Below the pieces are notes generated by a model, which worked only from the letters and a program-made list of their open reading frames with translations, was not told where the DNA came from and did no database searches. The translations under genes were made by a program, and so were the position numbers. Source: Candidatus Melainabacteria bacterium (GTDB taxonomy: Bacteria > Cyanobacteriota > Vampirovibrionia > 2-02-FULL-35-15). From it: a DNA stretch of 64,000 nt. Below, in pieces: positions 1 through 64,000 of the stretch. Positions within the stretch are counted from its first letter, which is position 1. Each line of letters starts with the position of its first letter. The stretch is taken from positions 406,661 through 470,660 of the forward strand of contig JAHFBF010000001.1 of NCBI GenBank assembly GCA_023250195.1, read 5' to 3'.

Positions 1-1
1 T

Positions 2-985
2 ACTTGGATTAATACACGCGGACTTGAAAGTGGAAAATGGATTCAAAATATTTTTACTTCGACAAAAATACTTTCTTTATTAGGAATTATTTTTATTGGA
101 ATAACAATAGGAAGAAATCATTCAGCAATTACTCATAATCTGCAAAATATCTGGAGTAGTTCATGGATACATACATTACCAAAATTTCATATTGAAAATT
201 TAAATAGTTTGTCAATTTTCAGTGCTCTAGGCGTAGCCATGGTAGGTTCACTTTTTTCCTCAATTGCATGGGATACAGTTACCTACACTGCAGGTGAAAC
301 AATCAACCCAAAAAAAAATATTCCTCTTAGCTTAGGGATTGGAGTTGGTATAGTAACACTTTTATATGTTCTTGTTAATGTCGCATATCTAAGTGTCTTA
401 CCACTTCATGGAAATATAAACGGTAGTGATGTTTTCTCTCACGGAATTCAATTTGCCAGCAATGACAGAGTAGGTACAGCCTGTGCAGAGATGATATTCA
501 GCAGCTCTGGAGCTTTGATAATGGCTATTTTAATTATGATTTCAACTTTTGGCTGCAACAATGGAATAATACTTTCAACTGCACGTGTTTACTATGCAAT
601 GGCAAAAGATGGTTTGTTTTTTAAAAAGGCAGGTGAACTTAATAAGCATTCAGTGCCGCAATACGCTCTAATAATTCAATGTATATGGTCTTGTATTCTT
701 TGTATAACAGGTACTTATAGTAATCTGCTTGACTATGTAATTTTTGCAGTCTTAATTTTTTATATGCTAACTATTTGTGGACTTATTGTTCTTAGAATTA
801 AAAAACCAAATGTAGAAAGGCCTTACAAAGCTATTGGTTATCCTTTTATTCCCCTTATCTACATAATTTTTGCAGCTGCTATTTCAATAGATTTACTAAT
901 CCTAAAACCACTTTATACATGGCCTGGATTAATAATAGTTTTAATCGGACTACCAATTTATTATTTATGGAATCAGGAAAGATAA
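2..985 (+). CDS. amino-acid/polyamine permease (APC superfamily), 5'-partial
   Basis: Frame is open from the window edge to the stop at 985; polytopic hydrophobic product; GETINPKKNIPLSLGIGVGIVTLLYVLVNVAYLSVLP resembles the conserved TM core of APC permeases. True start lies upstream of the window. Confidence 0.65.
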   Translation, partial: TWINTRGLESGKWIQNIFTSTKILSLLGIIFIGITIGRNHSAITHNLQNIWSSSWIHTLPKFHIENLNSLSIFSALGVAMVGSLFSSIAWDTVTYTAGETINPKKNIPLSLGIGVGIVTLLYVLVNVAYLSVLPLHGNINGSDVFSHGIQFASNDRVGTACAEMIFSSSGALIMAILIMISTFGCNNGIILSTARVYYAMAKDGLFFKKAGELNKHSVPQYALIIQCIWSCILCITGTYSNLLDYVIFAVLIFYMLTICGLIVLRIKKPNVERPYKAIGYPFIPLIYIIFAAAISIDLLILKPLYTWPGLIIVLIGLPIYYLWNQER

Positions 986-990
986 ACAGA

Positions 991-3900
991 TTATTCACAT
1001 TTACTTGTTAAAGCATTAAACACCTTTCCTTCAGTACAGCCATCTGTTGCAGTTATAGTATTACTGCAAATAGTACGATCGATTGATAAACATAACTTAA
1101 ACGAATCACCAACACCAAATTTAGTAGTACCTCCATTACTTGCAATAGCAGCAAGAGTCAAATCATTTGTACCATTGGTACATACTGTAAAATAACTTAC
1201 AGTTGAAGAACCTTTGAAAAGATCGTAGCAAAGAGTACCTTCAGAAGAACTATGAGTAATTTTCATTTTGTCGTCAATGAGAACCGCACTGCTAAAGTTT
1301 ATTGTAGGATTATTAATACATGAAGTACCTGATGTAAGTGTTGCATAAAGTTGACCACTAGGACATTGACAAACATTTGCTGAACTAAAAGATGCCCCTG
1401 TACCACACTGGCAAGGATTTGATGATGAATAAGTTTCACCACGATAGCAGGTACGTGCAGTTGTCGGGCAACCAGTATTAACTTCTGGATACATCCCGTT
1501 AATGGTACATTTACAATAATCTGGATTAGACGGATCTTGATATTGATTAGTTGGGCACTTACAAGTATTAGTTGCTGGATCTAATACCTTAGTTGATGTG
1601 CAAGTTATTCCACCACTACAACCTGATACAGTATAACTTTGACCATTTGCACATTGACAACTTCCACCCGAACCTAATGTTGCACCAGAAGCACAGGTAC
1701 ATGGACTTGCTGCTGTTGATATTTCTCCTGATACACAGGTATGAGGAGCATTACAACCAGTTTCTTTTGTATAAGAAGCACTCGTTGGACACACACAATT
1801 TCCATTATTAGGATATGCTCCACCAGCCGGATTACATGTACAACCAGTTGACGTAGAAATACCTGGAGAACAATAGTTTGCAGTTGATGTATCACTACAC
1901 TGACCATCTGATCCTGGATTTTGTAAAGTTCCAGCACATAAGCATGAAGGTATTGGACCAGCAGGACCTGTTAATGGAGTACCAACTACAAGTGAACCTG
2001 GGCAAGCAGCTACACAGTCATTATTATAATAATATTTTCCATCAGGACATTTACATGGAGGCGTATAACCTGAATTCGAAGAATTATAAGCTAAATTATT
2101 TACATATGGTGATGAGCAAGTTTGCGCTGTTGAACCACTACATATTCCATTACTATTCGGATAGCTACCATCAGAACATTTACAAACTTTTCTTGAACTG
2201 CTATTTGAAGTAGCAGGAGCTGTAGATGCTACAAGATTAGATGGGCAAACAGAAACACAAGTTGTACCAAATTCATAAGGCACAGATTCCGGGCAAGCAC
2301 ATTGTGTAGGAAATGTCGGATCTTTAATATATGGTGATGGGCAACTTGATGATGGTGAATTACAACCAGATTCTTTTGTATAAGGAGCACTGGTTGTACA
2401 CACACAATATCCATTTAAAGCATATGCTCCACCAGCTGGATTGCATGTACAACCAGTTGACGTAGAAATACCTGGCGAGCAATAGTTTGTACTACTAGTA
2501 CACGTTCCGTTTTGATCAGGATAACTTTTATCAGGACATTGACAAGCTAATTGTGGTGCATAGTTACTAGCAGTTGTACCGCTGGTTTGTGGATAACCAG
2601 CAGTTAACCCTTCAGGACATTTTGCTACACAAGTAGCACCAAAATTTATCGGTGTAGCTTCTGGACATTTACATGGTGGGTTACCATTTAGATTTGTAAT
2701 ATATGGTGCTGGACAGCTTTGTGTTGTTAAAGTACCACAACCATTAGTTGTATAAGGTCCATTGTAATTTGCAGGACATTGGCATGGACCATTTCCATTT
2801 GCTCCACTTGCTACTGCTGGTGATGCACATGTACAATTATTTGCTTTTGGATATTCTCCATTTAGACAAATACGAGTTCCACTAGTAACACATGGCTGTG
2901 GAGATTTTGACGGAAGAGCTGGACTAGGTACAAGTCCATTTGGACAGCTTGATACACATGCAGTTCCATTCCAGAACTTTAATCCATCCGGACAGATACA
3001 TTGTGCTTCTCCATTGTTGTTTGGATTTGACAATAAATTACTTCCACACTGTGATTCTGTAACACACTTGCCACTAACTGGATCTTTTGTTTGACCAGCT
3101 GGACATGCACAACCTCCGGAACCATCACTTACAAATCCTTCTGGACATTTTTTCTTGCAAATTGATTGAGCTTCTGGTTTTACAAATCCTTTATCATCAA
3201 AATTATTTATTTGATCCTTACACAAACAATTTCTAGAATCACTGGAAGAAGTTGAAATCCCCTGCTTACAGCATTTAATTGAAAAATATTTAGATGATGG
3301 GTTTTCACAGTCTACTACTCTCCCGGCTTCTGCATCACAGACAAAATGGCAGTCACATACATCACACTTTGATAGATTTGTTTCAACTGAAGTCGTATTA
3401 AATCCAAATTTTTCTTCACATTCCCTATGGCAAGCACTTATTTCACATTGTTCAGCAATTTCTTCCGGCGTTGAAGGTGTGGATTTTGAAAAATTAGAAG
3501 GAACACAATATTCATTTCCTTTTGAGTTTTTTACAACTTTCCAGCCTGGCTTAAACTCAAGTCCACTAAAATTATCATCACTACAATCTTCTGCATGAAT
3601 ATCAATTCCAATTCTTGAACAATATAAATCTTTAACTGGTTTATGAACACAATTGTTTGTCACATTAGAATCTTCACAAAACCCGCTTCCATCAGAACAT
3701 TTTAATGACTTGTTTTGAAGCTCTTTACAGGACGAGGGAGGACATGGAAGGTTTTTGATTTTCCCTACTTTATAATCACTTAAAATCTCTGCATAAGCCT
3801 GACATGATTTATCATTATTCACTTCTCTGGTGTAATGCTCGCAGTAAGCCTTCCCAATTAAAACATTCTGATCATCAGGTGAAGCAAGAATTATTTTTTT

Positions 3901-4977
3901 AATTAAATCAAATTGAGGAAAATCACATTCTGCATCCTCAAGGAAATCTTTAAAATCCTTACCAATCGGAGTAAAAATAGATTCGTTATCAGATGTACAT
4001 CTAGAGGCAAACTTATCAATATTACAGCCAGTGGCACTGCTATTACCATTGTCCGTATTCCCTCCAGTGTTATCATTTGCTCCATTATCTAAGCCTTGTA
4101 ATTGATCATTTGCCACCTCAAAAGCCAGTTCTTCATTTTCCATTGCTAAATTTGCTGTTAAGGTTGAGTCTTCATCTACTATTAAATCTTGGTTAGTTAT
4201 ATCTCCATTTTTATCAGGATCTAAAAATGTTATTGCATACAGATCAGTATCAGTAACACAATGAACTAATGCTGTATCAATTTCTTTTGTTGAGCCATCC
4301 TCAACAGTCTGTGCTTTTAAATACTTTCTAGCTTTTGTCTGTGATCCTATTTTATCAGCTCTTACCTCTGTAAAAAAAGTACCATTTGGATCTGCTGCAA
4401 CAGTATTGTCTGAAATCTTATTCCCATTTAAATCTTCAATGGTAACCAAAGCAGCAACTTTAGAATCAACAGTACCTACAACCAATGCAGGTGTTTTGTA
4501 ATTAAAGGAATCTGTTGTTAAATCAACATTATCACCTAAAATCTTTATTATGTAATCATCATTCGGTAATGAGCTTGGAGATATAGTTATTCCGGAAGGA
4601 GTAGTTAAATTAAATAAGCTGATTACCAAATATTTACCTGAAATATTTTTAATTTTCTTCTTTTGTATACTTATTGAATTTTCTGGAATAGAATAAGTTT
4701 TTGTGCTATCAAGTTTTGAAGTTATGCTACAAGTAAGTTTATCCAGTTTAACTTGCCTGAATTTTTCAATTGTACTTTTTGGAAGCCGTACATTTATCTC
4801 ATCTTCTTTAGGATTTAAAACACTTCCATAAATGGTACTTTCACCTTTATTACTATAAACTTTGAATACCTGAATAGAAAGAGAATCTTTCTTTGCCGCA
4901 AGAACAGAATTAGAAGCAATTGTATAGAACAAAAGTACTATTAATAAATAAAAAAATATCCTACAGAATTTATTCAT
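991..4977 (-). CDS. giant secreted Cys-rich repeat protein (EGF-like CxCPxG modules); function unknown
   Basis: 1328-aa ORF with N-terminal signal peptide (MNKF...SVLAAKKD); about 300-aa N-domain clearly homologous to 5089..8604; then more than 100 Cys in tandem 25-35 aa modules (GxCxCPxG, CxCxxGxxY), including a near-identical internal duplicate (CSPGISTSTGCTCNPAGGAY...TKESGCN twice). Confidence 0.8.
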   Translation of the reverse strand: MNKFCRIFFYLLIVLLFYTIASNSVLAAKKDSLSIQVFKVYSNKGESTIYGSVLNPKEDEINVRLPKSTIEKFRQVKLDKLTCSITSKLDSTKTYSIPENSISIQKKKIKNISGKYLVISLFNLTTPSGITISPSSLPNDDYIIKILGDNVDLTTDSFNYKTPALVVGTVDSKVAALVTIEDLNGNKISDNTVAADPNGTFFTEVRADKIGSQTKARKYLKAQTVEDGSTKEIDTALVHCVTDTDLYAITFLDPDKNGDITNQDLIVDEDSTLTANLAMENEELAFEVANDQLQGLDNGANDNTGGNTDNGNSSATGCNIDKFASRCTSDNESIFTPIGKDFKDFLEDAECDFPQFDLIKKIILASPDDQNVLIGKAYCEHYTREVNNDKSCQAYAEILSDYKVGKIKNLPCPPSSCKELQNKSLKCSDGSGFCEDSNVTNNCVHKPVKDLYCSRIGIDIHAEDCSDDNFSGLEFKPGWKVVKNSKGNEYCVPSNFSKSTPSTPEEIAEQCEISACHRECEEKFGFNTTSVETNLSKCDVCDCHFVCDAEAGRVVDCENPSSKYFSIKCCKQGISTSSSDSRNCLCKDQINNFDDKGFVKPEAQSICKKKCPEGFVSDGSGGCACPAGQTKDPVSGKCVTESQCGSNLLSNPNNNGEAQCICPDGLKFWNGTACVSSCPNGLVPSPALPSKSPQPCVTSGTRICLNGEYPKANNCTCASPAVASGANGNGPCQCPANYNGPYTTNGCGTLTTQSCPAPYITNLNGNPPCKCPEATPINFGATCVAKCPEGLTAGYPQTSGTTASNYAPQLACQCPDKSYPDQNGTCTSSTNYCSPGISTSTGCTCNPAGGAYALNGYCVCTTSAPYTKESGCNSPSSSCPSPYIKDPTFPTQCACPESVPYEFGTTCVSVCPSNLVASTAPATSNSSSRKVCKCSDGSYPNSNGICSGSTAQTCSSPYVNNLAYNSSNSGYTPPCKCPDGKYYYNNDCVAACPGSLVVGTPLTGPAGPIPSCLCAGTLQNPGSDGQCSDTSTANYCSPGISTSTGCTCNPAGGAYPNNGNCVCPTSASYTKETGCNAPHTCVSGEISTAASPCTCASGATLGSGGSCQCANGQSYTVSGCSGGITCTSTKVLDPATNTCKCPTNQYQDPSNPDYCKCTINGMYPEVNTGCPTTARTCYRGETYSSSNPCQCGTGASFSSANVCQCPSGQLYATLTSGTSCINNPTINFSSAVLIDDKMKITHSSSEGTLCYDLFKGSSTVSYFTVCTNGTNDLTLAAIASNGGTTKFGVGDSFKLCLSIDRTICSNTITATDGCTEGKVFNALTSKCE

Positions 4978-5088
4978 AATTTACAATTCACAAAGAATTT
5001 AGCCTATGGTAAATAGATTACATTTATATTTTTAATTTCACAATGGAGCAAAGGGGAACTTCAAGGGTCATCTCTGAAAAAATTAATA

Positions 5089-8000
5089 TTATGGACATCC
5101 AGCCACCGGGGCATTACTGCCATCAGAACATACACAAACTCCATTTACTTTTGTTGCATTGGTAGGGCAGACACAAGTATTATAGTAATCATACTGACCA
5201 ATACCGCATATGCAGCCGTTTACCTGATCATAAGTATTCCCATAATTACATGAACATCCATTGGAACTTTGATATGAACTACCAGCACATGTACATGAAT
5301 TAGTCGAAGTAGAAACTTGTCCAGAAGCACAGTTTGGAGTACCAGTAGTTGTTACTACAGAACTGCACACAGTTAGATCACTATTACAAAGTTTTACATC
5401 AAGGTTAGATTGGAAACTGGAATTAAACTTAGATATTAAAGGTGATGTAGAACTATTTCCACAAAACACTGATGCATCAGAATGTACAGCAACATGATGA
5501 ATTGTCACAAGGTTTACACAGGAAGAAAAGTTTTTATTGTAATTTACTGTTACTGAACTACCGTTAATAGTGACACTATTTAATGTAATCTGATTTGCAG
5601 CACCTGTACAACCGCTGGCAACAGTATATGTTTGTCCTGATGGACACTGACAGGTTGAATCACTTCCAAGAGTTGCACTTCCAGTACATGTACATGGATT
5701 AAGATTTGAATACGCTTCGCCCGGCTCACAGTTATGAGCCCTAAAACAACCATTTGAAGAATAAGGTCCACTACCAGAAGGACATTGACATGTACCATCT
5801 GAACCTGCCATTGCATCTCCTGCACAATTACATGGATTTGATGAAGTTGAAACCTGCGAATTAGTACAAGTAGGAGTAGGACATCCAGATGCTGCATAAG
5901 TCTGTCCGTTTGTACATTGGCAGTATCCATTTGAATTAACTGTTGCACCAGAGGCACATGTACATGGATTACTAGATGTAGAAGCCTGGCTTGGTGAGCA
6001 ATAAGTTGTACTTCCAGCTGTTACAGTTACTATCTTTGAATCTTCTGAACATCCATTTGCATTGCATGCAACTACACGATACTCATAGCTTGTTCCTGAT
6101 GTAATACCATTATCGGTATATGTAGTAGTATTTGTTGAAAGGCTTTCTGTTAACAATGTCCAGGTTGATACCCCATAGTTTCGTCTGTATACTGAAAATA
6201 CTGTTTCATTATCTGCATTATCTGTCCATGTTAACAGTATTGTTCCATAAGTCTGTGAGTAAGCTGCTGTAAGAGCTGTTGGTGTTCTGGGGGAAGATCC
6301 TGTGGTACACCCGCTTGCTGAATAAGTTTGCCCACTTGGACACTGGCAAATTCCATTTGAATTTTTTGTTGCTGCTCCTGCACATTTACATAAATTAGAG
6401 GAGTTTGAAACTTCATCAGCGGCACAAGTATGCTGTGCTGCTGAACATTTTCCATTAGAATCAGGACTTGAGCTGTCAGAACATAAGCAGGTTAATAACC
6501 CGGTAGAAGATTTTTGAGGAGTAAGTAAAGCTGGACATGCTGCAACACATGTATCAAGGTAAGAATATTGAAGAGAATCAGGACACTTACATGATGGTGT
6601 CCCACCAGAATTAGAGATAAGTGGTGACTTGCATTGTGTTCCTAATAATGTTGATGATATACAAGAACCTGTCAATGGATCTTTCTTTTGACCTTCCGGA
6701 CAAATACAAATTCCTGAAATATCTTTTATAAAGCCAGGAGAACATGTACCATTACAAGCCAGTTTAGATTCCTCATATGCATATCCAATATCATCAAAAT
6801 TATTATTATCCCTGCAGAGACAGGCAGCTACATCCAGAATGACAGGAACTGAAGAAATTTTACCTGTAGAAAGATTAGATAAACTGGCAGAACTGCTGGA
6901 AACAGCCTGATAAGATAACTTTGAAGCCATACGAGCTTTTATAGAGTTACAGCATTGAATTGAAAAATATGGAGAGTTTCCATCAGTACAATCAATTATT
7001 TCTCCAAAGTCTAAATCACAGTTAAAATGACAGTTTTCAATCTCCGCTGGTGAGTTGTTTTCACATTGTCTGTGACAAAAATTATATTCACATTCTTCTG
7101 CCACATCTCCTGGAGAAGAATCTATCCCTGTAATTGGAGATAAAATAACTGGATTTGAAGGAACACAATACCGGTTCCCAAGAGAATTTTCTGCTACAAC
7201 CCAGCCAGGTTGTATTTCATCTGGACTAGCACTACTATCATCCACACAATCAGACTCTGAAAGTTCATCAGGCACCTGCAGGCAAAACAAATCTCTCTCG
7301 GGTTTACTAATACAGCTGTCACTTTGTATATCAATATCACAAAAGCTTTTCGAAGGTACACATTTTGGAGGTTTTATATTCTGGAAAACAGTACATTCAG
7401 AAGGTGGACAAGGGAGCTGTTTCACAAGACCAACCATAAAGTCATTTAACACCATAGAATAATTCCTACAAACTCTGGAACTATCTTCAGTCCTGCCAAC
7501 AAACTCACAATACCCTTTCCCAATACTACCTTCTTCAGCACTTAAGACAAAGTCAGTAACAAAATTAGGAAGGTTGCATTGAGGATTTGAAATGAGATTT
7601 TTCACATCATTACCAAGAGAAGCAGCTGCTTCTTCATCTTCTGTATCACAACGATCTGCAAACTGATTTATGTCACAATTTAAATCTCCAAATTCTGTAT
7701 CATCACCTGTATTAGACTGTAAATTTTCTAATTCTTTTTTTGCAACTTCCAGAGCCAGCTCTTCATCCTGTTTTGCCAGATTAGCTGTTAATGTAGTGCT
7801 TTCATTAACTATCAAAGGTTCATCTGCCTGTGCCCCATTGATTTCCGGATCATTATCCAAAGGAGTAATTGCAAAGAGATCTGTATCTGAGATTACATGA
7901 ATAACACCTACTGATAAGTCATCTTCAGCTACCTGATTTTTTAAGCTTGACCTTAAGGGATTCCTGTTGTTTACTGGTTTTACCATATCTGCTCTAACTT

Positions 8001-8604
8001 CAGTAAAAAAGGAACCATTTGGAGTTAACGTTACAATGCTATTCGAGATTTTATTACCAAGCAAATCTTCAACTACAACAAAACCAGAATTTTTTTGACT
8101 CACCATACCAACTACCAGTGTCGGAGTCCGGTAACTAAATGACTCTGTAGAAACATCAAGCATATTACTGACTATTCTTAGCTTGTAATTATCTGTCTGA
8201 AGAGCACTTGGTGGAATAGTTACACCTGATTGTGTTTTAACATTGAATAAGTTTACTGATAAAAATTTGCCATTTTTTTTATTCACTTTTCTGTTCTGTA
8301 ATTTAACTGCATCCTTAGATATGAGGAATTTTTTTGATGGATCTGCTATTGAACTTAAAATAATGGAAACATTATTCAAATCCCCCCTTAAAGTAGATAC
8401 AAGTACGGAATGGAGCGCAATAAACATTTGATCTTCCGTAGAATCTAAGACACTACCGTTAAGAACCTTCTCACCTTTATTATTTATAACTGTTAAAGCT
8501 CCATTGTTTGTGTTTTTTTTCTTAGCCACTGCTTCTGTAGAAAGGCCAAGAGATAAGAAAATCCCCATAAAAAAAGATAAAAATATAAAAGACAGTTTCC
8601 GCAT
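5089..8604 (-). CDS. giant secreted Cys-rich repeat protein with fibronectin type III-like domain; paralog of 991..4977
   Basis: 1171-aa ORF, signal peptide (MRKLSFIFLSFFMGIFLSLGLSTEAVA); N-domain alignable to the neighbour (e.g. TPTLVVGMVSQ / TPALVVGTVDS, FFTEVRAD in both); FN3-like segment TWTDNADNETVFSVYRR...YEYRVVACNANGCS; Cys-rich EGF-like modules. Confidence 0.8.
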   Translation of the reverse strand: MRKLSFIFLSFFMGIFLSLGLSTEAVAKKKNTNNGALTVINNKGEKVLNGSVLDSTEDQMFIALHSVLVSTLRGDLNNVSIILSSIADPSKKFLISKDAVKLQNRKVNKKNGKFLSVNLFNVKTQSGVTIPPSALQTDNYKLRIVSNMLDVSTESFSYRTPTLVVGMVSQKNSGFVVVEDLLGNKISNSIVTLTPNGSFFTEVRADMVKPVNNRNPLRSSLKNQVAEDDLSVGVIHVISDTDLFAITPLDNDPEINGAQADEPLIVNESTTLTANLAKQDEELALEVAKKELENLQSNTGDDTEFGDLNCDINQFADRCDTEDEEAAASLGNDVKNLISNPQCNLPNFVTDFVLSAEEGSIGKGYCEFVGRTEDSSRVCRNYSMVLNDFMVGLVKQLPCPPSECTVFQNIKPPKCVPSKSFCDIDIQSDSCISKPERDLFCLQVPDELSESDCVDDSSASPDEIQPGWVVAENSLGNRYCVPSNPVILSPITGIDSSPGDVAEECEYNFCHRQCENNSPAEIENCHFNCDLDFGEIIDCTDGNSPYFSIQCCNSIKARMASKLSYQAVSSSSASLSNLSTGKISSVPVILDVAACLCRDNNNFDDIGYAYEESKLACNGTCSPGFIKDISGICICPEGQKKDPLTGSCISSTLLGTQCKSPLISNSGGTPSCKCPDSLQYSYLDTCVAACPALLTPQKSSTGLLTCLCSDSSSPDSNGKCSAAQHTCAADEVSNSSNLCKCAGAATKNSNGICQCPSGQTYSASGCTTGSSPRTPTALTAAYSQTYGTILLTWTDNADNETVFSVYRRNYGVSTWTLLTESLSTNTTTYTDNGITSGTSYEYRVVACNANGCSEDSKIVTVTAGSTTYCSPSQASTSSNPCTCASGATVNSNGYCQCTNGQTYAASGCPTPTCTNSQVSTSSNPCNCAGDAMAGSDGTCQCPSGSGPYSSNGCFRAHNCEPGEAYSNLNPCTCTGSATLGSDSTCQCPSGQTYTVASGCTGAANQITLNSVTINGSSVTVNYNKNFSSCVNLVTIHHVAVHSDASVFCGNSSTSPLISKFNSSFQSNLDVKLCNSDLTVCSSVVTTTGTPNCASGQVSTSTNSCTCAGSSYQSSNGCSCNYGNTYDQVNGCICGIGQYDYYNTCVCPTNATKVNGVCVCSDGSNAPVAGCP

Positions 8605-8966
8605 AATTTACATTACATAGAAATTTAATCCTATTAGGTGTTTACCATCACTTCTAAGAATTAAAACCCTGCCCACTAGGGTTATCATTAGAATCCTTAA
8701 CTAAACTTTAGTTACCACCAAACAAGTTCACATTATTTTTCTGTCTGTTTTTTATTATTTATTGTCTGGTTATCTGAACCCATGTAAAAACTTATTTTAA
8801 AATTGTGTCAATCAAATCAAATGAAGGGTAGAATATCCCTACAGGACTTGAGTTAAACTGAATTTGATACTATAGAAGGTGTAAAACTCAGCAAATCCGA
8901 TCCGGTAATTAAGTAATTGATCGAAGGAAACTCAAGTTTGTCTGGAACTATAAAAAAGGAGAAGAT

Positions 8967-9689
8967 ATGAAAAAGATAATTGCATTTGCACTGGCGTTGA
9001 TCTTGTTTGCACCAGTTGCATTAGCTGAAGAAAGCAGTTTTGAAAATTTGGTTTTAGATATTATTAAAAAAAATCCACAAGTTGTTAAAGAAGCTCTGGA
9101 AAAATATGAAAAAGAAGCTTCTGGCAAAAAACAGGAAGATGAATTTAATAAATTGTTTGAAGATACTGTAAAAGTTGAAATTGGTGATTCTCCTATAAGA
9201 GGAGATAAAAAAGCAGAATATACAATAATTGCTTTTTCAGATTTCCAATGCCCATTTTGCAAACGTGGTGATGACACAATTAAAGAGCTTATGAAAAAAT
9301 ATGACAAAAAAGTTAACTATGTTTTTAAAAATCTTCCTTTAGGTTTTCACCCTGAAGCAAAAAATGCAGCAAAAGCAACATGGGCAGCAGGCAAACAAGG
9401 GAAGTTTTACGAATATCACGATAAGTTATTCGAAAACCAAGGTAAACTTGCTGAGGATCTTTATGTTCAAATAGCAAAAGACTTAGGATTAAATCTTGAT
9501 AGATTCAACAAAGACAGGGCAAGTGAAGATGCTGAAAAATCAATTCAGGCAGACTCAAAACAAGCACAGGATATCGGTATTCAAGGAACCCCGGGATTTG
9601 TCTTGAACGGTGTTAAAATTCTTGGTGCCTATCCAATTGATCATTTTGAAAAAATTATTTCTCACTTTGAAACTACAGCAAAGAAGTAA
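8967..9689 (+). CDS. DsbA-like thioredoxin-fold thiol:disulfide oxidoreductase, secreted
   Basis: RBS AAGGAG 7 nt upstream; signal peptide (MKKIIAFALALILFAPVALA); CxxC active-site motif in FSDFQCPFCKRG; size typical of DsbA family. Confidence 0.75.
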   Translation: MKKIIAFALALILFAPVALAEESSFENLVLDIIKKNPQVVKEALEKYEKEASGKKQEDEFNKLFEDTVKVEIGDSPIRGDKKAEYTIIAFSDFQCPFCKRGDDTIKELMKKYDKKVNYVFKNLPLGFHPEAKNAAKATWAAGKQGKFYEYHDKLFENQGKLAEDLYVQIAKDLGLNLDRFNKDRASEDAEKSIQADSKQAQDIGIQGTPGFVLNGVKILGAYPIDHFEKIISHFETTAKK

Positions 9690-9713
9690 AGAACAAATTT
9701 ATGTAGACACATT

Positions 9714-9760
9714 AACGTTGGAGTTTTTCATAAAAAGCTCCAGCGTTATTATTTTTAAAT
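9714..9760 (+). terminator. hairpin plus T-tract downstream of DsbA-like gene
   Basis: AACGTTGGAGTTTTTCATAAAAAGCTCCAGCGTT imperfect inverted repeat followed by ATTATTTTTAAAT. Confidence 0.5.
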
Positions 9761-9840
9761 CCTGATAATAAAATAAATATATACCTCTTTAAAGAGAGTA
9801 TATAATGTAGAAGTTAGTTTAAAAACCAAGGAGAACGTAT

Positions 9841-10242
9841 ATGAAAAAGAGTTTTAACAAAAGAGCAATTATGTCAGCATTAGCAATTACAGTCGGTGCT
9901 GCCGCCAGCACTTCTGCAGCTGATTTCAGTCTAAAAGAAGTTAATAGCCAGTCCTTACTTATTGCACATGACGGAGAAGCCAAGTGTGGTGAAGGTAAAT
10001 GCGGTGAAAAGAAAGAAACCACTACCAAAGCAAAGGCTGCTGAAGCCAAATGCGGTGAAGGTAAATGTGGTGAAAAAAAAGAAACCACTACCAAAGCAAA
10101 GGCTGCTGAAGCCAAATGCGGTGAAGGTAAATGTGGCAGCAAAAAAGAGAGAAAAACAAAAAAAGAAGCTACTAAAAAAGCAAAAAGTGCTGAAGCCAAA
10201 TGCGGTGAAGGTAAATGCGGCGAAGGCAAAACAAAGAAATAA
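9841..10242 (+). CDS. secreted Cys-Gly repeat protein, candidate HvfA/bufferin-like RiPP metallophore precursor
   Basis: RBS AAGGAG; Sec-type signal peptide (MKKSFNKRAIMSALAITVGAAASTSAA); four tandem copies of EAKCGEGKCGE(KKETTTKAKAA); the core matches EAKCGEGQCG at the end of the small ORF upstream of the MNIO gene at 45292..45444. Confidence 0.6.
   Translation: MKKSFNKRAIMSALAITVGAAASTSAADFSLKEVNSQSLLIAHDGEAKCGEGKCGEKKETTTKAKAAEAKCGEGKCGEKKETTTKAKAAEAKCGEGKCGSKKERKTKKEATKKAKSAEAKCGEGKCGEGKTKK
9978..10230 (+). repeat. about 66-bp tandem coding repeats (4 units) within 9841..10242
   Basis: Units AGCCAA(G/A)TG(T/C)GGTGAAGGTAAATG(C/T)GG... repeated head-to-tail; the opposite-strand ORF 9819..10229 is an artefact of this repeat. 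Confidence 0.85.
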
Positions 10243-10287
10243 AAGCTAAAACCTGCAGTTTATCAAAAGGAGAAATAATCTAATCCA

Positions 10288-10656
10288 ATGGCAGATATCT
10301 TAATTTATATTGTCATTGGGTTAGTTGCAGGAATATTAAGTGGTTTAATTGGAATTGGTGGTGGGATTATAATTATTCCTGCTCTGGTTTTATTAGTGGG
10401 TCTCTCTCAACACGAAGCCCAGGGAACCACATTGGCAATGATGATTCCACCAATTGGAATCTTTGCTGCATGGACATATTATAAAAGTGGTTATGTAAAC
10501 CTGCCAATTGCAATTTTTTTATGTGTTGGGTTTTTATTCGGGGGATTGATTGGAGCAAAGATAGCCACAAGCGCCTCCTCAATAGTTTTACAAAAAGTAT
10601 TTGGCACAGCATTACTTTTAGTCGCTTTGAAAATGGTTTTTTTTAGTAAAATTTAA
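10288..10656 (+). CDS. short TauE/SafE-like (DUF81) membrane protein
   Basis: RBS AAGGAG; four predicted TM segments; N-terminal GxxxGxxSGxxGIGGGxxxxPAL motif typical of the TauE/SafE family. Confidence 0.55.
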   Translation: MADILIYIVIGLVAGILSGLIGIGGGIIIIPALVLLVGLSQHEAQGTTLAMMIPPIGIFAAWTYYKSGYVNLPIAIFLCVGFLFGGLIGAKIATSASSIVLQKVFGTALLLVALKMVFFSKI

Positions 10657-10707
10657 ACCTATTGTATAATTGAGCTTGTGATTTTTACATAAAGGAGATA
10701 GAACAAA

Positions 10708-11178
10708 ATGATTAAGAACTTTCTAATTTTAAATTTTTTAGTAATATCTTTAGTTTTAACAGGCATTTTGACTTCAAATGCAACAGCAGAAATTAAAAAA
10801 GAGGTTAAAAAAATGCAAAAGACAGATGAAATAACTACACCCAGTGGACTAAAGTATATAGATAAAGTTGTTGGAACCGGTAAATCACCAACTAAAGGAC
10901 AAACAGTAACAGTACATTACACAGGATGGCTTAATAACAATGGAGAAAAAGGGAAGCAATTTGACAGTTCTGTAGATCACGGACAACCCTTCCAATTTAC
11001 AATCGGCGTTGGCCAGGTAATAAAAGGTTGGGATGAAGGTGTAAGCACAATGAAAATAGGTGGAGAAAGAGAATTAATTATCCCTTCATTGCTTGCATAT
11101 GGAGAACGAGGAGCTGGCGGTGATATTCCTCCAAATGCAACTTTAATTTTTAACGTTAAGCTTTTAGGGGTGAAATAA
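10708..11178 (+). CDS. FKBP-type peptidyl-prolyl cis-trans isomerase, secreted
   Basis: RBS AAGGAG; signal peptide; canonical FKBP core VTVHYTGWLNNNGEKGKQFDSS...PFQFTIGVGQVIKGWDEGVSTMKIGGERELIIPSLLAYGERGAGGDIPPNATLIFNVKLL. Confidence 0.9.
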   Translation: MIKNFLILNFLVISLVLTGILTSNATAEIKKEVKKMQKTDEITTPSGLKYIDKVVGTGKSPTKGQTVTVHYTGWLNNNGEKGKQFDSSVDHGQPFQFTIGVGQVIKGWDEGVSTMKIGGERELIIPSLLAYGERGAGGDIPPNATLIFNVKLLGVK

Positions 11179-11360
11179 ATCGATTAAGGACATCTTTACC
11201 AGGATTAATTTTAGTATTACGCCTAGTTTTTTGTGTATTGATAACATTTATCCTGCACTTTACTTATAATTTCATTAGGGATTAATTAGAAACCCTGCTT
11301 ATTTATAAGCGTCAGTCTATTTAGAAATAACTAAAAAATATTTTTTATGAGGTGATAAAT

Positions 11361-12335
11361 ATGAGATTCGTAAATTCTTTACTAGCAATAATTTTAATCG
11401 GTCAGTTAGCTTGTTTTTTACCAGCTTCTGCAAGGCCAGGCGAAGTCATTGGCAGCGTGTTAAAAAAATATGACTTAGAAGGACAAAAACCTACTACACA
11501 GGGAGATTATGTTTTATATAAAGTCACAAGCAAATTTGTTTCACAACCCACATTGTTTTTTAAAGTAGGCGCAAATGGAATTGTACTTGAAGAGAATTTC
11601 CTTTTTGACAAAAACACTGTTCACGAAAAAGATGTTCAACGATCAAAAAACGATTCACTTCCTACAGTCAGTATTCCACATGCTTTTTATTTAGTAGGCG
11701 ATTTTTCACAATTGCCAAGAGAACAATTCAATACAAAATCCAAAGCAATTGGAGCTGTAGCTGCTCCGTTTGGTGCAGCAGTTGGTACTATTACAGGAGC
11801 TGGAAAAGGTTTAGTTGAAGGTACAAAAATTGGAGTGCAGACTGCAAATTCAGCAAGCAGAGCATTAGGTGGTGATATTTCAGGAAAAGCAGGAGCCTGG
11901 GCTTCATCTGCTACAGCAGTAGCAACCGGTGCAGTTACCGGTCTTTTTGCAGGTTTTACTGGTGGAGCTGTTGAAGGTTCTGTCCGTGGCGCTAGAGTTG
12001 CAGTTGAAGGAATAGCCGGTGCAGACAGGCAAATTACCGGAGTTACATCTGCTACTTCTAACTACGTAGTTATTGGTGGAAGAATTGGAAAAGAACTAAC
12101 CCCTGAAGAGCAAAAGTCACTTTTAGAAGAGTTGTCCAAACTGGAACAAAGTAGACTTGCCGGACTAAATCCAGAAGACTTAAATAAGGATTTAGCTATC
12201 AATAAACCTGATGAAAACTCCGAAGACCTGAATAAATTAAAAGATTTTGATTCTGCAAAGGATAAAGGCTTTGACAGTGATTCAAACTATCTCTCAGAAG
12301 ATGCAGCAAATAAAAACGTTGCCGGAATGTGGTAG
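11361..12335 (+). CDS. hypothetical secreted Gly/Ala-rich protein
   Basis: ATG at 11361 preceded by GAGGTGA RBS (the ORF-track start at 11352 is GTG); signal peptide; Gly/Ala/Thr-rich central region; no recognisable catalytic motif. Confidence 0.5.
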   Translation: MRFVNSLLAIILIGQLACFLPASARPGEVIGSVLKKYDLEGQKPTTQGDYVLYKVTSKFVSQPTLFFKVGANGIVLEENFLFDKNTVHEKDVQRSKNDSLPTVSIPHAFYLVGDFSQLPREQFNTKSKAIGAVAAPFGAAVGTITGAGKGLVEGTKIGVQTANSASRALGGDISGKAGAWASSATAVATGAVTGLFAGFTGGAVEGSVRGARVAVEGIAGADRQITGVTSATSNYVVIGGRIGKELTPEEQKSLLEELSKLEQSRLAGLNPEDLNKDLAINKPDENSEDLNKLKDFDSAKDKGFDSDSNYLSEDAANKNVAGMW

Positions 12336-12397
12336 TACTAGAGACCCGGTTAGAGACTAGGAACTAGAGGGAATAAAAGACTAGAAAAAGGAGTTTT

Positions 12398-13120
12398 ATG
12401 AGAAGGATATTAATAGCTTTAGTATTACTAACAGTTATTCAAATACCTGCACTTGCTTTGAGGAATTTAAATGAAAACTACGAGCTTGTGTTAAACGTAG
12501 CTGCTAAAAAACTCGTTCTTTATACTAATGGAGAAGCCACAAAAGAATATCCCGTAGGAGTTGGCGCATCGCTAACACCAACACCACTTGGTGTTTTTAA
12601 AGTCGTAAGAAGAATTTATAACCCAGCCTGGGTAAATCCTTACAGACAGTCAAAAGTAATAGCACCAGGTGAAAAAAATCCAATTGGTCAACACTGGCTT
12701 GGATTTGCAATGAATAAAAAGACCCAGGAGTATGGATTTCATGCCACAAGCGACTTAAGTTCAATTGGAAGAGCAAGCACACATGGTTGTATAAGATTAC
12801 ATCCTGACGATATGAAAGAACTTTTTAATCTTGTAATGGTTGGTACAACAGTTCACGTAATTTATAATCCAATTGAAGTTAAAGAGTTCCAGAATAAACT
12901 TTTTGTAAGAGCATATCCAGATATTTATGGCTATATGACAGAAGAAGAATATTTAAAGTTTGCAAAAAATCAATTAAGCGGTGCAAATCTTGTAAAAGAA
13001 GAAAACCTTTATAAAGCAATTGCAAGCAAGGATGCAAAAGATTATTTTATTGGTTGGACTGGTGCTGATGTACTAAATGAGCAGGAAACAGGACCAACTG
13101 AAAAAGGGAAGTTACAATGA
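12398..13120 (+). CDS. L,D-transpeptidase (YkuD domain)
   Basis: RBS AAGGAG; signal peptide; catalytic His/Cys motif GFHATSDLSSIGRASTHGCIRLHPDD. Confidence 0.85.
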   Translation: MRRILIALVLLTVIQIPALALRNLNENYELVLNVAAKKLVLYTNGEATKEYPVGVGASLTPTPLGVFKVVRRIYNPAWVNPYRQSKVIAPGEKNPIGQHWLGFAMNKKTQEYGFHATSDLSSIGRASTHGCIRLHPDDMKELFNLVMVGTTVHVIYNPIEVKEFQNKLFVRAYPDIYGYMTEEEYLKFAKNQLSGANLVKEENLYKAIASKDAKDYFIGWTGADVLNEQETGPTEKGKLQ

Positions 13121-14557
13121 CGTGGAAAGACTAACTTTCCCTTCAAACAAATTCTGTCCGCTTTTTAACATCTTTTCAACAAATTCCTTACTTCTTCCTT
13201 CGCTGTAAATTCTTAGTAATGGCTCCGTCCCAGAAGCTCTAAAAAGCAGCCAGCTATCATCTTCAAAAACCAGTTTAGCTCCGTCAAGAGCTTGCAGCTC
13301 TTTTACTTTTGCATTGTTAACTTCTTTAGGAGGAGCTAATTTAATTTTTTCTACAAAATCAATTCCAATTTGACTGCTTAGAATATGAAGGTCAACTCGA
13401 TCATAATAAAAAGCTCCAAACTCATCATGTATTTTTTTCACAAGCTGGCTTGGCTTTAATCCAAACGAATTAACTGCTTCAAGTAAAAGTAGTGCATTAA
13501 ATATACCGTCTCTCTCGGGTATAAAATGCAGCTTTGAACCAATACCATTAGCTTCTTCCCCACCAATTAAAATATCTTCCTTTATCATTAAATCTGCTAT
13601 GTGTTTAAACCCAATTGGCACCTCATAAACTTTAAATCCATATTTTTGAGCCATTTTTTTCACAAGGACACTCTGTGAAAAAGTAACTACTACACCACCG
13701 GAAAGTTTTTTCTTTTCAACCAGGTAATAAAGCAAAATTGCCAGTAATTTATGTGTATTTAAATATTCGCCATTTTCATCCACTGCTCCTACACGATCAG
13801 CATCACCATCAGTTGCTAAGCCCATTAAAGCCCTGCTTTTAAGAACTTCATCTGAAAGAGGTAAAAGCTGCGGCATCATAGGCTCAGGATTAACACCGCC
13901 AAAATTAACGTCAATATCTCCTCTAATTGTTTTTACCTTAATTTTCCCATTTTTCAAAAATGATTCTATATAATCACCACCTGTGCCATGCATAGAATCT
14001 ACAATTACAGTTTCATTTATATTTTTTAGCTTATCTAGATCAATTGTCTTTTTTATAAAGCCAGAATAATCCTTGGAAGGATCTATAGTTGAGGCAGGTT
14101 TAAAACCTGCCTTTACATCTACCTCAACAGATATATTACTTAATCTTTTCTCTATAAGATCAGTATAACTTTTTGATGCTGAACAACCATCTGGAAGTTT
14201 AATTTTAAAACCAGAAAAATTGGGGGGATTATGACTTGCAGTAATTACTATTCCAGAAACAGCATTTTGTTTTTTAACATCAAAAGAGACCATTGGAGTA
14301 GGAACATCTTTGTTATAAAGACTCACATTCAATCCCTTTTCAGAAAAAATCAAGGCAGCACGTTCAGCAAATTCCCTGCCAAGGAATCTTCTGTCATAAC
14401 CAATAAAAACAAGATTATTTAATTTTTTATTCTTATCTAAATCTTCTAAAAACTGATCTGCACATACATTGGATACAAGTTCTACATTTTCAAATGTAAA
14501 ATCCTCTGCTATTACCCCTCGCCACCCATCAGTGCCAAATTTAATCCCTTTTACCAT
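13112..14557 (-). CDS. phosphomannomutase/phosphoglucomutase (alpha-D-phosphohexomutase family)
   Basis: N-terminal GTDGWRG; active-site phosphoserine loop TASHNPPNFSGFK; metal-binding DGDADR; GGEEANG sugar-binding loop. Confidence 0.85.
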   Translation of the reverse strand: MVKGIKFGTDGWRGVIAEDFTFENVELVSNVCADQFLEDLDKNKKLNNLVFIGYDRRFLGREFAERAALIFSEKGLNVSLYNKDVPTPMVSFDVKKQNAVSGIVITASHNPPNFSGFKIKLPDGCSASKSYTDLIEKRLSNISVEVDVKAGFKPASTIDPSKDYSGFIKKTIDLDKLKNINETVIVDSMHGTGGDYIESFLKNGKIKVKTIRGDIDVNFGGVNPEPMMPQLLPLSDEVLKSRALMGLATDGDADRVGAVDENGEYLNTHKLLAILLYYLVEKKKLSGGVVVTFSQSVLVKKMAQKYGFKVYEVPIGFKHIADLMIKEDILIGGEEANGIGSKLHFIPERDGIFNALLLLEAVNSFGLKPSQLVKKIHDEFGAFYYDRVDLHILSSQIGIDFVEKIKLAPPKEVNNAKVKELQALDGAKLVFEDDSWLLFRASGTEPLLRIYSEGRSKEFVEKMLKSGQNLFEGKVSLSTSL

Positions 14558-14573
14558 GGATTAAATATTAACA

Positions 14574-14608
14574 CAGCGTAGAGACACAGTTACCGCGTCT
14601 CTACGCTG
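14574..14608 (-). terminator. 12-bp stem hairpin overlapping the stop of 14601..14894
   Basis: CAGCGTAGAGAC-N11-GTCTCTACGCTG between the LuxR-type gene and the PMM gene start. Confidence 0.4.
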
Positions 14609-14894
14609 TCTTTACTTCTTGTTCTTTTTTCTTTTCAACAGCGGAACTTAATAATCCGGAATAGATTGCAATTGCTGTAGCCTGTGATCTATTTGAGATT
14701 TTTAATTTTATAAAAATACTTGAAATATGATTTCTCACAGTTGAAGGACTTAATATTAAGCATTCAGATATTTGCTTATTAGTCTTTCCTTGTCCAAGAT
14801 GAACCAAAACCTCTTTCTCTCTGTTTGTTATAGGAAGATTAGACAGCCTATCTACAAAACTTAAATCCATAACATCGTTTTCTTTTATGCCCAT
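14601..14894 (-). CDS. LuxR/GerE-family HTH transcriptional regulator (single-domain)
   Basis: C-terminal LuxR-type HTH: REKEVLVHLGQGKTNKQISECLILSPSTVRNHISSIFIKLKISNRSQATAIAI. Confidence 0.8.
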   Translation of the reverse strand: MGIKENDVMDLSFVDRLSNLPITNREKEVLVHLGQGKTNKQISECLILSPSTVRNHISSIFIKLKISNRSQATAIAIYSGLLSSAVEKKKEQEVKTA

Positions 14895-15279
14895 ACTTCC
14901 CCCCTTGCTTTTCCTCGAACATTATCAAACTTTAGTGACTATAATAACTATTAATGTTAGAACCTTAGATTTAAGAACAGACTAAGATTCTATACCCAAG
15001 TAAAATTTCCTTTACAATCTTTATAAAGTTTTTAGATTGTTGAAATATTTTATATAGAAAAAATATATTGTCAAAAATTTGTTTATGTTGAATGGTTTTC
15101 ATAGTATTAAATACCCAATAATAAAAATATTGACTTATATTTTTCAAATTTACTTTTTATCAAATAACAGTGCCATGACAATCATACTATTGACATATTA
15201 AGTTTTAAATTTCAAGGAACAAAAAATTTATGTCAAACAAATCATGACAAAATTATTTATTTAAGACTTATCTGCCTGA

Positions 15280-15579
15280 TTAATTTACTGCAGGCACCGG
15301 TTCATCTTTTTCAAATGGACTTAGATTCAATAGACCTGCATAAATAGCTATTGCTGTAGCTTGAGATCTATTAGAAATATTTAATTTATTAAATATACTG
15401 GATATATGATTTCTAACAGTAGAAGAACTCAACACCAGCACTTGGGATATTTGTTTGTTCGTCTTGCCTTGAGCAAGGTGAACTAATATTTCTTTTTCCC
15501 TTTTAGTAATTGGTAGCTCAGTTATTCTGTTTACAAATCCAAGATCGAGAAGAGGACTTTCTTTTAATTGTAATTCCAT
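15280..15579 (-). CDS. LuxR/GerE-family HTH transcriptional regulator (paralog of 14601..14894)
   Basis: REKEILVHLAQGKTNKQISQVLVLSSSTVRNHISSIFNKLNISNRSQATAIAIY, nearly identical HTH to the neighbour. Confidence 0.8.
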   Translation of the reverse strand: MELQLKESPLLDLGFVNRITELPITKREKEILVHLAQGKTNKQISQVLVLSSSTVRNHISSIFNKLNISNRSQATAIAIYAGLLNLSPFEKDEPVPAVN

Positions 15580-15755
15580 TATATTTCTCCTTATTTCTGC
15601 CTGCCCTGACCTTAATACTAAAAAACTATGTTTAAGGCAGCGCTAAGATATCAAACTTTTTATTTATTCCTGGAATATTTCTAATTTAATGCTTTTAAAT
15701 TAATTTTTTAATCAAAAGTTAACAAAATAAACACTCAAAGTTATAATTAATCTGC

Positions 15756-17468
15756 ATGCCAAAAGAAAAAGACGAAAAGCCTACCAAAGAAGAGCAAATA
15801 AAAGAAAACAGTGACTACTTACGTGGCACTATAAAAGAAGAATTAGCAAAAGATTCTTCTCGTTTCGATGAAATAAATACAAAACTTTTAAAATTTCATG
15901 GTATTTACCAGCAGGATAATAGAGACACAAGACAGGAAAGAATAGCAAATAAGCTTGAAAAAGAATATTCTTTCATGATTCGTACAAAACTTCCTGCAGG
16001 GGAGCTGACTTCCAGGCAATATATTGCCTTAAATGAAATCTGTGACAAATACACAAATAAGACTCTCAGACTTACAACCCGCCAGACAATTCAATTTCAC
16101 GGAACTATCAAAGGTAATTTACATAAAACATTAAACGAAATAAATAAAACTTTAATTCTTACTTATGGTGCATGTGGTGATGTAGTAAGAAATATAATGG
16201 CTTGTCCGGTTTGTGATATTGATTCTGAATATTCAGTTAACCTGGCCGAGATAGCAAAAACAATTTCAGATCATTTACTGCCAAATACAAGATCATATTA
16301 CGAAGTCTGGATTAATGAAGAAAAAATCGACCTTGATGATAAAAAAGAAGAAGAACCTCTCTATGGAAAGACCTATTTGCCAAGAAAATTTAAAATTGGA
16401 CTTGCTTTGCCGCAGGATAACTGCATTGATGTGTTTACACAGGATATAGGTCTTGTAGGGATTACAGAGGAACCTGTCATTGCGAGGAGCAAAGCGACGA
16501 AGCAATCTGCTGACGCTACACGAAATGACGTGAAACTATTAGGCTTCAATCTCCTTATCGGCGGCGGACTTGGACATCATCACAACAAACCAGAGACATA
16601 CCCACGATTAGCAAGCGAGCTTGGTTTTATTACACCAGAGAAGTTAGTTGATACTCTTAAAAAAATAGTAACTATTCAAAGAGATTATGGCAGTAGAACA
16701 AATAGAAAACATGCCAGAATGAAATATTTAATTGATGATAAAGGGCTTGACTGGTTTAAAACAGAATTAGAAAAGAGAACAGGGGCCAAATTAGAATCAC
16801 CAAAAAAGATTACAGAATACAAAATGTGTGACCATCTTGGATGGAACAGACAGAGGTCAGAGGTCAGAGATCAGAGATCAGAAAACAGAGATCAGAAAAC
16901 AGAAGAAAAAAGTGATTTATGGTATTTAGGATTATTTATTGAAAATGGAAGGATTACTGATACTAATAAAAGACAAATAAAAACTGGATTACGGGAAATA
17001 GTTGAAAAATTTGAGCCTGGCATCCGATTAACCCCACATCAAAATGTCGTTTTAACAAACATAAAAGAAGAAAACAAAAGTAAAATAAATGAACTTCTGG
17101 CAAAGTATAAAATTTACACAAAAGAAACCGTTTCACAATTACGAAGAAATTCAATGGCATGTCCTGCCCTGCCTACATGCGGACTTGCACTGGCTGAGGC
17201 TGAGAGAACACTGCCGGATATAATTGATAAACTTGAAAAACTTGGATTTGGCAATGAAAGAGTATCCATCAGAATGAGCGGCTGTCCAAACTCATGTTCC
17301 CGTCCACCAGTAGCAGAAATTGGAATTATTGGAATGAGTGCAGATAAATACAATATTTATACAGGTGGAGACTTTGAAGGAACCAAATTAAACAAATTAT
17401 TCAAAGAAAATATTTTAGGCGAGAAGGTTGCTTCTGAACTAGCTTTAATACTAAAGAACAAGCAATAA
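15756..17468 (+). CDS. cysI: sulfite reductase hemoprotein (siroheme/4Fe-4S), CysI-like
   Basis: N-terminal LRGTIKEEL...KFHGIYQQDNRDTRQER...SFMIRTKLPAG...RLTTRQTIQFHG matches CysI/NirA; Cys cluster CPALPTCGLA and GCPNSCSRP for the siroheme-[4Fe-4S] site. An NirA-type assignment cannot be excluded. Confidence 0.8.
   Translation: MPKEKDEKPTKEEQIKENSDYLRGTIKEELAKDSSRFDEINTKLLKFHGIYQQDNRDTRQERIANKLEKEYSFMIRTKLPAGELTSRQYIALNEICDKYTNKTLRLTTRQTIQFHGTIKGNLHKTLNEINKTLILTYGACGDVVRNIMACPVCDIDSEYSVNLAEIAKTISDHLLPNTRSYYEVWINEEKIDLDDKKEEEPLYGKTYLPRKFKIGLALPQDNCIDVFTQDIGLVGITEEPVIARSKATKQSADATRNDVKLLGFNLLIGGGLGHHHNKPETYPRLASELGFITPEKLVDTLKKIVTIQRDYGSRTNRKHARMKYLIDDKGLDWFKTELEKRTGAKLESPKKITEYKMCDHLGWNRQRSEVRDQRSENRDQKTEEKSDLWYLGLFIENGRITDTNKRQIKTGLREIVEKFEPGIRLTPHQNVVLTNIKEENKSKINELLAKYKIYTKETVSQLRRNSMACPALPTCGLALAEAERTLPDIIDKLEKLGFGNERVSIRMSGCPNSCSRPPVAEIGIIGMSADKYNIYTGGDFEGTKLNKLFKENILGEKVASELALILKNKQ
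16849..16906 (+). repeat. tandem heptamer-like repeat (CAGAGRT/CAGAAAA) translated in-frame inside cysI
   Basis: CAGAGGTCAGAGGTCAGAGATCAGAGATCAGAAAACAGAGATCAGAAAACAG encodes RQRSEVRDQRSENRDQKTEE, an apparent insertion relative to the CysI core around HLGW...LFIENGRI. Confidence 0.7.
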
Positions 17469-17538
17469 ACTTTTAATCTATATTACAAATTAAACTTGAG
17501 GTAGAATTTAACGCAGGTTAGCTTAAAAGGAGATCAAA

Positions 17539-18846
17539 ATGCTTATAAGAATATTAATTATTTTATCAATGATTTTAGGGAATTGTTTTTCATTACAAGC
17601 AAATGCACAGAATGAAAATCTAAGTCAGCCAATTCCTGGACAATTTATAGTTAAGTTTAAAGATCAAAAAGGAAATGCCTCAGATAAAATAGGCAATCTG
17701 GAAAAAAAGCATGGTGCAATGACAGATAATGTTTTTGAGAACTCATTTAAAGGAGCAACTATACATGTGCCTCCTGGAAAAGAAAAAGATGTAGCAAATG
17801 ATCCAGATGTTGCACAATTAGTTCAGGACTTTACTGTTTATGCAGTAGACAGAAATAACCATGATGACCATGGTTCACCAGAAATAGAAGCAAATGGAAT
17901 GTCAAGTGCTTCTATGGGTGGAGCACCAGCTCAGGTAATCCCCACAGGAATTAACTGGATTGATGCTGAATTAAATACTACAAATGAAGGTAATGGAGTA
18001 ACAGTAGCTGTACTGGATACAGGAATTGATTTTAACCATCCTGATCTTATGGTGAACACATTTCTAAGCAGAGATTTTTCCGGTGACAATACCGGTGGAA
18101 ATGATAATAATAGAAGTATTGGCGGACATGGTACACATTGTGCAGGTGTTATTGCTGCACTGGATAACTCAATAGGTGTATTAGGCACAGGATCTAAAAT
18201 TACTCTTGTCTCAGTAAAAGTTTTAAGAAGTTCCGGCATTGGGAGTTTTAGCGGCATTATAGCCGGACTTGACTATGTTACTGCAAACGCAGGTACCATA
18301 GCAGTTACAAATTCAAGCTTTGGAGCAAATGGAGGGATAAATCCATCTCAGAGCTATTTAGATGCAGTAAATCTTTTACACGCAGCCTATCAAAGAGCAG
18401 CAAATGCAGGAGTAGTAAATGTAGTCGCTGCAGGAAATGAATCCGTAAATGTCACCACAAACAATTGTGCTCCAGCAATGTACCCGGAAGTAATTACAGT
18501 ATCAGCAGTAAGCGACAGCAATGGTATTCAGGATAGTGCTGATACATGGGCATACTTTAGTAACTTTGGAACTGAAGTAGACATTATTGCACCAGGAGTA
18601 AATATTCTTTCAACAGCTCTTGGTGGCGGATATAGTTCTCTTTCCGGTACAAGTTTTTCATCACCATATGTAGCCGGGACAGTAGCTCTTTATATTTCAA
18701 AGAATGGCAGACCAGCAAATGGAAATGCACAACTTTTAAGTTCACTTATAAGTACGATTTCAAAGACACGCTCTCCACTTCCAAGTGAACCATCCGATGG
18801 ATATACAGAACCTTCCTGTTACGCTAATGGAGCAGGTTTAAAGTAA
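17539..18846 (+). CDS. secreted subtilisin-like serine protease (peptidase S8)
   Basis: RBS AAGGAG; signal peptide; catalytic triad motifs VAVLDTGID (Asp), GHGTHCAGVIAA (His), GTSFSSPYVAG (Ser). Confidence 0.9.
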   Translation: MLIRILIILSMILGNCFSLQANAQNENLSQPIPGQFIVKFKDQKGNASDKIGNLEKKHGAMTDNVFENSFKGATIHVPPGKEKDVANDPDVAQLVQDFTVYAVDRNNHDDHGSPEIEANGMSSASMGGAPAQVIPTGINWIDAELNTTNEGNGVTVAVLDTGIDFNHPDLMVNTFLSRDFSGDNTGGNDNNRSIGGHGTHCAGVIAALDNSIGVLGTGSKITLVSVKVLRSSGIGSFSGIIAGLDYVTANAGTIAVTNSSFGANGGINPSQSYLDAVNLLHAAYQRAANAGVVNVVAAGNESVNVTTNNCAPAMYPEVITVSAVSDSNGIQDSADTWAYFSNFGTEVDIIAPGVNILSTALGGGYSSLSGTSFSSPYVAGTVALYISKNGRPANGNAQLLSSLISTISKTRSPLPSEPSDGYTEPSCYANGAGLK

Positions 18847-18889
18847 GCATTATTTGCAACATTTCCTTTTCTCCAATGTCTCATAATAC

Positions 18890-20161
18890 ATGAGTATTGT
18901 TGAAAATATTACCCGTGCGTTTAAACATAAAAATTACAGAAATTTTTTTTTCTGGCAGTTCTTATCATTTACTGGGACATGGCTTCAAAATACTGCACAA
19001 AGCTGGCTTATATATCGCCTAACTGGCTCTGCTTTATTTTTAGGTCTGGTTAGCTTTGCAAGTTCATTGCCTGCATTAATACTTGCACCAATATCCGGAG
19101 TAACTGCCGATCGGTTTAACAGAAGAGATATACTGCTTACAACCCAAATATTATGCGTAATACAGGGAGTAATTTTGTCAGCGTTGTTTTTTAGTGGCCA
19201 TATAAACAAATGGCAGATTTTAATTCTTGCGATTTTTCTTGGCATGGCAAATTCTTTTGATGTTACAGCCAGACAAACATTTATTCCGCTTCTTGTTACA
19301 AAAGGCGATCTTTTAAATGCAATTGCACTTAATTCATCCATGTTTAATGCAGCCAGAATCATCGGTCCGGCACTTGCCGGAATATTAATATCAAAATACG
19401 GTGAAGGCGTTTGTTTTATTTTAAATGTACTTAGTTATTTGCCTTTTATTGTATTTTTATTTCTTGTAAACATAAAAGAACAAAAAGCAAAAGAGTTTAC
19501 ATCTTCATTAGCACATTTAAAAGAAGGTATTTCATTTGCCTGGAATGCACTGCCTATAAGAAATTTGCTTCTTTTACTTGGCATATATAGTCTTTTCGGT
19601 ATGTCATTTACAACCTTAATGCCGATTTTCAGCGATCAGATATTACATAAAGGAGCAAAAGGACTTGGAATATTAATGGGAGCATCAGGGATTGGTGCTG
19701 TAGTTGGAGCATTGTTTTTAGCATCCAGAGAAAAGGTTCTTGGCATAAAAAAAATAATTGCTCTCTGCAGTGTAGTATCAAGCATTTGTATCTTTATTTT
19801 TGCTTTTTCAAAAATATATTTGCTTTCAATCTCACTCCTAACCATAATAGGATTCTGTTCAATCATAATAATCTCAGGCAGCAATACTGCAATGCAGGCA
19901 ATGTCTCCTGACAACTTGCGAGGAAGAGTTATCGGGCTTTTTTCAATGATGTTTATGGGAATATTTCCGCTTGGCAGTTTAACTGTAGGCTTTTTAGCAC
20001 ACATGTTAGGTGCACCAATAGCTGTCTCAATCGGAGCTGTGATTTGCTTCTTGATGGCAATATATTTTTCAATGAAAGTTCCAATGTTGACTAAAAAAGC
20101 TAAGGAGCTGATTTGCACACAGGAAAGAGCAGGTATTGTAATAGAAGAACAGATTAGTTAA
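18890..20161 (+). CDS. MFS transporter
   Basis: 12-TM hydropathy pattern; loop 2-3 motif GVTADRFNRRDILL typical of major facilitator superfamily. Confidence 0.85.
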   Translation: MSIVENITRAFKHKNYRNFFFWQFLSFTGTWLQNTAQSWLIYRLTGSALFLGLVSFASSLPALILAPISGVTADRFNRRDILLTTQILCVIQGVILSALFFSGHINKWQILILAIFLGMANSFDVTARQTFIPLLVTKGDLLNAIALNSSMFNAARIIGPALAGILISKYGEGVCFILNVLSYLPFIVFLFLVNIKEQKAKEFTSSLAHLKEGISFAWNALPIRNLLLLLGIYSLFGMSFTTLMPIFSDQILHKGAKGLGILMGASGIGAVVGALFLASREKVLGIKKIIALCSVVSSICIFIFAFSKIYLLSISLLTIIGFCSIIIISGSNTAMQAMSPDNLRGRVIGLFSMMFMGIFPLGSLTVGFLAHMLGAPIAVSIGAVICFLMAIYFSMKVPMLTKKAKELICTQERAGIVIEEQIS

Positions 20162-20454
20162 GTTTTTTTCAATTCTAATTTTATACTTGCTAATTCTGAC
20201 AAGACTCTATCCATCTTATTTTCAAGTCTATCAACTCTCTTTTCAACAGATCCAATTTTTTCGCCAAGAGAACCTATACTTTTATCCATGGATGTCAGTC
20301 CAAAGCTGTTCCATGATGTGGCCAAAAAAATTGAAAGCATAATCGGTAAAGTCATCTGAATAAATGGAGTATTTTTCCAATTTTCAAGGAATCCAACCTT
20401 TAACTCTAAAGCTTTTACTCTTTGTTCAATAGGATCAATCATAGCTTTATTCAT
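20158..20454 (-). CDS. hypothetical small membrane/coiled-coil protein
   Basis: ORF only; one hydrophobic segment flanked by heptad-like charged regions. Confidence 0.35.
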   Translation of the reverse strand: MNKAMIDPIEQRVKALELKVGFLENWKNTPFIQMTLPIMLSIFLATSWNSFGLTSMDKSIGSLGEKIGSVEKRVDRLENKMDRVLSELASIKLELKKT

Positions 20455-20504
20455 AATTATACCTTCATAATACAGATCTGATAGAAGCGCGATAAATCGC
20501 GCTT

Positions 20505-20861
20505 CTACGCAGGCTTTTTCTTTGAATCCAATGACTGTATTGAATTAGCCAGGATAGTCAGACGATAATGGTTTTTATTTTCCTTGTCTTTCCACCTATC
20601 AGGTTTTAGTTCACCATGAACTACAATCATTCTGCCTTTAGTCAGATAATTTTCAGCAAACTCTGCCTGCTTACCCCAGGCTACAATACCATCTATAAAG
20701 TCTGCATCAATTTGCTTTTCACCCTCCTTATGTTTTTTTCTAATATTCCTGACAGCAAGGCTTAAATTTGCTTTGAAATATTTTTTATTTATACCTACCT
20801 CTTCGACCTCCGGATCTCTCGCTAATCTACCGATTAATGTAACTTGATTTTGAGCTGACAT
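20505..20861 (-). CDS. single-stranded DNA-binding protein-like OB-fold protein (no acidic C-terminal tail)
   Basis: NQVTLIGRLARDPEV...GIVAWGKQAEFAENYLTKGRMIVVHGELKPDRWKDKENKNHYRL follows the SSB OB-fold pattern; canonical DDDIPF-type tail absent. Confidence 0.6.
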   Translation of the reverse strand: MSAQNQVTLIGRLARDPEVEEVGINKKYFKANLSLAVRNIRKKHKEGEKQIDADFIDGIVAWGKQAEFAENYLTKGRMIVVHGELKPDRWKDKENKNHYRLTILANSIQSLDSKKKPA

Positions 20862-20922
20862 TTTGAACCTCCTTTTTAATATAAATCCAGTAGAGGCGAG
20901 ATAATCCCGCCTCTACAAAGAT

Positions 20923-21132
20923 TTATTGTTTTTTTGCTTTTTTATGTTTCTTTGTTTTCTTTGTTGACTTTTTTTTCTTTGGAGTTTCGTTTTCACTATC
21001 TTCCAAAGCTGCAGTTTGGACTTCCTGAACACCTGCGCTAAGCTGTTCTGAAGCTGTTTTTATCTCTTGTGCTTTTACAGAAGCATTAAGAAACAAAGAT
21101 ACAGCACAAAGTGCGATTATTGTTTTTTTCAT
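20923..21132 (-). CDS. small secreted Lys-rich protein
   Basis: Internal Met (MKKTIIALCAVSLFLNASVKA) gives a signal peptide; the ORF-track N-terminal extension to 21228 runs through inverted repeats and is probably not translated; C-terminus poly-Lys. Confidence 0.4.
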   Translation of the reverse strand: MKKTIIALCAVSLFLNASVKAQEIKTASEQLSAGVQEVQTAALEDSENETPKKKKSTKKTKKHKKAKKQ

Positions 21133-21337
21133 TTTCTTCTCCTTATTGTTTCTACCAGAAAAATCCCTACGAGATTTTCCCTTTCCCTTTCCGGCATGCA
21201 AGATATTCTTCCTCAGAACATCTTGCACTTATATTTTGTACATGAGAAAAATTTCTCATGTCCCGGCTCAGAAAAAAAATTATATTAAAAAAGAGGATTT
21301 GATTTCAATAGATGATCCTGTAAATTCTTTATAAATC

Positions 21338-21404
21338 TGTAACCGTAGGTTACACGAATTGATAAAAAATTTTTAAGGTTCGTGAAATGTAACCGTGGGT
21401 TACA
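21338..21404. promoter_or_regulatory. pair of 17-bp palindromes TGTAACCGTAGGTTACA and TGTAACCGTGGGTTACA (operator-like)
   Basis: Two TGTAAC-N5-GTTACA sites with 50-bp centre spacing; the same motif pair recurs at 41284..41330. Confidence 0.5.
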
Positions 21405-21411
21405 TTGTTAC

Positions 21412-22731
21412 TTAAAGAAATTTCTTTTTTATGTATTCAAAGTGTGAGTAAGTAAGAAAGAAAAGTAGTTCAATTACAAAAAGTAGCTGATAAAAATATC
21501 TTGATTCAGGCTGGTAGGGAAATGAAACAATAATTACAGAAAGGGGAATTGAAATTAAAAATAAGACCTTACTAATAGGTATAATTTTTTTCTTAAGCGG
21601 GGAATATAGCAGCAAGCTAAAACAGGACATAAACACCATTAACCACTTTGAAATATCTATTAATGGATGGAAATATCTGGCACTTGAAAATCCAGGGAAT
21701 AAGTTTCCAAGAAAGAGTTCCTTTAAATTTAAAACCCGCTCTTTAAGCCAATGAGGATTTTTTTTCATACATTCCCACCCTAAGTCATAAAAATACTTTT
21801 GATCATTTATTGGATGATTTGTTTTAAATGTGGGCCATTCCTTGTGCTTCCAGTTCAGCGGTGGACCAAGCGAAAAATTATGTTTTTTATATGATGAAGA
21901 TAGTCCACGGTATTTACACTGGGCAAGAAAAAAATTTGCTCCTGTACTGTTATGCAGACCGGATACATTTCCTTTTGAAATATAAAATATCTGGGAACTG
22001 GCAATAAAGATGACTAAAAAGAAACCAAGAGAAAAAATCACGCTTTTTACAAGATGACTAATTCCAGACTTCTTTCCGGAAAGTAAAAGATAAAACAAGA
22101 AAGACAGGAAAATTGGAGCTAAGCTGGGCTTTAATGCAACTGTAAATCCAAACACAATGCCACTAAAGAATATTCTCGGGTTTTTATTATTAGAACTGAA
22201 AAGCAAATAAACTGAAAAAATAAAAACAGGGATAGCAATATTTTCTGTAAGTATAAATGCGTTTAAATATATCAATGGATAGCTAAATGCATAAAACAAA
22301 GTAGCAAGCATGGGAATAGGTGATTTATTAATTAGATCTTTAGCAATAAAATAGAAAAACACTATAGAAATAGAAGATAAAAAAATATGAAAAGTTAACA
22401 CACTTTCCAGCAAATGTTTATATAAACCAATAAAAGCAATAATCTTAAAAAGGAATGAAAGATATATTTTAAAAAAAACAGGCCATGCTGCCCAGTGAAA
22501 CATTGAAAAAATATTACCTTCATACATTGCAAGCGCTCTATTCCAATACCCACTCATATCACTTACAAGGTAATGTTTATAATCAGTGAAATAAAAAACA
22601 TAAACAATTCTTGTTATGAATGAAGTAACTACTATTAATGCTAAGTAGTAATAATCTGTGGGCAGTTTCTTTAATCTATCCAGCAAATCATTTTTGTAAG
22701 TTTCTAATTGGGTCATTTGAATCTTAGTCAC
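21412..22731 (-). CDS. polytopic membrane protein, possible GT-C-fold glycosyltransferase (ArnT/PMT-like)
   Basis: 439 aa, about 11 predicted TM helices with loops, resembling glycosyltransferase family 39/83-type topology; no decisive motif read. Confidence 0.4.
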   Translation of the reverse strand: MTKIQMTQLETYKNDLLDRLKKLPTDYYYLALIVVTSFITRIVYVFYFTDYKHYLVSDMSGYWNRALAMYEGNIFSMFHWAAWPVFFKIYLSFLFKIIAFIGLYKHLLESVLTFHIFLSSISIVFFYFIAKDLINKSPIPMLATLFYAFSYPLIYLNAFILTENIAIPVFIFSVYLLFSSNNKNPRIFFSGIVFGFTVALKPSLAPIFLSFLFYLLLSGKKSGISHLVKSVIFSLGFFLVIFIASSQIFYISKGNVSGLHNSTGANFFLAQCKYRGLSSSYKKHNFSLGPPLNWKHKEWPTFKTNHPINDQKYFYDLGWECMKKNPHWLKERVLNLKELFLGNLFPGFSSARYFHPLIDISKWLMVFMSCFSLLLYSPLKKKIIPISKVLFLISIPLSVIIVSFPYQPESRYFYQLLFVIELLFFLTYSHFEYIKKKFL

Positions 22732-22874
22732 CAGTTTTGGTTTCTTTTAGCTCCTAAGTATATATTTCATCTAGATACCTGTAAAGCCAAAAAGAAAAGT
22801 TGGGTTTTGTATTGAACGCTAAAAAAAATAGCTCAATTTCTTGAGCTATTTAATTAGTGTAATTTACGGAAGCT

Positions 22875-24785
22875 TTATTTTGTTCTTGCTCTTCTATCTC
22901 TAGTTAATGCAAGATCTTTAGATAATATAGTTCTTTCCGTTGCAAGAACTACTACTGAATTTCCCAAATCTATCATTGAACCTGATAGGGTAAATTTAAC
23001 TGTAATAACCCCGTTTTTATTTACCGTTACCTGTTCATCTCCTTGACTTATGCCGCTTGGGAATACAGTAGCAACAATATCATTGGTGATACTGTTAGCA
23101 GTTTTGTTGTGCAGTCCTTTCCTTGCAGCAACTAAAGAACGACCTCTTAAGGTTATAGTAGCTTTGTTGCCATGATGTACATTCAAAGACAATCTTCTTA
23201 TTACAGTAGGGCTTACAAGAGGATTAAAGTTAATTATCTCAATAATTCCACTTAGTGAGAGTCCATTACTTAAATTAAATGAAAATACTGCATCGCCTGT
23301 ACTGACTGCATTCCCATCTGGTAAAAGCAGAGTAAGAATGTATTTGTTAGGTTCATTAGAAATACTCATTATTTCATACTGAAGATCATTGAATACATTT
23401 CCATTACTGGATGAAAGGCTTAAAGAGAGTATTTCTGTATCTATTAAGGGCAATGAAGACCTAATTTCAAAAGATGGGTTAGAACCAGGATAAGCAGTTC
23501 CAACTTTCCCAATAAACTCATCTGGAATTAATGGAAGTTCAACTGCATTTGGTAGTTTTGGAGTTCCTGTAATATCGATATCATATCCTCTTCCTGCTTC
23601 AAAGCCACCGGAGGAAGAACTAGAAGAGGAACTACTAGAAGAAGAGCCGGAAAATTGGTCTGTTCCTAAATTCCCTGAAGATGAAGTTCCTGGTACACAT
23701 TCCGGGAGATTCGAACAAATTTCTGGATTAAATTCACAGCAGCCAAATATACAGCAGTTGTTTCCGCACATTGTCCATTGACAGTCTGGAACGTTAGATA
23801 TTCCTCCTCCTCCTACAGGTACACAAACTGGGGCAGGATTGTTACAGAGTAGTGCTTCTTGATGACGAATAACTGTTCGAGTAGGTAAATTGTCTCCTAC
23901 TGTACAACAGGCAGGTGTATTCTCTGAACAAGATGGTGAACCTAAAGAAGGGCAAGCAGGAGTAGAACCAGTAGGACATGTTACTGCTCCATCTACACAA
24001 CTTATACCACCTGAAGAAGAACCTCCTGATGATGTAGAACTTGAAGTTGTTGATGATGTTGAGCTTGTTGAACCTGATGTTGAACTTGAAGTGCTTGATG
24101 TTGAGCTTGAAGTGCTTGATGTTGAGCTTGAAGTGCTTGATGTTGAGCTTGTTGATGATGATGTGCTAGAAGAACCATGATGATCATCGTCGTCATCATC
24201 ATGACCGCCTGTTGATGATGTACTACTTGATGTTGAGCTTGTTGATGATGATGTGCTAGAAGAACCATGATCATCATCGTCATCATCATGACCGCCTGTT
24301 GATGATGTACTGCTTGATGTTGAACTTGAAGTGCTTGATGTTGAGCTTGAAGTACTTGATGTTGATGAGTTAGATCCTGAAGTCGATGAGTTGGATCCTG
24401 ATGTTGATGAACTAGAACTTGATGCAGGATCACACTTAACCTTGTCATCACACATTGACATAGAATCACAACAATTTGGTTCTCCATCTATGCAAGATAA
24501 AGTATCCATACCACTACATGATGCTACTTCTCCACTAGTACAAAAAACATTCCCATTGGAACAAAATGCAGTTTCTTTATCTTTCTTTGTCTTTATTGAA
24601 TGTGAAGTTCGTGATATAGAAGTGTAATTTCTATTTCTACCATTTGAATATGCTTGTGCTGCAGAATAATCTTTTGTCTTGAATAGAGCCAGTGTTGGTA
24701 AATTAAGAATTAATATTAAAGTAAGACTAACTAAAAATTTAAAGGCCTTTAATTTGATGTTTTTATTTGATTCTTGATTTTGCAT
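22875..24785 (-). CDS. secreted mucin-like Ser/Thr-rich, Cys-rich repeat protein
   Basis: Start taken at the Met preceded by AAGGA (signal/anchor KAFKFLVSLTLILILNLPTLALF); long (SST/SSS)n tracts, repeated GGHDDDDDDHGSSSTSSS units, Cys-rich blocks at both ends. Confidence 0.7.
   Translation of the reverse strand: MQNQESNKNIKLKAFKFLVSLTLILILNLPTLALFKTKDYSAAQAYSNGRNRNYTSISRTSHSIKTKKDKETAFCSNGNVFCTSGEVASCSGMDTLSCIDGEPNCCDSMSMCDDKVKCDPASSSSSSTSGSNSSTSGSNSSTSSTSSSTSSTSSSTSSSTSSTGGHDDDDDDHGSSSTSSSTSSTSSSTSSTGGHDDDDDDHHGSSSTSSSTSSTSSTSSSTSSTSSSTSSTSSSTSGSTSSTSSTTSSSTSSGGSSSGGISCVDGAVTCPTGSTPACPSLGSPSCSENTPACCTVGDNLPTRTVIRHQEALLCNNPAPVCVPVGGGGISNVPDCQWTMCGNNCCIFGCCEFNPEICSNLPECVPGTSSSGNLGTDQFSGSSSSSSSSSSSSGGFEAGRGYDIDITGTPKLPNAVELPLIPDEFIGKVGTAYPGSNPSFEIRSSLPLIDTEILSLSLSSSNGNVFNDLQYEIMSISNEPNKYILTLLLPDGNAVSTGDAVFSFNLSNGLSLSGIIEIINFNPLVSPTVIRRLSLNVHHGNKATITLRGRSLVAARKGLHNKTANSITNDIVATVFPSGISQGDEQVTVNKNGVITVKFTLSGSMIDLGNSVVVLATERTILSKDLALTRDRRARTK
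24001..24420 (-). repeat. tandem coding repeats (Ser-tract and HD6H units)
   Basis: Repeated GATGTTGAGCTTGAAGTGCTT and CATGATCATCGTCGTCATCATCATGACCGCC blocks; the opposite-strand ORFs 23890..24180, 24002..24487 and 24331..24627 are artefacts. Confidence 0.8.
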
Positions 24786-24950
24786 TTTAATATCCTTAAT
24801 TTCCCTTGAAACTTCTAAAACTACTAGAAGTAAAATCATATGACACAGTTAATACAAAGTCAATAAATCCTAAAAGTTAATTTTAGATCTTAAGCATTAA
24901 TCTTAAACTCTTTATGTTTAGCTTTAGATATATCTATATAAGATTAAAAA

Positions 24951-24980
24951 TTTAGGGTGCACTGTTACATGCACCCTAAA
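24951..24980 (-). terminator. rho-independent terminator downstream of 25016..27964
   Basis: 11-bp stem TTTAGGGTGCA/TGCACCCTAAA with 8-nt loop, followed on the transcript by a U-run; near-identical copy at 28132..28157. Confidence 0.7.
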
Positions 24981-25015
24981 AGCTTTTCACAAAGAAATGC
25001 GATTAATTGCGTTCT

Positions 25016-27964
25016 CTACTGCCCTGCAGGGAAGTCACAAATTACACGGAAGCCACGAGTACTCCCTGTAGCTGTAGTTTGATTTCTAAAGTCTGCTGTA
25101 ATAGGCGATGTAGCATCACTGGTTGAAGTATAATTTCCTCCACGAGTTATTGCATATTGAGCATCAGTACTATCCGTAAACAGTTTACCGCTATTCTTAC
25201 CACCATTTAAGTCAGCAGTAGCTCCAGATTGTGTTGGAAGACCTGATCCTTCAAAGTCTATGTCTACAGCAGCAGCACCACCTGCAATATCCTGAAAATT
25301 AAAGACACTGTTGTTTGTTGTAAATGGCAGTACTATTCCAGCTCCTGGATAGCCAGAATCAACTATAAAATCTGAACCACCAGACATAGAAGAATTTGTA
25401 ATCGTAAGGTCTCCCCATTCTTCTACATTACCAATCAAGTCATATACCTGCTTATCACCATCAAATGCACTATTTGAGTTAGTTACATCATCAGCTATTG
25501 CACTGGATGCAAATGTAGTACCATCAGTATTCTTAGTAGCTGAACCATCCAAAATATGTCCCCAGCTTTTAAAGCCAGTACCAGTTAAACATCTATCTCC
25601 AGTACCACTTTGATTTGGATCATCAGCACATTGGAATGAAGCACTATTTCTTAGATCTCTGTTTCCATCCCTGGTATTTCCTCTTTCATTCCAACCATTT
25701 GTAGCGGTTGCACCAAAGATGCTTTTTTGTTTTGCAAATCTGCCCAGTATATAAAGTGCTGTCCATTCCTTATTTCCAATAAGTTTACACGATCCTAAAG
25801 ATGAAATTTGGGCACTGGAAGCAGATGCGTTTGCTTTTGCAGTTGAGTGGCTTATGTTAGTCCAAGGTACTACATTTCTCTGACTGACAGGAATAGAAGA
25901 ACTGCCCTCTGCGGTAGCAGTAGCATCTGCTTTTGATGCTTCATATTTATTAATCCAGAAACCCCCAAAAACAATTCCATTAATAATAAATCTTGGTATT
26001 CTTACCATTCTTGTTGTACAAAGTGAAGATGGTGATACATCACATGAGCTTGTTGAGAAGGTCTTTTCATCTGAGTATGAATTCCAGCTAGAGGAAACTT
26101 CCTGAACTGTAGGAATATCATTTGCTCCTTGGCAGTCAGCCACTGTACATGACCCACTTACGTTTATATCTTCAGTAGCTGTATCACATGAACCATTGCC
26201 GTTTAAATCCCAGCAATTTAAACCATTAGTTCCATTGGTACCGTTAGTTCCGTTGGTTCCATTTGCTCCATTAGTCCCATTGGTTCCATTTGCTCCGTTG
26301 GTTCCATTAGTTCCATTACAGACATAATTTGTTGCTGTGACTTCACCGGAATCTAAAGTATTGTCATTATTTGAATCAAGCCCTGATTCTACTTTCTTGC
26401 CACCAGTAGAACAATTTGTTCCTGCTGATTCTGTAGTAATCTTTACCAAACTGTTTAAACCATTAGTTCCATTGGTACCGTTAGTTCCGTTGGTTCCATT
26501 TGCTCCATTAGTTCCGTTAGTTCCGTTAGTTCCATTGGTTCCATTACAGACATAATTTGTTGCTGTGACTTCACCGGAATCTAAAGTATTGTCATTATTT
26601 GAATCAAGCCCTGATTCTACTTTCTTGCCACCAGTAGAACAATTTGTTCCTGCTGATTCTGTAGTAATCTTTACCAAACTGTTTAAACCATTGGTTCCAT
26701 TGGTACCGTTAGTTCCATTGGCTCCGTTTGCTCCATTGCAGACAAAAGATGTTGAACTTACTTCACCAGAATCAAGCACACTATTTCCATTAGCATCAAG
26801 ACCAACTTCTATTTTTCTTCCACCTGTTGCACAATTTGCTCCGGCTGATTCTGTGGTTGATTTTGTAAGTGCATTATTTCCACCCATTCCATCACTACCA
26901 TTGCTTCCTGCATTTCCAGCAGTTCCAAGTGGAATAGTAAAAGTCAGGTTACAAAGAACCGGATCAAAAAACGCATCAGCCTTTGTCCCTGGTGCACCAT
27001 TATTTGCTGAGATCATTAATAATGCATTTAGATCATTACAGACACCCATACCATCCATGCCATTAATCCCATCCATTCCATCCATAATTACAACGGTAGG
27101 GATAGTTTCAGGAGACAAACTATTTGTTCCAAGGGTCTGATTATTTACAAATACTCCACCTACAATAGTTACTGTTGAGTTAAGAATCGGACTTGTAATA
27201 GTTATATCTCTAGATCCAACTGGAGCATCACTTTTCGGAGTAGCTAACACATCCAAAGTTGAATCATCTAAAGCTATAGTCTCTCTTACAGTAATATCAT
27301 TATTGCTGAATGAAACTTCTGTAAATGCATCTAATCCTTTACCTTTAATTGTAAGTTTATTTTCTACCCCGGCCTTTAGATCCCGTGTTATTGAATCAAG
27401 CCTAAACTCAGGTAGAGTAAACACAATCGTGTCAGCAGAATCATTGCCATCAACAGTAGCTCTTAAAGTATATTGGCCTGGTTTTAACCCTTTTACAAAA
27501 ATTTTGAATATTTTAAAGTCCAGGGCCTGAACTATTGAGCTTTGATTTTGAGTTTTATTTAAATTAAACGTAACTGATTGATTTTTTGTAACTATTTTAT
27601 TTTTACCTGTTTTTATTAAGTTTTGATCTTCTCTAAGCTCTGATATTCTAAATATCTTTAATCCAGTCATTAAAAGTGTGGCATTGTCAATTCCAAGACC
27701 TGTTCCCTGTGCACCAATAACTTCTACTTTTACAACCATTGCATCAGGCTTAAGTAACAGATCCAGGGATACTCTTTGATCAAGTTCTATATTATTCCTG
27801 TTATATCTGAATGCCGGCAATAAATTAGCTGATATTCTCTCTTGAGAAATTGTACTTCTGGCTTTTACTGCATAAATATTAACTGCATAAGCAGCACCGC
27901 TTTGATTCAGCAGAAGTACAGCTATTAATACAACCTTACATAGAAGACTTAACTTATTTTTCAT
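25016..27964 (-). CDS. giant secreted protein: conserved N-domain, Gly-Thr-Asn triplet tracts, Asp-rich repeat modules, C-terminal FGE-sulfatase (SUMF1)-like domain
   Basis: Signal peptide; N-terminal 330 aa nearly identical to 28187..32443; (GTN)n tracts; about 45-aa modules ...TESAGTNCSTGGKKVESGLDSNNDNTLDSGEVTATNYVCNG; C-terminal FGE-type motifs MVRIPRF...WINKYEAS, NKEWTALYILG, QVYDLIGNVEEW, TRGGNY...GFRVICD. Confidence 0.85.
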   Translation of the reverse strand: MKNKLSLLCKVVLIAVLLLNQSGAAYAVNIYAVKARSTISQERISANLLPAFRYNRNNIELDQRVSLDLLLKPDAMVVKVEVIGAQGTGLGIDNATLLMTGLKIFRISELREDQNLIKTGKNKIVTKNQSVTFNLNKTQNQSSIVQALDFKIFKIFVKGLKPGQYTLRATVDGNDSADTIVFTLPEFRLDSITRDLKAGVENKLTIKGKGLDAFTEVSFSNNDITVRETIALDDSTLDVLATPKSDAPVGSRDITITSPILNSTVTIVGGVFVNNQTLGTNSLSPETIPTVVIMDGMDGINGMDGMGVCNDLNALLMISANNGAPGTKADAFFDPVLCNLTFTIPLGTAGNAGSNGSDGMGGNNALTKSTTESAGANCATGGRKIEVGLDANGNSVLDSGEVSSTSFVCNGANGANGTNGTNGTNGLNSLVKITTESAGTNCSTGGKKVESGLDSNNDNTLDSGEVTATNYVCNGTNGTNGTNGTNGANGTNGTNGTNGTNGLNSLVKITTESAGTNCSTGGKKVESGLDSNNDNTLDSGEVTATNYVCNGTNGTNGANGTNGTNGANGTNGTNGTNGTNGLNCWDLNGNGSCDTATEDINVSGSCTVADCQGANDIPTVQEVSSSWNSYSDEKTFSTSSCDVSPSSLCTTRMVRIPRFIINGIVFGGFWINKYEASKADATATAEGSSSIPVSQRNVVPWTNISHSTAKANASASSAQISSLGSCKLIGNKEWTALYILGRFAKQKSIFGATATNGWNERGNTRDGNRDLRNSASFQCADDPNQSGTGDRCLTGTGFKSWGHILDGSATKNTDGTTFASSAIADDVTNSNSAFDGDKQVYDLIGNVEEWGDLTITNSSMSGGSDFIVDSGYPGAGIVLPFTTNNSVFNFQDIAGGAAAVDIDFEGSGLPTQSGATADLNGGKNSGKLFTDSTDAQYAITRGGNYTSTSDATSPITADFRNQTTATGSTRGFRVICDFPAGQ
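26221..26317 (-). repeat. hexanucleotide (GTTCCR/TTGGTN) tract encoding (Gly-Thr-Asn)n
   Basis: CCATTAGTTCCATTGGTACCGTTAGTTCCGTTGGTTCC...; further tracts at 26458..26548 and 26688..26740; the opposite strand reads PLVPLVP (artefact ORFs 26337..26555, 26565..27140). Confidence 0.85.
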
Positions 27965-28131
27965 TTTTGCAGCTCCCCAATTTTCTTAACTGGATAACTC
28001 TTCTCAGATCAAGACTAAGAATAAGTTAAATCCAAGTACAAGCCCTTTTGTGATCCATGGCAACCCTAAGATCATGTTGCACTGGACATCATTCACTTGA
28101 TATAAAGACAAAGTTATTTATTGCAAAAAAA

Positions 28132-28157
28132 TAGGGTGCACTGTTACATGCACCCTA
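28132..28157 (-). terminator. rho-independent terminator downstream of 28187..32443
   Basis: TAGGGTGCA-CTGTTACA-TGCACCCTA hairpin, duplicate of 24951..24980. Confidence 0.7.
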
Positions 28158-28186
28158 AAAGTTTTTCACGAAGAGGCTCTTACTCT

Positions 28187-31100
28187 TTAGAAGTCACAGA
28201 TTACACGGAATCCACGACGCTCGTCAGTAGTAGTAGTCACATCATTACCATCAATTATAAGTGGTGAAGGAGCACTGGCACCATCATTACAAGCACCACC
28301 ACGAGTTATACCGTATTGTGCATCTGTTGTAGTTGTAGAAAGAGTTCCTGAATTCTTCCCGCCATTTGTATCATTCAAGCCACCATTTGCAGTAGCAGGA
28401 AGTCCAAGTCCACTAAAAGTAGATGATGTTGATATATCTATAGAGTTAAAGATCGCTCCATCTGTCGTAAATGGAAGCACTGATCCTGCTCCTGTATAGC
28501 CAGTATCAACTACAAAGTCTGAGCCAGACATGGTAGAAGAATTTGTAAAAGTATAGTCAATCCATTCTTTTACATTTCCAACAAGATCATAGACCTGTTT
28601 ATCACCATCCAAAGTATCAGCACCTGATCCACCATTGTCATCTTTAACAGCATCTGCTGTACTACCAAGTGAAGTACCTGTCGCATTTATAGTAGCTGAA
28701 CCATCTAAAAGATGTCCCCAGCTCTTATAACCTGTTCCAGTTAAGCAGACATCGCCAGTACCACTTTGATCTGGATCATCTTCACATACAGATGAACCAC
28801 TATCTCTGCCATCTCTGTTTCCATTTCTGGTATTCCCTCTTTCATTCCAACCGTTTGTAGCAGTTGAACCAAAGAGTCCTGTACTTTTTGCAACTTTACC
28901 AAGAATATAAAGAGCAGTCCACTCTTTCATTCCTATAAGTCTGCATGAACCAATACCAGTAATTTGTCTATTTAAACTAGATGCATTTGTCTTTGCAGTA
29001 GCCTGACTTATGTTTGTCCATGGCTCTACTCTACGTTGGCTTACAGGTACACTAGAAGTTCCTTGATCTGTTGCTGTAGCATTTGCTCTAGAAGCTTCAT
29101 ACTTGTCTATCCAGAAACCACCATACTCTACACCTTTATAAGTAAACTTTGGTATTTTTACCATTCTAGTCATACTGCTCATGTCATTTGTAGTGTAGTT
29201 TACTTCATCAGATAAAGTATTCCAGTTATTCACCAAACCGATAATTGCTGCTTCCTGGCAATCATCAGCTGTATATAAACCGTCATTATTTACATCTTCA
29301 GCTGCATCATTTACACCATCTTCATCTACATCCCAGCAGTTAATTCCATTAGTTCCATTTGAACCATTGGTTCCGTTTGTACCATTAATTCCATTACAGA
29401 CATAGCTGGTAGAAGCGATTTCACCACCAGTTAGCATATTGTCATTATTTGCATCAATACCGGCTTCCACTTTCTGACCGCCAGCTGTACAGTTTGCACC
29501 TGAACCTTCAGATGTTACAACAACTAAGCTAGTTGAGCCATTGGTTCCGTTAGTACCATTAGTTCCATCAGTTCCAGCACAATCAGCAACGTCTACTACA
29601 GTATCACCATTTAGATCTTCAGTTGCTACATCACCTACTCCATTATTATTTAAATCCCAGCAGGCTTGTCCGTTGGTTCCATTAGTACCGTTAGTTCCAT
29701 TAGTTCCGTTGGTTCCGTTAGTACCATTGGTTCCGTTTGTACCATTAGTTCCATCAGTTCCAGCACAATCAGCAACGTCTACTACAGTATCACCATTTAG
29801 ATCTTCAGTTGCTACATCACCTACTCCATTATTATTTAAATCCCAGCAGGCTTGTCCATTGGTTCCGTTGGTTCCGTTAGTTCCATTGGTTCCGTTAGTT
29901 CCGTTAGTTCCGTTGGTTCCGTTAGTTCCATTAGTTCCGTTGGTTCCGTTTGTACCATTGGCTCCATTACAGACATAGTTTGTAGAAGTAATTTCACCAC
30001 CAGCTAAAGAACCATTATTATTTGTATCCAGTCCAGATTCTACTTTTTTCCCACCATTAGCACAATTTGCACCAGCTGATTCTGTAGTAACCTTTACCAA
30101 GCTGTTCAAACCGTTGGTTCCATTTGTACCATTAGTTCCGTTGGTTCCGTTTGTACCATTGGCTCCATTGCAGACATAGTTTGTAGAAGTAATTTCACCA
30201 CCAGCTAAAGAACCATTGCCATTTGTATCTATTCCAGATTCTACTTTCTTTCCACCATTAGCACAATTTGCACCGGCTGATTCTGTAGTAATCTTTACCA
30301 AACTGTTCAAGCCATTGGTTCCGTTAGTTCCGTTAGTACCATTAGTTCCATTTGTACCGTTGCATACATAAGTAGTTGATGTAATTTCTCCTCCACTTAA
30401 AGAACCATTGCCATTTGTATCAACCCCACTCTGTATCTTCTTTCCACCATTAGCACAGTTTCCACCTGGGTTTTCATTTGAGGATGTTACAAGTGTTTGT
30501 AAACCATTGCAAACATATGATGTAGCATCAACTTCTCCCGAGTCAAGAGTACTATCACCATCATCATCTACTCCTACCTGAATTTTTCTTCCACCGTTTG
30601 CACAGTTTCCACCTGGGTTTTCATTTGAGGATGTAATTAAACTGTTTGATCCATTACATGCATAAGTCGTAGAGTCTATTTCACCTGCATCAAGTGTGTT
30701 ATCTCCATCATCATCTACTCCTACGCGAATCTTTCTACCACCGCTTGGACAGTTTGCTCCAGATGGTTCGCTTGAAGATGTAATTAAACTGTTTGATCCG
30801 TTACATGCATAGGTTGTAGAGTCTATTTCACCTGCATCAAGTGTGTTATCTCCATCATCATCTACTCCTACGCGAATCTTTCTACCACCGCTTGGACAGT
30901 TTGCTCCAGATGGTTCGCTTGAAGATGTAATTAAACTGTTTGATCCGTTACATGCATAAGTCGTAGACTCAACTTCTCCAAGATCAAGAACATTGTCTCC
31001 GTCATCATCTACTCCTGCCTGAAATTTTCTACCACCACTTGGACAGTTTGCTCCGGATGGTTCGCTTGAGGATGTAATTAAACTGTTTGATCCATTACAT

Positions 31101-32443
31101 GCATAGGTCGTTGATGTAATTTCTCCACTATCAAGAACACCACTTCCATCAGTGTCAGTACCAACTTCAAACTTTTGCCCACCGCTTGGACAGTTTGCTC
31201 CGGATGGTTCGCTTGATGTATTAGTTAAACTATTTTCACCTGCAGGAATACCAAGAACTAAAGTACACAAAATAGAATTAAAAGTAGTAGTAGCTGCTAA
31301 ACCTGGCGCAAGGGTAACATTTGAAATTACAAGTGTTGCATTCATATCATCACAAACACCCATTCCATCAGATCCATTACTTCCATTAATTCCATTAAAA
31401 CCTACAGGAATGCTGAAAGTAAGGTTACAAAGAACTGGATCAAAAAACACATCAGACATTGAACCTGGGATTCCATTGTTTGTAGTAATCATTAATAAAG
31501 CATTCATATCATCACAAACACCCATTCCATCCACGCCATTCATACCATCCATAATTACAACAGATGGATTAATGTTTGCATTATCAGGAGATAAACCATT
31601 TGTTCCAAGGGTCGGATTATTTACAAGTACTCCATTTACTATAGTGACCGTATTGCCAGTAAGCGGACTTGTAATAGTTACATCTCTATAACCATTTGGG
31701 GCATTACTTGTTGAAGTTGCCAATACCTTTAAAGTAGAATCATCTAAAGCTATGGTATCTCTTACAGTAATATCACCATTGCTGAATGAAACTGCTGTTA
31801 ATGCATCCAATCCTTTTCCTAGAAGTGTAAGTGTAGTTTCAACACCGGGATTTATAACTGATGGGGTTACTGCATCCAGTCTAAAGTTTGGCCTTGTAAA
31901 CACAATCGTGTCAGTAGAATCATTATCATCAATAGTAGCTCTTACAGTATATTGGCCAGGAAGACGTCCTTTTACAAATACTTTGAATATTTTAAAGTCC
32001 AGAGCCTGAACTATTAAGCTTTGATTTTGAGTTTTATTTAAATTAAAAGTAACTGATTGATTTTTTGTAACTATTTTGTTCTTGCCTGTTTTTGTCAACT
32101 TTTGATCTTCTCTAAGCTCTGATGTTCTAAATATCTTTAATCCACCCATTAAAAGTGTGGAATTATCAATTCCAAGGCCTGTTCCCTGTGCACCAATAAC
32201 TTCTACTCTTACAACCATTGCATCAGGCTTAAGTAACAGATCCAGGGGTATTCTTTGATCAAGTTCTATATTATTCCTGTCATATCTGAATGCCGGCAAT
32301 AAATTAGCTGATACTCTCTCTTGAGAGATTGTAGTTTTGGTTTTAACTGCATAAATATTAACTGCATAAGCAGCACCGGTTTGATTCAGCAGAAGTGCAG
32401 CTATTAACACAACCCTACATAGAAAGCTTAATTTATTTTTCAT
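28187..32443 (-). CDS. giant secreted protein, paralog of 25016..27964 (expanded repeat modules, C-terminal FGE-sulfatase-like domain)
   Basis: 1418 aa; same signal peptide and N-domain; at least 7 tandem 45-aa modules SLITSSSEPSGANCPSGGRKxxVGVDDDGDNTLDAGEIDSTTYACNGSN (three nearly identical); (GTN)n tracts up to 13 triplets; duplicated CWDLNNNGVGDVATEDLNGDTVVDVADC units; C-terminal YDLVGNVKEW / GFRVICDF. Confidence 0.85.
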   Translation of the reverse strand: MKNKLSFLCRVVLIAALLLNQTGAAYAVNIYAVKTKTTISQERVSANLLPAFRYDRNNIELDQRIPLDLLLKPDAMVVRVEVIGAQGTGLGIDNSTLLMGGLKIFRTSELREDQKLTKTGKNKIVTKNQSVTFNLNKTQNQSLIVQALDFKIFKVFVKGRLPGQYTVRATIDDNDSTDTIVFTRPNFRLDAVTPSVINPGVETTLTLLGKGLDALTAVSFSNGDITVRDTIALDDSTLKVLATSTSNAPNGYRDVTITSPLTGNTVTIVNGVLVNNPTLGTNGLSPDNANINPSVVIMDGMNGVDGMGVCDDMNALLMITTNNGIPGSMSDVFFDPVLCNLTFSIPVGFNGINGSNGSDGMGVCDDMNATLVISNVTLAPGLAATTTFNSILCTLVLGIPAGENSLTNTSSEPSGANCPSGGQKFEVGTDTDGSGVLDSGEITSTTYACNGSNSLITSSSEPSGANCPSGGRKFQAGVDDDGDNVLDLGEVESTTYACNGSNSLITSSSEPSGANCPSGGRKIRVGVDDDGDNTLDAGEIDSTTYACNGSNSLITSSSEPSGANCPSGGRKIRVGVDDDGDNTLDAGEIDSTTYACNGSNSLITSSNENPGGNCANGGRKIQVGVDDDGDSTLDSGEVDATSYVCNGLQTLVTSSNENPGGNCANGGKKIQSGVDTNGNGSLSGGEITSTTYVCNGTNGTNGTNGTNGTNGLNSLVKITTESAGANCANGGKKVESGIDTNGNGSLAGGEITSTNYVCNGANGTNGTNGTNGTNGTNGLNSLVKVTTESAGANCANGGKKVESGLDTNNNGSLAGGEITSTNYVCNGANGTNGTNGTNGTNGTNGTNGTNGTNGTNGTNGTNGQACWDLNNNGVGDVATEDLNGDTVVDVADCAGTDGTNGTNGTNGTNGTNGTNGTNGTNGTNGQACWDLNNNGVGDVATEDLNGDTVVDVADCAGTDGTNGTNGTNGSTSLVVVTSEGSGANCTAGGQKVEAGIDANNDNMLTGGEIASTSYVCNGINGTNGTNGSNGTNGINCWDVDEDGVNDAAEDVNNDGLYTADDCQEAAIIGLVNNWNTLSDEVNYTTNDMSSMTRMVKIPKFTYKGVEYGGFWIDKYEASRANATATDQGTSSVPVSQRRVEPWTNISQATAKTNASSLNRQITGIGSCRLIGMKEWTALYILGKVAKSTGLFGSTATNGWNERGNTRNGNRDGRDSGSSVCEDDPDQSGTGDVCLTGTGYKSWGHLLDGSATINATGTSLGSTADAVKDDNGGSGADTLDGDKQVYDLVGNVKEWIDYTFTNSSTMSGSDFVVDTGYTGAGSVLPFTTDGAIFNSIDISTSSTFSGLGLPATANGGLNDTNGGKNSGTLSTTTTDAQYGITRGGACNDGASAPSPLIIDGNDVTTTTDERRGFRVICDF
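29670..29970 (-). repeat. hexanucleotide tracts encoding (Gly-Thr-Asn)n plus duplicated about 190-bp unit
   Basis: GTTGGTTCCATTAGTACCGTTAGTTCC... tracts at about 29670..29760 and 29858..29970 flanking duplicated ...CAGCACAATCAGCAACGTCTACTACAGTATCACC... units; the opposite-strand ORF 29541..29978 is an artefact. Confidence 0.85.
30470..31210 (-). repeat. tandem about 135-bp coding repeats (45-aa Asp-rich modules)
   Basis: Repeated ...TCCACCTGGGTTTTCATTTGAGGATGT... and ...GGACAGTTTGCTCC(A/G)GATGGTTCGCTTGA(A/G)GATGTAATTAAACTGTTTGATCC... blocks; boundaries approximate. Confidence 0.75.
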
Positions 32444-32761
32444 TTTGAAAATTCTCCTGTTTTTTTAACTAGCTAACTCTTCTCAGATTAAGAAATAAGT
32501 TAAATCCAAGTACAAGCCCTTTTTACGATCCATGACAGCCCTAAGGTTATATTATAACTGGATATCATTCAACTCTTTTTATAATTTATTTATCTTCATT
32601 TTGTTATAAAGACAAAATACACTTGCTTCAAAAAACTCTAAAACAAAGATTGATCAGGAAATATATATTTTTAGATTAATTATTTTTAATATATTATGAT
32701 CATTGAACTGATTCCAGTTAATCTACATTGATTTTTTTAATTTAGGTACTAAAACACTAAA

Positions 32762-33325
32762 GTGAACTTAATACAACTTATCAGGTTACAAATAATTCTT
32801 CTATCAGGGACTCTTTTACTGTTTGTTTGTTTTTTTAGTGCTTCTTTTGCTCAAATAACTTCAAGCACTACTCAAACAAATATTAAAACAAGCAGCAGTG
32901 AAATAACCTCTTCTTTAAAAGAGAAATATCAGGTAGATAAATATTACTGGGTCATCTATGATAATGTCTGCCCATACTGCCGCTCAGCTACAAAACATAT
33001 TAAGGACCTTGACTGGGAGAAAAAAATCAAGTTTCTATCTTATAGAAATCCTTTGACTTATAGAATATTTCCTGATCTGTCTAAAGAAGAATGTGAGAAA
33101 GATGTACACATGGTTACACCAAAAGGTGAAATTTTGTCCGGTTATAAAGTATTCAGAACGATAATAGATAACTTAACAGCTACAAAGATTTTGAATCCTC
33201 TTCTTAAAAATAATTATGCAGAAGCAAAGCTAAATGAAATCTACGAAAAGATGGTTAAAGAGAGAAGTTGCTATTATAAGAAGTCCGAGACCTGTGGTTT
33301 AACAAGCCGTAAAGAAGAACAATAA
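32762..33325 (+). CDS. thiol-disulfide oxidoreductase-like protein (DCC/DUF393-like, CPYC motif)
   Basis: GTG start; N-terminal hydrophobic segment; YWVIYDNVCPYCRSATKHIKDLDWEKKIKFLSYRN resembles the DCC-family CxxC...D...F pattern and a glutaredoxin-like CPYC site. Confidence 0.45.
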   Translation: MNLIQLIRLQIILLSGTLLLFVCFFSASFAQITSSTTQTNIKTSSSEITSSLKEKYQVDKYYWVIYDNVCPYCRSATKHIKDLDWEKKIKFLSYRNPLTYRIFPDLSKEECEKDVHMVTPKGEILSGYKVFRTIIDNLTATKILNPLLKNNYAEAKLNEIYEKMVKERSCYYKKSETCGLTSRKEEQ

Positions 33326-33545
33326 AGTCCAGGGTTACACCTTCCATAATCAGCCAAGAAGCACGTCGAATAAGGATTTGTGGTACAATGCCTACATCTA
33401 CCTGAGTGTAGATGTTTAGTATGATTTAGGTTTTGTGATCTTGAGAAGAGTATTAAGTTTTTATTGTGTTTTTAAATTAAGCGGTCTCGAGCTTAGTCCT
33501 CTTTCGAAAGTTTTCAGTGCCTAGTTAAAGAAAGAGGATAAAGAA

Positions 33546-33914
33546 ATGACAAAGAAATTATTTGTTGGTAATCTGCCATTTGGAATTGCAGATTTTGAAC
33601 TTGAAGATTTATTCAAGGGATATGGTGAAGTTACTTCAGCAAAAGTAATCGTAGATAGAAGAACCGGTCGTTCAAGAGGATACGGTTTTGTAGAAATGGG
33701 AACTGAGGATCTTGCCCAACAGGCAATCGAAGCATTGAATGGTACTGAATTAAAAGGCCGGCCCATTAATGTCAGTCTTGCAAGAGAGCAGACTGAAGGC
33801 GGTGGCGGACGTGATCGTGGCGATCGTGGCGGTTTCTCAGGAGGCTACGGTGATGGCAGTGGTAGTAGTGACGGCGGTTTCAGAAAAAGAAGCAGCTATA
33901 ACAATAACTACTAA
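33546..33914 (+). CDS. RRM-type glycine-rich RNA-binding protein
   Basis: RBS; RNP-2 KLFVGNL and RNP-1 RGYGFVEM motifs; Gly/Arg/Ser-rich C-terminus; long structured 5' UTR. Confidence 0.85.
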   Translation: MTKKLFVGNLPFGIADFELEDLFKGYGEVTSAKVIVDRRTGRSRGYGFVEMGTEDLAQQAIEALNGTELKGRPINVSLAREQTEGGGGRDRGDRGGFSGGYGDGSGSSDGGFRKRSSYNNNY

Positions 33915-34058
33915 AAGTCCAAATTAAAAACCATATAGAACTTCTCAGAGGTTTTATCTATTTTAAACTTCCAGGAAGTTCTACATTTTTTAGTTTTGTC
34001 GTAACTTTTATGTAAAATACTACTGATGTTCTTAAAATAAATCAAAAGGCAGGAACTT

Positions 34059-35213
34059 GTGGCAGTTAATTTAAATGTAAAACCTAACGACATTAGTTTT
34101 AAAAAAAACTTTGAATCTGGTTCGACTAAAGAACTAAATTTAATTTCCAAGAACGAGTACAGAGCAGTACTGGCAAAACTCCTTCCGGAAGAATGTTTCA
34201 AGCCTGATACAAAACATGTTCTTCATTATCTTGTATGTATGGGGATTTACCTGATAGGAATATTTTCTATAGTAAACATTTCATTTTTACCTTTAAAAAT
34301 TATCATCTCGGCAGTTATGGGAATTACTCTTACTGCTTTGACTTTTTTCCTGCATGATCTTTTTCATGGTTCAATCATCAAATCAAATCTGCTTGCTTAC
34401 CTCACAGGACTTTCTGTCGGTATATTTAATTTATTTGCTCCGATCTTCTGGAAAAGAGTACATAATTTTCATCATGCAAGAACAGGAAGTATTGATGATC
34501 CTGACAGAAGTTATATACTGCATGAAAAGCCTACTAATGCTCTTGAAAAATTTGTTTATTCAATGAGAATCTCCGATGAAGCAATACACCCGTTTATAAG
34601 TATGCTTTTTATGTCCTTGGGATTTTTCTTCTACTTTTTTAATAATATGTTTTATGGCCTTGTTGCAAATAGAGCAAGCATAAAAGAAGATAAGAAATAT
34701 CAGAGAGTCCAGGAGTTATTCAAAAAGAAAAGAGACAGACTTTTTGTGCTTGGAGAATTAATTCTAATATTTTCCTTTCAGGCTTTCTTATTTGTTTATG
34801 TCTGCAATCAAAACTTCTTGAATTATTTCCTGGTATCTCTGATGCCTGTTGGAATTGCACACATAATTGCAATGTCATATATTCACACAAATCATTTCCT
34901 TTCTCCGCTTACAGGAGATATTGATGATCCATTGGTAAACTCACTTTCACTAAAAAACAGCTGGTTTGTTGACAAAATATTTTCAAATTTTTCTCACCAT
35001 GTAGAACATCATTTATTTCCATCAATGGGTTCATATCATTATCCTAAAGTAAGAAAACTGCTTTTAAAACTTTATCCTGAAAGATATCAGCTTATTCCAA
35101 TGATCGATACCATGAAGATGCTCTTCAAAACACCACGAATATACGGGGATTATACACACCTTGTAAATATTGATGGTACAAAGAAAATTGATTGTCTTTT
35201 GCCCACAAATTAA
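34059..35213 (+). CDS. membrane fatty-acid desaturase family protein
   Basis: Three His boxes HDLFHGS, HNFHHART and HHVEHHLFP in a polytopic membrane protein; start codon uncertain (GTG at 34059). Confidence 0.8.
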   Translation: MAVNLNVKPNDISFKKNFESGSTKELNLISKNEYRAVLAKLLPEECFKPDTKHVLHYLVCMGIYLIGIFSIVNISFLPLKIIISAVMGITLTALTFFLHDLFHGSIIKSNLLAYLTGLSVGIFNLFAPIFWKRVHNFHHARTGSIDDPDRSYILHEKPTNALEKFVYSMRISDEAIHPFISMLFMSLGFFFYFFNNMFYGLVANRASIKEDKKYQRVQELFKKKRDRLFVLGELILIFSFQAFLFVYVCNQNFLNYFLVSLMPVGIAHIIAMSYIHTNHFLSPLTGDIDDPLVNSLSLKNSWFVDKIFSNFSHHVEHHLFPSMGSYHYPKVRKLLLKLYPERYQLIPMIDTMKMLFKTPRIYGDYTHLVNIDGTKKIDCLLPTN

Positions 35214-35214
35214 A

Positions 35215-35673
35215 TCACTTCTTCTTAAATGTTTTATTAACATAATCTATTTCCTGCCAGATGGATTTCATTGTAAATTGACGCTCAGCAACCAATAAAA
35301 TTGAAGCAATAGGCATTATTAAAACTCCCAATATACCGGTTCCAAGAGTAAAGGCACTTAAGTCATTTGAAATGATTTGATCAATAGATAATACTAATGT
35401 AGTAAGAGTAAAAGAACTTATTGAAACATAAAAAAGTGTAAGTGCAGTTTCAAGAAGCTTGATTCTAGGTCCAATTTTTTCGAGCTGATAAAAAATTTGC
35501 TCTAACTCTGTTTGGTTAGTTTCTGTTTTTGCTTTTTCACAAAGTCCCCTGCAAATATCCGTTACTCTTATTAATCTCCCTGAAGTTGAAATGATTAAAC
35601 TCCCACAGGCTGAAATTAAAATTGCAATGGTTACAATTGAAGTCGTAAATAGTGCTGTAGTTAAAGTGTTCAC
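35215..35673 (-). CDS. hypothetical membrane protein (DUF2721-like)
   Basis: 152 aa, two hydrophobic helices flanking a charged segment; pattern resembles the DUF2721 family; weak. Confidence 0.35.
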   Translation of the reverse strand: MNTLTTALFTTSIVTIAILISACGSLIISTSGRLIRVTDICRGLCEKAKTETNQTELEQIFYQLEKIGPRIKLLETALTLFYVSISSFTLTTLVLSIDQIISNDLSAFTLGTGILGVLIMPIASILLVAERQFTMKSIWQEIDYVNKTFKKK

Positions 35674-35756
35674 AAAAACTATTCTAACAACATAAATCTG
35701 TAATAAGATTTAAATCTTAAGAGAATTTTTATTTTTGAACATACCACTATATGCTC

Positions 35757-36437
35757 TTACTCAGTATTGAATGTATATCCAACACCTCTAATAGTCTGAA
35801 AAATAGTAGGCTTGCGGGGATTATCTTCAAATTTTTTCCTCAAATATCCAATATGAATATCAACAGTCCTTGTCTCACCATATTGAGCCCAGCCCCAGAC
35901 ATTAGTTAACAGTTCATTTCTTGAAAATACTTTGTTCGGACATTTTGCAAGAGCATATAAAAGCTGGAATTCTTTTTGAGTAAGTTCTCTGATTTCACCT
36001 TTATGTTTTACTTTTCTTTTTTCAAGATCAATTTCCAGATCTTTAACTGAGATTTTTTTTAGGTTTTCTTCATTGCTCTTTTTTAAATTAACTTCAATTC
36101 GAGCAAGCAGTTCATTAATGTGCAATGGTTTCCTTATATAATCCTGAGCACCAAGCTCAAGTCCAATTACTGCATCTATTTCAGATATTTTCTTTGTTAG
36201 AAATATTATTGGATTACTATATCCTTCAGAACGTAAAGATTTACAGACTGAAAATCCATCCAGCTCAGGAAGTGAAACTTCAAGAACAACTAAGTCAGGT
36301 TTCTCTTTTAGTGCAAGCTCTAAGCCTGTTTTTCCGTTCCTAGCAATAATTAATGAATAGCCATTGCGTAACAAGGCATTTTCTACTTGAGCTAACACAT
36401 CGTCATCATCATCGACAACAAGGATTCTCGCATTCAT
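35757..36437 (-). CDS. OmpR/PhoB-family response regulator (orphan)
   Basis: Receiver domain (ILVVDDDDDV, phospho-acceptor Asp in VVLEVSLPELDG) and winged-helix output (TVDIHIGYLRKK...IRGVGY); no adjacent histidine kinase. Confidence 0.9.
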   Translation of the reverse strand: MNARILVVDDDDDVLAQVENALLRNGYSLIIARNGKTGLELALKEKPDLVVLEVSLPELDGFSVCKSLRSEGYSNPIIFLTKKISEIDAVIGLELGAQDYIRKPLHINELLARIEVNLKKSNEENLKKISVKDLEIDLEKRKVKHKGEIRELTQKEFQLLYALAKCPNKVFSRNELLTNVWGWAQYGETRTVDIHIGYLRKKFEDNPRKPTIFQTIRGVGYTFNTE

Positions 36438-36620
36438 AAGTTTGTACTAATCTATCTTTGTTATCATTCTACTACAGTATTTAAAAACTATAAGGACTTT
36501 TTATCTGTTTACTTACTTTGTTTCAATTAGTTACATTAATCAGCTAAATTTTTTACCTTTGTAAAGAACCAATTATTAATACTTAAGATTTCATACATAG
36601 GTTAACCTCTAACTCATTTA

Positions 36621-37538
36621 CTAAGTGAGTAAAGTTATTAACAAAGGTACATAAATCAGAGCAACCAATGTACTTAAAAACACTACAAGTGAAGCCTTTT
36701 CAGGCTGTGCTCTCAATTCTGTAGAAAAAGCTACTAGATTTGCCGCTAAAGGCATCACAGATAATAAAATCATTACCTTATGAACAGAACTGTTAAAAAT
36801 ACTAATAAAATTTACATCAACAAAAACTAACATTCCAATTAAGAGAGGCCAGATTACAAATTTTGCCCCAAATGCAGAAAGTAAAAACTTCAAATCCAAC
36901 TTAAAACTCTTCATATCTGAAAGTCCTAAGCCAATTAACATCATCCCAAGCACTGTATAAGCTCCAATAAAATTGCCTGCAAAACTTAAATAATTTTTCC
37001 CAAGCTGCAATCCAAAAAAATTAACCAGAAGTCCAATTAAAAATGCATAAACTGTCGGAAGCTTTAAAAGTCTTAATATTGAATCTCTACCCGTATGATT
37101 TCCTCTTGCAATTATAAAAAATCCAAGAGAGTTTTCAAATACTGTAAAACCAAGTATTCCTAAAATCATAATTCCAACTGCTTGTTCTCCTAAAAATTCA
37201 ATAGCTACAGGTATACCAAAATAACCGGTATTTGCAGTGCCGGCCGCAAGAGCCAAAAGATTTTTTGTGTTGTCCTTAAAAAGCACTCCTCCAAGCAGGT
37301 AAAACAAAATGCATATAAAAGAACAGCAAATAAAAAATATCAACGGTAAAAGAAGTAATTGAAATGTAATCTTTGTAGTAACTATGCTGTTAAAAATTAC
37401 TATTGGAGCAACAACATAAATTAAAATAGAAGCAATGGTTTCTTTTTTAGCATTTAATTTTTTCCCTGCAATAAATCCAAGCACAATGAGCATGTATAAA
37501 GGAATAATTTTAATTAAAAGTGAGAAAAATATTTGCAC
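36621..37538 (-). CDS. auxin-efflux-carrier (AEC) family membrane transporter
   Basis: 10-TM protein; N-terminal IIPLYMLIVLGFIAGK...VVAPIVIFNSI pattern typical of AEC/malate-permease family. Confidence 0.6.
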   Translation of the reverse strand: MQIFFSLLIKIIPLYMLIVLGFIAGKKLNAKKETIASILIYVVAPIVIFNSIVTTKITFQLLLLPLIFFICCSFICILFYLLGGVLFKDNTKNLLALAAGTANTGYFGIPVAIEFLGEQAVGIMILGILGFTVFENSLGFFIIARGNHTGRDSILRLLKLPTVYAFLIGLLVNFFGLQLGKNYLSFAGNFIGAYTVLGMMLIGLGLSDMKSFKLDLKFLLSAFGAKFVIWPLLIGMLVFVDVNFISIFNSSVHKVMILLSVMPLAANLVAFSTELRAQPEKASLVVFLSTLVALIYVPLLITLLT

Positions 37539-37558
37539 TTAGTTATTTTAGCTTGAAC

Positions 37559-37981
37559 TTAAGCAGTAATTTCCTTAGGTACTGAATCAAGAGGACAGGA
37601 TTTAATCTGAGCAAACAGAGTTTCAATACCTACAACTTCTTCATTAGGAGCCCCTGAATTAGGGTTTGTTATATTCAATCCAAAAAGAGCTATTTTAGGA
37701 CTACCAAACCGACTTGCATAATTGCCACTTATGAAAACTGATCTTGTCTCACAAAGACTTCTTCCATCTGGTGCAGTAACTGGTTCTCCAATAGGACTGT
37801 CCTCTTCATCTCTTCCATAATATTCAACTGATAATTCATAATTGTATTCAGCTGGTCTATTACCACTTTCTTCAAATAAAGCACCATAGCGCTGTTCTAA
37901 ATTTCTTTTTAATACTGCAGAGGTTGATGGGAATTTGTTTACAAAACCTAAAACGCAAGATTGTCTTAAACCAATTTCCAT
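37559..37981 (-). CDS. hypothetical protein
   Basis: ORF with codon usage consistent with neighbours; no recognisable motif. Confidence 0.3.
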   Translation of the reverse strand: MEIGLRQSCVLGFVNKFPSTSAVLKRNLEQRYGALFEESGNRPAEYNYELSVEYYGRDEEDSPIGEPVTAPDGRSLCETRSVFISGNYASRFGSPKIALFGLNITNPNSGAPNEEVVGIETLFAQIKSCPLDSVPKEITA

Positions 37982-38120
37982 AACATTTCCTTTCTAGTAA
38001 AATTCTAAGCGAGGATTTTCTGTAAACGAAAATCCGAGCGGGTTAAGTGAGACAAAGCGAGGAGTCATCGTAGTTCATCAAGAAAAAATCAATGAACGAA
38101 GATGCGACGAGCGAAGGAAT

Positions 38121-38193
38121 TGGACCCAAGCGGGTTCGAACCGCTGACCTCCTCCGTGCAAGGGAGGCGCTCTACCAACTGAGCCATGGGCCC
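38121..38193 (-). tRNA. tRNA-Ala (anticodon UGC)
   Basis: Reverse complement GGGCCCATGGCTCAGTTGGTAGAGCGCCTCCCTTGCACGGAGGAGGTCAGCGGTTCGAACCCGCTTGGGTCCA folds as a cloverleaf: 7-bp acceptor stem with the G3:U70 alanine identity pair, anticodon loop CTTGCAC, T-loop GGTTCGAAC; CCA not encoded. Confidence 0.85.
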
Positions 38194-38195
38194 GT

Positions 38196-38240
38196 TCAGA
38201 AAATCAGATATCAGAGATCAGAGAATCAGAATGATTCAGT
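38196..38240. repeat. ATCAGAG/ATCAGAA heptamer tandem repeat 5' of tRNA-Ala
   Basis: CAGAAAATCAGATATCAGAGATCAGAGAATCAGAATGATTCAG; same heptamer family as the in-frame repeat in cysI (16849..16906). Confidence 0.7.
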
Positions 38241-38257
38241 GAATTATTATAGCGTTT

Positions 38258-39601
38258 TTATTTGAACAATTCCTGAAATCCTTTTGTATTAGTTATTTCG
38301 TCTTCTAGTTCAGGAGCAAAGACAAGACATGTTTTGACAATGTTTTCCTGACTTAATGCCTTTACTAATCCTGATACTTCTGAAAGCTCTTTTACGACTC
38401 CATTATTCTGCTTTATAAAAATTGCTTTACCGGTTTTATCAGTAACCTGATATGGTTCATATGGCTTTGCAGCTGATTGTTCAATCCCTAAATAAAAAGT
38501 TGGATCAACGTCTTTATTTTTTGAAATTGGTTTTAATTTTTCCAGAACCTCACTGATTTTATTTTTGTTAACTTCCTGACGAAACTCAAGTGACTTAAAT
38601 AACTTACGCATTGTAAAGCGACCTGATAAATCTTTCAAGATTTTGTCACCTGTTAAATCTTCTGAAAAACTTTGAATGGCTGACATAAGATAAAAATCAT
38701 CAACCCCTAAATATGGACTCAAATCAATTTTTTCTAATTGCTTTTTGTCAATATTCAACCACTCATATAAAACATGAGGAATATTTTTTGGTTTAACTTC
38801 CTTTAATCTCTCAATAATTTTTCTAAGCAAAAAGTCACATGCAAGATTTTTTTTGTGCTGGTAAACCTGCTGGTACATGGAGTATCTGGCTTGCAAATAA
38901 TGAATTACTGCATCCAACCCTACATTTTCATTTATAACCAGCAGAGGCGAAGTTCCCTCACCCCTGACTTTATCAACTTCAAGAGAAGCAATTATTCTAT
39001 CTGACCCCGTTAAACCATAAGGCACCCCGATATAATATGAATCTCTATGAAGATAATCCAGCCTATCACAATCCACATAACTCGAAATAATCTGACTTAA
39101 GTAGAGGCGGGGTAATCCAGCCTCTACTTTACCATTCATTATTTCAATAACATCATCAAGAAAGTTCTTGTCAAATTCTACAAAGAGTTTACGAATCTCT
39201 GAATCACCTTCGATAATTTTCTTTGTCCATTGCTCATGACTAAAACCTAAAAGCTTCTCAGAAGTATGGCTGAACGGACCATGTCCAATATCATGTATCA
39301 AAGCAGAAACCAATATTCTGGCTTTATATTTATTTATTTCTTCAAAGTTATCTGCCAGGTGAGTTATCATTTTCTTTGCAACAAACATTGCACCTATACT
39401 GTGACCAAAGCGGGTATGTTCTGCCCCATGAAAAGTAAACCAGCCAAGCCCCATCTGCCTTATCCTTCTCAATCTCTGAAATTCTTTTGTATCAATTATA
39501 TTTGCAAGCAAAAAGTCTATAGGATCATTCAAATTAAGCTTAATTGGCCCATGTATCGGATCTAAAAATGTTCTCTGTTTGTAAGTATTTTTTGTTATCA
39601 T
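38258..39601 (-). CDS. HD-domain metal-dependent phosphohydrolase (dNTP triphosphohydrolase-like)
   Basis: HD motif region FGHSIGAMFVAKK...LIHDIGHGPFSHTSE; carries an in-frame GC-rich palindrome at 39101..39127. Confidence 0.75.
   Translation of the reverse strand: MITKNTYKQRTFLDPIHGPIKLNLNDPIDFLLANIIDTKEFQRLRRIRQMGLGWFTFHGAEHTRFGHSIGAMFVAKKMITHLADNFEEINKYKARILVSALIHDIGHGPFSHTSEKLLGFSHEQWTKKIIEGDSEIRKLFVEFDKNFLDDVIEIMNGKVEAGLPRLYLSQIISSYVDCDRLDYLHRDSYYIGVPYGLTGSDRIIASLEVDKVRGEGTSPLLVINENVGLDAVIHYLQARYSMYQQVYQHKKNLACDFLLRKIIERLKEVKPKNIPHVLYEWLNIDKKQLEKIDLSPYLGVDDFYLMSAIQSFSEDLTGDKILKDLSGRFTMRKLFKSLEFRQEVNKNKISEVLEKLKPISKNKDVDPTFYLGIEQSAAKPYEPYQVTDKTGKAIFIKQNNGVVKELSEVSGLVKALSQENIVKTCLVFAPELEDEITNTKGFQELFK
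39101..39127. repeat. 27-bp GC-rich palindrome GTAGAGGCGGGGTAATCCAGCCTCTAC inside the HD-domain CDS
   Basis: Translated in-frame as ...VEAGLPRLY...; near-identical intergenic copy GTAGAGGCGAGATAATCCCGCCTCTAC at 20890..20916. Confidence 0.8.
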
Positions 39602-39643
39602 TATAAATCTCTAAGGTTAATTATATACATGATGATATAACTT

Positions 39644-40255
39644 ATGAAATTAAAACAAATGATCCGGGTCTTTTTTATTCTGTTAATTATCTTTGGTCAT
39701 TTAAGCGATGCTTATGCATTTTCTAATTGTCAGGTGAAATATGACAGTGATAAGAGAGCTCTGCCGGCACTAAAAGGAATGTGTAATGTATGCCATTTAA
39801 GTGCAAACGGCAGTGGTCCACAGAATGAATTTGGAGTTGCCTTTAAAAATGCTGGTTTTAAAATCACTAATGATCTTGTAGCAAAATTTCCTGACTTCTT
39901 TCAGAAGCAGGTCTTAGATAATCTTCCCTCAGGTTCTACCTCAAGCAGTGGAGAAATTTTAAATAATCCTACTTCAGGTTCCACCTCAAGCAGTGGAGAA
40001 GCCCTGAAACCTGTTATAAGCAGAATAAAACCAGGCAAAGTAAAAACAAATGTTCAAACAATGATTTCAATAATGGGAAAGAATTTTGTCAACGGTGCAA
40101 AAACATTTGTAGACAATAATGAAGCTATAACTACATTTAAATCAAATGTTTTATTATTTGCAGATTTTATTTTAAATACAGTAGGCAAGCATGAAGTAAA
40201 AGTACAAAATCCTGATGAGCAGGAATCGAATACAGTTAAGGTAAAATCGAAGTAA
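39644..40255 (+). CDS. secreted protein with CxxCH motif (possible monoheme c-type cytochrome) and Ig-like C-terminal domain
   Basis: Signal peptide; KGMCNVCHLSANG contains CxxCH; two SGSTSSSGE repeats; C-terminal beta-rich segment. Confidence 0.45.
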   Translation: MKLKQMIRVFFILLIIFGHLSDAYAFSNCQVKYDSDKRALPALKGMCNVCHLSANGSGPQNEFGVAFKNAGFKITNDLVAKFPDFFQKQVLDNLPSGSTSSSGEILNNPTSGSTSSSGEALKPVISRIKPGKVKTNVQTMISIMGKNFVNGAKTFVDNNEAITTFKSNVLLFADFILNTVGKHEVKVQNPDEQESNTVKVKSK

Positions 40256-41185
40256 TTATTTCCTCAATAAATAAACAAAAACACCGCCAACATCATATGC
40301 CGGACCAAATCGTTTAACCAATTCAACTCTAAAACCAATGTTTTCTACTTCATTTCGAAATATAGAGTCTGATATTTTATAGTCGCCCCGGGATAAATCT
40401 ATTGAATTATCACCGATCGATTTAGTATTATACAATTCATCTATCTTATCCAGAAGCCGGCTTGCAAGTTTGTTTGCCATTTGAAAATCTTTTGTTTTAG
40501 CAGCATCTTCAATTAAATTTACATTCTCAATAATCAAGCCTATTTGTTCTTTGGATTTTACAGCTTCTTCATTATGGTTTTCATTTAAATCATCAAGTAA
40601 TGTTTTTACTTCTTCCTGGGCTAAATAATTAAACCCTGAATTCAATCCATTAGAAATGATATGCGAATACCAGATAACTGCTTTTATTCTTCTTTCAAGA
40701 TTATTAGAATATTCCGGTAAGTATTCATCACCAATAATATACACACCACCATTTTTCAGTTGGTTGTAAATGTTTTCAAGATACGACTTTAAAGGGATTC
40801 CCTTTTTAACATGGTGGTGAAAACCCTCACTATAAAATACATCTACAGGGAAAGGATGAACGTAGTTAGTAACATCATCACTAATTACTTTTATAGGCAG
40901 GCACTGTTCTTTTATTTTCCTGGAAGCATATTGAATAAAATCTTCGTCATAATCTACCCCTGTAAGATTTATATTTTTAACCTGTCCAATTAAAGTAAGA
41001 ATTCTTGCAGGACCGCATCCAAGTTCAATCACCTCTATAGATGTACTTAATTTCTCTGCTTCTATTGCAACCAGCTCTTTAATAAAATTATCAGCATTTG
41101 CAATATATAAATGTTCATGAGTATTTATGCGAATGTATTCTTCCGGTGAAATGATTGAAGAATAAGTAGGTAAATGCAGGCTCAT
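40256..41185 (-). CDS. class I SAM-dependent methyltransferase
   Basis: Motif I VIELGCGPARIL and acidic motif II LTGVDYDEDF. Confidence 0.7.
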   Translation of the reverse strand: MSLHLPTYSSIISPEEYIRINTHEHLYIANADNFIKELVAIEAEKLSTSIEVIELGCGPARILTLIGQVKNINLTGVDYDEDFIQYASRKIKEQCLPIKVISDDVTNYVHPFPVDVFYSEGFHHHVKKGIPLKSYLENIYNQLKNGGVYIIGDEYLPEYSNNLERRIKAVIWYSHIISNGLNSGFNYLAQEEVKTLLDDLNENHNEEAVKSKEQIGLIIENVNLIEDAAKTKDFQMANKLASRLLDKIDELYNTKSIGDNSIDLSRGDYKISDSIFRNEVENIGFRVELVKRFGPAYDVGGVFVYLLRK

Positions 41186-41283
41186 AATTACTTTAATTAT
41201 GAGGAATAAAGGCTTTAACCTTCAAGTGATTTCATCGATTAAAAATTAAATGTTTCTTAAGAATACTATGATTAACAGATCAA

Positions 41284-41330
41284 TGTAACCAGGAGTTACA
41301 TTTAGATTGAGTTTGTAACCCTGGGTTACA
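41284..41330. promoter_or_regulatory. pair of 17-bp palindromes TGTAACCAGGAGTTACA and TGTAACCCTGGGTTACA (operator-like)
   Basis: Two TGTAAC-N5-GTTACA sites 30 bp apart in the divergent promoter region between 40256..41185 and the ORF6N gene. Confidence 0.5.
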
Positions 41331-41359
41331 CAAAAATAAAGTTACTTATTCAATTTACT

Positions 41360-41917
41360 TTGATAAAAATAATTTTATGCTTTAATAAAGCACTAATTAT
41401 GAGAACTATCTTAATTCCAGAAGAAAAAATTGAAAATAAAATCTTCCTTATGAGAGGAAAAAGAGTAATGCTAGATAAAGATTTAGCTGAACTTTATGGA
41501 GTAAAGACCAAAGTTTTAAATCAAGCTATAAAAAGAAACATGGAAAGATTTCCTGAAGATTTTATGTTTCAATTGACAAAAGAAGAGGCTAATTCTTTAA
41601 GGTCACAATTTGTGACCTTAAAACGTGGAGAACATTTAAAATATCTGCCTTATGCCTTTACAGAACAAGGTGTAGCTATGCTATCCTCTGTTTTAAATTC
41701 CAAAAGAGCAATTCAAGTAAATATCCAGATTATGCGGATATTTACAAAGCTTAGAGAAGTCATAGCCAACAATAAGGAAATTATGCAAAAGCTTAATCAA
41801 CTTGAAAGTAAAATTGAAAAACACGATTCAGAAATTCAGTCTATCTTTGAAGCAATCCGGCAATTAATTTCTATTCCGGAAAAACAAAAAAGAAAGGTTG
41901 GTTTTTATACAAATTAA
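41360..41917 (+). CDS. ORF6N (KilA-N-related) domain DNA-binding protein
   Basis: MRGKRVMLDKDLAELYGVKTKVLNQAIKRNMERFPEDFMFQLTKEE...YLPYAFTEQGVAMLSSVLNSKRAIQVNIQIMRIF is a near-consensus ORF6N domain; coiled-coil C-terminus. Confidence 0.85.
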   Translation: MIKIILCFNKALIMRTILIPEEKIENKIFLMRGKRVMLDKDLAELYGVKTKVLNQAIKRNMERFPEDFMFQLTKEEANSLRSQFVTLKRGEHLKYLPYAFTEQGVAMLSSVLNSKRAIQVNIQIMRIFTKLREVIANNKEIMQKLNQLESKIEKHDSEIQSIFEAIRQLISIPEKQKRKVGFYTN

Positions 41918-42081
41918 GAATGCTGCGGATTAATTGGTATTGGTTCTGATTTTTTCTCTTGATTTTGATTTTCTTGTTGATTTTGTAGATTGTTATTTTG
42001 TTTATTTCCAAATTTACTTTGAATAAAAGAACATCCCTGACAACAGACACAAATTAAAATTATTAGTAAAAACTTAGACAT
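41913..42081 (-). CDS. unannotated small secreted/lipoprotein-like ORF (55 aa)
   Basis: ATG at 42081..42079; MSKFLLIILICVCCQGCSFIQSKFGNKQNNNLQNQQENQNQEKKSEPIPINPQHS; hydrophobic N-terminus with Cys cluster; below the ORF-track length cutoff. Confidence 0.3.
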
Positions 42082-42093
42082 AGTAGTCAGATT

Positions 42094-42402
42094 TTAACCC
42101 GATATATTCTCTTTATACAAGAGGTCATTTAAGACTTCTCCACCAAGCAGATGTTTTTGAATTAAATCTTCAACTCTATCTTCTGTAAAGCCACAATATA
42201 CTGTCCCTTCAGGCCATACCACTATATTTGGCCCTTTTCCGCATAAACCCAGACAAAGCACCCTTGAAGGCCTATAAGTTTTCTTTAAATCAAGCTCTTT
42301 TATCCTTGCTTTAAGTTTTTCAAAGACTTTATCACTACCCTGACATTTACAGGTTTCATTTAAGCAAACCAATACATGCTTTTTATATGGAATGTTATGC
42401 AT
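42094..42402 (-). CDS. thioredoxin-like [2Fe-2S] ferredoxin
   Basis: Four Cys in the family pattern: HVLVCLNETCKCQGS ... VLCLGLCGKGPNIVVWPEGTVY. Confidence 0.7.
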   Translation of the reverse strand: MHNIPYKKHVLVCLNETCKCQGSDKVFEKLKARIKELDLKKTYRPSRVLCLGLCGKGPNIVVWPEGTVYCGFTEDRVEDLIQKHLLGGEVLNDLLYKENISG

Positions 42403-42883
42403 TTCCCTTTAATCTCTTTTCTATAATCTTATTATATTTTTCAATGTTATCCTCACCAATTAAACTTTCAATAACCTGTTTTGTCTTTGAATCAATAAAA
42501 ATAACTATGCCACTATATCTTTGTGATTTATAAACTGCTTCCAAGTCAAGTACTTTTGCTATTCTTTTTGACTTAATTACTGTAAAAGGATTTGAAAGAT
42601 CATACTTTAAAAAAACTAAATCTGGATTTTGTGAATAATCCTGCTGAAGCTTCTCAAATACAGGTTCAATGAATTTGCAGGTCTCACATCTGTTGTGATA
42701 AACATCCAGAATTATTAACTTTGAATTATTTACCTTGTTTACTATATCCTGCACATTTGCTTTTTCGGCTGCTGATTGAATACCTAAATTACTGCAACCG
42801 CAGAATAAAATAATCGTAAGTGATAATAAATAAGTAGTAAGTAAAAGCTTTTTTAAAAAAATCATCAGATTCAATCTTTTCAT
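42395..42883 (-). CDS. thioredoxin-like protein (CxxC), probable lipoprotein/periplasmic
   Basis: Signal peptide ending LFCGCS; CxxC motif HNRCETCKFIEPVFEKL; overlaps the ferredoxin gene start by 8 nt (operon). Confidence 0.6.
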   Translation of the reverse strand: MKRLNLMIFLKKLLLTTYLLSLTIILFCGCSNLGIQSAAEKANVQDIVNKVNNSKLIILDVYHNRCETCKFIEPVFEKLQQDYSQNPDLVFLKYDLSNPFTVIKSKRIAKVLDLEAVYKSQRYSGIVIFIDSKTKQVIESLIGEDNIEKYNKIIEKRLKGNA

Positions 42884-43014
42884 AGTAAGATTATATTATG
42901 TCAGCTGCATTTACGTTCTCACAGTTTATAGGCTTTGTCCGATTTATTCGGCAAAGCCGGTCAAATGTAATTACAAAGCCACGGGAAGTGCAAACTTGTT
43001 TTGCACTATAAAAA

Positions 43015-43722
43015 ATGAATAACCTTCTTAGCAACTTTGAACAAGCAGTTTCAAATTTTTTAAAAGGAACACACGGATTGCCTTTACCTTTCCTTATATT
43101 GCTTTCTTTTGGCGGAGGGCTTGCTGCAAGTTTAACCCCCTGTGTAGTTGCAATGTTACCAATGAACTTAAGTTATATTGGTACTGCTAATATCACATCC
43201 AAATTTGACGCATTGAAAAAATCTCTTTTTTTTGTTTTAGGCGCTGCCTTTATTTTTAGTCTGCTTGGATTGTTTGCTTCTTTTGCCAGTTTTATTATGA
43301 TTGAGTACAGAGGCTATGTACATGTAATTATTGGAATATTTGTTTTATTTATGGCATTATCAGAACTTGAAATAGTAAAACTCCCATTACCACAGTTCAT
43401 TACACAAATTCCAAATGGTGGACCATTTCTTGTAGGTATGGCATTTGCACTTGCAAGTTCTCCATGCGCAAGCCCAATTTTATTTGCAATTTTAGCTATG
43501 TCCAGTACTGCCGGATCATTAATCGGTGGGACACTAATAATGATTGCTTATTCTATAGGCTATACAGGGGTAATTTTTATAGCAGGCTTATTTGCAGGCA
43601 TTGCAAAACAGTTGGATTATTTTAAAAAGCATTCAAAAATTATTTCAATAGTAAGCGCAACAATCCTTGGAATTATTGGTGGATTTTATTTATATTCAGG
43701 GATTAGATGGTTTACAGGATGA
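43015..43722 (+). CDS. CcdA/DsbD-family transmembrane thiol:disulfide electron transporter
   Basis: 6-TM protein with the two conserved Cys: LSFGGGLAASLTPCVVAMLP and LASSPCASPILFAIL. Confidence 0.75.
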   Translation: MNNLLSNFEQAVSNFLKGTHGLPLPFLILLSFGGGLAASLTPCVVAMLPMNLSYIGTANITSKFDALKKSLFFVLGAAFIFSLLGLFASFASFIMIEYRGYVHVIIGIFVLFMALSELEIVKLPLPQFITQIPNGGPFLVGMAFALASSPCASPILFAILAMSSTAGSLIGGTLIMIAYSIGYTGVIFIAGLFAGIAKQLDYFKKHSKIISIVSATILGIIGGFYLYSGIRWFTG

Positions 43723-43725
43723 CAA

Positions 43726-44472
43726 TCAAATTAATATTCTGCTCTTCTTTAATACACTAACTAATTTCATAGCTTCTTTCTCAAAATTCTTATAATTACT
43801 CTTATCCACCTGGTAAGCATTTGCCAGGAAATATATAACCATATCAATTGATAACCCGGATTTTAAAAGTTCTATAAATGCAAAACTACTTGTTGAAAGC
43901 TCAAAAAATCTTACATTGAAATTCTTTGGATCCCGATAAATTAGAACATTTGTTATTTGTTTATATATCTTCCCTAAAGGTTGATTATTTTCAATCATTT
44001 CAACAATTTCAGGAATTGCATATTGAAAAGCACAAATCTCATGTACTGGATTCAAGCAAAGAGTCTTATTAGCTTTCTTAATTCCTTCTTTCTCATATAT
44101 TTTCACTTCAAGCCATTCATAACATGCAAGTTCACTTATAAAAGGATAGTTTTTTAAGATGTCTTTTCTCGTAAATAAATATTCGGGTAAATGCTCAACT
44201 ACTTTATTAAAAATTGGAGAGCCTGGCGGATATTTTTCCAAATAATCAGATAATAAATCGTCCCAAATTTTACTCAATAACTTATAAGTCACCGGATAAA
44301 TATTTACAGATAAATCGTGAAAAGAACCTCTGACTAATTCACGGTAAATTTTTATTCTTTCAAGGATTGACCTGGATAAACCTTTAACTTTATTTTTTTT
44401 ACTCCAGACAGAATCAAATAGAATCAAATCTTTAATTACTTTTTGAGTTTTTTTTAGACTATTTAAAGTCAC
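43726..44472 (-). CDS. DUF2063-family partner protein of the MNIO enzyme (HvfC/BufC-like)
   Basis: Start overlaps the MNIO stop (translational coupling); N-terminal half follows the DUF2063 pattern (IYRELVRGSFHDLSVNIYPVTYKLL...YPPGSPIF...LPEYLF...PFISELACYEWLE). Confidence 0.65.
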   Translation of the reverse strand: MTLNSLKKTQKVIKDLILFDSVWSKKNKVKGLSRSILERIKIYRELVRGSFHDLSVNIYPVTYKLLSKIWDDLLSDYLEKYPPGSPIFNKVVEHLPEYLFTRKDILKNYPFISELACYEWLEVKIYEKEGIKKANKTLCLNPVHEICAFQYAIPEIVEMIENNQPLGKIYKQITNVLIYRDPKNFNVRFFELSTSSFAFIELLKSGLSIDMVIYFLANAYQVDKSNYKNFEKEAMKLVSVLKKSRILI

Positions 44473-45347
44473 TAAGCCGCCTTCTTAAAAGATTTCATAA
44501 TAGTCTTGATTTTTTTTATTTCATTGAGCAGTTCTGAGAACTTTGGGAAATTAAAATCCCTTTCCAGCAATACTGCTTTTGGTGTGCATCTTTTTAAAAG
44601 TTCACCAAATAAATTGTAAACATCTCTGATAATTGGTTCACCATGCGTATCAATAATAATTTTCCCTCTGTTTAAATGCCCTGCTATATGTACCTGTACA
44701 GTACGTTCAATAGGAATACTATCCAAAAACCTTATCGGGTCATATTTATGATTTTTACTGTTTACATAAACATTATTTATATCTAGAAGTAACCCACAAT
44801 CTGCTTTTTCAAGGATTTGTGAAATGAAATCTGCTTCACTCATTTCATTATCTATAACCATATAATAAGAAGGATTTTCAATCAAAAAAGGAACCTGGAA
44901 AATATCCTGAGCTTTTTTTATTCTATTTACTAAATGTTTGACTGTAACTTTGTTATAAGGTAAAGGAATCAAGTCATGAATGTATGTTTTCTCAACATAG
45001 TTAAAACATAAATGATCACTAAACCATGAGGGGTCTATAATTTTAAAAAGCTTTTTTACGTTATTAATTAAAGCCGGATCAAACGGTTCTGTACCACCAA
45101 TTGAAAGATTTAATCCATGAGGAATAATTGGAAAATATTTTTTAGCATTTACAAGCCTTTCAAATATTTCTCCACCACGACAGATATAATTCTCAGGAGC
45201 AATTTCAAGCCAGTCAATTTGATTTTTATGTCTCAGAATAGGGCTATATAACTCTCTTCTTAGTCCAAGTCCAACCCCAAAATTTGGTAATTTATTTTTT
45301 TCTTTTTGAAATGTTTTTCCCATCACCGCCACATTGACCTTCACCAC
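44472..45347 (-). CDS. MNIO (multinuclear non-heme iron-dependent oxidative enzyme, DUF692), RiPP-modifying
   Basis: Ordered DUF692 hallmark motifs: FGVGLGLRRE, WLEIAPENY, HGLNLSIGG, FSDHLCF, FLIENPSYY, LLLDINNVYVNS, VQVHIAGH, IIDTHGEPI, AVLLERDFNFP. Start uncertain (GTG 45347 or ATG 45323). Confidence 0.85.
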   Translation of the reverse strand: MVKVNVAVMGKTFQKEKNKLPNFGVGLGLRRELYSPILRHKNQIDWLEIAPENYICRGGEIFERLVNAKKYFPIIPHGLNLSIGGTEPFDPALINNVKKLFKIIDPSWFSDHLCFNYVEKTYIHDLIPLPYNKVTVKHLVNRIKKAQDIFQVPFLIENPSYYMVIDNEMSEADFISQILEKADCGLLLDINNVYVNSKNHKYDPIRFLDSIPIERTVQVHIAGHLNRGKIIIDTHGEPIIRDVYNLFGELLKRCTPKAVLLERDFNFPKFSELLNEIKKIKTIMKSFKKAA

Positions 45348-45444
45348 ACTTAGCTTCTATGTAATGCTTCAATCGATCCTCACAAGATCGGATTTGCCGG
45401 ATAAACCAGACAAATCCTTTAAATACTAGAGCATTGTTTGTCAT
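45292..45444 (-). CDS. candidate RiPP precursor peptide (leader plus EAKCGEGQCGGDGK core)
   Basis: 50-codon ORF from ATG 45444 (alternative TTG 45474), 20 nt downstream of the CoA-transferase stop and overlapping the MNIO start; C-terminal core EAKCGEGQCG matches the repeat of 9841..10242; no Sec signal peptide. Confidence 0.5.
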   Translation of the reverse strand: MTNNALVFKGFVWFIRQIRSCEDRLKHYIEAKCGEGQCGGDGKNISKRKK

Positions 45445-45463
45445 ATCAGATAAAATATTAACA

Positions 45464-47260
45464 CTATTTTGCAATTACCTGCCCAGTTGGATCAATCTCT
45501 TTTCTTAATATTTTCAGTTCTTTTTGTGTAGGCTCTTTTGTTATTGGAGCAGCTTTGAGACCTGCTTTTACATTAATCTTGAAGGATGATCTGTTTTGCA
45601 CTTCTTCTAATGTAATCCCCGGATGCAAACTCTCAATTTGCATTTCTTTTGTTTCTTTATCAAATCCAATTACACAACAATCAGTTATTACTTTTAAAGG
45701 GCCTGCATTTGGTGGTAGTCCTGCTTTTTCTCTGCTCCCTGCTCCAGTTAAATATCCCGGCGTGGTTAGAAAATCAAGCTTCTCTACAAATTTATGCTTG
45801 TCCATCTTGATTATAATAATAGTATTCCAGCAAAGGGAAGCCAGATCATTTGCCCCGCCGCTGCCGGGAAGCCTGACTTTTGGTTTTTCATAATTAGTGC
45901 CAATCATAGTGGAATTTAGATTCCCATATTTATCTATCTGAGCACCACCTAAAAATGCATAATCAACCATTCCACGGGCACAGGTCTCCATAATCTCAGG
46001 CATGCTTGTTGCTACAAGGCTTTTATAGTGGGTCCTTGAATCACCTACAGACATTGGAAGTGATGGAAGTAAAGGTGCTATACCACCTGCTTCAAACATC
46101 ATTAAAAGATTTGGTGCCTGAGTTTTCTGTGCAAGCATAGCAGCTAACATTGGAAGCCCTGTTCCAACAACGACAGTCTTTCCATCTTCTAAAAATCTGC
46201 TTGCGGTACAGATCATGAACTCAGTCATGTTATATGACTGCGTATTGCGTATCGAGTATTGTGTATTGAGTTTAGGCTCTGGTTTGAGTTCCATCGTCTT
46301 TAATTCTTCCAATTTATTTTTTCCACCACAAATTTCCAGATAGCCATTCCAATCTTTAATATCATAAATGTATTTATTTAAAAATTTTTCGAAGGTCTGA
46401 AGCTCTTTTTCTGCTTCACTCCACTCTCTCAAATGCTCCAAATCAAAGTAATATTTCCCCGGCATGTTACATGGATAAGAACCATAAGGCACATGAACAA
46501 CAGCATCTACACAATAATAAGGAATAATAGTTCTTTCAGGCTCTGATCTTATTTGATCCGTAGAAATTATTTCTTCTGTAGTAATGATTATCTTTTTTGA
46601 CGCTCTAGCTAAATCACTATCAGAAACAGTAATTCCATCTATCTGGCAATTTCCAAACTCATCTGCTCGCGGAACATGAATTATTGCTACATCAGGGGAA
46701 CAGGCTGGAACAAGAGCATATATTTCTCCAGTAAATGGACATTTGTATTCAATTGCCCTGCTGTGTTTTATGGTTTCAGTTCCAAGCATAGATCGAACCG
46801 GCAAAAATGATAATCCCATCGCAGCTGCTTTAAATCGCCATGCAAGTGTTGCGTTTGTCCATTCAGTAACTTTTACTTTTCCTTCCTGAAAAACTCTTCT
46901 GTAATTTGGTGAAAGTCCTAAAAGCTCAATACCCACCACATACGCTGCATCTACTTTATCTATACAACCTCCTGCACAAAGAATCTGCCCATCATGCGTA
47001 GCAGTATGTCCTGCAAGTGCCAGGTGTTTTTTCTTTTGCCTGACAATTTCATGCAATGCAGCAGCCGGGATTCTATCCATTCCAAATCCGCCAATTCCAA
47101 GATAATCTCCATCCTGAACAAGTCTTTGAATCGCAGACTTTAGATCAGTGATTTTACTGATCATTTTTCTTGATTTTTTAAGGTTAATTTCTCGAAGCTG
47201 ATCGGGCGAGGTAAAACCATATAGTTCACGATCTTGTTTTGTATAAGTGGATATATTCAT
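45464..47260 (-). CDS. family I CoA-transferase, fused A and B subunits (glutaconate/3-oxoacid CoA-transferase-like)
   Basis: N-half LVQDGDYLGIGGFGMDRIP...TEWTNATLAWRFKAAAMGLSFLP (A subunit) and C-half with GSGGANDLAS and MMFEAGG (B subunit); linker contains a short tandem repeat. Confidence 0.75.
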   Translation of the reverse strand: MNISTYTKQDRELYGFTSPDQLREINLKKSRKMISKITDLKSAIQRLVQDGDYLGIGGFGMDRIPAAALHEIVRQKKKHLALAGHTATHDGQILCAGGCIDKVDAAYVVGIELLGLSPNYRRVFQEGKVKVTEWTNATLAWRFKAAAMGLSFLPVRSMLGTETIKHSRAIEYKCPFTGEIYALVPACSPDVAIIHVPRADEFGNCQIDGITVSDSDLARASKKIIITTEEIISTDQIRSEPERTIIPYYCVDAVVHVPYGSYPCNMPGKYYFDLEHLREWSEAEKELQTFEKFLNKYIYDIKDWNGYLEICGGKNKLEELKTMELKPEPKLNTQYSIRNTQSYNMTEFMICTASRFLEDGKTVVVGTGLPMLAAMLAQKTQAPNLLMMFEAGGIAPLLPSLPMSVGDSRTHYKSLVATSMPEIMETCARGMVDYAFLGGAQIDKYGNLNSTMIGTNYEKPKVRLPGSGGANDLASLCWNTIIIIKMDKHKFVEKLDFLTTPGYLTGAGSREKAGLPPNAGPLKVITDCCVIGFDKETKEMQIESLHPGITLEEVQNRSSFKINVKAGLKAAPITKEPTQKELKILRKEIDPTGQVIAK

Positions 47261-47267
47261 TTGGAAT

Positions 47268-47364
47268 ACGTCATTGCGAGGGCTTTAGCCCGAAGCAATC
47301 TCCCTAACTAATTCACGTTTTTGAGATTGTTTCGTCAGCCCTTTGGGCTTCCTCGCAATGACGT
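47268..47364. repeat. compound palindromic element (14-bp terminal inverted repeats ACGTCATTGCGAGG / CCTCGCAATGACGT with two internal hairpins)
   Basis: Lies 8 nt upstream of the CoA-transferase start and just downstream of the flavin-reductase stop; related to elements at 48071..48154 and 63073..63148. Confidence 0.75.
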
Positions 47365-47392
47365 GAATAGTTCTTTTTTTGTAATTCAGTAC

Positions 47393-48052
47393 TCATTTGT
47401 TATTTGGGTTCTCTCCAACAGGTATTTTTATCGTAGGCCTTGGTAAGCTAAATATATCAGTCACTCTTGCATAATCTGTACCGCCTAGCCTTGCTATCGG
47501 TTTTAATTCACTTAAAATAATTTTACCATCCTTATAAACATTCTCCTGGACATGAAAATATACAACTTCACCAATAACTACCGTTCCACCACCTGGTTTG
47601 TTTCCAATTTCTACCAGGTGTAACAACTTACACTCCATGTTTATTTTTGCTTCTTTTACAAGTGGTGGTTTAACCATATTTGCTCGTACAGGTGTTAAAC
47701 CACTTTCCTTAAACTCATCAACACCATAAGAATATTCAGCAGAACATTGATTCATCTTTTCAGCAATTTCTTCAGAAACAATATTTACAACAAACTCTTT
47801 AGTAACTTTTATGTTTTTTAAAGTGTCTTTTTCCTGTCCATCAGATCCACGAACAACCGGACAAAATAAAACAGTCATTGGCTCAGAACAAACACCATTA
47901 AAAAAACTAAAGGGGGCAAGGTTATAAATACCATTTGGGCTTACAGTAGAAACAAATCCAATTGGCCTTGGAACAATTGAACCAATAAGTAATTTATACC
48001 GATCCTGAAAAGGAATTTCTTTTGTATTTATAGAGATTTTATTTTCAGTCAT
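47393..48052 (-). CDS. flavin reductase-like (FMN-binding split-barrel) protein
   Basis: YKLLIGSIVPRPIGFVSTVSPNGIYNLAPFSFFNGVCSEPMTVLFC matches the flavin-reductase-like domain. Confidence 0.8.
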   Translation of the reverse strand: MTENKISINTKEIPFQDRYKLLIGSIVPRPIGFVSTVSPNGIYNLAPFSFFNGVCSEPMTVLFCPVVRGSDGQEKDTLKNIKVTKEFVVNIVSEEIAEKMNQCSAEYSYGVDEFKESGLTPVRANMVKPPLVKEAKINMECKLLHLVEIGNKPGGGTVVIGEVVYFHVQENVYKDGKIILSELKPIARLGGTDYARVTDIFSLPRPTIKIPVGENPNNK

Positions 48053-48070
48053 GAAAATATTTTAGCGTAT

Positions 48071-48154
48071 ATGTCATTCCCCGGCTTGACCGGGGAATCC
48101 AGAAACTCACACTAATAACTATCTCCTGGATACCCGCTTCCGCGGGTATGACAT
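48071..48154. repeat. compound palindromic element (ATGTCATTCC-hairpin-GGAATCC ... GGATACC-hairpin-GGTATGACAT)
   Basis: Two GC-rich hairpins (CCCCGG-CTTGA-CCGGGG; CCCGC-TTCC-GCGGG) bounded by inverted ATGTCAT/ATGACAT; 19 nt upstream of the flavin-reductase start. Confidence 0.75.
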
Positions 48155-48191
48155 TTTATTGTAATGGACATTTCTACATTACAATTATTAT

Positions 48192-48920
48192 ATGTTCCTT
48201 CAAAAAGATGAATTAAGCAAATTTAACTTTATCTCTACAAAAGAATTTCTTTTAGCACTATTGCTAATGCTAATTACAACAATCTCCTGCTTTATCATTC
48301 TGCCCGTTTTTCTCAAACAGAATTCACTTGTCCAGAAAGATTTTTTTGACTCAAATTACTTTGGAATTATTGTTTTTTTTCTTTCTTCTATATTCACCTT
48401 ATACATTACTTATTTCTTCTGTTGTCAAAGAAAAAACAGACCTTTAAAAGAAGGATTGTTTCTATCTATGCCATCAAACAAAATTTTTCTTATCTCTATT
48501 TTAATTGGAATCCTTATGCCTTTGCTCTCACTGCCAGTAATTTTTAAATTTGCACCAGATGAATTTTACGCAATGGATCTGATTAATACAAAAGCTGGTC
48601 TTCTTTATCTTTTTACATGTGCACTATTCGCTCCGATATTTGAGGAAATCTTTTATCGCGGTTTTATCTTTCCTTTTTTTCAAAGCAAATTAAATAGTTT
48701 CTGGGCCATTATAATCACTGCTTTATTTTTTGGATTTTCACATTTTATGAATATTGGAAATGCTCATATTTTGCTTAGTTTGTTTATTTTTTATGGCTTT
48801 GTTTTAACCTTAATCAGATACTTTTCAAACTCTTTAATCCCTTCCATAATCACCCATTTCGTTCATAATCTGACACTTATGATCAGCTTTTTTATAATGT
48901 CAAAGACTGCTTTAGGTTAA
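48192..48920 (+). CDS. CPBP-family intramembrane metalloprotease (CAAX protease / Abi-like)
   Basis: Conserved motifs FAPIFEEIFYRG (EExxxR), FGFSHFMN (FxxxH) and ITHFVHNL (HxxxN) in a polytopic membrane protein. Confidence 0.8.
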   Translation: MFLQKDELSKFNFISTKEFLLALLLMLITTISCFIILPVFLKQNSLVQKDFFDSNYFGIIVFFLSSIFTLYITYFFCCQRKNRPLKEGLFLSMPSNKIFLISILIGILMPLLSLPVIFKFAPDEFYAMDLINTKAGLLYLFTCALFAPIFEEIFYRGFIFPFFQSKLNSFWAIIITALFFGFSHFMNIGNAHILLSLFIFYGFVLTLIRYFSNSLIPSIITHFVHNLTLMISFFIMSKTALG

Positions 48921-48997
48921 GAAGATTAAGTTATTTTAAGGATTCAATTTCACTAGGAAAGACTTGCTAGGATAAAAATATATTTAAGGAAATTTCA

Positions 48998-50482
48998 TTG
49001 ATACCAACGAGACCAAAATCTTCTGAAGAACCTCGTGCCTATAATAGGCTTGAGTTCCTTGCATTGAGGATAAAACAAGGCTTAAAATCTGAGGCATTAC
49101 CAATAGAACCCGATAAACGAAGAGGATTAGTTGATGATCTTGAGAACCAGTTAAGGTTAGGGAATTACAACTATGCCGTTACAGTTGCACTTCGAGAAAT
49201 GGGTTTAACCAGCAAAGAGCTTCAAATAATTGGCGATACCTATACTCCTCCAGGTCTTTATTCCAAAGTAGAATCATCTAGAATACTTGGTTTTAATGAA
49301 TATAGAGATCCTGATTTATTAAAAGGCAAACCACTTGGTGGATTTAATGTTCAATCCATAACCACTCCATCCGGTGAATGGGCAAGGAAACCTACTCTTA
49401 TTGATGGAAGGACTTGCTTTGATAACAACCTGGAAATAGTAAGGTCTGATCTTTTAATGAGAGAACTTATTCAGAGATATTTACCCAGAATCATTGTTCC
49501 TGATGCATTTGCCCATGTAAGTGATAACTACATTATAAAAGTCTGGTCAAAGATAGTAGAGTCAGAAGAAATTAAACCATTAAACGATTCAGAGGAAGCA
49601 AAAAGAAAAGCAGAGGAAGAAGCACAATCCTTATGTAAAAATTATATGGAAGATTTATCTTTAGCATCTTTTCTTTTTGGAGTAAGAGACTTAAGGAAAG
49701 TTAACATCCGTTGGAAAAATGAGCAACCAGTTTTAGTTGATTTTGGAATGCTTGTTACAGAACCTTACATTTATCCAGTTGCAAAAGCAAAAACACTGAT
49801 AGAATCCGGCGAAACACCTTTCGTAGATCCTGCAGGAGGTAACAGATTAGAACCTTATCTGGCTAGACTGGAACAATGGAAAAGAGAATCCTATAAACCA
49901 GCTGAAATTCGTTCTATGATGCATGATTTAGGTTTTGATACTGCTTCAATTGACAAGTATCTCAAGACTTTATCTAAAAATATTGATTCATCATATGAAA
50001 CTAATATGAAAACTTTTATTGCTTTAGCTAACGGTACATTACCGGAAGACTTTTTAAGTAAACTTGGCTGGAGAGGCAATAAAACCCCAGGAACAAATAT
50101 TACATTTCCATCCCCTATTCCTGAAGAACTAGCTGAAGATAAGGACTTAGTAGCTAAATTGTTAATTGATCAAAGGAAAGAAATTGATTTCCCTAAACAT
50201 GGTCAAATTTTACTTGAAGTAGGTTCAAGTAATTTTGTAATTTTAGAAAAATTGCCTGATAAAGCCGGCTTTAAGATCACCTTTATTAAAGGCAGTGGAA
50301 AAGAAGAACTGGAAGAAGTAATAATTAATAAAGATAATTTCGTAATTGGTAGCAAGACAGGAGACCTTCTAATTGAAAACCAGTCGGTAGCTAGAAAAGG
50401 ACATGTTCAAGTAGAATTTAAAAATAATAGAGTTTTATTAACGCCACTGGATATAGACTATACTACTAAAATTTGGTCCTAA
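48998..50482 (+). CDS. hypothetical protein with protein-kinase-like core signature and FHA-like C-terminal domain
   Basis: TTG start with AAGGA RBS; YIIKVWSK (VAIK-like), VRDLRKVNIRW (catalytic-loop-like), LVDFGM (DFG), VTEPYIYP; C-terminal FVIGSKTGDLLIENQSVARKGHVQVEF...LTPLD resembles an FHA domain. Assignment is by eye only. Confidence 0.35.
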   Translation: MIPTRPKSSEEPRAYNRLEFLALRIKQGLKSEALPIEPDKRRGLVDDLENQLRLGNYNYAVTVALREMGLTSKELQIIGDTYTPPGLYSKVESSRILGFNEYRDPDLLKGKPLGGFNVQSITTPSGEWARKPTLIDGRTCFDNNLEIVRSDLLMRELIQRYLPRIIVPDAFAHVSDNYIIKVWSKIVESEEIKPLNDSEEAKRKAEEEAQSLCKNYMEDLSLASFLFGVRDLRKVNIRWKNEQPVLVDFGMLVTEPYIYPVAKAKTLIESGETPFVDPAGGNRLEPYLARLEQWKRESYKPAEIRSMMHDLGFDTASIDKYLKTLSKNIDSSYETNMKTFIALANGTLPEDFLSKLGWRGNKTPGTNITFPSPIPEELAEDKDLVAKLLIDQRKEIDFPKHGQILLEVGSSNFVILEKLPDKAGFKITFIKGSGKEELEEVIINKDNFVIGSKTGDLLIENQSVARKGHVQVEFKNNRVLLTPLDIDYTTKIWS

Positions 50483-50617
50483 TATTTTAAAATAAAGCGC
50501 CTTCCTTTTAATTTGTTAACTAATTCAAAGCTTTACAATTAATTTAATTGACAGACATCCAACATTAATTCTAAACTTACCTGGTATCTATAGATTTAAA
50601 TTAGAAGGATAAAATCA

Positions 50618-51043
50618 ATGTCTATCTCAGATCTAACAATTTCAGCAAAAATTCCTACCGGAATAAAAAGTCCACCTGGAAGTGTTAAAGAACTACTTCT
50701 TCCTCCAAAAATAAGAGAAAATTCAGTAATCCTGGAAATTAAACCTGATGTAAATTTAACTGGAAATGCATTACACCGTAATAAAAGAATCCTTAAAGCT
50801 GAGATTTTAGAAAAAGCAGGAAAGGCTGATGTTGTGATTTTACAGATTGGTAATGTCGGTATTGATAATGCAGGATATAAATTTTTAATTGATCTCGATA
50901 GAGAGCTAAAGTCAGAAGGCAAAATCTTAATTCTTTTTACTGAAGATGAAGTCTCATTAAAAGGCATGAGTGATTTGCCATTGCCTATTGTAGTTTCTAA
51001 TGTAAAAGATTTAGAAAAAGTAACTTCTTCTTTTGCAGCATAG
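50618..51043 (+). CDS. STAS-domain protein (anti-sigma-factor-antagonist-like)
   Basis: VVILQIGNVGIDNAGYKFLIDLDRELKSEGKILILF matches the STAS fold pattern including a Ser/Ala at the phosphorylation-site position; preferred over the antisense ORF 50596..50967. Confidence 0.5.
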   Translation: MSISDLTISAKIPTGIKSPPGSVKELLLPPKIRENSVILEIKPDVNLTGNALHRNKRILKAEILEKAGKADVVILQIGNVGIDNAGYKFLIDLDRELKSEGKILILFTEDEVSLKGMSDLPLPIVVSNVKDLEKVTSSFAA

Positions 51044-51050
51044 CTTTTAT

Positions 51051-52223
51051 TTAATTTTTGAGCATTTCTCTTGCAATAACCAGTCTTTGGACTTCGCTTG
51101 TCCCTTCACCTATTTCACAAAGTTTTGCATCACGCAAATATCTCTCTACCGGAAATTCTCTTATATAACCATATCCGCCATGTATCTGAATAGCCTTATT
51201 GCAGACTCTCATAGACATTTCTGAAGCGAAAAGTTTTGCCATTGATGCTTCAATCGTAAATGGCTTACCTGCAGCTGCCAAAGATGCTGCCCGATAAACA
51301 AGTAATCTTGCTGCATCAATCTCAGTTTTCATATCTGCAAGCATAAATTTTATAACTTCATGATCTTTTAAAAGTCTTCCAAACGTTTCTCTCTGATGAA
51401 CATATTTAAGTGATTCATCCAACGCTGCCTGTGCAAGCCCCAGAGCTAAAGCTCCAATACCTACACGCCCTTTATCAAGTATCATTAAAGTGTTTATAAA
51501 ACCTTGATTTAATTCTCCAAGTCTTTTTGAATCTGGGATTTGTACATCTTCCAGAATAAGTTCACTGGTATCAGACGATCTCATTCCCATTTTTTCAAGT
51601 TTTTTCCCGGCTTTAAATCCTTTATCACCCTTTTCTACAATAAAAGCAGTTATGCCTTTTTGTTTTTTTAGTGGATCAGTAACTGCCAGAACAACAAAAG
51701 TTTCACCAACCGATCCATTTGTAATAAACATTTTTGTACCATTAAGTACCCAGTTATTTCCATCTTTCTTGGCAGTAGTCTTCATTCCTGCTGCATCTGA
51801 ACCTGAACCAGGCTCAGTCAGTGCCCAGCCTGCAAGTTTTTTTCCACAGGCTAAATCCGGTAAATATTTTTGTTTTTGTTCTTCAGTGCCAAAACGTGCA
51901 ATATGTCCGGAACCAAGTCCATTATGTGCTGCTACAGTAAGTGCAAGTGAGCCATCTCCCCGGGATAATTCTTCTATAACCACTGCAATTGAAAGAGTAT
52001 CAAGTCCTGCACCTCCATACTTTGGATCAATTGCCATCCCCATAATTCCAAGGTTAGACAGTTTTTTAATTGTACTTAAAGGGACTTCTTCTTTTTCATC
52101 CCAATCTTTTGCATAAAGAATAACTTCTTTTTTTACAAAGTCACAAATGGTTTGTTGAAGTAAGAGTTGTTCTTCGCTTAATGAAAAAATCATTGTTTCT
52201 TTTTCTGTTATAGCAGCACTCAT
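51051..52223 (-). CDS. acyl-CoA dehydrogenase
   Basis: ACAD signatures incl. C-terminal QIHGGYGYIREFPVERYLRDAKLCEIGEGTSEVQRLVIAREMLK and the N-terminal ...GGAGLD... region. Confidence 0.9.
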   Translation of the reverse strand: MSAAITEKETMIFSLSEEQLLLQQTICDFVKKEVILYAKDWDEKEEVPLSTIKKLSNLGIMGMAIDPKYGGAGLDTLSIAVVIEELSRGDGSLALTVAAHNGLGSGHIARFGTEEQKQKYLPDLACGKKLAGWALTEPGSGSDAAGMKTTAKKDGNNWVLNGTKMFITNGSVGETFVVLAVTDPLKKQKGITAFIVEKGDKGFKAGKKLEKMGMRSSDTSELILEDVQIPDSKRLGELNQGFINTLMILDKGRVGIGALALGLAQAALDESLKYVHQRETFGRLLKDHEVIKFMLADMKTEIDAARLLVYRAASLAAAGKPFTIEASMAKLFASEMSMRVCNKAIQIHGGYGYIREFPVERYLRDAKLCEIGEGTSEVQRLVIAREMLKN

Positions 52224-52228
52224 TATTA

Positions 52229-52909
52229 TTATTCAGGTACAAAATAAACATCAGTAGGACTAAATTTGGAATTTCTAACAAACTTTGCTTTTACATCCAT
52301 CCCAACCCAGTCAAGATTTGGTTCCTGAGGATCTAATCCAACAATCCTTGTTAAAAAGCAAGTATCAATTCCCTTAAATTCAATCAGTGCAAGAACAAAA
52401 GGAGTTTGTTTTAAAAATGCTTCTGAACCAAAATAACAAACAGTAAAAGTATGAATCTTCCCTTTTTGTGACAACTCAATCCATTTACATTTGGAACCAC
52501 ATTCACTACATGACAAACGTGGCGTTGCAAACTTTGTATGGCATTCTTCACATTCTGTCCCCAGCAATCTTTTATTTGCCAGTCCTGCAAAAAATGGTGA
52601 GTCCTGTCCATAAGAATGAATATAATCAATATGGTACGGTTGCTTGATTATTATAGGACCATAATTTTCTAAATCTTTTAATCTTCTTTCATCCAATTCC
52701 TGGGGGAACGGTACATTAAATAGAATTGTTCCTTCATCATCCTCTGGAATAGCAGTTTTTATAGCGCTCCGCAATTTCTTGAAATCGCTCTGTTTTTCGC
52801 GGCTGATCTCTTTCGACATTCCGGTTTGTCGGAAAGACAGACCTACACTTGTTCCTTGGTCACCATTTTTTCCATTTGTTTCTATTTTTCTTTTTTTTAT
52901 CTTTTGCAT
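52229..52909 (-). CDS. Zn-ribbon/OB-fold (DUF35) protein, thiolase partner
   Basis: CxxC...CxxC zinc ribbon (CEECHTKFATPRLSCSECGS) followed by an OB-fold segment GKIHTFTVCYFG...LALIEFKGIDTCFLTRIVG; adjacent to a thiolase-like gene. Confidence 0.7.
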   Translation of the reverse strand: MQKIKKRKIETNGKNGDQGTSVGLSFRQTGMSKEISREKQSDFKKLRSAIKTAIPEDDEGTILFNVPFPQELDERRLKDLENYGPIIIKQPYHIDYIHSYGQDSPFFAGLANKRLLGTECEECHTKFATPRLSCSECGSKCKWIELSQKGKIHTFTVCYFGSEAFLKQTPFVLALIEFKGIDTCFLTRIVGLDPQEPNLDWVGMDVKAKFVRNSKFSPTDVYFVPE

Positions 52910-52949
52910 TTAATTACCTCTACAGGCAAACACGCTGATTTGCCACTAC

Positions 52950-54263
52950 TTAGCCTTCTCTCTCCAGAATAGAGACTGTCACATATGTACCTGTTCCAGC
53001 ATGGCTGTGAATAATTCCACGTTTTGAATTTTTCACTTGAAGAGTGTCATCTTTGAAATGTTTTTTAATTGAATTTTGTAACTGCCAAAGAGCAAAAACC
53101 CCCTGCATAAGACCTGTTGCTCCAACTGGATGTCCACATGCAATTAATCCACCTGAAGGATTAACAGGACAAATTGTTTTTTGTTTTAATTTTAATCCGT
53201 AATCAACACTTGGCATAAATGTAGCGCCTGACTCTGCAAAATTTCCACCTTCACCATACTTGCAAAGTCCCATATCTTCATAAGTTTGAATTTCACTTGA
53301 TGTATAAGCATCATGCAATTCAACAAAATCAATCTCTTTTAATGGATCTGTGATTTTTGCCATTTCATAAGCCTGTTTGGATGCCATACGCCCTGCTCTA
53401 AACGAATGAACTCCTGGATATTTTAAACCTTTATAATCAGATTCTTTTTCATGAGGAAGTAAGATTACTTTTTTATGCGGTCTGTCTGCCATTCTCATAG
53501 CATCAGTACCACGACCTATCCCTGTAACTTTTACCTTTGGCAAAGACTTCCTGCATGCTTTTTCAATTTTCTTTAATCCTGCTTCACTCGCTAAAAGTAT
53601 ACAAGCAGCTCCGTCACTCATTACACATACATCTCTACGGGTTAGCGGCCATGCAACCATTGGAGAATTTCTCACATCTTTAATCGAAAGTTTTTCCCTC
53701 TTTTGTGCATATGGATTATAAAAAGCATTTGCATGGTTTTTAACCGACACATGTGCAAGCTGTTCCGGAGTAGTCCCAAACTCCTGCATATGGCGTACAA
53801 CCATCATTGCATAATAGCCTGTATAAAAACCACCAACAGGATAATCAAAGCTCACATCAGAAGCAAGTGCAATAAACTCATTACCTTTCCAGGTGTTTAC
53901 ATGTGACATGGTTTCAAACCCAAAAATCAGACATACATCCATATTTCCGGATGCTACACTTTTCCAGCCTTCCTGAAATGAAAGTCCACCGGTAGCACCA
54001 CCACCTTCTACTCTGTGAGATGGTTTTGGGCAGAGCCCTAGATAATCCTGAACCATAGTGGCCCCTTTTAACTGACGTAAAAAGTGATCACTAAAATATG
54101 AAGCGACTGTTCCATCAATTAATTCATATGCCTGTCTTGGTTCAATACCAAGATCTTCAAGTAAAAGTTCATAAGATTCTTTTACTATTGCAGGAAATGT
54201 TTTATCTGGCCTGGCTTTTGCAAATTTACTTATGCCGCCCGCTACTACATATACTGATCTCAT
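52950..54263 (-). CDS. thiolase-like protein (SCP-x-type 3-ketoacyl-CoA thiolase family)
   Basis: Thiolase fold motifs: N-terminal VYVVAGGISKFAK, active-site Cys region VCVMSDGAACILLASE, C-terminal GGLIACGHPVGATG. Confidence 0.8.
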   Translation of the reverse strand: MRSVYVVAGGISKFAKARPDKTFPAIVKESYELLLEDLGIEPRQAYELIDGTVASYFSDHFLRQLKGATMVQDYLGLCPKPSHRVEGGGATGGLSFQEGWKSVASGNMDVCLIFGFETMSHVNTWKGNEFIALASDVSFDYPVGGFYTGYYAMMVVRHMQEFGTTPEQLAHVSVKNHANAFYNPYAQKREKLSIKDVRNSPMVAWPLTRRDVCVMSDGAACILLASEAGLKKIEKACRKSLPKVKVTGIGRGTDAMRMADRPHKKVILLPHEKESDYKGLKYPGVHSFRAGRMASKQAYEMAKITDPLKEIDFVELHDAYTSSEIQTYEDMGLCKYGEGGNFAESGATFMPSVDYGLKLKQKTICPVNPSGGLIACGHPVGATGLMQGVFALWQLQNSIKKHFKDDTLQVKNSKRGIIHSHAGTGTYVTVSILEREG

Positions 54264-54306
54264 AGTTTTTTCATTTTATCACGGCAGAGGTTTACAATAA
54301 TCTTAT

Positions 54307-54927
54307 ATGAACATAACAATCCCTAAAAGCTTTTGGTATGAAGAACTTGATTCCACTATGGATGAAGCTAGAAGATTAATACAAAGTGGAAAAATTAAAG
54401 ACATTGCATATGTAATTGCAAATTCACAGACACAGGGACGGGGAACACGTGGAAGAAAGTGGTCTTCTCCTTCAAACTCAGGAATATATCTGTCAGTTAT
54501 TCACAAACCAGAAGATAAAAAGTTTTTTGAATTAACTACATTATATACACTGGCCTGCGGAATTGCATGTGTAGAGGCAATTAAAGAAATCACTGGCATT
54601 GAAACAAAACTAAAACCAGTAAATGATATTTATTTCAATAATAAAAAACTGGGCGGGATTTTAGTTGAGAGCAGGTTACATAAAAAAGGAATTTCGTTTT
54701 TAATCAGCGGCATAGGAATTAACACACACACAACAAGACATGAACTTGACAGGAATGCAGTAGAACCAATATCTCTTGAAGAGATAATGAAGGAAGAAGA
54801 TTTTGAAAAATTTTCAAAAGAAAAGCTTATTGAAAGTCTTATAAAGAAAACCTGTTTTTGGTATGAAAAAATATTCGACGATAAGCAGTCTTCAATTCAG
54901 AAGAAGTGGGAGAATTATAAGTTATAG
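54307..54927 (+). CDS. biotin--protein ligase catalytic domain protein (BirA-like, no N-terminal HTH)
   Basis: Hallmark SQTQGRGTRGRKWSSPSNSGIYLSV (GRGRxGRxWxSPxGxGLYxS) and KPVNDIYFNNKKLGGILVE. Confidence 0.8.
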   Translation: MNITIPKSFWYEELDSTMDEARRLIQSGKIKDIAYVIANSQTQGRGTRGRKWSSPSNSGIYLSVIHKPEDKKFFELTTLYTLACGIACVEAIKEITGIETKLKPVNDIYFNNKKLGGILVESRLHKKGISFLISGIGINTHTTRHELDRNAVEPISLEEIMKEEDFEKFSKEKLIESLIKKTCFWYEKIFDDKQSSIQKKWENYKL

Positions 54928-55455
54928 ATCTGCTACCAGTTCCACTTTGTTTTTAATCAAATCCTCTACTGTAAAGAATAGAAACCTTGGCGGTTTTAGT
55001 CCAAAGTTACTCATCTCTATATTTAAATAGCCCGTAAATATGATTTTTTTATCTTTTGATCTATTATTTAACTTTACTGTTACTCTTTTTATTTCTCCAT
55101 GAAACAAAACATCTCCCGATAATTCAATAACCTTTACCCCATTTATCTGTATGGGCTTAGTAAGTATTGAAGCAAATTGAAAATCTGGATATTGTTCAAT
55201 GTTTATAAACTTTTTAAATATTGGATTTTTTGATGTGAACTTGGCTTTTAATTCAAGTCTTTCCAGCATTTCCGAGTTTTCACTTAAACCAATTTCACCT
55301 GTCGTCGGTAATGCCTTTCGCTTAAATGGAAATCCAAAACTAGTTAAAGTATAAGTAATCTTACTTTTCTTTTCATCAAGCTGAAAAGTTTTTGCATTAG
55401 CTTCTATGCAACAAATAAAAATGCAAAAAATTGTAAATATTGTTTTCCAAAACAT
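54922..55455 (-). CDS. YceI-like secreted protein
   Basis: Signal peptide; size and beta-rich pattern with VLFHGEIKRVTV resemble the YceI polyisoprenoid-binding family; weak. Confidence 0.4.
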   Translation of the reverse strand: MFWKTIFTIFCIFICCIEANAKTFQLDEKKSKITYTLTSFGFPFKRKALPTTGEIGLSENSEMLERLELKAKFTSKNPIFKKFINIEQYPDFQFASILTKPIQINGVKVIELSGDVLFHGEIKRVTVKLNNRSKDKKIIFTGYLNIEMSNFGLKPPRFLFFTVEDLIKNKVELVADL

Positions 55456-55495
55456 AGGTATAATTTAACTTGAATCAACCCTAAAATCATATCAA

Positions 55496-57004
55496 ATGAA
55501 AGAAACTAAAAAAAACAATAGATTGTTTTGGACTTTTGTTATTGCTTTTTTGATTATTATTTTAATTCCTTTCTGTTTTAAAGATAGATATATCTGCGAA
55601 AATTTGAAACTGAAAGAAGCCATAAGCTGCTTATCTTATAGCGATTTAGTAAACCTTACAAAACAACCAATACCAAATTCACCACTTTACTTTAAACTTC
55701 AAAAACAGTTAAATACTCCTTATATATTTAATAAAACTTTCCTTACCATGTTCTCAGGGCGCGATAAATCGCGCCCATACAATTTTTTACGTCTTGCACA
55801 TTGGAACATACAAAGAGGGTTTAATGTAACTGCAATTAAAACCATCCTAAGCAATAAATACCGGTACTACAATAGTTATAAAAATAATCTGGATAGTTCT
55901 ACACAAAGTGATTTAAAAAAAGAACTGGAAGATATCTCCAGAAGCGATATTATCTCCTTAAATGAAGTCGATGTTGGAATGCCAAGAACCGACTATAAAA
56001 ATATTGCATCTGAAATAGCAATGGCACTTAATTATAATTATGTTTTTGCTACTGAGTTTATAGAATTAAATTCAATAATTTACAAACAAAGGATTAATCC
56101 TGCTCGTTACCTGGGTTTACATGGAAATGCAATTATTTCCAGATACCCAATTAAATCTGCTCGTATAATCAGGCTTCCTGAATACTATAAGTGGTACGAA
56201 GCTGAGATTCAAAAGAAATCTATGCTAGAAAGTGTCCGTCGAGTTGGTGCAAAAGGAGCATTTAGTGAAAATATTACAAAAAATGAGGTACGGCGTGGGG
56301 GGCGAAATGCCCTTATTGCAGATATAGAACTGCCAAATAAAGAAATTATTACAGTGGTTTCAACACATCTTGAAGACAGATGCTTCCCTGACAAACGTTT
56401 TCAGCAATTTGAATATTTACTTTCAAACTTAAGAACTTTAAGGAGATCTGTTGTACTTGCCGGTGATTTTAATACCACTACTACAGACTCAGCCCCTGCA
56501 TCATTGAAGAAAGAACTTGTAAAAAGGATTAGAGATCCTCACTATCTTACCCGTCAGGCAGTTTTAGCAATAATTCCTATAGGTGGCATACCAGGAGTAG
56601 TCAATCTTGCTTCTTTTGGCTTAAGCAAATTAATTCAATACAAAGATCCTACTGCACCAAGTATTCCAATATTTCTTCCAAACCAGGAGAAAAAATTTTT
56701 TAACTATTTAAAAGATTTCCGTTTTACTGATGGTGAAGTCTTTGATATAAGTGGAGATAGAAGTTCAAATGGTAAAAGAGGATTGCTTGCAAGCTCAAAC
56801 GAAAGACAACTAAAAGGTTTCGAAAGTACATTTAAATTCATAGAACCGCGAGTTATTGCATATTATAAGCTTGACTGGTTTTTTGTAAAACCAAAAGGAA
56901 ACAGGTTCAAACCCTTTAACGGTCAAACATTACAACTGATTAACCATGTATATCCTGGAAGAGTTTCTGATCATGAGCCTATTATTGTAGATTTAAATTT
57001 ATAG
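55496..57004 (+). CDS. endonuclease/exonuclease/phosphatase (EEP) family protein
   Basis: EEP motifs LRLAHWNIQRG, GLHGNAIISRYPI, VVSTHLEDR, VLAGDFNT, SDHEPIIVDL; N-terminal TM anchor; contains in-frame palindrome at 55757..55776. Confidence 0.8.
   Translation: MKETKKNNRLFWTFVIAFLIIILIPFCFKDRYICENLKLKEAISCLSYSDLVNLTKQPIPNSPLYFKLQKQLNTPYIFNKTFLTMFSGRDKSRPYNFLRLAHWNIQRGFNVTAIKTILSNKYRYYNSYKNNLDSSTQSDLKKELEDISRSDIISLNEVDVGMPRTDYKNIASEIAMALNYNYVFATEFIELNSIIYKQRINPARYLGLHGNAIISRYPIKSARIIRLPEYYKWYEAEIQKKSMLESVRRVGAKGAFSENITKNEVRRGGRNALIADIELPNKEIITVVSTHLEDRCFPDKRFQQFEYLLSNLRTLRRSVVLAGDFNTTTTDSAPASLKKELVKRIRDPHYLTRQAVLAIIPIGGIPGVVNLASFGLSKLIQYKDPTAPSIPIFLPNQEKKFFNYLKDFRFTDGEVFDISGDRSSNGKRGLLASSNERQLKGFESTFKFIEPRVIAYYKLDWFFVKPKGNRFKPFNGQTLQLINHVYPGRVSDHEPIIVDLNL
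55757..55776. repeat. GC-rich palindrome GGGCGCGATAAATCGCGCCC inside the EEP-family CDS
   Basis: Translated as ...SGRDKSRP...; shares the 16-bp core GCGCGATAAATCGCGC with the intergenic palindrome at 20482..20507. Confidence 0.8.
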
Positions 57005-57088
57005 ATTTTTGTTGCAACAAAAATAAAATCTTTATTAAGACCAGAAAGACAATTTTCTTATGGAGTTATAATCAAAACAACTTTTTAG

Positions 57089-57544
57089 ATGGTTTCGTGG
57101 GATGGGGGAACATACATGAGTATTACTGCTGATTTAAATAGAGTCAAAACTAGATTAGGTCCTAATCAAAGACATGACACTTATGTTGGTGTCAAAGAAA
57201 GAGGCTCACAAAGGCATTTTTCAATTACACCAACAAATATAGGTCCTGGAAATAATGTCAATGTAGAGGTAACTTCAGGTCCTGTTTTCTTTTTTGGCGA
57301 TTTATATAATGCAGTAAGTGGTGAAAGAAAGCCTTTAGAAAGAATAAAGACATCGATTGCTTCCCCAGCTGTTTTCAGAGCACCGCTTAAAATCGGAGAC
57401 TCCGTAATTCTTAATAAGAGAGGTGAGGATTCCAATCCTGATGAAGTAGCTCCTGAAGAAGACGTAGTTCAGTATGATTTTTGTGGTGTAGAAGGCAATG
57501 AAGCTCTTTTTACTATTGCCTCAAGACGATATACTATTGATTAA
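57089..57544 (+). CDS. hypothetical protein
   Basis: ORF only; no recognisable motif. Confidence 0.3.
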   Translation: MVSWDGGTYMSITADLNRVKTRLGPNQRHDTYVGVKERGSQRHFSITPTNIGPGNNVNVEVTSGPVFFFGDLYNAVSGERKPLERIKTSIASPAVFRAPLKIGDSVILNKRGEDSNPDEVAPEEDVVQYDFCGVEGNEALFTIASRRYTID

Positions 57545-57545
57545 T

Positions 57546-59156
57546 TTAAACTAAGATTTTCAATTCTTTCTGCAGCATTTCTCTGATTTTATACTTTTGG
57601 ATTTTTCCATTCGCCGTCATTGGAAATTCATTTACAAACTTTATGTAATAAGGAATCTTATAGTTTGCAATTTTACCGCAGCACCACTGTTTTGCCTCTT
57701 CTTCAGTCCATTGTTCATTTGGTTTTAATTTTATTATTGCTGCTGCCTGTTCCCCAAATTTTTGATCCGGGACTCCAACTACCTGTATCATTTCTACTTT
57801 TGGATTTGTCATAAAAAACTCTTCTGTCTCAGCAGGATAAATATTTTCACCGCCGCGAATTATCATATCTTTTATTCTGCCTACTATTCTACAAACCCCA
57901 TTCTTATCCATAGCAGCCAGATCTCCTGTATGCATCCAGCCTTCAGCATCTATAACATCTTTTGTTTTATCCGGCATTTTATAGTAGCCCTTCATGGCAT
58001 TGTAACCATATGCACAAAGTTCACCGGCAGTATCAAAAGGAATTTCTTTCTTGGTTTCAGGATCGACAATTTTTACTTTTACATTTTGATGTGCTTTTCC
58101 CACTGTTCCAACTTTTATTTCAAGTGAGTCATCATATCTGGTCTGAGTAATTAACGGTGATGCTTCTGTAAATCCATAACCAATCGTAATTTCAGTCAGA
58201 TTCATTTTTTCAATAAGCTGTTTCATAAGTTCCATCGGACAGGGCGCTCCTGCAATTACACCTGTTCTAAGTGAGCTTAAATCATAATTATTAAAATCAT
58301 CCAGGGCAAGTTCAGCTATAAACATAGTCGGCACACCATATAATGCTGTACATTTTTCTTTATGTACTGCTTCAAGCGTTTTCCGCGGCTCAAAAACATC
58401 TGATGGAAAAACCATTGTAATTCCATAATTTACACAAACCAGAGTCCCAAGCACACATCCAAAACAATGATATAAAGGCACAGGGATACAAATAGAATCT
58501 CTGTTTGTAAGATTCATATTCGCACCACAGTAATATGCGTTATTTAAAATCCCAAGATGCGTTAACTGTGCACCTTTTGGAAAACCTGTTGTCCCTGAAG
58601 TATATTGAATATTTATTATATCTTCATGATTTAACTTATTTTCATGTTCTGCCAAATCTTCATCAGATATATTTTTTGCAAGTTGAGATAAATCATCCCA
58701 GCACATAAAATCATTTATTTGTTTTGTTCTGATTGTTATAACTCTTTTCAATTTGCCTGTTTTTTTCCTGTCTACACTGCTTAAAACATCAATCATCGAT
58801 GAATTTTTAAAATACGGGGTTAAAAACAAAGTAGTAATGTCACCCTGCTCAAGTATGTATTCAAGTTCATGACTCTTAAGTGCCGGATTAATATTTACCA
58901 GGACTGCTCCAACTTTTGCTGCTGCAAACTGCAAAATTACCCACTCAGGACAATTTACCGCAAATATCCCTATATGTTCACCTTTTTGAATATGAAGAGC
59001 AAGAAGTCCTTTGGCAATTTCATCTGTAAGTTTTTTAAAGTTTTTATAAGTTAATCTGTAATTCAGATCACAAAAAACAATTGCGTCTTTATCTGCATAC
59101 TTAAGTGCAGTACTATCTAAAAGTTGTCCAATGGTCTTAGTAATAAGGTCTGTCAT
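57546..59156 (-). CDS. acyl-CoA synthetase (AMP-forming fatty-acid--CoA ligase)
   Basis: AMP-binding motif IQYTSGTTGFPKGAQLTH, GYGFTE, and C-terminal GDLAAMDKNGVCRIVGRIKDMIIRGGENIYPAETEEF. Confidence 0.9.
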   Translation of the reverse strand: MTDLITKTIGQLLDSTALKYADKDAIVFCDLNYRLTYKNFKKLTDEIAKGLLALHIQKGEHIGIFAVNCPEWVILQFAAAKVGAVLVNINPALKSHELEYILEQGDITTLFLTPYFKNSSMIDVLSSVDRKKTGKLKRVITIRTKQINDFMCWDDLSQLAKNISDEDLAEHENKLNHEDIINIQYTSGTTGFPKGAQLTHLGILNNAYYCGANMNLTNRDSICIPVPLYHCFGCVLGTLVCVNYGITMVFPSDVFEPRKTLEAVHKEKCTALYGVPTMFIAELALDDFNNYDLSSLRTGVIAGAPCPMELMKQLIEKMNLTEITIGYGFTEASPLITQTRYDDSLEIKVGTVGKAHQNVKVKIVDPETKKEIPFDTAGELCAYGYNAMKGYYKMPDKTKDVIDAEGWMHTGDLAAMDKNGVCRIVGRIKDMIIRGGENIYPAETEEFFMTNPKVEMIQVVGVPDQKFGEQAAAIIKLKPNEQWTEEEAKQWCCGKIANYKIPYYIKFVNEFPMTANGKIQKYKIREMLQKELKILV

Positions 59157-59208
59157 GTTAGGATAATTCCATTGTTAATATTATGGCACCATATTAAATT
59201 TTATTTCA

Positions 59209-60093
59209 ATGTTTGATAAAGAAAAAAAATCGTTAAATTACTTAAATGCCCGATTGGTTGGCATTTTAAGAACAAAGCCGGATACTCCTGCTATTAATGC
59301 AATTAACGCAATACAGTCTGCATTTGATTCTGGAGCCACTGCTGTTGAAGTCACTTCAAATTCTGATTTTTGGCAAAACATTGTAGATGAATGTGTAAAA
59401 AGGAATTTAAATATCGGTGTTGGCTCAATTAAAAACGAAAAAACTGCAAAAGAAGCGATAGACCATGGTGCAAAATTTCTGGTAAGCCCAGGATTTTTTG
59501 AAGATGCTATAGAAGCAGCGAATAAACATAATATCCCTATTCTTCCTGGAGTTTTTACAGAACCAAACTTTAAACAGGCAGTTGATCTTAGAATTGCTGA
59601 TGTAAAGTTCTTCCCTGCGCATGTAAAAACAAATGAAGAATTATTCAAAGCAATAAGAGAGCCCTTCAGGGATGAATTTGAAGAGTTAAATAAAATTGGC
59701 TGGGAGATTTTAGCATCCGACGGTCAGTCAATTAACTCTGAGAATGTGTTCATTATTAAAAGCCCGACACAATTTTATAAATTCTATTTAAAAGCTAAAA
59801 ATGAAAAGCCCAGCAAGCAGGCATTCATAAAACTTTCTGATGAAAAAGTTGGGTTTGAAAAATTAAAAGAATTCTCAGACCAATTATTGGAACACAATAT
59901 CAGAACTTATGCAGTTGGTGGAGTTAATGACAAAAATATGAAAGAAGTTTTAACAAAATATGGTGCTTATGGAGTTTGCCCTGGAAGCGGGATGTTCAAT
60001 GCTGATGCTATTATCGGTGGAGATTATGAAAGAGTAAAAGCTGATGTAAAAAGGCATGTAGCTGTGATTAGAGAAATATTTTCACCGACATAA
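59209..60093 (+). CDS. KDPG/KHG-aldolase-family protein with insertion
   Basis: VGILRT, ATAVEVTSNS, IGVGSI, GAKFLVSPGF, IPILPGVFTEPN, VKFFPA and C-terminal YAVGGVNDKNM follow the Eda-type aldolase pattern. Confidence 0.55.
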   Translation: MFDKEKKSLNYLNARLVGILRTKPDTPAINAINAIQSAFDSGATAVEVTSNSDFWQNIVDECVKRNLNIGVGSIKNEKTAKEAIDHGAKFLVSPGFFEDAIEAANKHNIPILPGVFTEPNFKQAVDLRIADVKFFPAHVKTNEELFKAIREPFRDEFEELNKIGWEILASDGQSINSENVFIIKSPTQFYKFYLKAKNEKPSKQAFIKLSDEKVGFEKLKEFSDQLLEHNIRTYAVGGVNDKNMKEVLTKYGAYGVCPGSGMFNADAIIGGDYERVKADVKRHVAVIREIFSPT

Positions 60094-60125
60094 AACATCT
60101 AATTTTTACTGATATAATTTCCATT

Positions 60126-61502
60126 ATGCCGGAAACCCTTACAAAACAAATCAGCAAAGCAAAAGAAATTGCAAGTTATGTTTTATCACAAAAGAAAGAA
60201 TCACTTTCAAAAGAAGTTATTCATGAAGTAAAAAGAAGAATTATTGATAGCCTTGCCTGTGCAATAGGGGCATATGATTCAAAGGTCTGTAAAATTGTTT
60301 TAAAGGCATGTTCAAAAATAAAAGGAAAATATAAAGCTCCCTTATTTGGAAAAGGAAAAGAAGTTTTTTATGAGGAAGCTGCTTTTGCAAATGGGGCACT
60401 TGTTAGATATCTGGATTTTAATGATACTTATTTATCTTTAGAGCCTGCTCATCCATCAGATAATATTGCACCTCTATTAGCATGTGCACAAGCATATGGA
60501 AAAAGCGGTCTTGATTTAATCCTGGCTATTGCAATTGCTTATGAAATACAATGTCAGCTCTGTGATGGTGCATCACTTCGTGCTAAAGGAATTGATCATG
60601 TTACTTACGGAGCATTTTCCACTGCATGCGGTGCAACTGTATTAATGGATTTAGATGAAGAACAGTTGGAAAATGCACTTGGTATTGCCGGTGTTTGTAA
60701 CATTGCCACACGTCAGACAAGAGTCGGCGAAATGTCCATGTGGAAAGCATGTGCATTTGCTAATGCTGCAAGACAGGGACTATTTGCAGCAAGATTAGCA
60801 AAAGAAGGAATGACAGGACCTGCTCCAATATTTGAAGGAACAAAAGGGTTTGAAACCTTAGTTTCAGGACCAATGAATTTAAAACTTCCAAATATTGGCG
60901 AACCACCAAAGAAAATTCTAGAAACCTATATTAAACCTTATCCTGTAGAATATCATGCACAGAGTGCAGTTGAAGCTGCTATAAAATTAAACAAAGAGGG
61001 TTTAAAAATTGATCAGGTTCAGGAAATGACTGTTTATACTCATGGCGCTTCTTACCAAATAATTGGTTCAGAACCTGAGAAGTGGAGACCTACATCAAAA
61101 GAAACCGCTGATCACAGCCTCCCTTACTGCACAGCTATTGCACTTCGGGATGGAAACGTAACCGATGAAAGTTTTCATAAGAAAAACTACAAAGACTCTA
61201 ATTTGCTAAAGTTCTTAAAGAAAATAAAAGTAGTTGAAGATCAAAGATATACTTCTGATTATCCAAAAAGTTTTGGAAACAGATTAGAGATAAATTTATT
61301 TGATGGAAAGAAAATTATAAAAGAAGTTTTACATCCATTTGGTCACCCAAGAAATCCTATGAAGGATGAGGATGTATTTAGTAAGTGGAGAACACTGGCT
61401 GGTCCGCACCTTGGACAAAATAATATTGAAGAGCAGATTGAGAAAGTAATGATGCTTGAGCATCAAAAAGGACTCTCCACATTAATGCCAGAAGTCAGTT
61501 AA
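60126..61502 (+). CDS. prpD: MmgE/PrpD-family protein (2-methylcitrate dehydratase-like)
   Basis: RRIIDSLACAIGAYDS, HPSDNIAPLLACAQAYGKSGLDLILAIAIAYEIQCQL and downstream PrpD-type segments; methylisocitrate lyase gene lies downstream. Confidence 0.75.
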   Translation: MPETLTKQISKAKEIASYVLSQKKESLSKEVIHEVKRRIIDSLACAIGAYDSKVCKIVLKACSKIKGKYKAPLFGKGKEVFYEEAAFANGALVRYLDFNDTYLSLEPAHPSDNIAPLLACAQAYGKSGLDLILAIAIAYEIQCQLCDGASLRAKGIDHVTYGAFSTACGATVLMDLDEEQLENALGIAGVCNIATRQTRVGEMSMWKACAFANAARQGLFAARLAKEGMTGPAPIFEGTKGFETLVSGPMNLKLPNIGEPPKKILETYIKPYPVEYHAQSAVEAAIKLNKEGLKIDQVQEMTVYTHGASYQIIGSEPEKWRPTSKETADHSLPYCTAIALRDGNVTDESFHKKNYKDSNLLKFLKKIKVVEDQRYTSDYPKSFGNRLEINLFDGKKIIKEVLHPFGHPRNPMKDEDVFSKWRTLAGPHLGQNNIEEQIEKVMMLEHQKGLSTLMPEVS

Positions 61503-61654
61503 ATCCAGGTAAACAAATATTTTTTTGATCTCTTTTTTATCATTTTTTCTAATTTTAGAAAATAAAAATATTTTAATCTTAAGTCCTATAAAAATTTCCG
61601 GGGGGCCTTTATATAAGTGCAAAGGTTAATCAAGAAAAAAATCAAGGAGATAAT

Positions 61655-61858
61655 ATGTCAGAATTATATTTGAATGCAATAAGAAATGCTCAACAGCAAG
61701 CACAAGAAGTTGAAAGGAGAATCCAAACAACAACAACTGCACTTGCTACGCCTAATCCAGCAGATAGAGCAAGATTAAAGGAAGCAATAATCAACTTGGA
61801 AAACAAGAGTTATTTTGAAGGTCTGTTCTGGCAATTCTTGGGGATATCACCTCCATAA
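61655..61858 (+). CDS. small hypothetical protein (cassette ORF 1)
   Basis: Preceded by AAGGAG RBS within a leader that is duplicated at 62760..62806; followed by a hairpin/T-tract. Confidence 0.35.
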   Translation: MSELYLNAIRNAQQQAQEVERRIQTTTTALATPNPADRARLKEAIINLENKSYFEGLFWQFLGISPP

Positions 61859-62055
61859 TAGCCCTTAAGTTTATATTCATCAGCAAATGTAAGTTCAAAA
61901 AGCCATCTCAAAAAAGGTGACTTTTTTTATAAAGTGGAAGGTGAAAAAATAAAGTTAGCCTTATTGGAGCATTATTCTCTATTTTTAATCAACCTATAAC
62001 CTGTTATAGTTATACTCCATAGTGGTAGAATGGCATTATGGGGAATTGAAATGAC

Positions 62056-62367
62056 ATGGCAAAGAAAGAATCACTAAATAAAAACTGGACCGAAATTGGT
62101 GTGGTAAATGGCCCTGATCTTCAAAATAGGATCGTTATAACTCCTATTGTAACTTGGTTAAAACAACATATTGATAGCTTCAAAGTATTTATAAACTCTA
62201 GTGGTAATGTACTTTTAAAACCAATGATTAGTCTTCCGCTAGAAGAAGCATGGCCTTATCAAGATCCCAAGATATTATCCAACGTTCTAAAAGGTATCGA
62301 GGAAGCAAAAGCAGGAAAAGCCAAGCCATTTGATTTAAAAAAATTAAAAGAATTAGATGATGTTTAA
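62056..62367 (+). CDS. putative type II antitoxin (AbrB/MazE-like swapped-hairpin)
   Basis: RIVITPIVTWLKQHIDSFKVFINSSGNVLLKP resembles the SpoVT/AbrB fold; stop overlaps the start of the downstream toxin-like gene. Confidence 0.45.
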   Translation: MAKKESLNKNWTEIGVVNGPDLQNRIVITPIVTWLKQHIDSFKVFINSSGNVLLKPMISLPLEEAWPYQDPKILSNVLKGIEEAKAGKAKPFDLKKLKELDDV

Positions 62368-62653
62368 TATCAAATTAACTCCTTTAGCTTTGAAACAATT
62401 GGAGGAGATAAAAAAACGAGAGCCAAGGCAAGGATTACTAAAGCAAATCATAAAGACAATCAGATTTTTAAGTGAAAATCCAAGACATCCTTCTTTGCAT
62501 ACTCATAAAAATCAAAGGTTGAGCAATCTACATGGTTTAGATATTTTTCAAGTATATGCACAGAACTACACTTCAGGTGCTTACCGTATCTTCTTTACTT
62601 ATTCTGCTAAAGATGAAATTACTATTACTTCTATAGAAGCACATCCAGATTAG
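62357..62653 (+). CDS. putative type II toxin (RelE/ParE-superfamily-like)
   Basis: 98 aa basic protein; C-terminal ...SGAYRIFFTYSAKDEITITSIEAHPD resembles the RelE/ParE C-terminal pattern; 11-nt overlap with the upstream small gene. Confidence 0.45.
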   Translation: MMFNIKLTPLALKQLEEIKKREPRQGLLKQIIKTIRFLSENPRHPSLHTHKNQRLSNLHGLDIFQVYAQNYTSGAYRIFFTYSAKDEITITSIEAHPD

Positions 62654-62806
62654 ATATTTATAAATAACAAATATCATAGACAAAAAAGCCTATGTAAAAA
62701 CTCTCCCCATTAATGCCAGAAGTCGGTTAAATCCAGGTAAACAAATATTTTTTTAGCTTGATATAAGTGCAAGGTTAATCAAGAAAAAAATCAAGGAGAT
62801 AAAATT

Positions 62807-62977
62807 ATGTTTATATTAGATTTAGAAATTAGTTTGGCACCGGTTAACCAGTTAATTAGTACTGCTGTCAGACGATTTCAGGAAAGAGAACAAGCACAAA
62901 TAAAACCATTCTCATTCCTTGAGCAAAGTCCGCCATATAAGAAGGACTATTTTGAATACCCTCCTTCTGACAGATAA
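62807..62977 (+). CDS. small hypothetical protein (cassette ORF 2, unannotated)
   Basis: 56 codons, MFILDLEISLAPVNQLISTAVRRFQEREQAQIKPFSFLEQSPPYKKDYFEYPPSDR; same duplicated leader/RBS and 3' hairpin as 61655..61858 but unrelated coding sequence. Confidence 0.3.
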   Translation: MFILDLEISLAPVNQLISTAVRRFQEREQAQIKPFSFLEQSPPYKKDYFEYPPSDR

Positions 62978-63072
62978 CTTCTGTTGTAAGCTGAACTGTT
63001 TTAAAAAGCCATCTTAAAAAGGTGGCTTTTTTGTTTTTGATTATAAATCAGTTTTGCTCAATTAATGTTTTC

Positions 63073-63148
63073 ATGTCATTCCCGCGAAAGCGGGAATCCA
63101 GTATCGGTAGCAGTCTTGCCTGGATTCCGGGTCAAGCCCGGAATGACA
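63073..63148. repeat. compound palindromic element (TGTCATTCC-hairpin-GGAATCC ... GGATTCC-hairpin-GGAATGACA)
   Basis: Hairpins CCCGCGAAAGCGGG and CCGGGTCAAGCCCGG bounded by inverted TGTCAT/ATGACA; 45 nt upstream of the prpB start; same family as 48071..48154. Confidence 0.75.
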
Positions 63149-63193
63149 AGGAAATGACAGAAGAATCTAAAATGAGCTAAAATAACTTCTGTA

Positions 63194-64000
63194 ATGAAAC
63201 CTTTCCACCAGCTTTTAAAAGAACAAAAAACTCTTGTTATTCCTGGAGTATTTAATGCAGCATCTGCTCTACTGGCAAAAAACGCTGGATTTGAGGCATT
63301 GTATTTATCTGGTTCTGGCATTGCCACAGGATGTTTTGGTGTTCCTGATCTCGGGATTACAACGTTAGAAAATGTCTGCGAAGAGACACGAAGAATTACA
63401 AACGTAAAGGCGTTGCATGCAACGTCTCTTCTGGTAGATGCCGATACCGGTTTTGGCAATGAAGCCGATGCGGTAAAACAATTAGAAAAATCCGGCGCAG
63501 CAGGCATCCATTTAGAAGATCAGGTTTTTCCGAAACGCTGTGGTCACAGGCCAGGCAAAGAAGTAATTTCCCCTGAAGAGATGGTTTTAAAAATTCAAAA
63601 TGCAATAAAAGCAAGAACAAATTCAGATTTTTTTATAATTGCAAGAGTAGATTCAAGAAACGTTATAGGATTTGACGATGCCATTGAAAGAGCAAAAAAA
63701 TATCAAGATGCAGGGGCAGATGCAATATTTGCAGAAGCGCTTGAAAGTAAGGACGAGTATAAAAAGTTTGTTGATACTTTAAAGATTCCTGTATTAGCTA
63801 ATATGACTGAATTTGGCAAGACTCCTTACCTTTCAGTCTATGAGTTTGAGTCAGTAGGAGTACGTATGGTCATTTTCCCTTTAACTGCATTCAGACGAAT
63901 GATGAAAGCTACAGAGGAAGTGTATCGTATTATCAAAAAGGAAGGAACCCAGAAGCCAATACTAAACAGCATGCAAAGCAGGGATGAACTTTACCGACTT
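63194..64000 (+). CDS. prpB: 2-methylisocitrate lyase (ICL/PEP-mutase superfamily), 3'-partial
   Basis: Not in the ORF track because it runs off the window. ATG at 63194, open to 64000; MKPFHQLLKEQKTLVIPGVFNAASALLAKNAGFEALYLSGSG...VDADTGFG...GIHLEDQVFPKRCGHRPGKEV...ARVDS contains the KRCGH active-site motif. Confidence 0.85.
   Translation, partial: MKPFHQLLKEQKTLVIPGVFNAASALLAKNAGFEALYLSGSGIATGCFGVPDLGITTLENVCEETRRITNVKALHATSLLVDADTGFGNEADAVKQLEKSGAAGIHLEDQVFPKRCGHRPGKEVISPEEMVLKIQNAIKARTNSDFFIIARVDSRNVIGFDDAIERAKKYQDAGADAIFAEALESKDEYKKFVDTLKIPVLANMTEFGKTPYLSVYEFESVGVRMVIFPLTAFRRMMKATEEVYRIIKKEGTQKPILNSMQSRDELYRL

Follow-up and report, generated by a model that had tools for sequence, protein, structure and literature searches.

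Paired palindromic sites upstream of an ORF6N-domain gene and an ssb operon in Candidatus Melainabacteria: candidate elements of a small, probably activated regulon

Palindromic promoter sites in described systems and in the window

Class II and class I activation, as known from regulators of the CRP/FNR/NtcA type, has recognizable hallmarks: the binding site lies at a base-exact distance from the -10 element and replaces the -35 element, and where sites are found far upstream, the promoter has a core of its own. NtcA binds GTA-N8-TAC centred at -41.5 in promoters with a -10 box and no -35 element; the lux and tra boxes of LuxR and TraR are palindromes of 18-20 bp centred at -42.5. Paired boxes are also known: NrdR, a repressor, and ComK of Bacillus bind as oligomers to two palindromic boxes separated by whole helical turns; the ComK boxes read AAAA-N5-TTTT, and the ComK regulon includes an ssb gene along with DNA-uptake and recombination genes. 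BldD, an actinobacterial repressor of developmental genes, recognizes in Streptomyces a TNAC-N5-GTNA box with a central A/T. Melainabacteria, the bacteria of interest here, are the sister group of the cyanobacteria. The cyanobacterial response regulator RpaB binds HLR1 sites, in which two (G/T)TTACA(T/A)(T/A) octamers form a direct repeat with 2 nt between them (PMC6525291).

How does the present locus compare? The DNA analyzed, a stretch of 64 kb termed the window, contains exactly four matches to TGTAAC-N5-GTTACA (starts at 21338, 21388, 41284, and 41314), against a mean of 0.01 in 100 dinucleotide-preserving shuffles; the site pairs reported in the first-pass annotation are thus real. The four sites form two pairs (Table 1): pair 1 has a start-to-start distance of 50 bp and pair 2 of 30 bp, and three of the four sites have the longer 7+3+7 form, TGTAACC-NNN-GGTTACA. 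Within the window the element is all-or-nothing, since allowing two to three mismatches adds matches at chance level only and sites of intermediate quality are absent. Elsewhere, the window has the ordinary makeup of an AT-rich bacterial chromosome.

Table 1. Features around the two site pairs of the window. Site centres are computed from predicted -10 elements, and the transcription starts are likewise predicted.
Feature	Position	Strand	Remarks
Short SSB, 118 aa	20505..20861	-	Second gene downstream of pair 1; Pfam PF00436, E = 2e-23
Small secreted protein with lysine-rich tail, 69 aa	20923..21132	-	First gene downstream of pair 1; start codon ATG 21132
Predicted ssb operon promoter	21279..21308	-	-35 TTGAAA (21308-21303), 18-nt spacer, -10 TATAAT (21284-21279)
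Proximal site, pair 1	21338..21354	.	Centre ~-74; last base 53 nt from predicted -10 hexamer
Distal site, pair 1 (read on - strand)	21388..21404	.	Centre ~-124 (predicted promoter)
Class I SAM-dependent methyltransferase, divergent neighbour	40256..41185	-	Left of pair 2; probably not a target
Sigma-70-like promoter of methyltransferase	41225-41196		Predicted
Distal site, pair 2 (TGTAACCAGGAGTTACA)	41284..41300	.	Centre ~-101 from predicted ORF6N transcription start
Proximal site, pair 2 (TGTAACCCTGGGTTACA)	41314..41330	.	Centre ~-71; last base 50 nt from predicted -10 hexamer
Predicted extended -10 element TGcTTTAAT of ORF6N promoter	41378..41386	+	TGnTTTAAT kept in window, L095, L202, and L208
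ORF6N-domain gene, 172 aa	41399..41917	+	Pfam PF10543, E = 6e-38; start codon from homologue alignment

The element is not confined to this window. Scanning metagenomes for two sites with 8-38 nt between them gave at least 120 loci (those discussed below carry L numbers). The collection is mixed: tandem arrays and CRISPR-like repeats are among it, as is a high-GC class in which the sites build larger inverted repeats. A coherent subset has a GC content of 0.30-0.35, the C...G extension that gives the 7+3+7 form, and start-to-start spacings of 30-32 or 48-51 bp, with a single case of 39; the contigs that carry it are AT-rich, matching Melainabacteria. Thirty-six sites yield the consensus a-TGTAACC-nWn-GGTTACA-t. 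C7 and G11, which the search pattern did not demand, are 93% conserved, and the flanking A/T is present in 72%; A or T occupies the centre in 86% of the sites and the other two central bases vary, but since the metagenome loci were chosen for perfect pairs, part of the apparent invariance of the sites is due to selection. Each of the ~25 loci has at least one gene downstream of the pair, and none has the pair solely between convergent genes. Pairs at 50 bp also have a conserved 33-nt spacer (approximately GATTAAATTTTTCTCATATTCGTGAAA), with ATTAAA 6-7 nt from one site; this spacer is found in both orientations before the same gene: comM in L138 and L160 versus L097 and L152, and smp in L120 versus L147. 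Because each site is palindromic, the two sites of a pair are also inverted repeats of each other, and recombinational inversion of the spacer would leave the sites unchanged. In viral contigs, a scan for the single site gave at least 120 isolated matches and no pairs among them; by a rough estimate, based on an estimated and not a computed collection size, this is about what chance would produce for 14 fixed bases. A literature search for the motif in several spellings found no matching papers.

Genes downstream of the element and promoter geometry

Which genes follow the pairs? The comM/yifB gene comes immediately after the pair in L097 (of which L100 is the reversed sequence), L138, L152, L155, and L160, and a cytidine deaminase gene precedes comM in every pair-bearing comM locus. 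In L112, L120, L122, L147, L195, L173, L115, L192, and L135, the pair is followed by smp, which encodes a protein of 68-91 aa (~70 aa) with two predicted membrane helices; in L135, smp is followed by a gene for a 38-aa membrane protein and then by pilC. A degenerate ORF6N gene (L095), a gene for a 97-aa GIY-YIG protein (L173), and one for an unassigned 216-aa protein (L140) are also found downstream of pairs in the metagenome set. Loci retrieved by protein similarity, a selection that does not depend on the site, carry it as well: smp homologues with 57-69% identity have the pair in 3/3 loci (L330-L332); the ORF6N loci L202 and L208 have one perfect 19-mer each; and among ssb loci, L205 matches the window in pair position and spacing, L207 has a degenerate pair at 50-bp spacing, and L206 a single site. 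L206 has one more site, placed 35 nt ahead of genes for a UPF0102 protein and a tyrosine recombinase. Pairwise identity among the smp proteins is low, at 22-74% (median 39%), while their sites are nearly invariant. As a two-helix membrane protein that lacks DNA-binding features, the smp product was discarded as an autoregulated factor. In the loci examined, no regulator gene was found adjoining a site.

At the ssb locus of the window, pair 1 is placed after the stop codon of a gene for a 439-aa membrane protein. Homologues of the window SSB at 77-80% identity carry the name Candidatus Melainabacteria, and the secreted protein has orthologues encoded before ssb in L205 and L207. The ORF6N gene of L207 begins 3 nt past the ssb stop codon, within an operon headed by the secreted protein and under one degenerate pair; this arrangement links the two loci of the window functionally and supports their co-regulation. 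The first-pass annotation had proposed that the ORF6N gene is co-regulated with the target at 21338..21404, and the comparison supports this: the element is found at both loci in relatives (L205, L207, L202, L208, and L095), with the L207 ORF6N gene behind ssb. It is therefore very probable that the ORF6N gene and the 21338-21404 locus, with its small secreted protein and ssb, are under one regulator. The TTTCTCAT stretch of the spacer was considered as a relative of the palindrome at 21240-21261 and rejected, since the latter is more plausibly a 5'-UTR hairpin of which only the structure is conserved.

Around pair 2, the gene layout is as originally described, with the ORF6N gene to the right on the + strand and the SAM methyltransferase gene to the left on the - strand. 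The sites do lie upstream of ORF6N, but not at the 30-75 nt given at first: alignment with homologues places the start codon at ATG 41399, not TTG 41360, and the pair is thus 69-115 nt upstream of it. Could the divergent gene be the target instead? The methyltransferase has its own predicted promoter, and relative to this the sites would fall beyond -100. Furthermore, the genes upstream of ORF6N in L095, L202, and L208 are codirectional with it; the methyltransferase is therefore not a conserved partner of the sites, leaving the ORF6N gene, most probably the one controlled by pair 2, as the target at 41284-41330.

Aligning the promoters on the final base of the site nearest to the promoter reveals a strict arrangement. 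In 16 promoters (five of five comM loci, nine smp loci, and the ORF6N loci L202 and L208), 18 nt separate the site from TGn, after which come a -10-like hexamer (TTTAAT, TTAAAT, TATATT, TAAATT, or TAGATT), 7-8 nt, and the start codon; a -35 element is absent. At the ORF6N genes of L202 and L208/L209, the perfect 19-mer stands 48 nt ahead of the start codon. In L206, the UPF0102 promoter has the same arrangement offset by one base. Given a background of 0.0028 per position for TGn plus a -10-like hexamer, 16 hits out of 23 at up to three fixed offsets have p ~1e-28. If transcription is assumed to start 7 nt after the -10 element, the mRNAs would be leaderless and the site would be centred at -42, in place of the -35 element; relative to these predicted starts, the partner site is at -72 or -92.

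In a second set of promoters, the sites are farther upstream. The window ssb operon, L205, L207, and the L135 smp gene have a 53-nt gap to a -10 element which is accompanied by its own -35 element (TTGAAA, TTGAAT, or TTGATT, with an 18-nt spacer), and the ORF6N promoters of the window and L095 share a 50-nt gap to TGcTTTAAT. The window pairs would thus occupy class-I-like upstream positions, roughly three helical turns beyond -42. Centres at -71, -74, -92, -101, and -124 are 2.8, 3.1, 4.8, 5.7, and 7.9 turns from -42 (at 10.4 bp/turn) and hence only roughly in phase; similarly, the 30- and 50-bp spacings are slightly under whole turns at 10.4-10.5 bp/turn. Not every locus follows these rules. 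In L115 and L192, the proximal site upstream of a Zn-dehydrogenase gene abuts a -10-like TAGAAT, a repressor-like position, and in L122 the sites are 39 bp apart and thus out of phase; neither the dehydrogenase promoters nor the 39-bp pair fits the activator picture, which also leaves the two-way orientation of the conserved spacer unexplained.

Set beside the described systems, the element would work like class II/class I activator promoters with paired sites and fails the sequence definitions of CRP/NtcA, HLR1, NrdR, and ComK sites. It shares with CRP/FNR/NtcA promoters (i) a palindrome near -42 that replaces the -35 element; (ii) extra sites upstream, although these are roughly and not exactly at whole turns; and (iii) promoters with upstream sites only and core elements of their own. 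By contrast, its dyad is odd, 7+3+7 or TGTA-N9-TACA, with the inner AACC/GGTT as conserved as the outer bases: all 36 sites are odd dyads of 17/19 bp, none an even-spaced TGTGA-N6-TCACA or GTA-N8-TAC, and TGTA-N9-TACA is 1 bp wider than any CRP-family site known to us. In the loci examined, no CRP-family gene was seen. The lux and tra boxes are alike in length (19 bp here), palindromic form, and position relative to the -10 element, but their sequences are unrelated beyond the outer ATGT...ACAT. NrdR and ComK sites also consist of two near-identical palindromes at a few discrete spacings, and ssb belongs to the ComK regulon too; their sequences are different, however, and nrd genes are not involved here. 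Finally, the BldD box has a similar TAAC-N5-GTTA core and central A/T, a resemblance of pattern only, as the conserved flanking bases differ.

Candidate binding proteins and modes of regulation

What protein might recognize these sites, and to what effect? The reading that we favour, with a probability of roughly 60%, is that one host transcription factor activates a small regulon through the paired palindromes and that ORF6N is a member of this gene set and not its regulator. The factor would be a sequence-specific dimer or tetramer of the Melainabacteria/Vampirovibrionia-like host lineage. It would control comM/yifB, the operon of the secreted lysine-rich protein and short SSB, ORF6N, and smp (sometimes followed by pilC), with occasional inclusion of GIY-YIG and UPF0102 nuclease-like genes. 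It would most probably activate: in most of the proposed promoters, one site lies at about -42, where it stands in for the -35 element and keeps a constant distance to an extended -10 (TGn), and the mRNA is leaderless, while the second site, 30 or 50 bp further upstream, would be on roughly the same face of the helix. The window pairs would represent the upstream type, at -71/-101 (ORF6N) and -74/-124 (ssb operon), ahead of promoters with their own core elements. What the data show directly is the conservation of the sites, their association with these genes, and the regular spacings; the transcription starts, the direction of regulation, the physiological theme, and binding by a protein as such are inferred.

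The label "operator", used for the sites in the first-pass annotation, implies a repressor instead, for example, an SOS-like or stress repressor that occludes or loops out the promoter by binding to both sites and is inactivated upon induction. Some promoters have the look of such control: the proximal site touches the putative -10 element of the L115/L192 dehydrogenase genes, and the spacer, when facing the gene, puts a -10-like TTTAAT between the two sites. The gene set (ssb, comM, nuclease-like genes, and the anti-repressor-like ORF6N) also resembles that of DNA-damage regulons. Yet a fixed 18 nt to TGn and the -10 element, with no -35 element in 16 promoters, is what an activator needs and a repressor does not; the fixed distance argues for an activator site and makes the label doubtful. 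In addition, the window pairs are 50-53 nt upstream of the -10 element, too far for simple occlusion, and no LexA-like gene was found in the sampled Melainabacteria-type loci, which make up a very small part of any genome: a tblastn search with E. coli LexA as the query gave nothing in these loci. The sole match to LexA was in an unrelated deltaproteobacterial locus. We consider repression unlikely.

If activation by a host factor is preferred, could the ORF6N protein be that factor? The site pair next to its gene had been taken to suggest autoregulation. ORF6N is a predicted DNA-binding domain, and on this model a dimer of dimers held together by the C-terminal helices would bind the palindromes and thereby control ORF6N itself, the ssb locus, and by implication comM and smp; the predicted structure has long C-terminal helices that could mediate oligomerization, at low confidence (mean pLDDT 64). 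Moreover, a site is present at every Melainabacteria-type ORF6N locus seen: the window, L095, L202, L208, and, through the ssb operon, L207. The family is very conserved (54-84% identity) and occurs as a solitary gene in many phyla, which permits a direct comparison. At 80 ORF6N loci of reference genomes from other phyla (54-70% identity, ~560 kb), the palindrome was found in 0/80, not even with two mismatches near the ORF6N gene, and a comparison of the upstream regions revealed no common palindrome of any kind.

Closer relatives tell the same story. Identity to the window protein is 80% in L202, 78% in L203/L204, 71% in L207, and 68% in L208/L209, and site presence does not follow this order, because L203 and L204 lack the site and the less similar L207 and L208 have it. 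L095 keeps both sites, in a pair and promoter region homologous to those of the window, yet its ORF6N gene lacks roughly residues 79-125, the most conserved stretch; a second copy may exist elsewhere in that genome. Most copies of the element precede unrelated genes such as comM and smp. The best PHROG family for the protein is annotated as an anti-repressor, not as a repressor or activator; a fold search gave no significant match (the best were winged-helix-like domains, E >= 0.1), a sequence search for a homologue with a solved structure found none, and ORF6N receives only passing mentions in the literature searched. Autoregulation is thus not supported, binding of the palindromes by ORF6N is quite unlikely, and the likelier role for ORF6N is that of a target, not of the regulator. 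Also highly doubtful is the variant in which ORF6N itself is the activator that binds the sites and has a different specificity or use in other phyla; were it true, an uncharacterized, extremely conserved, and widely transferred family would be the master regulator of a DNA-uptake/recombination programme in Melainabacteria.

Could the favoured host activator be a known type of response regulator? An OmpR-family protein related to RpaB, WalR, or MtrA might bind GTTACAT half-sites as an inverted repeat, and the window encodes a candidate at 35757-36437. Kinship with cyanobacteria makes such a system phylogenetically plausible, and the window regulator scores best against MtrA, YycF, and RpaB models, at 187 bits for RpaB and slightly higher for MtrA and YycF. 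The half-site GGTTACAT matches the (G/T)TTACA(T/A)(T/A) unit of HLR1 (PMC6525291), with T after ACA in 72% of half-sites. However, HLR1 is a direct repeat with a 2-nt separation and a 10-bp period, whereas the half-sites here are inverted, with 3 nt between the 8-mers and centres 11 bp apart, and are arranged in sites paired at 30/50 bp. The score of 187 bits is also far below the curated RpaB cut-off of 330, the protein is a generic member of its family, and a near-site with two mismatches upstream of the regulator gene (36519-36535) is not conserved in L205. An OmpR-type binder therefore appears improbable to much the same degree as ORF6N. The window also encodes two small helix-turn-helix proteins of the GerE/LuxR type (14601-14894 and 15280-15579), which would suit a lux-box-type geometry at -42; no site was found near their genes, and no link between them and the motif was detected.

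Finally, are the pairs regulatory at all? They might be short repeated or mobile palindromes of the REP/BIME or MITE kind, or plain hairpins or terminators, with no role in regulation. A 50-bp module with a conserved spacer that occurs in both orientations at orthologous positions (L138 versus L152, comM) would fit a repeat, and the first-pass annotation had itself allowed for a longer repeated element with no regulatory effect; against this, the position is base-exact relative to -10 elements and start codons, and the sites always lie upstream of genes, of the same families, in diverged organisms whose proteins are down to ~40% identity. The pair regions fold better than shuffled sequences (z = -3.7 and -4.2), as is expected of any repeated palindrome, but the single-site hairpins are weak (-3.5 and -6.1 kcal/mol, z ~-1.6). 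Stem bases are invariant, and where a palindrome is asymmetric, the departure is always one-sided and never compensated, which argues for recognition by a protein rather than for a hairpin; the pattern of conservation fits reading of the DNA sequence by a symmetric protein. As for termination, a single site in L206 stands before ssb and is followed by a T run, but neither window pair has a T run after its sites, and a terminator scan of 41100-42150, which covers pair 2, gave no terminator-like site. An Rfam search at both loci of the window gave no match at the gathering score, the best E-values being 0.1-0.3 to unrelated families. Such an explanation without regulation is very improbable.

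A candidate regulon in Melainabacteria

The favoured reading, in which a host factor activates through paired palindromes, would matter at several levels. For Melainabacteria, which are related to cyanobacteria and uncultured, the literature searched contains no description of a transcription-factor regulon. The element amounts to a precise promoter design, in which a 19-bp site at -42 is combined with an extended -10 element and a predicted leaderless mRNA. It also gives the widespread ORF6N gene a defined context of regulation and function, to the point that in one genome the gene is joined to the ssb operon. As to the physiological theme, the genes involved suggest a programme of DNA uptake/recombination or one for DNA damage: the set comprising comM, the short SSB, the lysine-rich secreted protein, smp next to pilC, and the nuclease-like genes may be a signature of natural transformation, or of a response to DNA damage, in these bacteria.

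ORF6N genes across phyla

ORF6N proteins from the window and from the comparison loci (L001-L080 from other phyla; L202-L204, L207 and L208 from closer relatives) share 54-84% identity, which is unusually high across phyla that include Omnitrophota, Nitrospirota, Planctomycetota, Patescibacteria, Bacteroidota and Melainabacteria. The gene stands by itself, flanked by unrelated housekeeping genes, and looks like a solitary, often transferred one. At L207, a locus from a relative (Melainabacteria assembly GCA_016196635.1), the ORF6N start follows the ssb stop codon after 3 nt, and ORF6N, ssb and the gene for a small secreted protein share one operon. At another locus, L095, an internal deletion and a frameshift have removed approximately 47 residues of the conserved core from the ORF6N gene; the site pair and the -10 region upstream of this damaged gene are still intact.

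Positions of the features in the window and in comparison loci
Feature	Locus	Positions	Remark
ORF6N gene	window	41399-41917	
ssb-ORF6N stretch	L207	9325-10519	
Damaged ORF6N gene	L095	699-1069	
98-aa coiled-coil protein	window	20158-20454	Occupies the slot held by ORF6N in the L207 operon
SSB and preceding gene	window	20505-21132	
5' hairpin, ssb-operon mRNA	window	21240-21261 (-)	
5' hairpin, ssb-operon mRNA	L205	about 9643-9665	
5' hairpin, ssb-operon mRNA	L207	about 9293-9315	
Spacer of 50-bp pair	window	21355-21387	
Near-site	window	36519-36535	
Hairpin element	L173	about 4740-4775	Upstream of small GIY-YIG gene
Hairpin element	L204	about 2870-2910	Upstream of ORF6N
Two very large proteins	window	25016-32443	982 and 1418 aa; 3 and 9 DUF7151 repeats, respectively
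MbnB/TglH/ChrH-family enzyme gene and DUF2063/HvfC-like gene	window	43726-45347	The two adjoin

Spacers, near-sites and other repeated elements

The spacer that separates the two sites of a 50-bp pair is kept across loci (the window, L097, L112, L120, L138, L147, L152, L160 and L330-L332); it holds a -10-like ATTAAA(T) hexamer 6-7 nt from one site, and it can precede the same gene in either orientation. If transcription started from this hexamer, the transcript would begin with AUGUAACC, that is, an AUG immediately followed by UAA, at the distance that the leaderless genes use. A near-site with two mismatches, TGTTTCAATTAGTTACA, lies 82 nt upstream of an OmpR-type response regulator gene in the window; no counterpart is conserved in the close relative L205.

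The palindrome core TGTAAC-N5-GTTACA also occurs in other kinds of element. On contigs of approximately 70% GC (L086, L102, L109, L114, L116, L119, L121, L124, L133, L144, L151 and L153), pairs are spaced 53-55 bp apart, the N5 of one site is the reverse complement of its partner's, and the two enclose an extra inverted repeat. The whole forms a larger palindromic element, different in kind from that of the window. The 17-bp pattern is also found within tandem arrays whose units recur regularly every 22-44 bp (L089, L105, L111, L132, L180, L194 and others), which are CRISPR-like or iteron-like and unrelated to the window's element.

A hairpin, GTCATTGCGAGG...CGAAGCAATCTC, is found upstream of a small GIY-YIG gene in L173 and of ORF6N in L204, and may be a short repeated element tied to such solitary genes. 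Long perfect palindromes, GTC(A/G)CAA-N-TTG(C/T)GAC, lie 100-160 nt upstream of ORF6N in several loci from Patescibacteria and other phyla (L057, L079, L042, L075 and L013); they are distinct from the window's motif and may represent separate lineage-specific elements.

The ssb operon and other window genes

Both very large window proteins also carry collagen-like triple-helix repeats, and the pairing of an MbnB/TglH/ChrH-family gene with a DUF2063/HvfC-like gene, present in the window, is characteristic of gene clusters for the maturation of peptide natural products (RiPPs).

In all three organisms (the window, L205 and L207), the ssb-operon mRNA has a hairpin at its predicted 5' end. Because the stems differ (ACATGAGAAA/TTTCTCATGT, CCTGACAAA/TTTGTCGGG and TCACCAGC/GTTGGTGA), it is the structure that is conserved and not the sequence; the hairpin may be a 5'-terminal stabilizing stem-loop. 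Whereas typical bacterial SSBs have an acidic C-terminal tip, the short window SSB (118 aa) ends in ...SLDSKKKPA and lacks one. The product of the preceding gene combines a signal peptide with an acidic stretch and a lysine-rich tail, which might bind extracytoplasmic DNA. Taken with comM and pilC of related loci, these features of the ssb operon hint at DNA uptake.

Follow-up and report, generated by a model that had tools for sequence, protein, structure and literature searches.

We have analyzed a 64-kb window of Melainabacteria DNA (the whole stretch of sequence considered here) and find that one locus within it is probably a maturation unit for a captophorin of the oxazolin/fontiphorin type, with a precursor that has been minimised in nature. 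The locus encodes an MNIO enzyme, an HvfC-like partner protein and, directly upstream of both, a short precursor. The earlier note had proposed such an MNIO-DUF2063 maturase pair beside a Cys-Gly precursor, and profile matches for the enzymes together with conservation of the short ORF bear this out.

The maturase genes and their neighbourhood

The MNIO gene (44472..45323, (-) strand) encodes a 283-aa enzyme of the HvfB/BufB-like, Lys-Cys (EGKCG) type. Its reading frame spans 44472..45347(-), and ATG 45323 is the likely start, in agreement with the database protein P0001 and with most homologues. The PF05114 profile (MbnB_TglH_ChrH) matches with 320 bits (cutoff 25) over positions 1-262 of 263, and every motif that had been listed for an MNIO enzyme at this place is found. 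The HvfB (NF003818) and BufB (NF050167) models score 299 and 286.5 bits, under their equivalog cutoffs of 360 and 310; by NCBI's thresholds the enzyme is thus related to HvfB and BufB and an equivalog of neither. Among PDB entries it matches 3BWW (E = 8.5e-55), TglH 8HCI and MbnB 7DZ9, with the ligand motifs aligned. The HGxN, SDH, EN, D-x-x-N, HxAG, DTH and ERD motifs are invariant in the homologue alignment A1, as are residues H69, H104, E149, D181, N184, H212, D225, H227 and E254, so that the expected conservation of iron-ligand residues holds. These nine residues align with the same motifs in the three structures; the iron-ligand role of individual residues is taken from published work on MbnB and HvfB. 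The motifs GLGLRR (R22, R23) and ERDF (D256, F257) are also present, and both occur in 3BWW. The four residues stand at a constant offset of 7 from R15/R16, D249 and F250 of FonB, and their equivalence is read from the motifs and this numbering offset. In FonB, Arg15/Arg16, the catalytic Asp249 and Phe250 are marks of Lys-Cys-type enzymes (PMC13097082), and the MNIO studied here appears to carry the same captophorin enzyme signature of Arg-Arg, Asp and Phe.

The partner gene (43726..44472, (-) strand; 248 aa, PME type 1) begins with a GTG that overlaps the MNIO stop (TAGTG), as had been noted for a DUF2063-like gene. The protein combines a DUF2063 N-domain with an NGO1945_C/RRE-like C-domain. 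The profile search that the earlier note proposed came out above cutoff for both DUF692 and DUF2063 (PF09836, 38.7 bits, cutoff 27.2), but the NGO1945_C match (PF22106) is weak at 22.7 bits and stays under its cutoff of 27. The HvfC model NF050145 is matched over its full length (profile positions 24-234 of 237) with 91.4 bits (E = 7.5e-26), under the cutoff of 142, and a sequence search of the PDB gave no match for the partner. With both domains, and encoded directly after the MNIO gene, it belongs with the PME type 1/HvfC partners. No second MNIO or HvfC gene was found within the 64-kb window, and no DoxX gene, which is frequent though not obligatory in captophorin/oxazolin clusters, among the ORFs scanned from 38258 to 50482.

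The genes around the pair encode a CoA-transferase, a flavin reductase, a CPBP protein, CcdA, a Trx protein and a ferredoxin, and their order is conserved across the close clade. Such conservation would suit a new RiPP class, with an undescribed modification made by the MNIO and with the flanking redox genes serving in tailoring or processing; the sub-equivalog scores with HvfB, BufB and HvfC, and a GGDG tail and missing signal that are unique to the clade, point the same way. However, these genes accompany MNIO only inside the close clade and at none of 79 more distant MNIO loci. Even some close relatives have insertions of unrelated genes that separate the CoA-transferase gene from MNIO, in some the neighbours downstream of MNIO are replaced, and the redox genes are equally present at loci that have no short peptide. 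The neighbourhood reflects synteny within the lineage and does not form a gene cluster, and its atypical make-up, which had been taken as a sign of novelty, loses that meaning. Since the core, the specificity residues and the catalytic Asp also match the characterised thiooxazole-forming group (PMC13097082), we regard a new class as highly improbable, the least credible of the readings weighed here.

The short precursor ORF

The short ORF (45292..45444, (-) strand) encodes 50 aa from ATG 45444, MTNNALVFKGFVWFIRQIRSCEDRLKHYIEAKCGEGQCGGDGKNISKRKK, with the C-terminal end EAKCGEGQCGGDGKNISKRKK. Its 3' end shares 32 nt with the start of the MNIO gene, in accord with the small overlapping upstream ORF described earlier. 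Other possible starts are TTG 45474, which gives 60 aa (45292..45474), and TTG 45372, which gives 26 aa and has GAGGA 4 nt upstream. No Shine-Dalgarno (SD) sequence precedes ATG 45444, the positional homologue of the ATG in the L154 peptide. The HvfA-family domain model NF050137 gives 19.5 bits for the 60-aa form, equal to the cutoff, and 18.2 bits for the 50-aa form; other members of the short-peptide clade score lower or do not match. The HvfA equivalog NF050188 (cutoff 95) has no match to the short peptide, and among the genes called for the protein collection none has exactly this sequence.

The core, EAKCGEGQCGGDG (45319..45357, (-) strand), consists of the two 5-mers EAKCG and EGQCG followed by a clade-specific GDG. 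What had been described as a single CGEGxCG core is therefore a pair of consecutive x-x-K/Q-C-G 5-mers, the repeat by which the oxazolin/fontiphorin (captophorin) family is defined (PMC13097082; PMC11252979). Read directly, the ORF contains the at least two consecutive 5-mers of x-x-K-C-G type that mark a captophorin/Buf_EGKCG-oxazolin precursor; Cys33 and Cys38 are the predicted modification sites. When the whole window was scanned in six frames for CG-x(2-4)-CG, only two ORFs came up, this one and an HvfA gene discussed below. Because the motif is this rare in the window and the ORF is conserved beside MNIO in relatives, its presence is not a matter of chance. Ahead of the core, uncharged runs reach 6 residues in this peptide and at most 9 in 21 of 21 short peptides, compared with 16-19 in canonical long precursors, and several stop-to-stop frames of short peptides are too short to hold a signal. 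The earlier claim that the precursor has no N-terminal Sec signal is thus confirmed at the level of the sequence.

About 20 relatives of the short peptide, 29-58 aa in length, keep the motif CGExxCGGDG, which is invariant in 9 aligned peptides; its first Gly is replaced by Ser in some relatives. Across the 21 short peptides, the 5-mer opens with E or D (Q in P0157), varies freely at positions 2 and 3, and has C at position 4 and G or S at position 5. The exception at positions 4 and 5 is P0148, in which the second Cys is gone (Y and S in the second 5-mer). This pattern follows the measured requirements of the enzyme (PMC13097082). The short ORF is a real gene whose core is under purifying selection at the protein level: at the DNA level in six loci, the 8 invariant residues hold 8 synonymous and 0 non-synonymous variable sites (P = 1.4e-6), all 8 in third codon positions and none in first or second positions. 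Between the window and L154, the 13 core codons differ by 6 synonymous changes and 1 non-synonymous change.

The short peptide is kept throughout one subclade of the MNIO tree, and its gene immediately precedes MNIO at every locus whose context could be seen. The earlier note had staked its proposal on conservation of the small ORF beside the enzymes in related genomes, and this holds, within one subclade. The short precursor is confined to one Melainabacteria subclade, and it is dispensable there, as 5 of 11 close loci have MNIO and HvfC genes without the peptide (L083 and L088-L091). A leader motif, F-x-[LIM]-x-E-[IV], is common to the short peptides and to the long HvfA genes of Vampirovibrionia; in the subclade to which the window belongs it is lost and a degenerate WFIRQI remains.

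The GGDG codons also serve MNIO as its ribosome-binding region and start (codons D41-G42 contain its ATG), so that part of the core conservation is not driven by the peptide. On this ground the ORF might be seen as a vestige, the 3' end of an hvfA gene that adjoined MNIO in the ancestor and is now decaying; it would survive only through its overlap with the MNIO translation-initiation region, where either the MNIO ATG or its SD sequence falls within the GGDG codons, and would leave the distal HvfA as the only substrate. The patchy distribution would fit, as would the decayed copy in P0148, the missing SD sequence, the canonical HvfA elsewhere in the window and the N-terminal regions, which are highly variable and carry indels (an in-frame one of 63 nt separates the short genes of the window and L154). 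We nevertheless consider this reading unlikely. The codons of both Cys and of the Glu in the core are found 15-30 nt upstream of the MNIO start, beyond the reach of any SD constraint; codons of the invariant residues vary only at synonymous third positions; and every member retains an ATG and an open frame. The frame relative to MNIO also differs among loci, being the same in L001, overlapping in the window and in L081, and separate in L086. The leader motif shared with canonical precursors and a conservation that mirrors the enzyme requirements argue against decay as well.

The same arrangement bears on a regulatory role, in which translation of an upstream ORF is coupled to or gates that of MNIO, possibly according to copper or thiol state, and the peptide itself has no function. 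The 32-nt overlap in the window and L081 and the adjoining stop and start in L001 (TAAATG) would allow such coupling, a scan for terminator-like sites, uninformative overall, gave none between the genes, and the MNIO loci without the peptide show that the enzymes can work without it. Yet coupling needs neither a conserved Cys-Gly-Glu nor a substrate-like double 5-mer, the ORF in L086 ends about 18 nt before MNIO without overlap, and a search for an RNA element found none. We therefore think a purely regulatory ORF very unlikely.

A distal secreted HvfA paralogue

A canonical HvfA-type precursor gene at 9841..10242 (+) was overlooked in the earlier note. It encodes 133 aa with a Sec signal, a leader with the sequence FSLKEV and four AEAKCGEGKCG units that hold eight Cys, and it lies 35 kb from the sole MNIO pair in the window. 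NF050137 matches it with 59.6 bits (cutoff 19.5) and the HvfA model NF050188 with 74.3 bits, under the cutoff of 95. Its homologue P0140 is likewise not beside an MNIO gene. This HvfA is a probable second substrate of the pair and possibly the main one. Adjoining it is a gene for a DsbA-like periplasmic thiol oxidoreductase (8967..9689, (+) strand), with matches to PF01323 and PF13462 and a weak one to ScsC_N (E = 0.005). The linkage is conserved in L212, where the same protein is encoded upstream of P0140; a functional link of the DsbA-like protein to HvfA may be inferred only.

Relation to known systems and significance

Among the closest counterparts is the oxazolin system (HvfA/HvfB/HvfC) of nontypeable Haemophilus influenzae, which has the same order of precursor, MNIO and DUF2063 partner, supplies the best NCBIfam models for both proteins of the pair, and has the same core unit, A-E-x-K-C-G-E-G-x-C-G. 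HvfA cut to one AEGKCGEGKCG unit, with neither signal nor N-region, is still modified twice, and HvfA binds one Cu(I) per pair of modifications (PMC11252979). This experimental truncation (dSNR2-3) is in essence the natural precursor of the present genome. The oxazolin modification has been revised to 5-thiooxazole (PMC13097082; 10.64898/2026.07.17.739211). The oxazolin precursor differs in having a Sec signal and three units (6 Cys), whereas the short precursor has no signal and one unit (2 Cys). An N-terminal disulfide region and a DoxX gene are found there and not here, the host is one of the Pseudomonadota instead of Melainabacteria, and here the enzymes score under the equivalog cutoffs and a second, canonical precursor lies far from the pair. 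With the fontiphorin system (FonA/FonB/FonC) the MNIO signatures are common, Arg-Arg after GLGL and Asp-Phe in ERDF (PMC13097082). Its minimal processed substrate, the FonA_PE core EAKCGEGKCG, requires two 5-mers and loses 8 Da, and it differs from the EAKCGEGQCG found here at a single, tolerated position; position-4 Cys and a small position-5 residue are required as well, with which the conservation here agrees (PMC13097082). FonA, however, is long and secreted and has seven sites, and a natural short form, a GGDG tail and a missing signal have not been described for captophorins (PMC13097082).

For the bufferins (BufA/BufB/BufC, with Buf1/DUF2282 and Buf2 precursors), the BufB score of the MNIO almost reaches that of HvfB. 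They have the same PME-type-1 partner, and thiooxazole chemistry and copper buffering would be expected alike (PMC12452194). The short precursor is neither DUF2282 nor Buf2, lacks a signal peptide and would not be periplasmic. A landscape survey found that PME-type-1 partners correlate with signal-bearing precursors, a rule that the short-precursor locus breaks, and for Buf1 the signal has been suggested to help recognition (PMC12452194). Methanobactin (MbnA/MbnB/MbnC) also has a short signal-less leader-core peptide, an MNIO that acts on two Cys, and one Cu(I) site, but its chemistry is oxazolone/thioamide, and genes for a transporter, a TonB receptor or a leader protease are missing here. 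MbnB was considered as an identity for the MNIO and rejected, since TIGR04159 gives 46.8 bits, under its cutoff of 325, and DUF2063 stands in the place of an MbnC partner.

By analogy with these systems we infer modification of the short peptide, thiooxazole chemistry, Cu(I) binding, a cytoplasmic location and action on the distal HvfA. The MNIO and its partner would form a complex that, with a multi-iron cofactor and O2, converts Cys33 and Cys38 into two 5-thiooxazoles (-4 Da each), which together would make one high-affinity Cu(I) site. This chemistry is expected because the core is nearly identical to the published minimal substrate of captophorin enzymes; the suggestion that the product is probably not a described compound accordingly gives way to the described 5-thiooxazole as most likely. 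Without a Sec signal on the peptide, the product should remain cytoplasmic, unless it leaves by a different route. The secreted HvfA, too, is most likely matured by this pair. The short gene probably arose from a canonical adjacent hvfA by loss of the signal peptide and extra repeats. Against this explanation count the decay in P0148, the loss of the leader motif, the patchy distribution, the missing SD sequence, the sub-equivalog MNIO and HvfC scores and the published link of PME type 1 to signal-bearing precursors (PMC12452194). More tentatively, the short peptides (26-58 aa) could be the first natural non-secreted captophorins, intracellular and with one bis-thiooxazole Cu(I) site each. Their role, in a suggestion equally tentative, could be that of a copper buffer, chaperone or maturase partner, with the PME-type-1 maturase serving the secreted paralogue too.

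MNIO/PME1 systems (bufferins, oxazolin and fontiphorin) are now regarded as a response to copper stress that is very widespread among bacteria, and their precursors are notable among RiPPs for their Sec signals. The enzyme pair and the expected chemistry are already known, and the locus presents no new chemistry or kind of system. What is new is a natural, signal-less, single-unit precursor in Melainabacteria, and with it an exception to the reported link between PME type 1 and the Sec signal. The precursor is a natural version of minimal substrates built in the laboratory, and both enzymology and the study of a single-site Cu(I) thiooxazole complex gain a convenient small model from it. It extends the captophorin class to non-photosynthetic relatives of Cyanobacteria, offers a case of a single maturase pair that has one precursor next to it and another at a distance, and raises the possibility of a cytoplasmic role. 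If the short peptides are indeed non-secreted captophorins, the Sec signal would be unnecessary for recognition in nature, and one enzyme pair would supply both compartments.

The MNIO gene set

Three minus-strand genes are packed without gaps when the window is read as ORFs: a small ORF, the gene of a multi-iron enzyme (MNIO; DUF692) and that of its HvfC-like partner. The small ORF covers 45292..45474 (-) from a TTG, or 45292..45444 (50 aa) from an ATG. The MNIO ORF occupies 44472..45347 (-) from a GTG; its likely start is the ATG at 45323, giving 283 aa, the form found in the database protein P0001 and most homologues. The 248-aa partner lies at 43726..44472 (-), and the MNIO stop runs into its GTG start (TAGTG). 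At the other end of the MNIO gene, the first 32 nt are shared with the small ORF, and the MNIO ATG falls within the small-ORF codons Asp41-Gly42 (GAT GGG). For the small ORF, an in-frame TTG at 45372 (45370..45380 (-)), with GAGGA 4 nt upstream, is a candidate start besides the ATG at 45444 and would give a 26-aa peptide, MKHYIEAKCGEGQCGGDGKNISKRKK, comparable in length to the 29-aa form of the related locus L154. The G+C content of the window is 35%, and the names of homologues and titles of related loci place its host among the Melainabacteria/Vampirovibrionia. An Rfam scan of 41000..49000 was empty, leaving no riboswitch or leader RNA evident, and a promoter and terminator scan of 42000..48300 returned fewer sites than expected from shuffled sequence.

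The maturase pair of MNIO and DUF2063 protein proposed in the earlier note is borne out by profile searches. The 283-aa protein is an MNIO by its Pfam match (PF05114, 320 bits against a cutoff of 25). Of the NCBIfam models, HvfB (299 bits, cutoff 360) and BufB (286.5 bits, cutoff 310) fit it best, with far lower scores for ApyH, ChrH and MbnB. The nearest solved structure in a PDB sequence search is 3BWW of Histophilus somni (E = 8.5e-55); the TglH and MbnB structures are also matched, and all ligand-bearing motifs align. The conserved ligand residues are in place: when the MNIO is aligned with 14 homologues, none of the nine positions varies. The partner protein of 248 aa is of PME type 1, with DUF2063 above cutoff and a weak match to NGO1945_C in Pfam, and a full-length match to the NCBIfam HvfC model (E = 7.5e-26) that falls under the cutoff of that model; a search against PDB sequences gave no match for it.

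The MNIO carries the signatures GLGLRR and ERDF, which, judged by motif, would correspond to Arg15/Arg16, the catalytic Asp249 and Phe250 of the fontiphorin enzyme FonB at a constant offset of 7. Phe250 is typical of Lys-Cys-type enzymes (PMC13097082 section 14). The MNIO of the Obscuribacterales loci L002-L015 reads ERDQN, whereas that of the window's clade reads ERDFN. In these Obscuribacterales loci the MNIO is preceded, at a distance of about 100-500 nt, by precursors that bear a signal and carry KGKEGSCK repeats (Cys-Lys type); several of the loci also encode another upstream protein, which has one ACGKGSCG motif.

Coding evidence and leader of the short ORF

The short ORF of the window, like the long HvfA with its given start, had never been called as a gene in that form, according to an exact-sequence cluster look-up. 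Among the 11 loci whose MNIO is 66-88% identical, the short ORF directly precedes or overlaps the MNIO start in six (the window, L081, L154, L084, L086 and L001), all with an invariant CGExxCGGDG; conservation of the small ORF beside the enzymes, which the first reading proposed to check, is thus observed in these relatives. It is absent from five (L083 and L088-L091). In the MNIO tree the carriers group into one subclade, within which the ORF has been lost secondarily once, in L083, where a 152-aa ORF fills the gap; it is missing from the four basal lineages. A word-index search, together with an HMM search run exhaustively over 1.84 billion representatives, yielded about 20 different short peptides (29-58 aa), and the remaining matches of both searches were all canonical long multi-repeat HvfA proteins. 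Two extra peptides could be assigned to contigs: P0157 is immediately upstream of an MNIO-HvfC pair, which it overlaps and which is followed by the same synteny, and P0166 overlaps a downstream gene that is truncated and has no assigned family. A metagenome scan for DNA encoding CGExxCGGDG was overwhelmed by matches arising by chance in GC-rich DNA; L154 was the only new relevant locus among the matches listed.

There is strong DNA-level evidence for protein-coding selection on the short ORF. The codons of the eight invariant residues vary at 8/8 third positions and at 0/16 first or second positions (P = 1.4e-6), and over the 13 codons of the core, L154 shows six synonymous differences and one non-synonymous difference from the window. 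An in-frame 63-nt indel separates these two loci between the positionally homologous ATG and the core. The frame relative to the MNIO gene varies: it is the same in L001, with one stop between; in the window and L081 the ORFs overlap and use different frames; in L086 they are separate. These observations exclude a constraint acting on the nucleotides alone, and they exclude that the ORF is an N-terminal extension of the MNIO; a frameshift fusion is rejected likewise, since the frame relation differs between loci. Part of the GGDG conservation has a second cause, because these codons double as the MNIO start or Shine-Dalgarno region.

The absence of a Sec signal, already remarked from the sequence, extends to the whole set. 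Ahead of the core, no uncharged stretch exceeds 9 residues in the short peptides, whereas the longest ones measure 16-19 in canonical precursors, and several stop-to-stop frames are only 33-46 codons long; by these measures no short peptide would be able to carry such a signal. In most of them a leader motif, F-x-[LIM]-x-E-[IV], is retained some 12 residues ahead of the first Cys. It also occurs after the signal peptide in the long HvfA of the window (FSLKEV), its homologue P0140 (FSLKEI) and Vampirovibrio precursors (FQMNEV, FQLSEV). On the strength of this shared motif, the short genes look like canonical hvfA genes reduced to a single unit and deprived of the signal peptide. The leader motif has been lost in the subclade to which the window belongs (core EAKCGEGQ), and its member P0148 (40 aa) has the core CSEGNYSGDG, in which the second Cys and one Gly are gone, apparently a decayed copy. 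Both facts lower confidence in the window's copy. The main rival explanation, that the short ORF is a decaying remnant kept by its overlap with the MNIO start, is still a candidate for this leader-poor copy; for the short ORF in general it is disfavoured by the codon-position evidence.

Core motif and predicted product

The core had been described as a single CGEGxCG; it consists instead of two consecutive 5-mers, E-A-K-C-G and E-G-Q-C-G. Such a 5-mer repeat defines the Buf_EGKCG/oxazolin precursors (PMC12452194), also named the Lys-Cys group of captophorins (PMC13097082). In shortened FonA, one 5-mer was left unprocessed and two (core EAKCGEGKCG) gave an 8 Da loss; a 5-mer needs Cys at position 4 and a small residue at position 5, position 1 accepts most residues except Arg or Pro, and positions 2 and 3 impose little restriction (PMC13097082 section 12). 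HvfA trimmed to one AEGKCGEGKCG unit, lacking both the signal peptide and the N-terminal region, was still modified twice, and one Cu(I) is bound per pair of modifications (PMC11252979). For the captophorin-type family the modification has been revised from oxazolone/thioamide to 5-thiooxazole (PMC13097082; 10.64898/2026.07.17.739211).

The residue pattern of the 21 short peptides matches these substrate requirements: position 1 is E or D in 20 of them (Q in P0157), only the second 5-mer of P0148 departs from C at position 4, position 5 holds G or S, and positions 2 and 3 vary freely. Taken with the MNIO signatures and the revised chemistry, this makes a small peptide, with two predicted 5-thiooxazoles that would form one Cu(I) site, the most likely product. 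The expectation that the product would not be a described compound therefore gives way, by the 5-mer core and the MNIO signatures, to a most likely described chemical type.

Neighbouring genes and a second precursor

The neighbourhood had been taken as atypical. The genes for the CoA-transferase, flavin reductase, CPBP protease, CcdA, thioredoxin-like protein and 2Fe-2S ferredoxin accompany the MNIO in most close-clade loci, whether the peptide is present or not, and occur in 0/79 more distant MNIO loci. Unrelated inserts separate the CoA-transferase and MNIO genes in some close relatives, and in L081 the genes downstream are replaced. The neighbouring gene order is lineage synteny; the co-occurrence test and the junction insertions remove the redox neighbours from the cluster, and the functional unit is peptide, MNIO and HvfC.

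The CoA-transferase/MNIO junction is an insertion hot spot in these relatives, holding a 196-aa ORF in L081 (5117..5707), a 152-aa ORF in L083 (5495..5953), an AAA_14/DUF4143 gene in L088 (4720..5883) and a radical-SAM-like gene with a 623-aa gene in L089 (1753..5953). At 41914..42081 (-) the window has an ORF of 55 aa whose N-terminus, LIILICVCCQGCS, is hydrophobic and rich in Cys; it is of lipoprotein-like appearance and has no family match; ORFs of 55-68 aa occupy the same spot after the ferredoxin gene in L083, L084, L086, L090 and L091. The ferredoxin and HD-domain genes, nearer or adjacent in several relatives, are separated in the window by a phage-regulator-like ORF6N-domain gene (41360..41917) and a SAM methyltransferase gene (40256..41185). 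A 203-aa secreted protein (39644..40255 (+)) has a CxxCH motif (MCNVCH) of the kind that usually attaches c-type haem, and after it a TIG / choice-of-anchor-Z repeat domain. A very Cys-rich secreted protein of 1171 aa (5089..8604 (-)) has many repeated C-x-C...G...C-x-C-P-S-G segments.

A six-frame motif scan located a canonical HvfA of 133 aa at 9841..10242 (+), overlooked in the earlier note; it has four AEAKCGEGKCG units besides a Sec signal and a leader, and scores 59.6 bits on NF050137. The gene is 35 kb from the sole MNIO pair in the window, beside a DsbA-like gene (8967..9689 (+)) with a weak match to ScsC_N (copper resistance). No second MNIO or HvfC gene was found in the 64-kb window, including near the long HvfA. 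P0140, in locus L212, has the same DsbA linkage with no MNIO gene nearby, and an ECF sigma/anti-sigma pair is inserted there between the DsbA-like and HvfA genes. As the long HvfA has no MNIO of its own in the window, the enzyme pair probably acts on two substrates, the short peptide and the long HvfA. In relatives without the short gene, whose loci were seen over 12 kb, a distal precursor is presumably the only substrate.

Surveys describe the captophorin-type precursor family as signal-bearing and report that PME-type-1 partners occur together with signal-bearing precursors (PMC12452194). The window locus breaks this correlation. Judged from its sequence, the short ORF would be a natural, minimal, signal-less precursor of captophorin type, confined to one Melainabacteria subclade.

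Follow-up and report, generated by a model that had tools for sequence, protein, structure and literature searches.

Does the kinase-like gene that lies directly upstream of a STAS-domain gene in a Candidatus Melainabacteria genome form a partner-switching module with it, as the original prediction proposed from the sequence, or do the two genes make up a different kind of system? The locus was analyzed within a window, the whole stretch of 64,000 nucleotides of this genome (G+C ~35%), and all positions below are those of the window, with all features on the plus strand. Both open reading frames are present as they had been described. The first (48,998-50,482) starts with TTG, is preceded ~10 nt upstream by AAGGA, which resembles a ribosome-binding site, and encodes a protein of 494 aa, here referred to as KinFHA. 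The second (50,618-51,043) has an ATG start with GAAGGA upstream and encodes the 141-aa STAS partner. The genes are real: an identical copy of the KinFHA protein is found on 4 public contigs, and identical copies of the STAS partner are likewise found on public metagenome contigs. Each protein alone passes no Pfam or NCBIfam threshold, the window is without KinFHA paralogues, canonical kinases or further STAS genes, and Rfam gave nothing credible at the locus. The six flanking genes scanned have metabolic or membrane-protease functions only, encoding a CoA-transferase, a flavin reductase, a CPBP protease, an acyl-CoA dehydrogenase (ACAD), a ChsH2-like protein and a thiolase.

Relatives of KinFHA are few. 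Among 1.84 billion representatives searched exhaustively with HMMER there were only 16, and one of these (P0006, 2934 aa with 13 matching "stretches") was rejected as spurious because it consists of low-complexity tandem repeats. Searches of a word-indexed collection, run with the KinFHA protein and with the family profile, returned the query alone, and a scan of the genome collection with the KinFHA protein found nothing. A genome scan anchored on the CoA-transferase gave seven loci, five of them labelled Candidatus Melainabacteria, one Candidatus Caenarcanales and one "uncultured Gammaproteobacteria", with at least three from groundwater metagenome-assembled genomes, judging by isolate name; a metagenome scan added one more locus (L023). 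The kinase-like family is almost restricted to non-photosynthetic relatives of cyanobacteria, plus a few giant effector-like proteins. It was absent from the curated libraries searched, and no description of it was found in the literature searched.

The two genes form a conserved pair. KinFHA is followed by a STAS gene at six distinct loci (the window, L001, L005/L006, L007, L013 and L023), and L013 and L023 share no flanking genes with the others yet still carry the pair. The contigs encoding the relative P0008 have an entirely different neighbourhood, still with a 123-aa gene downstream of the KinFHA relative. At three further loci (L009, L010 and L011) the catalytic residues are intact and a downstream STAS gene is absent or unrecognisable, and the partnership is therefore probably not obligate; a small open reading frame after P0012 in L009 was considered as a STAS homologue and rejected (hhalign P 0.44). 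The gaps between the two genes measure 90-135 bp, and the 135-bp spacer of the window holds a promoter-like site, TTGACA-18-TAAACT (50,548-50,577), as weak evidence of a promoter; promoter and terminator scans of the region gave counts not above shuffled expectation. Together, gaps of this length and the promoter-like site allow separate transcription of the STAS gene. The Rce1-like/CPBP intramembrane protease gene directly upstream of KinFHA (48,192-48,920; Pfam Rce1-like, 1.7e-18) was first considered as a third member of the cassette and rejected on its presence/absence pattern. It is present in L018-L020, which are without KinFHA, and is not beside KinFHA in L010, L023 or the P0008 contigs. 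Because it is kept without the pair and is missing from non-syntenic KinFHA loci, we treat it as part of the genomic backbone.

The N-terminal helical region of KinFHA (aa 1 to ~83; 48,998-49,246) is variable within the family, with a recurring G-x-Y-x-x-A helix in the alignment of the 13 family members. Conserved columns and profile comparisons delimit the putative protein-kinase-like (PKL) catalytic core that follows (aa ~84-346; 49,247-50,035). VAIK-like, RD-loop-like and DFG motifs had been noted here in kinase order, and they hold up as W-A-R-K131, V-R-D231-L-R-K-V-N236 and V-D248-F-G, conserved in the family beyond chance. At a mean identity of 25%, the 13-sequence alignment has invariant columns at M1, K131 (codon 49,388-49,390), N236 (49,703-49,705), D248 (D248-F-G, 49,739-49,747) and P274 (49,817-49,819), and D231 (49,688-49,690) is nearly so. 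With two P0009 domains and one P0013 domain included, for an alignment of 16 sequences (identities across the 13-16 sequences 25-29%), N236, D248 and P274 are still invariant; K131 is retained by 15 of the 16, with Arg at this position in P0013, and D231 likewise by 15. Read from the same alignment, D151 (49,448-49,450), 20 residues past K131, is acidic in 15 of 16 sequences; it is invariant in a 4-sequence alignment. The alphaC acidic residue of PKL kinases lies ~19 residues after the beta3 Lys. Spacings in KinFHA are 100 residues from K to D, 5 from D to N and 12 from N to D, and those of the same residues in PKA are 94, 5 and 13. No GxGxxG Gly-rich loop is conserved before K131 in the 16-sequence alignment, which shows only a variable "LGG" in some members; several atypical PKL families are likewise without a Gly-rich nucleotide loop.

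To compare the core with known kinases we used hhalign, with reference sequences (PKA, CDK2, PknB and APH(3')-IIIa, and SpoIIAA for the STAS partner) that were validated as full-length Pfam matches. From the catalytic loop to DFG, the family core aligned in register both with PKA/CDK2/PknB (P 0.0056, against 0.35 for the reversed sequence) and with APH(3')-IIIa (P 0.016, against 0.33); a control with an unrelated family gave P 0.13. In these alignments D231/N236/D248 of KinFHA fall on D166/N171/D184 of PKA and on D190/N195/D208 of APH(3')-IIIa, and an extended alignment places K131 onto PKA K72 at low confidence. The best profile match of KinFHA itself is APH, sub-threshold at E 0.19 and in the catalytic-loop part of the model, and three family members independently match the same APH positions (best E 9e-4, 19.5 bits against a cut-off of 23.2). 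When the core-only profile was compared with the PDB, ~50 of the best 60 matches were PKL kinases, among them PI4K-beta (E 0.068), PI4K-alpha, PI3K-alpha, PDK1, CDK12/13 and AAK1, and some of these kinase alignments run from the Lys region to DFG.

Could the motifs be coincidental, in a lineage-specific alpha/beta protein of unrelated function? None of the kinase-family profile matches singly reaches significance or a curated threshold, the hhalign probabilities of the kinase alignments are below 10%, and all 13 family members lack a Pkinase match (PF00069/PK_Tyr_Ser-Thr model) even at E up to 10. However, no other polar residues of the family are as conserved as the four catalytic ones, which stand at kinase spacing, the reversed-sequence and unrelated-family controls are 20-60 times worse than the kinase alignments, and the top PDB matches are mostly kinases. 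We regard coincidence as highly improbable. A single-sequence AF2 model of the 494-aa protein could not settle the fold, as it had a pLDDT of 38, with only the N-terminal region above 60, and was unusable; because of this, the case for a kinase fold is made only of convergent weak sequence evidence. With no single significant match, no Gly-rich loop, no Pkinase match and a failed structure model, we therefore rate a kinase fold for KinFHA as probable, at good though not high confidence, rather than shown.

If the core is a kinase, the APH and PI4K matches raise a question about its substrate. KinFHA might phosphorylate small molecules or lipids, in the manner of APH/choline kinases or PI3/4-kinases, or be a kinase-fold enzyme of another chemistry such as AMPylation, with the STAS protein as a ligand-binding or carrier accessory rather than a substrate. 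However, these matches are confined to the catalytic loop that is common to the whole superfamily, and no metabolic gene is consistently linked to KinFHA across its non-syntenic contexts. The architecture of the giant relatives bears on the same point. P0009 (1530 aa), encoded beside HicAB and not followed by any small gene, carries the kinase-like domain twice, together with a DnaJ domain and a RamC_N domain of the phospho-Ser/Thr-lyase type; for P0013 (2593 aa) there was a weak match to SseF/SseG. These architectures hint at protein or peptide substrates and effector-like roles, and the fused FHA fold of the family together with the RamC_N domain of P0009 points to protein or peptide substrates as well. 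In our view this reading, of either chemistry, is unlikely.

The C-terminal segment of KinFHA (aa ~399-494; 50,192-50,482) had been called FHA-like, and homology agrees. Aligned to a canonical FHA domain with hhalign, the C-terminal ~95 residues gave a probability of 93.4% (E 2.6e-7; reversed control 0.56). Pfam FHA (PF00498) matches were found in 4 of the 13 family members, that of P0010 above the gathering score (23.6 bits against 20.7), with no match for the window protein taken alone. Matches in the PDB included solved FHA domains, among them 3gqs (E 0.0025), YscD, Rv0020c and CT664-type structures. The domain is degenerate in its phosphothreonine-binding residues: KinFHA has G451-S452 in place of G-R and A465 in place of Ser, keeps H469 and has no NG, and within the family the pThr-binding Arg is kept only in P0004 and L001. 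As the pThr-binding Arg, Ser and Asn are lost, the FHA-like domain is probably a phospho-independent docking or interaction module.

The STAS assignment of the downstream protein is likewise borne out, both by fold and by homologues. The window protein alone has no Pfam STAS match, and the partner in L013 matches Pfam STAS (PF01740) at 25.2 bits against a cut-off of 22.6, with the L005 and L007 partners at E 2-3e-3. Alignment of the STAS partner to SpoIIAA with hhalign gave P 0.003 (reversed control 0.21). Weak ABC-ATPase and DUF2436 matches were dismissed as spurious loop-motif similarity. In all STAS partners the N-terminus is extended by a disordered segment rich in Ser/Thr (aa 1 to ~30 in the window protein), and most have a V-N-L-T motif (V-N46-L-T48 in the window protein). 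The loop G81-I-D83-N84-A85-G86 aligns with D-S-A-G of TM1442 and D-S58-S-G of SpoIIAA. Canonical antagonists are phosphorylated at this loop position (PMC8256260). The original prediction placed a Ser/Ala there, and this part does not stand: in the TM1442 and SpoIIAA alignments the position is Asn84 (codon 50,867-50,869), and Ala85 is the next residue. Asn occupies the phospho-Ser position in 5 of the 6 partners, that of the window included, and only the L005 partner has Ser (D-S-S-G).

These observations bear directly on partner switching in its classic form, in which the kinase phosphorylates the loop serine of the STAS protein, which then changes partners and so controls a sigma factor. Such a reading accords with the conserved STAS fold and D-x-x-G loop, with the D-S-S-G of the L005 partner and with a kinase-like gene directly upstream on the same strand. 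However, it is difficult to reconcile with Asn at the phospho-acceptor position, with a KinFHA that is not of the GHKL type, and with the genomic context, as a sigma factor, a GHKL anti-sigma kinase and a PP2C phosphatase are absent from the six flanking genes and none was seen at the other loci. What had been proposed as a partner-switching module is thus retained in its kinase-like, FHA-like and STAS domain calls and its conserved pair, and not in phosphorylation at the antagonist serine. We consider classic partner switching distinctly unlikely.

A second property of the pair is its rapid divergence. Compared with the window, the flanking CoA-transferase, ACAD and flavin reductase are 80-89% identical and Rce1 69-81%, whereas KinFHA is 27-32% identical by tblastn and the STAS protein ~38-63%. 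Pairwise identities of KinFHA (23-36%) are also far from those of Rce1 (69-80%), and the two are uncorrelated (Spearman 0.23, p 0.42). The pair diverges about ten-fold faster than its neighbours with its catalytic residues kept, which suggests selection for changing specificity. The genomic slot is itself variable, being empty in L015 and occupied by unrelated genes in L019 and L020. In L001 the ACAD is 80%, KinFHA 55% and the STAS protein 63% identical to the window, and in L007 the ACAD is 89% and KinFHA 27% identical. The backbone of L001 is thus more distant yet its cassette closer than that of L007, which suggests exchange of KinFHA/STAS alleles between genomes. In addition, L002 carries an identical cassette on a backbone that is ~85% identical in DNA, with the switch near 48,700-48,780 of the window; this junction could be a product of recombination or an assembly chimera.

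Extreme divergence with catalytic residues kept, presence/absence polymorphism in a variable slot, and disagreement between cassette and backbone similarity (L001 and L007, and the identical cassette of L002) could also fit a conflict module of the toxin-antitoxin-like, anti-phage or effector-immunity kind. Here a toxic or effector kinase, by analogy with the kinase-fold toxin HipA, would be neutralised by a tight-binding, non-phosphorylatable STAS protein. The giant effector-like proteins with related domains, of which P0009 lies beside HicAB and P0013 has the weak SseF/SseG match, would agree with this, and a STAS protein with Asn at the phosphosite would be well suited to act as a dead-end pseudosubstrate. 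However, PADLOC gave no matches, the viral, phage and plasmid collections held no KinFHA relatives, and the 90-135 bp gaps are unlike those of tightly coupled toxin-antitoxin pairs. At three loci the kinase-like gene is apparently active yet stands without a STAS gene, which an obligate antitoxin would forbid, P0009 is without a small downstream gene, and the junction in L002 could stem from a chimeric assembly. We therefore hold a conflict module to be a minority possibility. Its more specific version, a Melainabacteria-specific conflict or defence module with a hypervariable kinase-fold effector, a STAS pseudosubstrate brake and alleles swapped by recombination in the conserved flanks, is somewhat less probable again; if true, it would be the first case of a STAS protein neutralising a protein-kinase-like toxin.

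The explanation that we favour, with a probability of roughly 55%, is a lineage-restricted two-gene module of an atypical PKL enzyme with an FHA-like docking domain and its cognate STAS partner. The data show directly that both genes are real, that the family and its catalytic-residue pattern are conserved, that the FHA and STAS homologies hold, that the phosphosite is Asn, and that the pair recurs and diverges rapidly; the kinase fold, catalytic activity, substrate and physical kinase-STAS interaction are what we infer here. With the full catalytic set kept (beta3 Lys, alphaC acid, catalytic Asp, Mg-binding Asn and DFG Asp), phosphate transfer is the most likely activity: KinFHA would move phosphate from ATP, most likely onto a protein or peptide substrate, and its degenerate FHA-like domain would dock partners in a phospho-independent manner. 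The STAS protein may be stably bound to the kinase, either at its active-site face or at its FHA-like domain, and would then act as a regulatory subunit or pseudosubstrate. Alternatively, by analogy with PknD and Rv0516c, the kinase may phosphorylate it away from the canonical site, in the N-terminal extension or at the conserved Thr48. In either case the pair sits in a variable genomic slot and would be under selection for changing specificity.

No long-standing open question is addressed by the KinFHA-STAS pair, and the functional statements made about it are all inference. If fold and activity are confirmed, an uncatalogued family would join the protein-kinase-like superfamily, and STAS proteins would be found as dedicated partners of a kinase fold outside the GHKL partner-switch paradigm and without the canonical phosphoserine. 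Furthermore, the rapid divergence of a pair that keeps its catalytic residues makes it a candidate for evolution by arms race or by shifts in specificity, in a phylum that has received little study.

Several known systems resemble parts of this module. With the atypical PKL families of APH/choline kinase and PI3/PI4-kinases, and by presumed resemblance with HipA, KinFHA shares the catalytic-loop signature (D-x4-N with [ILV]-D-[FWT]-G) and the lack of a canonical Gly-rich loop, but the similarity extends only over ~50-65 residues around the catalytic loop and no family model was passed. The cytoplasmic domain of YscD is likewise an FHA fold without the pThr-binding triad; FHA-like domains of the YscD type, however, belong to secretion machines, and no secretion genes are linked to KinFHA. 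Cyanobacteria, the sister lineage of Melainabacteria, have "FHA + Kinase" fusions, proteins that likewise join the two domains in a single chain. In these fusions the kinase is a canonical Hanks kinase and the GR, SxxH and NG motifs are intact (PMC1262709), whereas the FHA-like domain of KinFHA is C-terminal and without the Arg, Ser and Asn.

For a kinase acting on a STAS protein outside the GHKL family, there is a precedent in PknD of M. tuberculosis, a Ser/Thr kinase that phosphorylates the STAS protein Rv0516c within an N-terminal extension, at a site other than the consensus one (PMC1847690), and the STAS partners described here also have a disordered, Ser/Thr-rich N-terminal extension. 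PknD is, however, a canonical Hanks receptor kinase, whereas KinFHA matches no Pkinase model, is genetically paired with its STAS gene and would phosphorylate it only hypothetically. Compared with SpoIIAB/SpoIIAA and RsbW/RsbV, the putative kinase described here is PKL rather than GHKL, the phosphoserine is replaced by Asn, and no sigma factor or PP2C gene is linked, but the pair has in common with these systems a kinase gene adjoining a gene for a single-domain STAS protein, with the STAS fold and its D-x-x-G loop.

The genomic slot that holds the gene pair for the 494-aa kinase-like/FHA-like protein (48998-50482, + strand) and its 141-aa STAS partner (50618-51043, + strand) differs in content between close relatives. 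In one of these (L015 5947-7876), acyl-CoA dehydrogenase and flavin reductase genes directly adjoin each other, and both the Rce1-like gene and the kinase-STAS cassette are missing. In a second relative (L020 7373-8353) the slot contains two unrelated ORFs, 164 and 160 aa long, and in a third (L019 2930-8468) it is occupied by sugar-nucleotide and glycosyltransferase-type genes. In a further genome, the acyl-CoA dehydrogenase adjoining the slot was found in pieces of 146 and 54 aa (L011 6496-7148 and L012), and the STAS gene was also missing, which together suggest local decay.

Comparison of the window with contig L002 (1-6588) revealed a switch in identity near window positions 48,700-48,780. 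From ~48,780 rightwards the two are 100% identical over >4.7 kb, a stretch that takes in the kinase-like and STAS genes, the acyl-CoA dehydrogenase gene and beyond, whereas to the left, across the CoA-transferase, flavin reductase and most of the Rce1-like gene, identity is only ~70-90%. Either recombination created a junction here, at the border of the variable slot, or the switch is a chimera of strains introduced during assembly.

Relatives of the kinase-like protein were also found in other settings. The most divergent stand-alone member, P0015 (L010 5001-6693), has a different genomic context; its gene adjoins that of a 111-aa resolvase, with PIF1-type helicase, Amidase_3 and AAA_13 genes close by, neighbors that suggest a mobile or island-like region. 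The kinase-like domain additionally occurs in giant proteins. P0009 (L021 3368-7960; 1530 aa) combines a DnaJ domain, two kinase-like copies and a RamC_N domain, a lanthipeptide-synthetase lyase-type domain, and its gene adjoins a HicA/HicB pair. P0013 (L022 821-8602; 2593 aa) looks effector-like; it has a single kinase-like copy with the beta3 lysine (K131 in the window protein) replaced by arginine, a weak SseF/SseG-type match and a hydrophobic segment, with the motif H-E-I-A-H around residue 2208.

A separate region of the window (43726-45474, - strand) includes an HvfC_N-like gene paired with an MbnB/TglH/ChrH-type (DUF692) gene, both names being transferred from orthologues at 79-83% identity. 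Just upstream of the pair lies a 60-aa ORF (45292-45474, - strand) whose end reads ...EAKCGEGQCGGDGK..., and this region may be a RiPP locus, given the resemblance of the small ORF to the Cys-motif precursor peptides that DUF692 enzymes modify.

Follow-up and report, generated by a model that had tools for sequence, protein, structure and literature searches.

The window, by which we refer to the entire 64-kb stretch of Candidatus Melainabacteria DNA that was analyzed, contains the 16-mer GCGCGATAAATCGCGC at exactly two plus-strand positions, 20487-20502 and 55759-55774. No third copy was found in the window, even when two mismatches were allowed. The first copy (site 1) is situated between a minus-strand ssb gene (20505-20861), whose 118-aa product has no acidic tail and matches the Pfam SSB domain at 2.1e-23, and a 98-aa ORF (20158-20454) that starts 26 nt downstream of the site 1 hairpin. 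The second copy (site 2) is located in a plus-strand gene of the endonuclease/exonuclease/phosphatase (EEP) family (55496-57004; Pfam PF03372), where the site begins approximately 260 nt inside the gene. The identical GC-rich core that an earlier note on this DNA had described at an intergenic and an EEP-coding site is an exact match over all 16 nt. As judged from the window, the host genome has a GC content of approximately 35%, and named homologs of the encoded proteins place the window in Candidatus Melainabacteria.

Both copies of GCGCGATAAATCGCGC are at the center of a perfect hairpin. The flanking bases are not the same at site 1 as at site 2, yet are complementary within each site. The site 1 hairpin (TAGAAGCGCGAT/ATCGCGCTTCTA; 20482-20507) has a stem of 11-12 bp, a loop of 4 nt and a folding energy of -22.1 kcal/mol (z = -4.1), and the site 2 hairpin (GGGCGCGA-TAAA-TCGCGCCC; 55757-55776) has a stem of 8 bp, a loop of 4 nt and a folding energy of -16.6 kcal/mol (z = -3.8). 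The sharing of this palindrome had been considered unlikely to arise by chance, and the simulations agree. The 16-mer was present in no shuffled sequence, and Markov simulations of the window produced approximately five repeated 16-mers on average, with just 0.03 per window at a GC content of at least 60%, a figure that does not include the requirement of two hairpins with the same flanking tag. Because so few GC-rich repeated 16-mers are expected, we do not attribute the repetition of GCGCGATAAATCGCGC to chance.

In both copies, the tag in question has the same offset and strand, with the 16-mer being followed by TT and CTAC at site 1 and by CC and ATAC at site 2. Read on the minus strand, the shared 16-mer constitutes the inner stem and loop of a sub-type with the format GTAG-NN GCGCGA-TTTA-TCGCGC NN. 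In this orientation, site 1 (20481-20508, minus strand) reads GTAG-AAGCGCGA-TTTA-TCGCGCTT-CTAT and site 2 (55757-55780, minus strand) reads GTAT-GGGCGCGA-TTTA-TCGCGCCC, the decayed tag ATAC at 55777-55780 being GTAT on the minus strand. Rfam and tRNA scans identified no known RNA family at either site, and detected one tRNA-Ala only.

GTAG-tagged REPs (repetitive extragenic palindromes) are GC-rich stem-loops of 20-30 nt with a terminal GTAG, and have been described from Cyanobacteria, Chloroflexi and further deep phyla (Di Nocera, De Gregorio & Rocco 2013, PMC3733652; Nunvar et al. 2010, PMC2817692). Sites 1 and 2 are both short GC-rich stem-loops within the 20-40 bp range of such elements, and both carry a terminal GTAG or a near-variant of it. 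We consider it probable (roughly 80%) that the two sites are copies of a GTAG-tagged REP, a class of GC-rich stem-loops of 20-40 bp.

Perfect inverted half-sites and identical cores are also features of a palindromic operator, in this case GCGCGA-N4-TCGCGC, that would be bound by a dimeric regulator at the two loci. However, neither site is in a promoter, as one is at a stop codon and the other is 260 nt into a gene, and the stem is extended by flank bases that differ between the sites, which is expected of a hairpin and not of a binding site. Moreover, site 1 is missing in relatives and site 2 is degraded in a sister genome. An operator is thus a very improbable explanation.

Site 1 and the 3′ end of ssb

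The minus strand across site 1 reads ...CCT GCG TAG AAG CGC GAT TTA TCG CGC TTC TAT CAG..., in which the GTAG tag occupies positions 20508-20505 and ssb terminates at its TAG (20507-20505), such that the stop codon makes up the first part of the stem. Site 1 is also present in an independent sample (L131) that encodes the same ssb protein and is 100% identical over 923 bp, with no polymorphism relative to the window at the site; it is therefore not an assembly artefact. At the orthologous ssb loci of three relatives (L128-L130), site 1 is absent, the downstream gene differs in each, and the sequence 3′ of ssb is non-homologous.

Site 1 had previously been described as terminator-like, and one alternative is that it is simply the intrinsic terminator of ssb, with site 2 being an unrelated palindrome within a coding sequence. 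A strong hairpin does lie directly 3′ of ssb, as that description implied, and ordinary terminator-like hairpins follow the ssb genes of two of the relatives (L129 and L130). An intrinsic (Rho-independent) terminator consists of a hairpin followed directly by a U-tract, whereas the sequence 3′ of the site 1 stem on the gene strand is UAUCAGAUCUG, with no U-tract, and site 1 is missing from the list produced by a terminator scan. Site 1 is thus a 3′ hairpin that lacks the structure of an intrinsic terminator. In addition, a terminator would not explain why the core of site 1 is identical to that of site 2, why it has a GTAG tag or why it scores as a member of the palindrome family described in the next section. 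We regard a plain terminator paired with an unrelated palindrome as quite improbable.

If site 1 is a REP copy, its hairpin would form in the ssb transcript and would most likely act as a 3′ stem-loop. Such a stem-loop may serve as a barrier to 3′ exonucleases, thereby stabilizing the ssb mRNA, and may act as a partial terminator between ssb and the ORF at 20158-20454. REPs close to stop codons are reported to stall translation. Since the site 1 hairpin starts with the stop codon itself, termination of translation may likewise be impeded, and the hairpin could function as a brake on this step.

A family of tagged palindromes in relatives and in unrelated genomes

A genome collection was scanned for exact copies of GCGCGATAAATCGCGC, which were found at 120 or more loci from unrelated bacteria, with 129 occurrences in 120 of these and no Melainabacteria among the 80 loci listed. 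NNCTAC follows the 16-mer in 65 of these 129 occurrences, where approximately 0.4% would be expected by chance; in the genomes scanned, the motif, for which the earlier note had proposed a count, thus recurs far above chance expectation, with a diagnostic flanking tag. The 16-mer is preceded by GG and followed by CCCTAC in 39 of the 129 listed occurrences, and the resulting 24-mer, GGGCGCGATAAATCGCGCCCCTAC, reads GTAG-GGGCGCGA-TTTA-TCGCGCCC on the other strand. Several listed loci (L026, L042, L046, L051, L053 and L069) contain inverted doublets of the 16-mer spaced 40-60 bp apart. No recurrent neighboring protein was found near the motif when the ORFs of 120 loci were clustered. The tagged flanks in these unrelated genomes match the format of a GTAG tag joined to a stem-loop that has been described for REPs (PMC2817692; PMC3733652).

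Within the lineage itself there is a family of palindromes with a unit of approximately 27 nt, GTAG...CTAC, which includes site 1, three further units in the window (14578-14604, 20890-20916 and 39101-39127) and copies in relatives. An alignment of 12 such palindromes (26-29 nt) from the window and its relatives had 96.5% of its cells paired, and compensatory (double) changes were present in 6 of 12 pairs. These 12 palindromes were used to build a covariance model (R1). Site 1, which was outside the training set, scored 29.6 bits (E = 3e-5), although this and the other E-values of the model are rough, because the training set was picked from the hairpin scan and the calibration was shortened.

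The strongest sibling copies in the window are all on the minus strand. The unit at 14578-14604, GTAGAGACGCGGTAACTGTGTCTCTAC, scored 37.4 bits, with a stem that extends over 14570-14612; a GerE-family ORF (14601-14894) terminates at the TAG of this unit, and an orthologous copy in relative L130 (1021-1048) has a different inner stem. The unit at 20890-20916, GTAGAGGCGGGATTATCTCGCCTCTAC, scored 37.1 bits and is flanked by a small ORF (20923-21228) and ssb, with a G.U pair on the gene (minus) strand only and an orthologous copy, again in L130. The unit at 39101-39127, with 35.8 bits, is inside an HD-domain gene (38258-39601) and is translated in frame as VEAGLPRLY. Two further matches are weaker. 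One (14088-14116, minus strand; 22.7 bits, rough E = 0.003) encodes VKAGFKPAS in a phosphoglucomutase-family gene (13112-14557), at the linker between domains I and II of the protein. The other (63404-63431, plus strand; 16 bits, rough E = 0.19) encodes VKALHATSL in a methylisocitrate-lyase-like (PrpB-like) ORF, which is 3 aa longer here relative to E. coli PrpB; this match has an orthologous copy in L126, and the core of the match, GACGTTGCATGCAACGTC, is found again elsewhere in L126, at a position that is not orthologous. A palindrome in the PrpD gene of L121 (14453-14479) was dropped as a candidate, as it has 9 pairs with 2 mismatches, scored 14.8 bits and is mostly native sequence.

Related contigs (L121 and L124-L130) were reached through orthologs of EEP and SSB, and further GTAG...CTAC units were found in them. 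The family numbers 5-7 copies in the 64-kb window and approximately 20 in the 174 kb of the window and relatives together, and no copies were found in the 10 kb beyond the window's left edge. The copies are singletons, most of them tagged at both ends (GTAG...CTAC), such that the tag forms part of a 12-bp stem, and approximately half of those observed are within genes. Those within genes read GTA GxG ..., which gives the peptide pattern V-x-[AT]-G-x-P-x-x-[YF]. The TAG of the tag is a stop codon in three copies (site 1, 14578-14604 and the L130 copy at 1021-1048), and other intergenic copies are located 4-47 nt after a stop codon. Members of the family are thus found 3′ of ORFs with the tag often supplying the TAG stop, as is the case for GTAG-tagged REPs. 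Where family copies contain G.U pairs, these are on the strand that is transcribed.

Non-orthologous sites can carry sub-types whose inner cores are identical, and two intermediates from relatives are of particular relevance to the shared 16-mer. The first, GTAGAGAACGCGATTAATCGCGTCTCTTC in L129, has a site-1-like core, at a distance of 4 nt from the preceding stop codon, and the second, GTAGGGGCAGGATAAATCCTGCCCTCTAAC in L125, is site-2-like and intergenic. In view of these intermediates, the common offset of the tag and the occurrence of the tagged 24-mer elsewhere, the palindrome that had been termed family B would appear to be a sub-type of the larger GTAG-tagged REP family. Taken alone, the model R1 fails to assign site 2 to the family, as the match was local, covered the hairpin only and scored just 14.7 bits (E = 0.45, likewise rough). 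The membership of site 2 therefore rests on the tag and on the comparison with other genomes.

The earlier note had suggested a second small mobile palindromic element. The results support a dispersed palindromic repeat in both coding and non-coding DNA, although it would not be a separate family, being instead a sub-type of the GTAG-tagged REPs; to judge from the REP class and from the presence or absence of sibling copies at orthologous sites, sites 1 and 2 may themselves have been mobile.

Site 2 in the EEP linker, and possible gain or loss of sibling copies

Site 2 corresponds to the 24-mer GGGCGCGATAAATCGCGCCCCTAC with one base changed, a synonymous CCC>CCA substitution that turns CTAC into ATAC. 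It is translated in frame as G88-R-D-K-S-R-P-Y95 (GRDKSRPY) and, in an alignment of 34 EEP orthologs, falls within a hypervariable linker (approximately residues 78-97) between the conserved segments QLNTPYI.N and LR.A.WNIERGFN. Among these 34 orthologs, FSGRDKS(C/R)PY is common only to the sister ortholog P0002 (77% identity), which shares the DNA palindrome along with the peptide; P0012 has a degraded version, TGWDKSRPY, and the remaining orthologs at 72-77% identity are without the peptide. Since the peptide is shared only by the nearest ortholog and is situated within a hypervariable linker, SGRDKSRP is not a conserved feature of the protein, and the ortholog alignment proposed as a check thus favors the earlier interpretation of the palindrome. 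The linkers of P0003 and P0009 are equal in length to that of the window and have no palindrome. The neighbor-joining tree of the EEP proteins is star-like, and P0012 is not grouped with P0001/P0002.

The orthologous copies of site 2 in L121 (GGGCGTGATAAATCGTGCCCCTAC) and L124 (...GATAAATCACGCCCCTAC) retain the tag CTAC/GTAG, reading CCCCTAC. In L121, which carries the closest EEP ortholog, the copy has two stem changes, both C>T, with G.U pairs kept on the sense strand, and its hairpin is weak (-9.4 kcal/mol, z = -0.7), which speaks against selection for the structure at site 2. Based on the single tag change in the window and on the pair of C>T stem changes in L121, site 2 is most likely a tolerated, slowly decaying passenger. 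It would be an older copy that arrived or was kept in frame in an EEP linker tolerant of differences in length, and that gave rise to GRDKSRPY.

The linker alignment also bears on whether the hairpins could have arisen independently in place, through template-switch mutation or selection for RNA structure, with the 16-nt identity being coincidental. In that case, the origin of site 2 would lie in native linker codons, with D-K-x-P-Y as the ancestral sequence. The linkers of distant EEP orthologs end in [DNS]K[PS][YF], which is DKPY-like and resembles the DK..PY of site 2, and the intragenic palindromes add 2-6 codons only, with ends that coincide with native codons (LY for the HD gene, F for BPL). 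Against independent origins are the expectation of approximately 0.03 GC-rich repeated 16-mers per window, the tag at an identical offset in both copies, the presence of the same tagged 24-mer in dozens of unrelated genomes, and the recurrence of identical inner cores at non-orthologous sites. We therefore consider a coincidental origin of this kind to be improbable, and favor the reading of site 2 as a REP copy.

Sibling copies differ in their presence at orthologous positions. The BPL gene has in-frame copies in L121 and L124 (two sites each) and in L125 (one site), and is without a copy in the window, L126 and L127. The HD gene has its copy in the window (VEAGLPRLY), and the copy is absent from L128, P0121 and P0122, which are 4-5 residues shorter at this position. 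On comparison of these sequences, the patterns in BPL and HD point to gain or loss at orthologous sites. However, the net change at intragenic copies is only +2 to +6 codons, as opposed to the 9 codons of a 27-nt unit, and their boundaries are not clean, as LY (HD gene) and F (BPL) belong to both copy and native sequence. The intragenic copies may therefore not have entered by simple insertion.

As members of the REP class, these copies would be expected to spread by means of a RAYT (IS200-like tyrosine) transposase. No PF01797-like (RAYT) ORF was found among the 30 ORFs of the window that were scanned or in the gene tables of approximately 110 kb of related loci, and a search for the HUH...Y..NP motif gave a single match, in the unrelated locus L032. 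An alternative is that the REPs of this lineage are unlike those of the textbook, being double-tagged singletons of which about half are in frame within housekeeping genes. Copies would in that case replace a small number of native codons in loops or linkers, at times more than once in the same gene (BPL), and would spread by patch-replacement or template-switch events, not by simple RAYT cut-and-paste. The identical 24-mer in many phyla suggests a variant of this alternative in which a REP/RAYT system was exchanged across phyla. We view this alternative as unlikely, and continue to favor copies of a conventional GTAG-tagged REP.

Relation to known repeats

The family resembles described GTAG-tagged REPs in the apparent complementary stem changes between its sub-types, the G.U pairs on the transcribed strand, the placement just downstream of ORFs with the tag as TAG stop, and the occasional in-frame intragenic copies. 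Both intragenic GTAG REPs and GTAG tags that supply TAG stops have already been reported (Di Nocera et al. 2013, PMC3733652). It differs in its AT-rich Melainabacteria host, in consisting of singletons, mostly double-tagged, and not of dimers, and in being about half intragenic. Double tagging, singletons, a high intragenic fraction and partial codon replacement are thus unusual features of this lineage. GTAG-tagged REPs are a known kind of element, and are extended here to the Melainabacteria, the non-photosynthetic sister group of Cyanobacteria; no report linking Melainabacteria with REPs was found in the literature searched.

The GC-rich REP units are conspicuous in an AT-rich genome, and the in-frame intragenic copies in EEP, HD, BPL, phosphoglucomutase-family and PrpB-like genes form a compact set that can be used for studying the entry of REPs into coding sequence and their persistence there. 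For annotation, the family accounts for odd GC-rich peptides, such as GRDKSRPY and VEAGLPRLY, and for TAG stops inside hairpins, and it cautions against labelling such hairpins as terminators. Rho-independent terminators are similar to site 1 in having a GC-rich hairpin directly after a stop codon. They differ in that there is no U-tract here, and in that members of this family also occur within genes and have a conserved tag.

REPIN/RAYT systems (Bertels & Rainey 2011, PMC3116915) involve the same repeat class, and the identical 16-mer occurs as inverted doublets in other genomes; in contrast, there are no doublets of the family in the window, and a RAYT was not found in the window or related loci. 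Rickettsia palindromic elements (RPEs) are likewise in-frame palindromic repeats that add a peptide segment to apparently functional proteins. Classical RPEs are approximately 100-150 bp in length, whereas the unit here is 24-28 nt (8-9 codons), which differs in size from the RPE-1 type. Di Nocera et al. described RPE-1 as a longer palindromic insertion, and equated RPE-4 and RPE-6, which are short repeats within genes of R. conorii, with CGTC-tagged and not GTAG-tagged REPs (PMC3733652).

A further GC-rich palindrome of potential relevance is found among the Cyanobacteria. HIP1 is a cyanobacterial GC-rich palindromic 8-mer, GCGATCGC, which is loopless and occurs in both coding and non-coding DNA. 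It had 0 matches in the window, and the elements described here are thus not HIP1. The two are alike in being GC-rich and palindromic, and the core of the sites contains GCGAT..ATCGC.

The ssb neighbourhood and the tagged 24-mer in unrelated genomes

The gene immediately downstream of ssb is different in each relative. It is a 98-aa coiled-coil ORF in the window (20158-20454) and, in two related contigs reached via EEP and SSB orthologs, a bAvd/23S_rRNA_IVP-family gene with GTATTGCGT-like repeats on either side (L128; 10415-10771) and an ORF6N gene (L129; 6669-7181). The position just downstream of ssb is a variable hotspot. Upstream of ssb in L129, a long inverted repeat, TGTCATCCTGAGC...GCTCAGAATGACA (about 6150-6250), stands where the window and the related contig L130 have a GTAG-tagged repetitive extragenic palindrome (REP); this inverted repeat may belong to another class of small repeat.

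The exact tagged 24-mer of the REP sub-type, GGGCGCGATAAATCGCGCCCCTAC, is present across many phyla in loci of unrelated genomes (L014 to L120). One such locus, L049, has a pair of copies in inverted orientation (406-421 and 4690-4705), 4.3 kb apart and with the same flanking sequence, an arrangement that looks like a composite element.

Other hairpins in the window

Three very large minus-strand ORFs (22875-24839, 25016-27964 and 28187-32443) contain many tandem and dispersed repeats (24050-24340 and 26200-31520) and appear to encode repeat-domain surface proteins. A near-identical hairpin, TTTAGGGTGCACTGTTACATGCACCCTAAA, occurs at 24951-24980 and 28132-28157, with 31 nt in common, once in each of the intergenic gaps 3' of the latter two repeat-rich ORFs; the pair may have arisen by duplication of a terminator, or may belong to a further family of repeats. 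Related intergenic hairpins at 42931-42958 and 45390-45417, GGCTTTGTCCGATTTATTCGGCAAAGCC and, read on the minus strand, GGATTTGTCTGGTTTATCCGGCAAATCC, bracket a thioredoxin/DsbD/MbnB-like gene cluster, and the differences between them are compensatory changes.

GC hairpins of the ATTCC...GGAAT type were found at 48076-48098, 48130-48149, 63078-63097 and 63124-63144, in pairs whose members are separated by approximately 50 bp. One pair is located within the divergent promoter region of Flavin_Reduct and Rce1-like genes, and the other immediately upstream of a PrpB-like ORF. These hairpins, which are probably the "family A" palindromes of the earlier note, resemble operator sites arranged in pairs more than they resemble REPs.

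The PrpD-PrpB interval

The interval from the PrpD gene to the PrpB gene holds a pair of small ORFs that overlap each other (62056-62367 and 62357-62653). They are enclosed by direct repeats (61480-61653 and 62708-62802), which comprise two blocks of approximately 30-35 nt. The arrangement has the look of a small two-gene cassette that was inserted here and whose junction was duplicated. HicA/HicB-like genes occupy the same position in the related contig L125.
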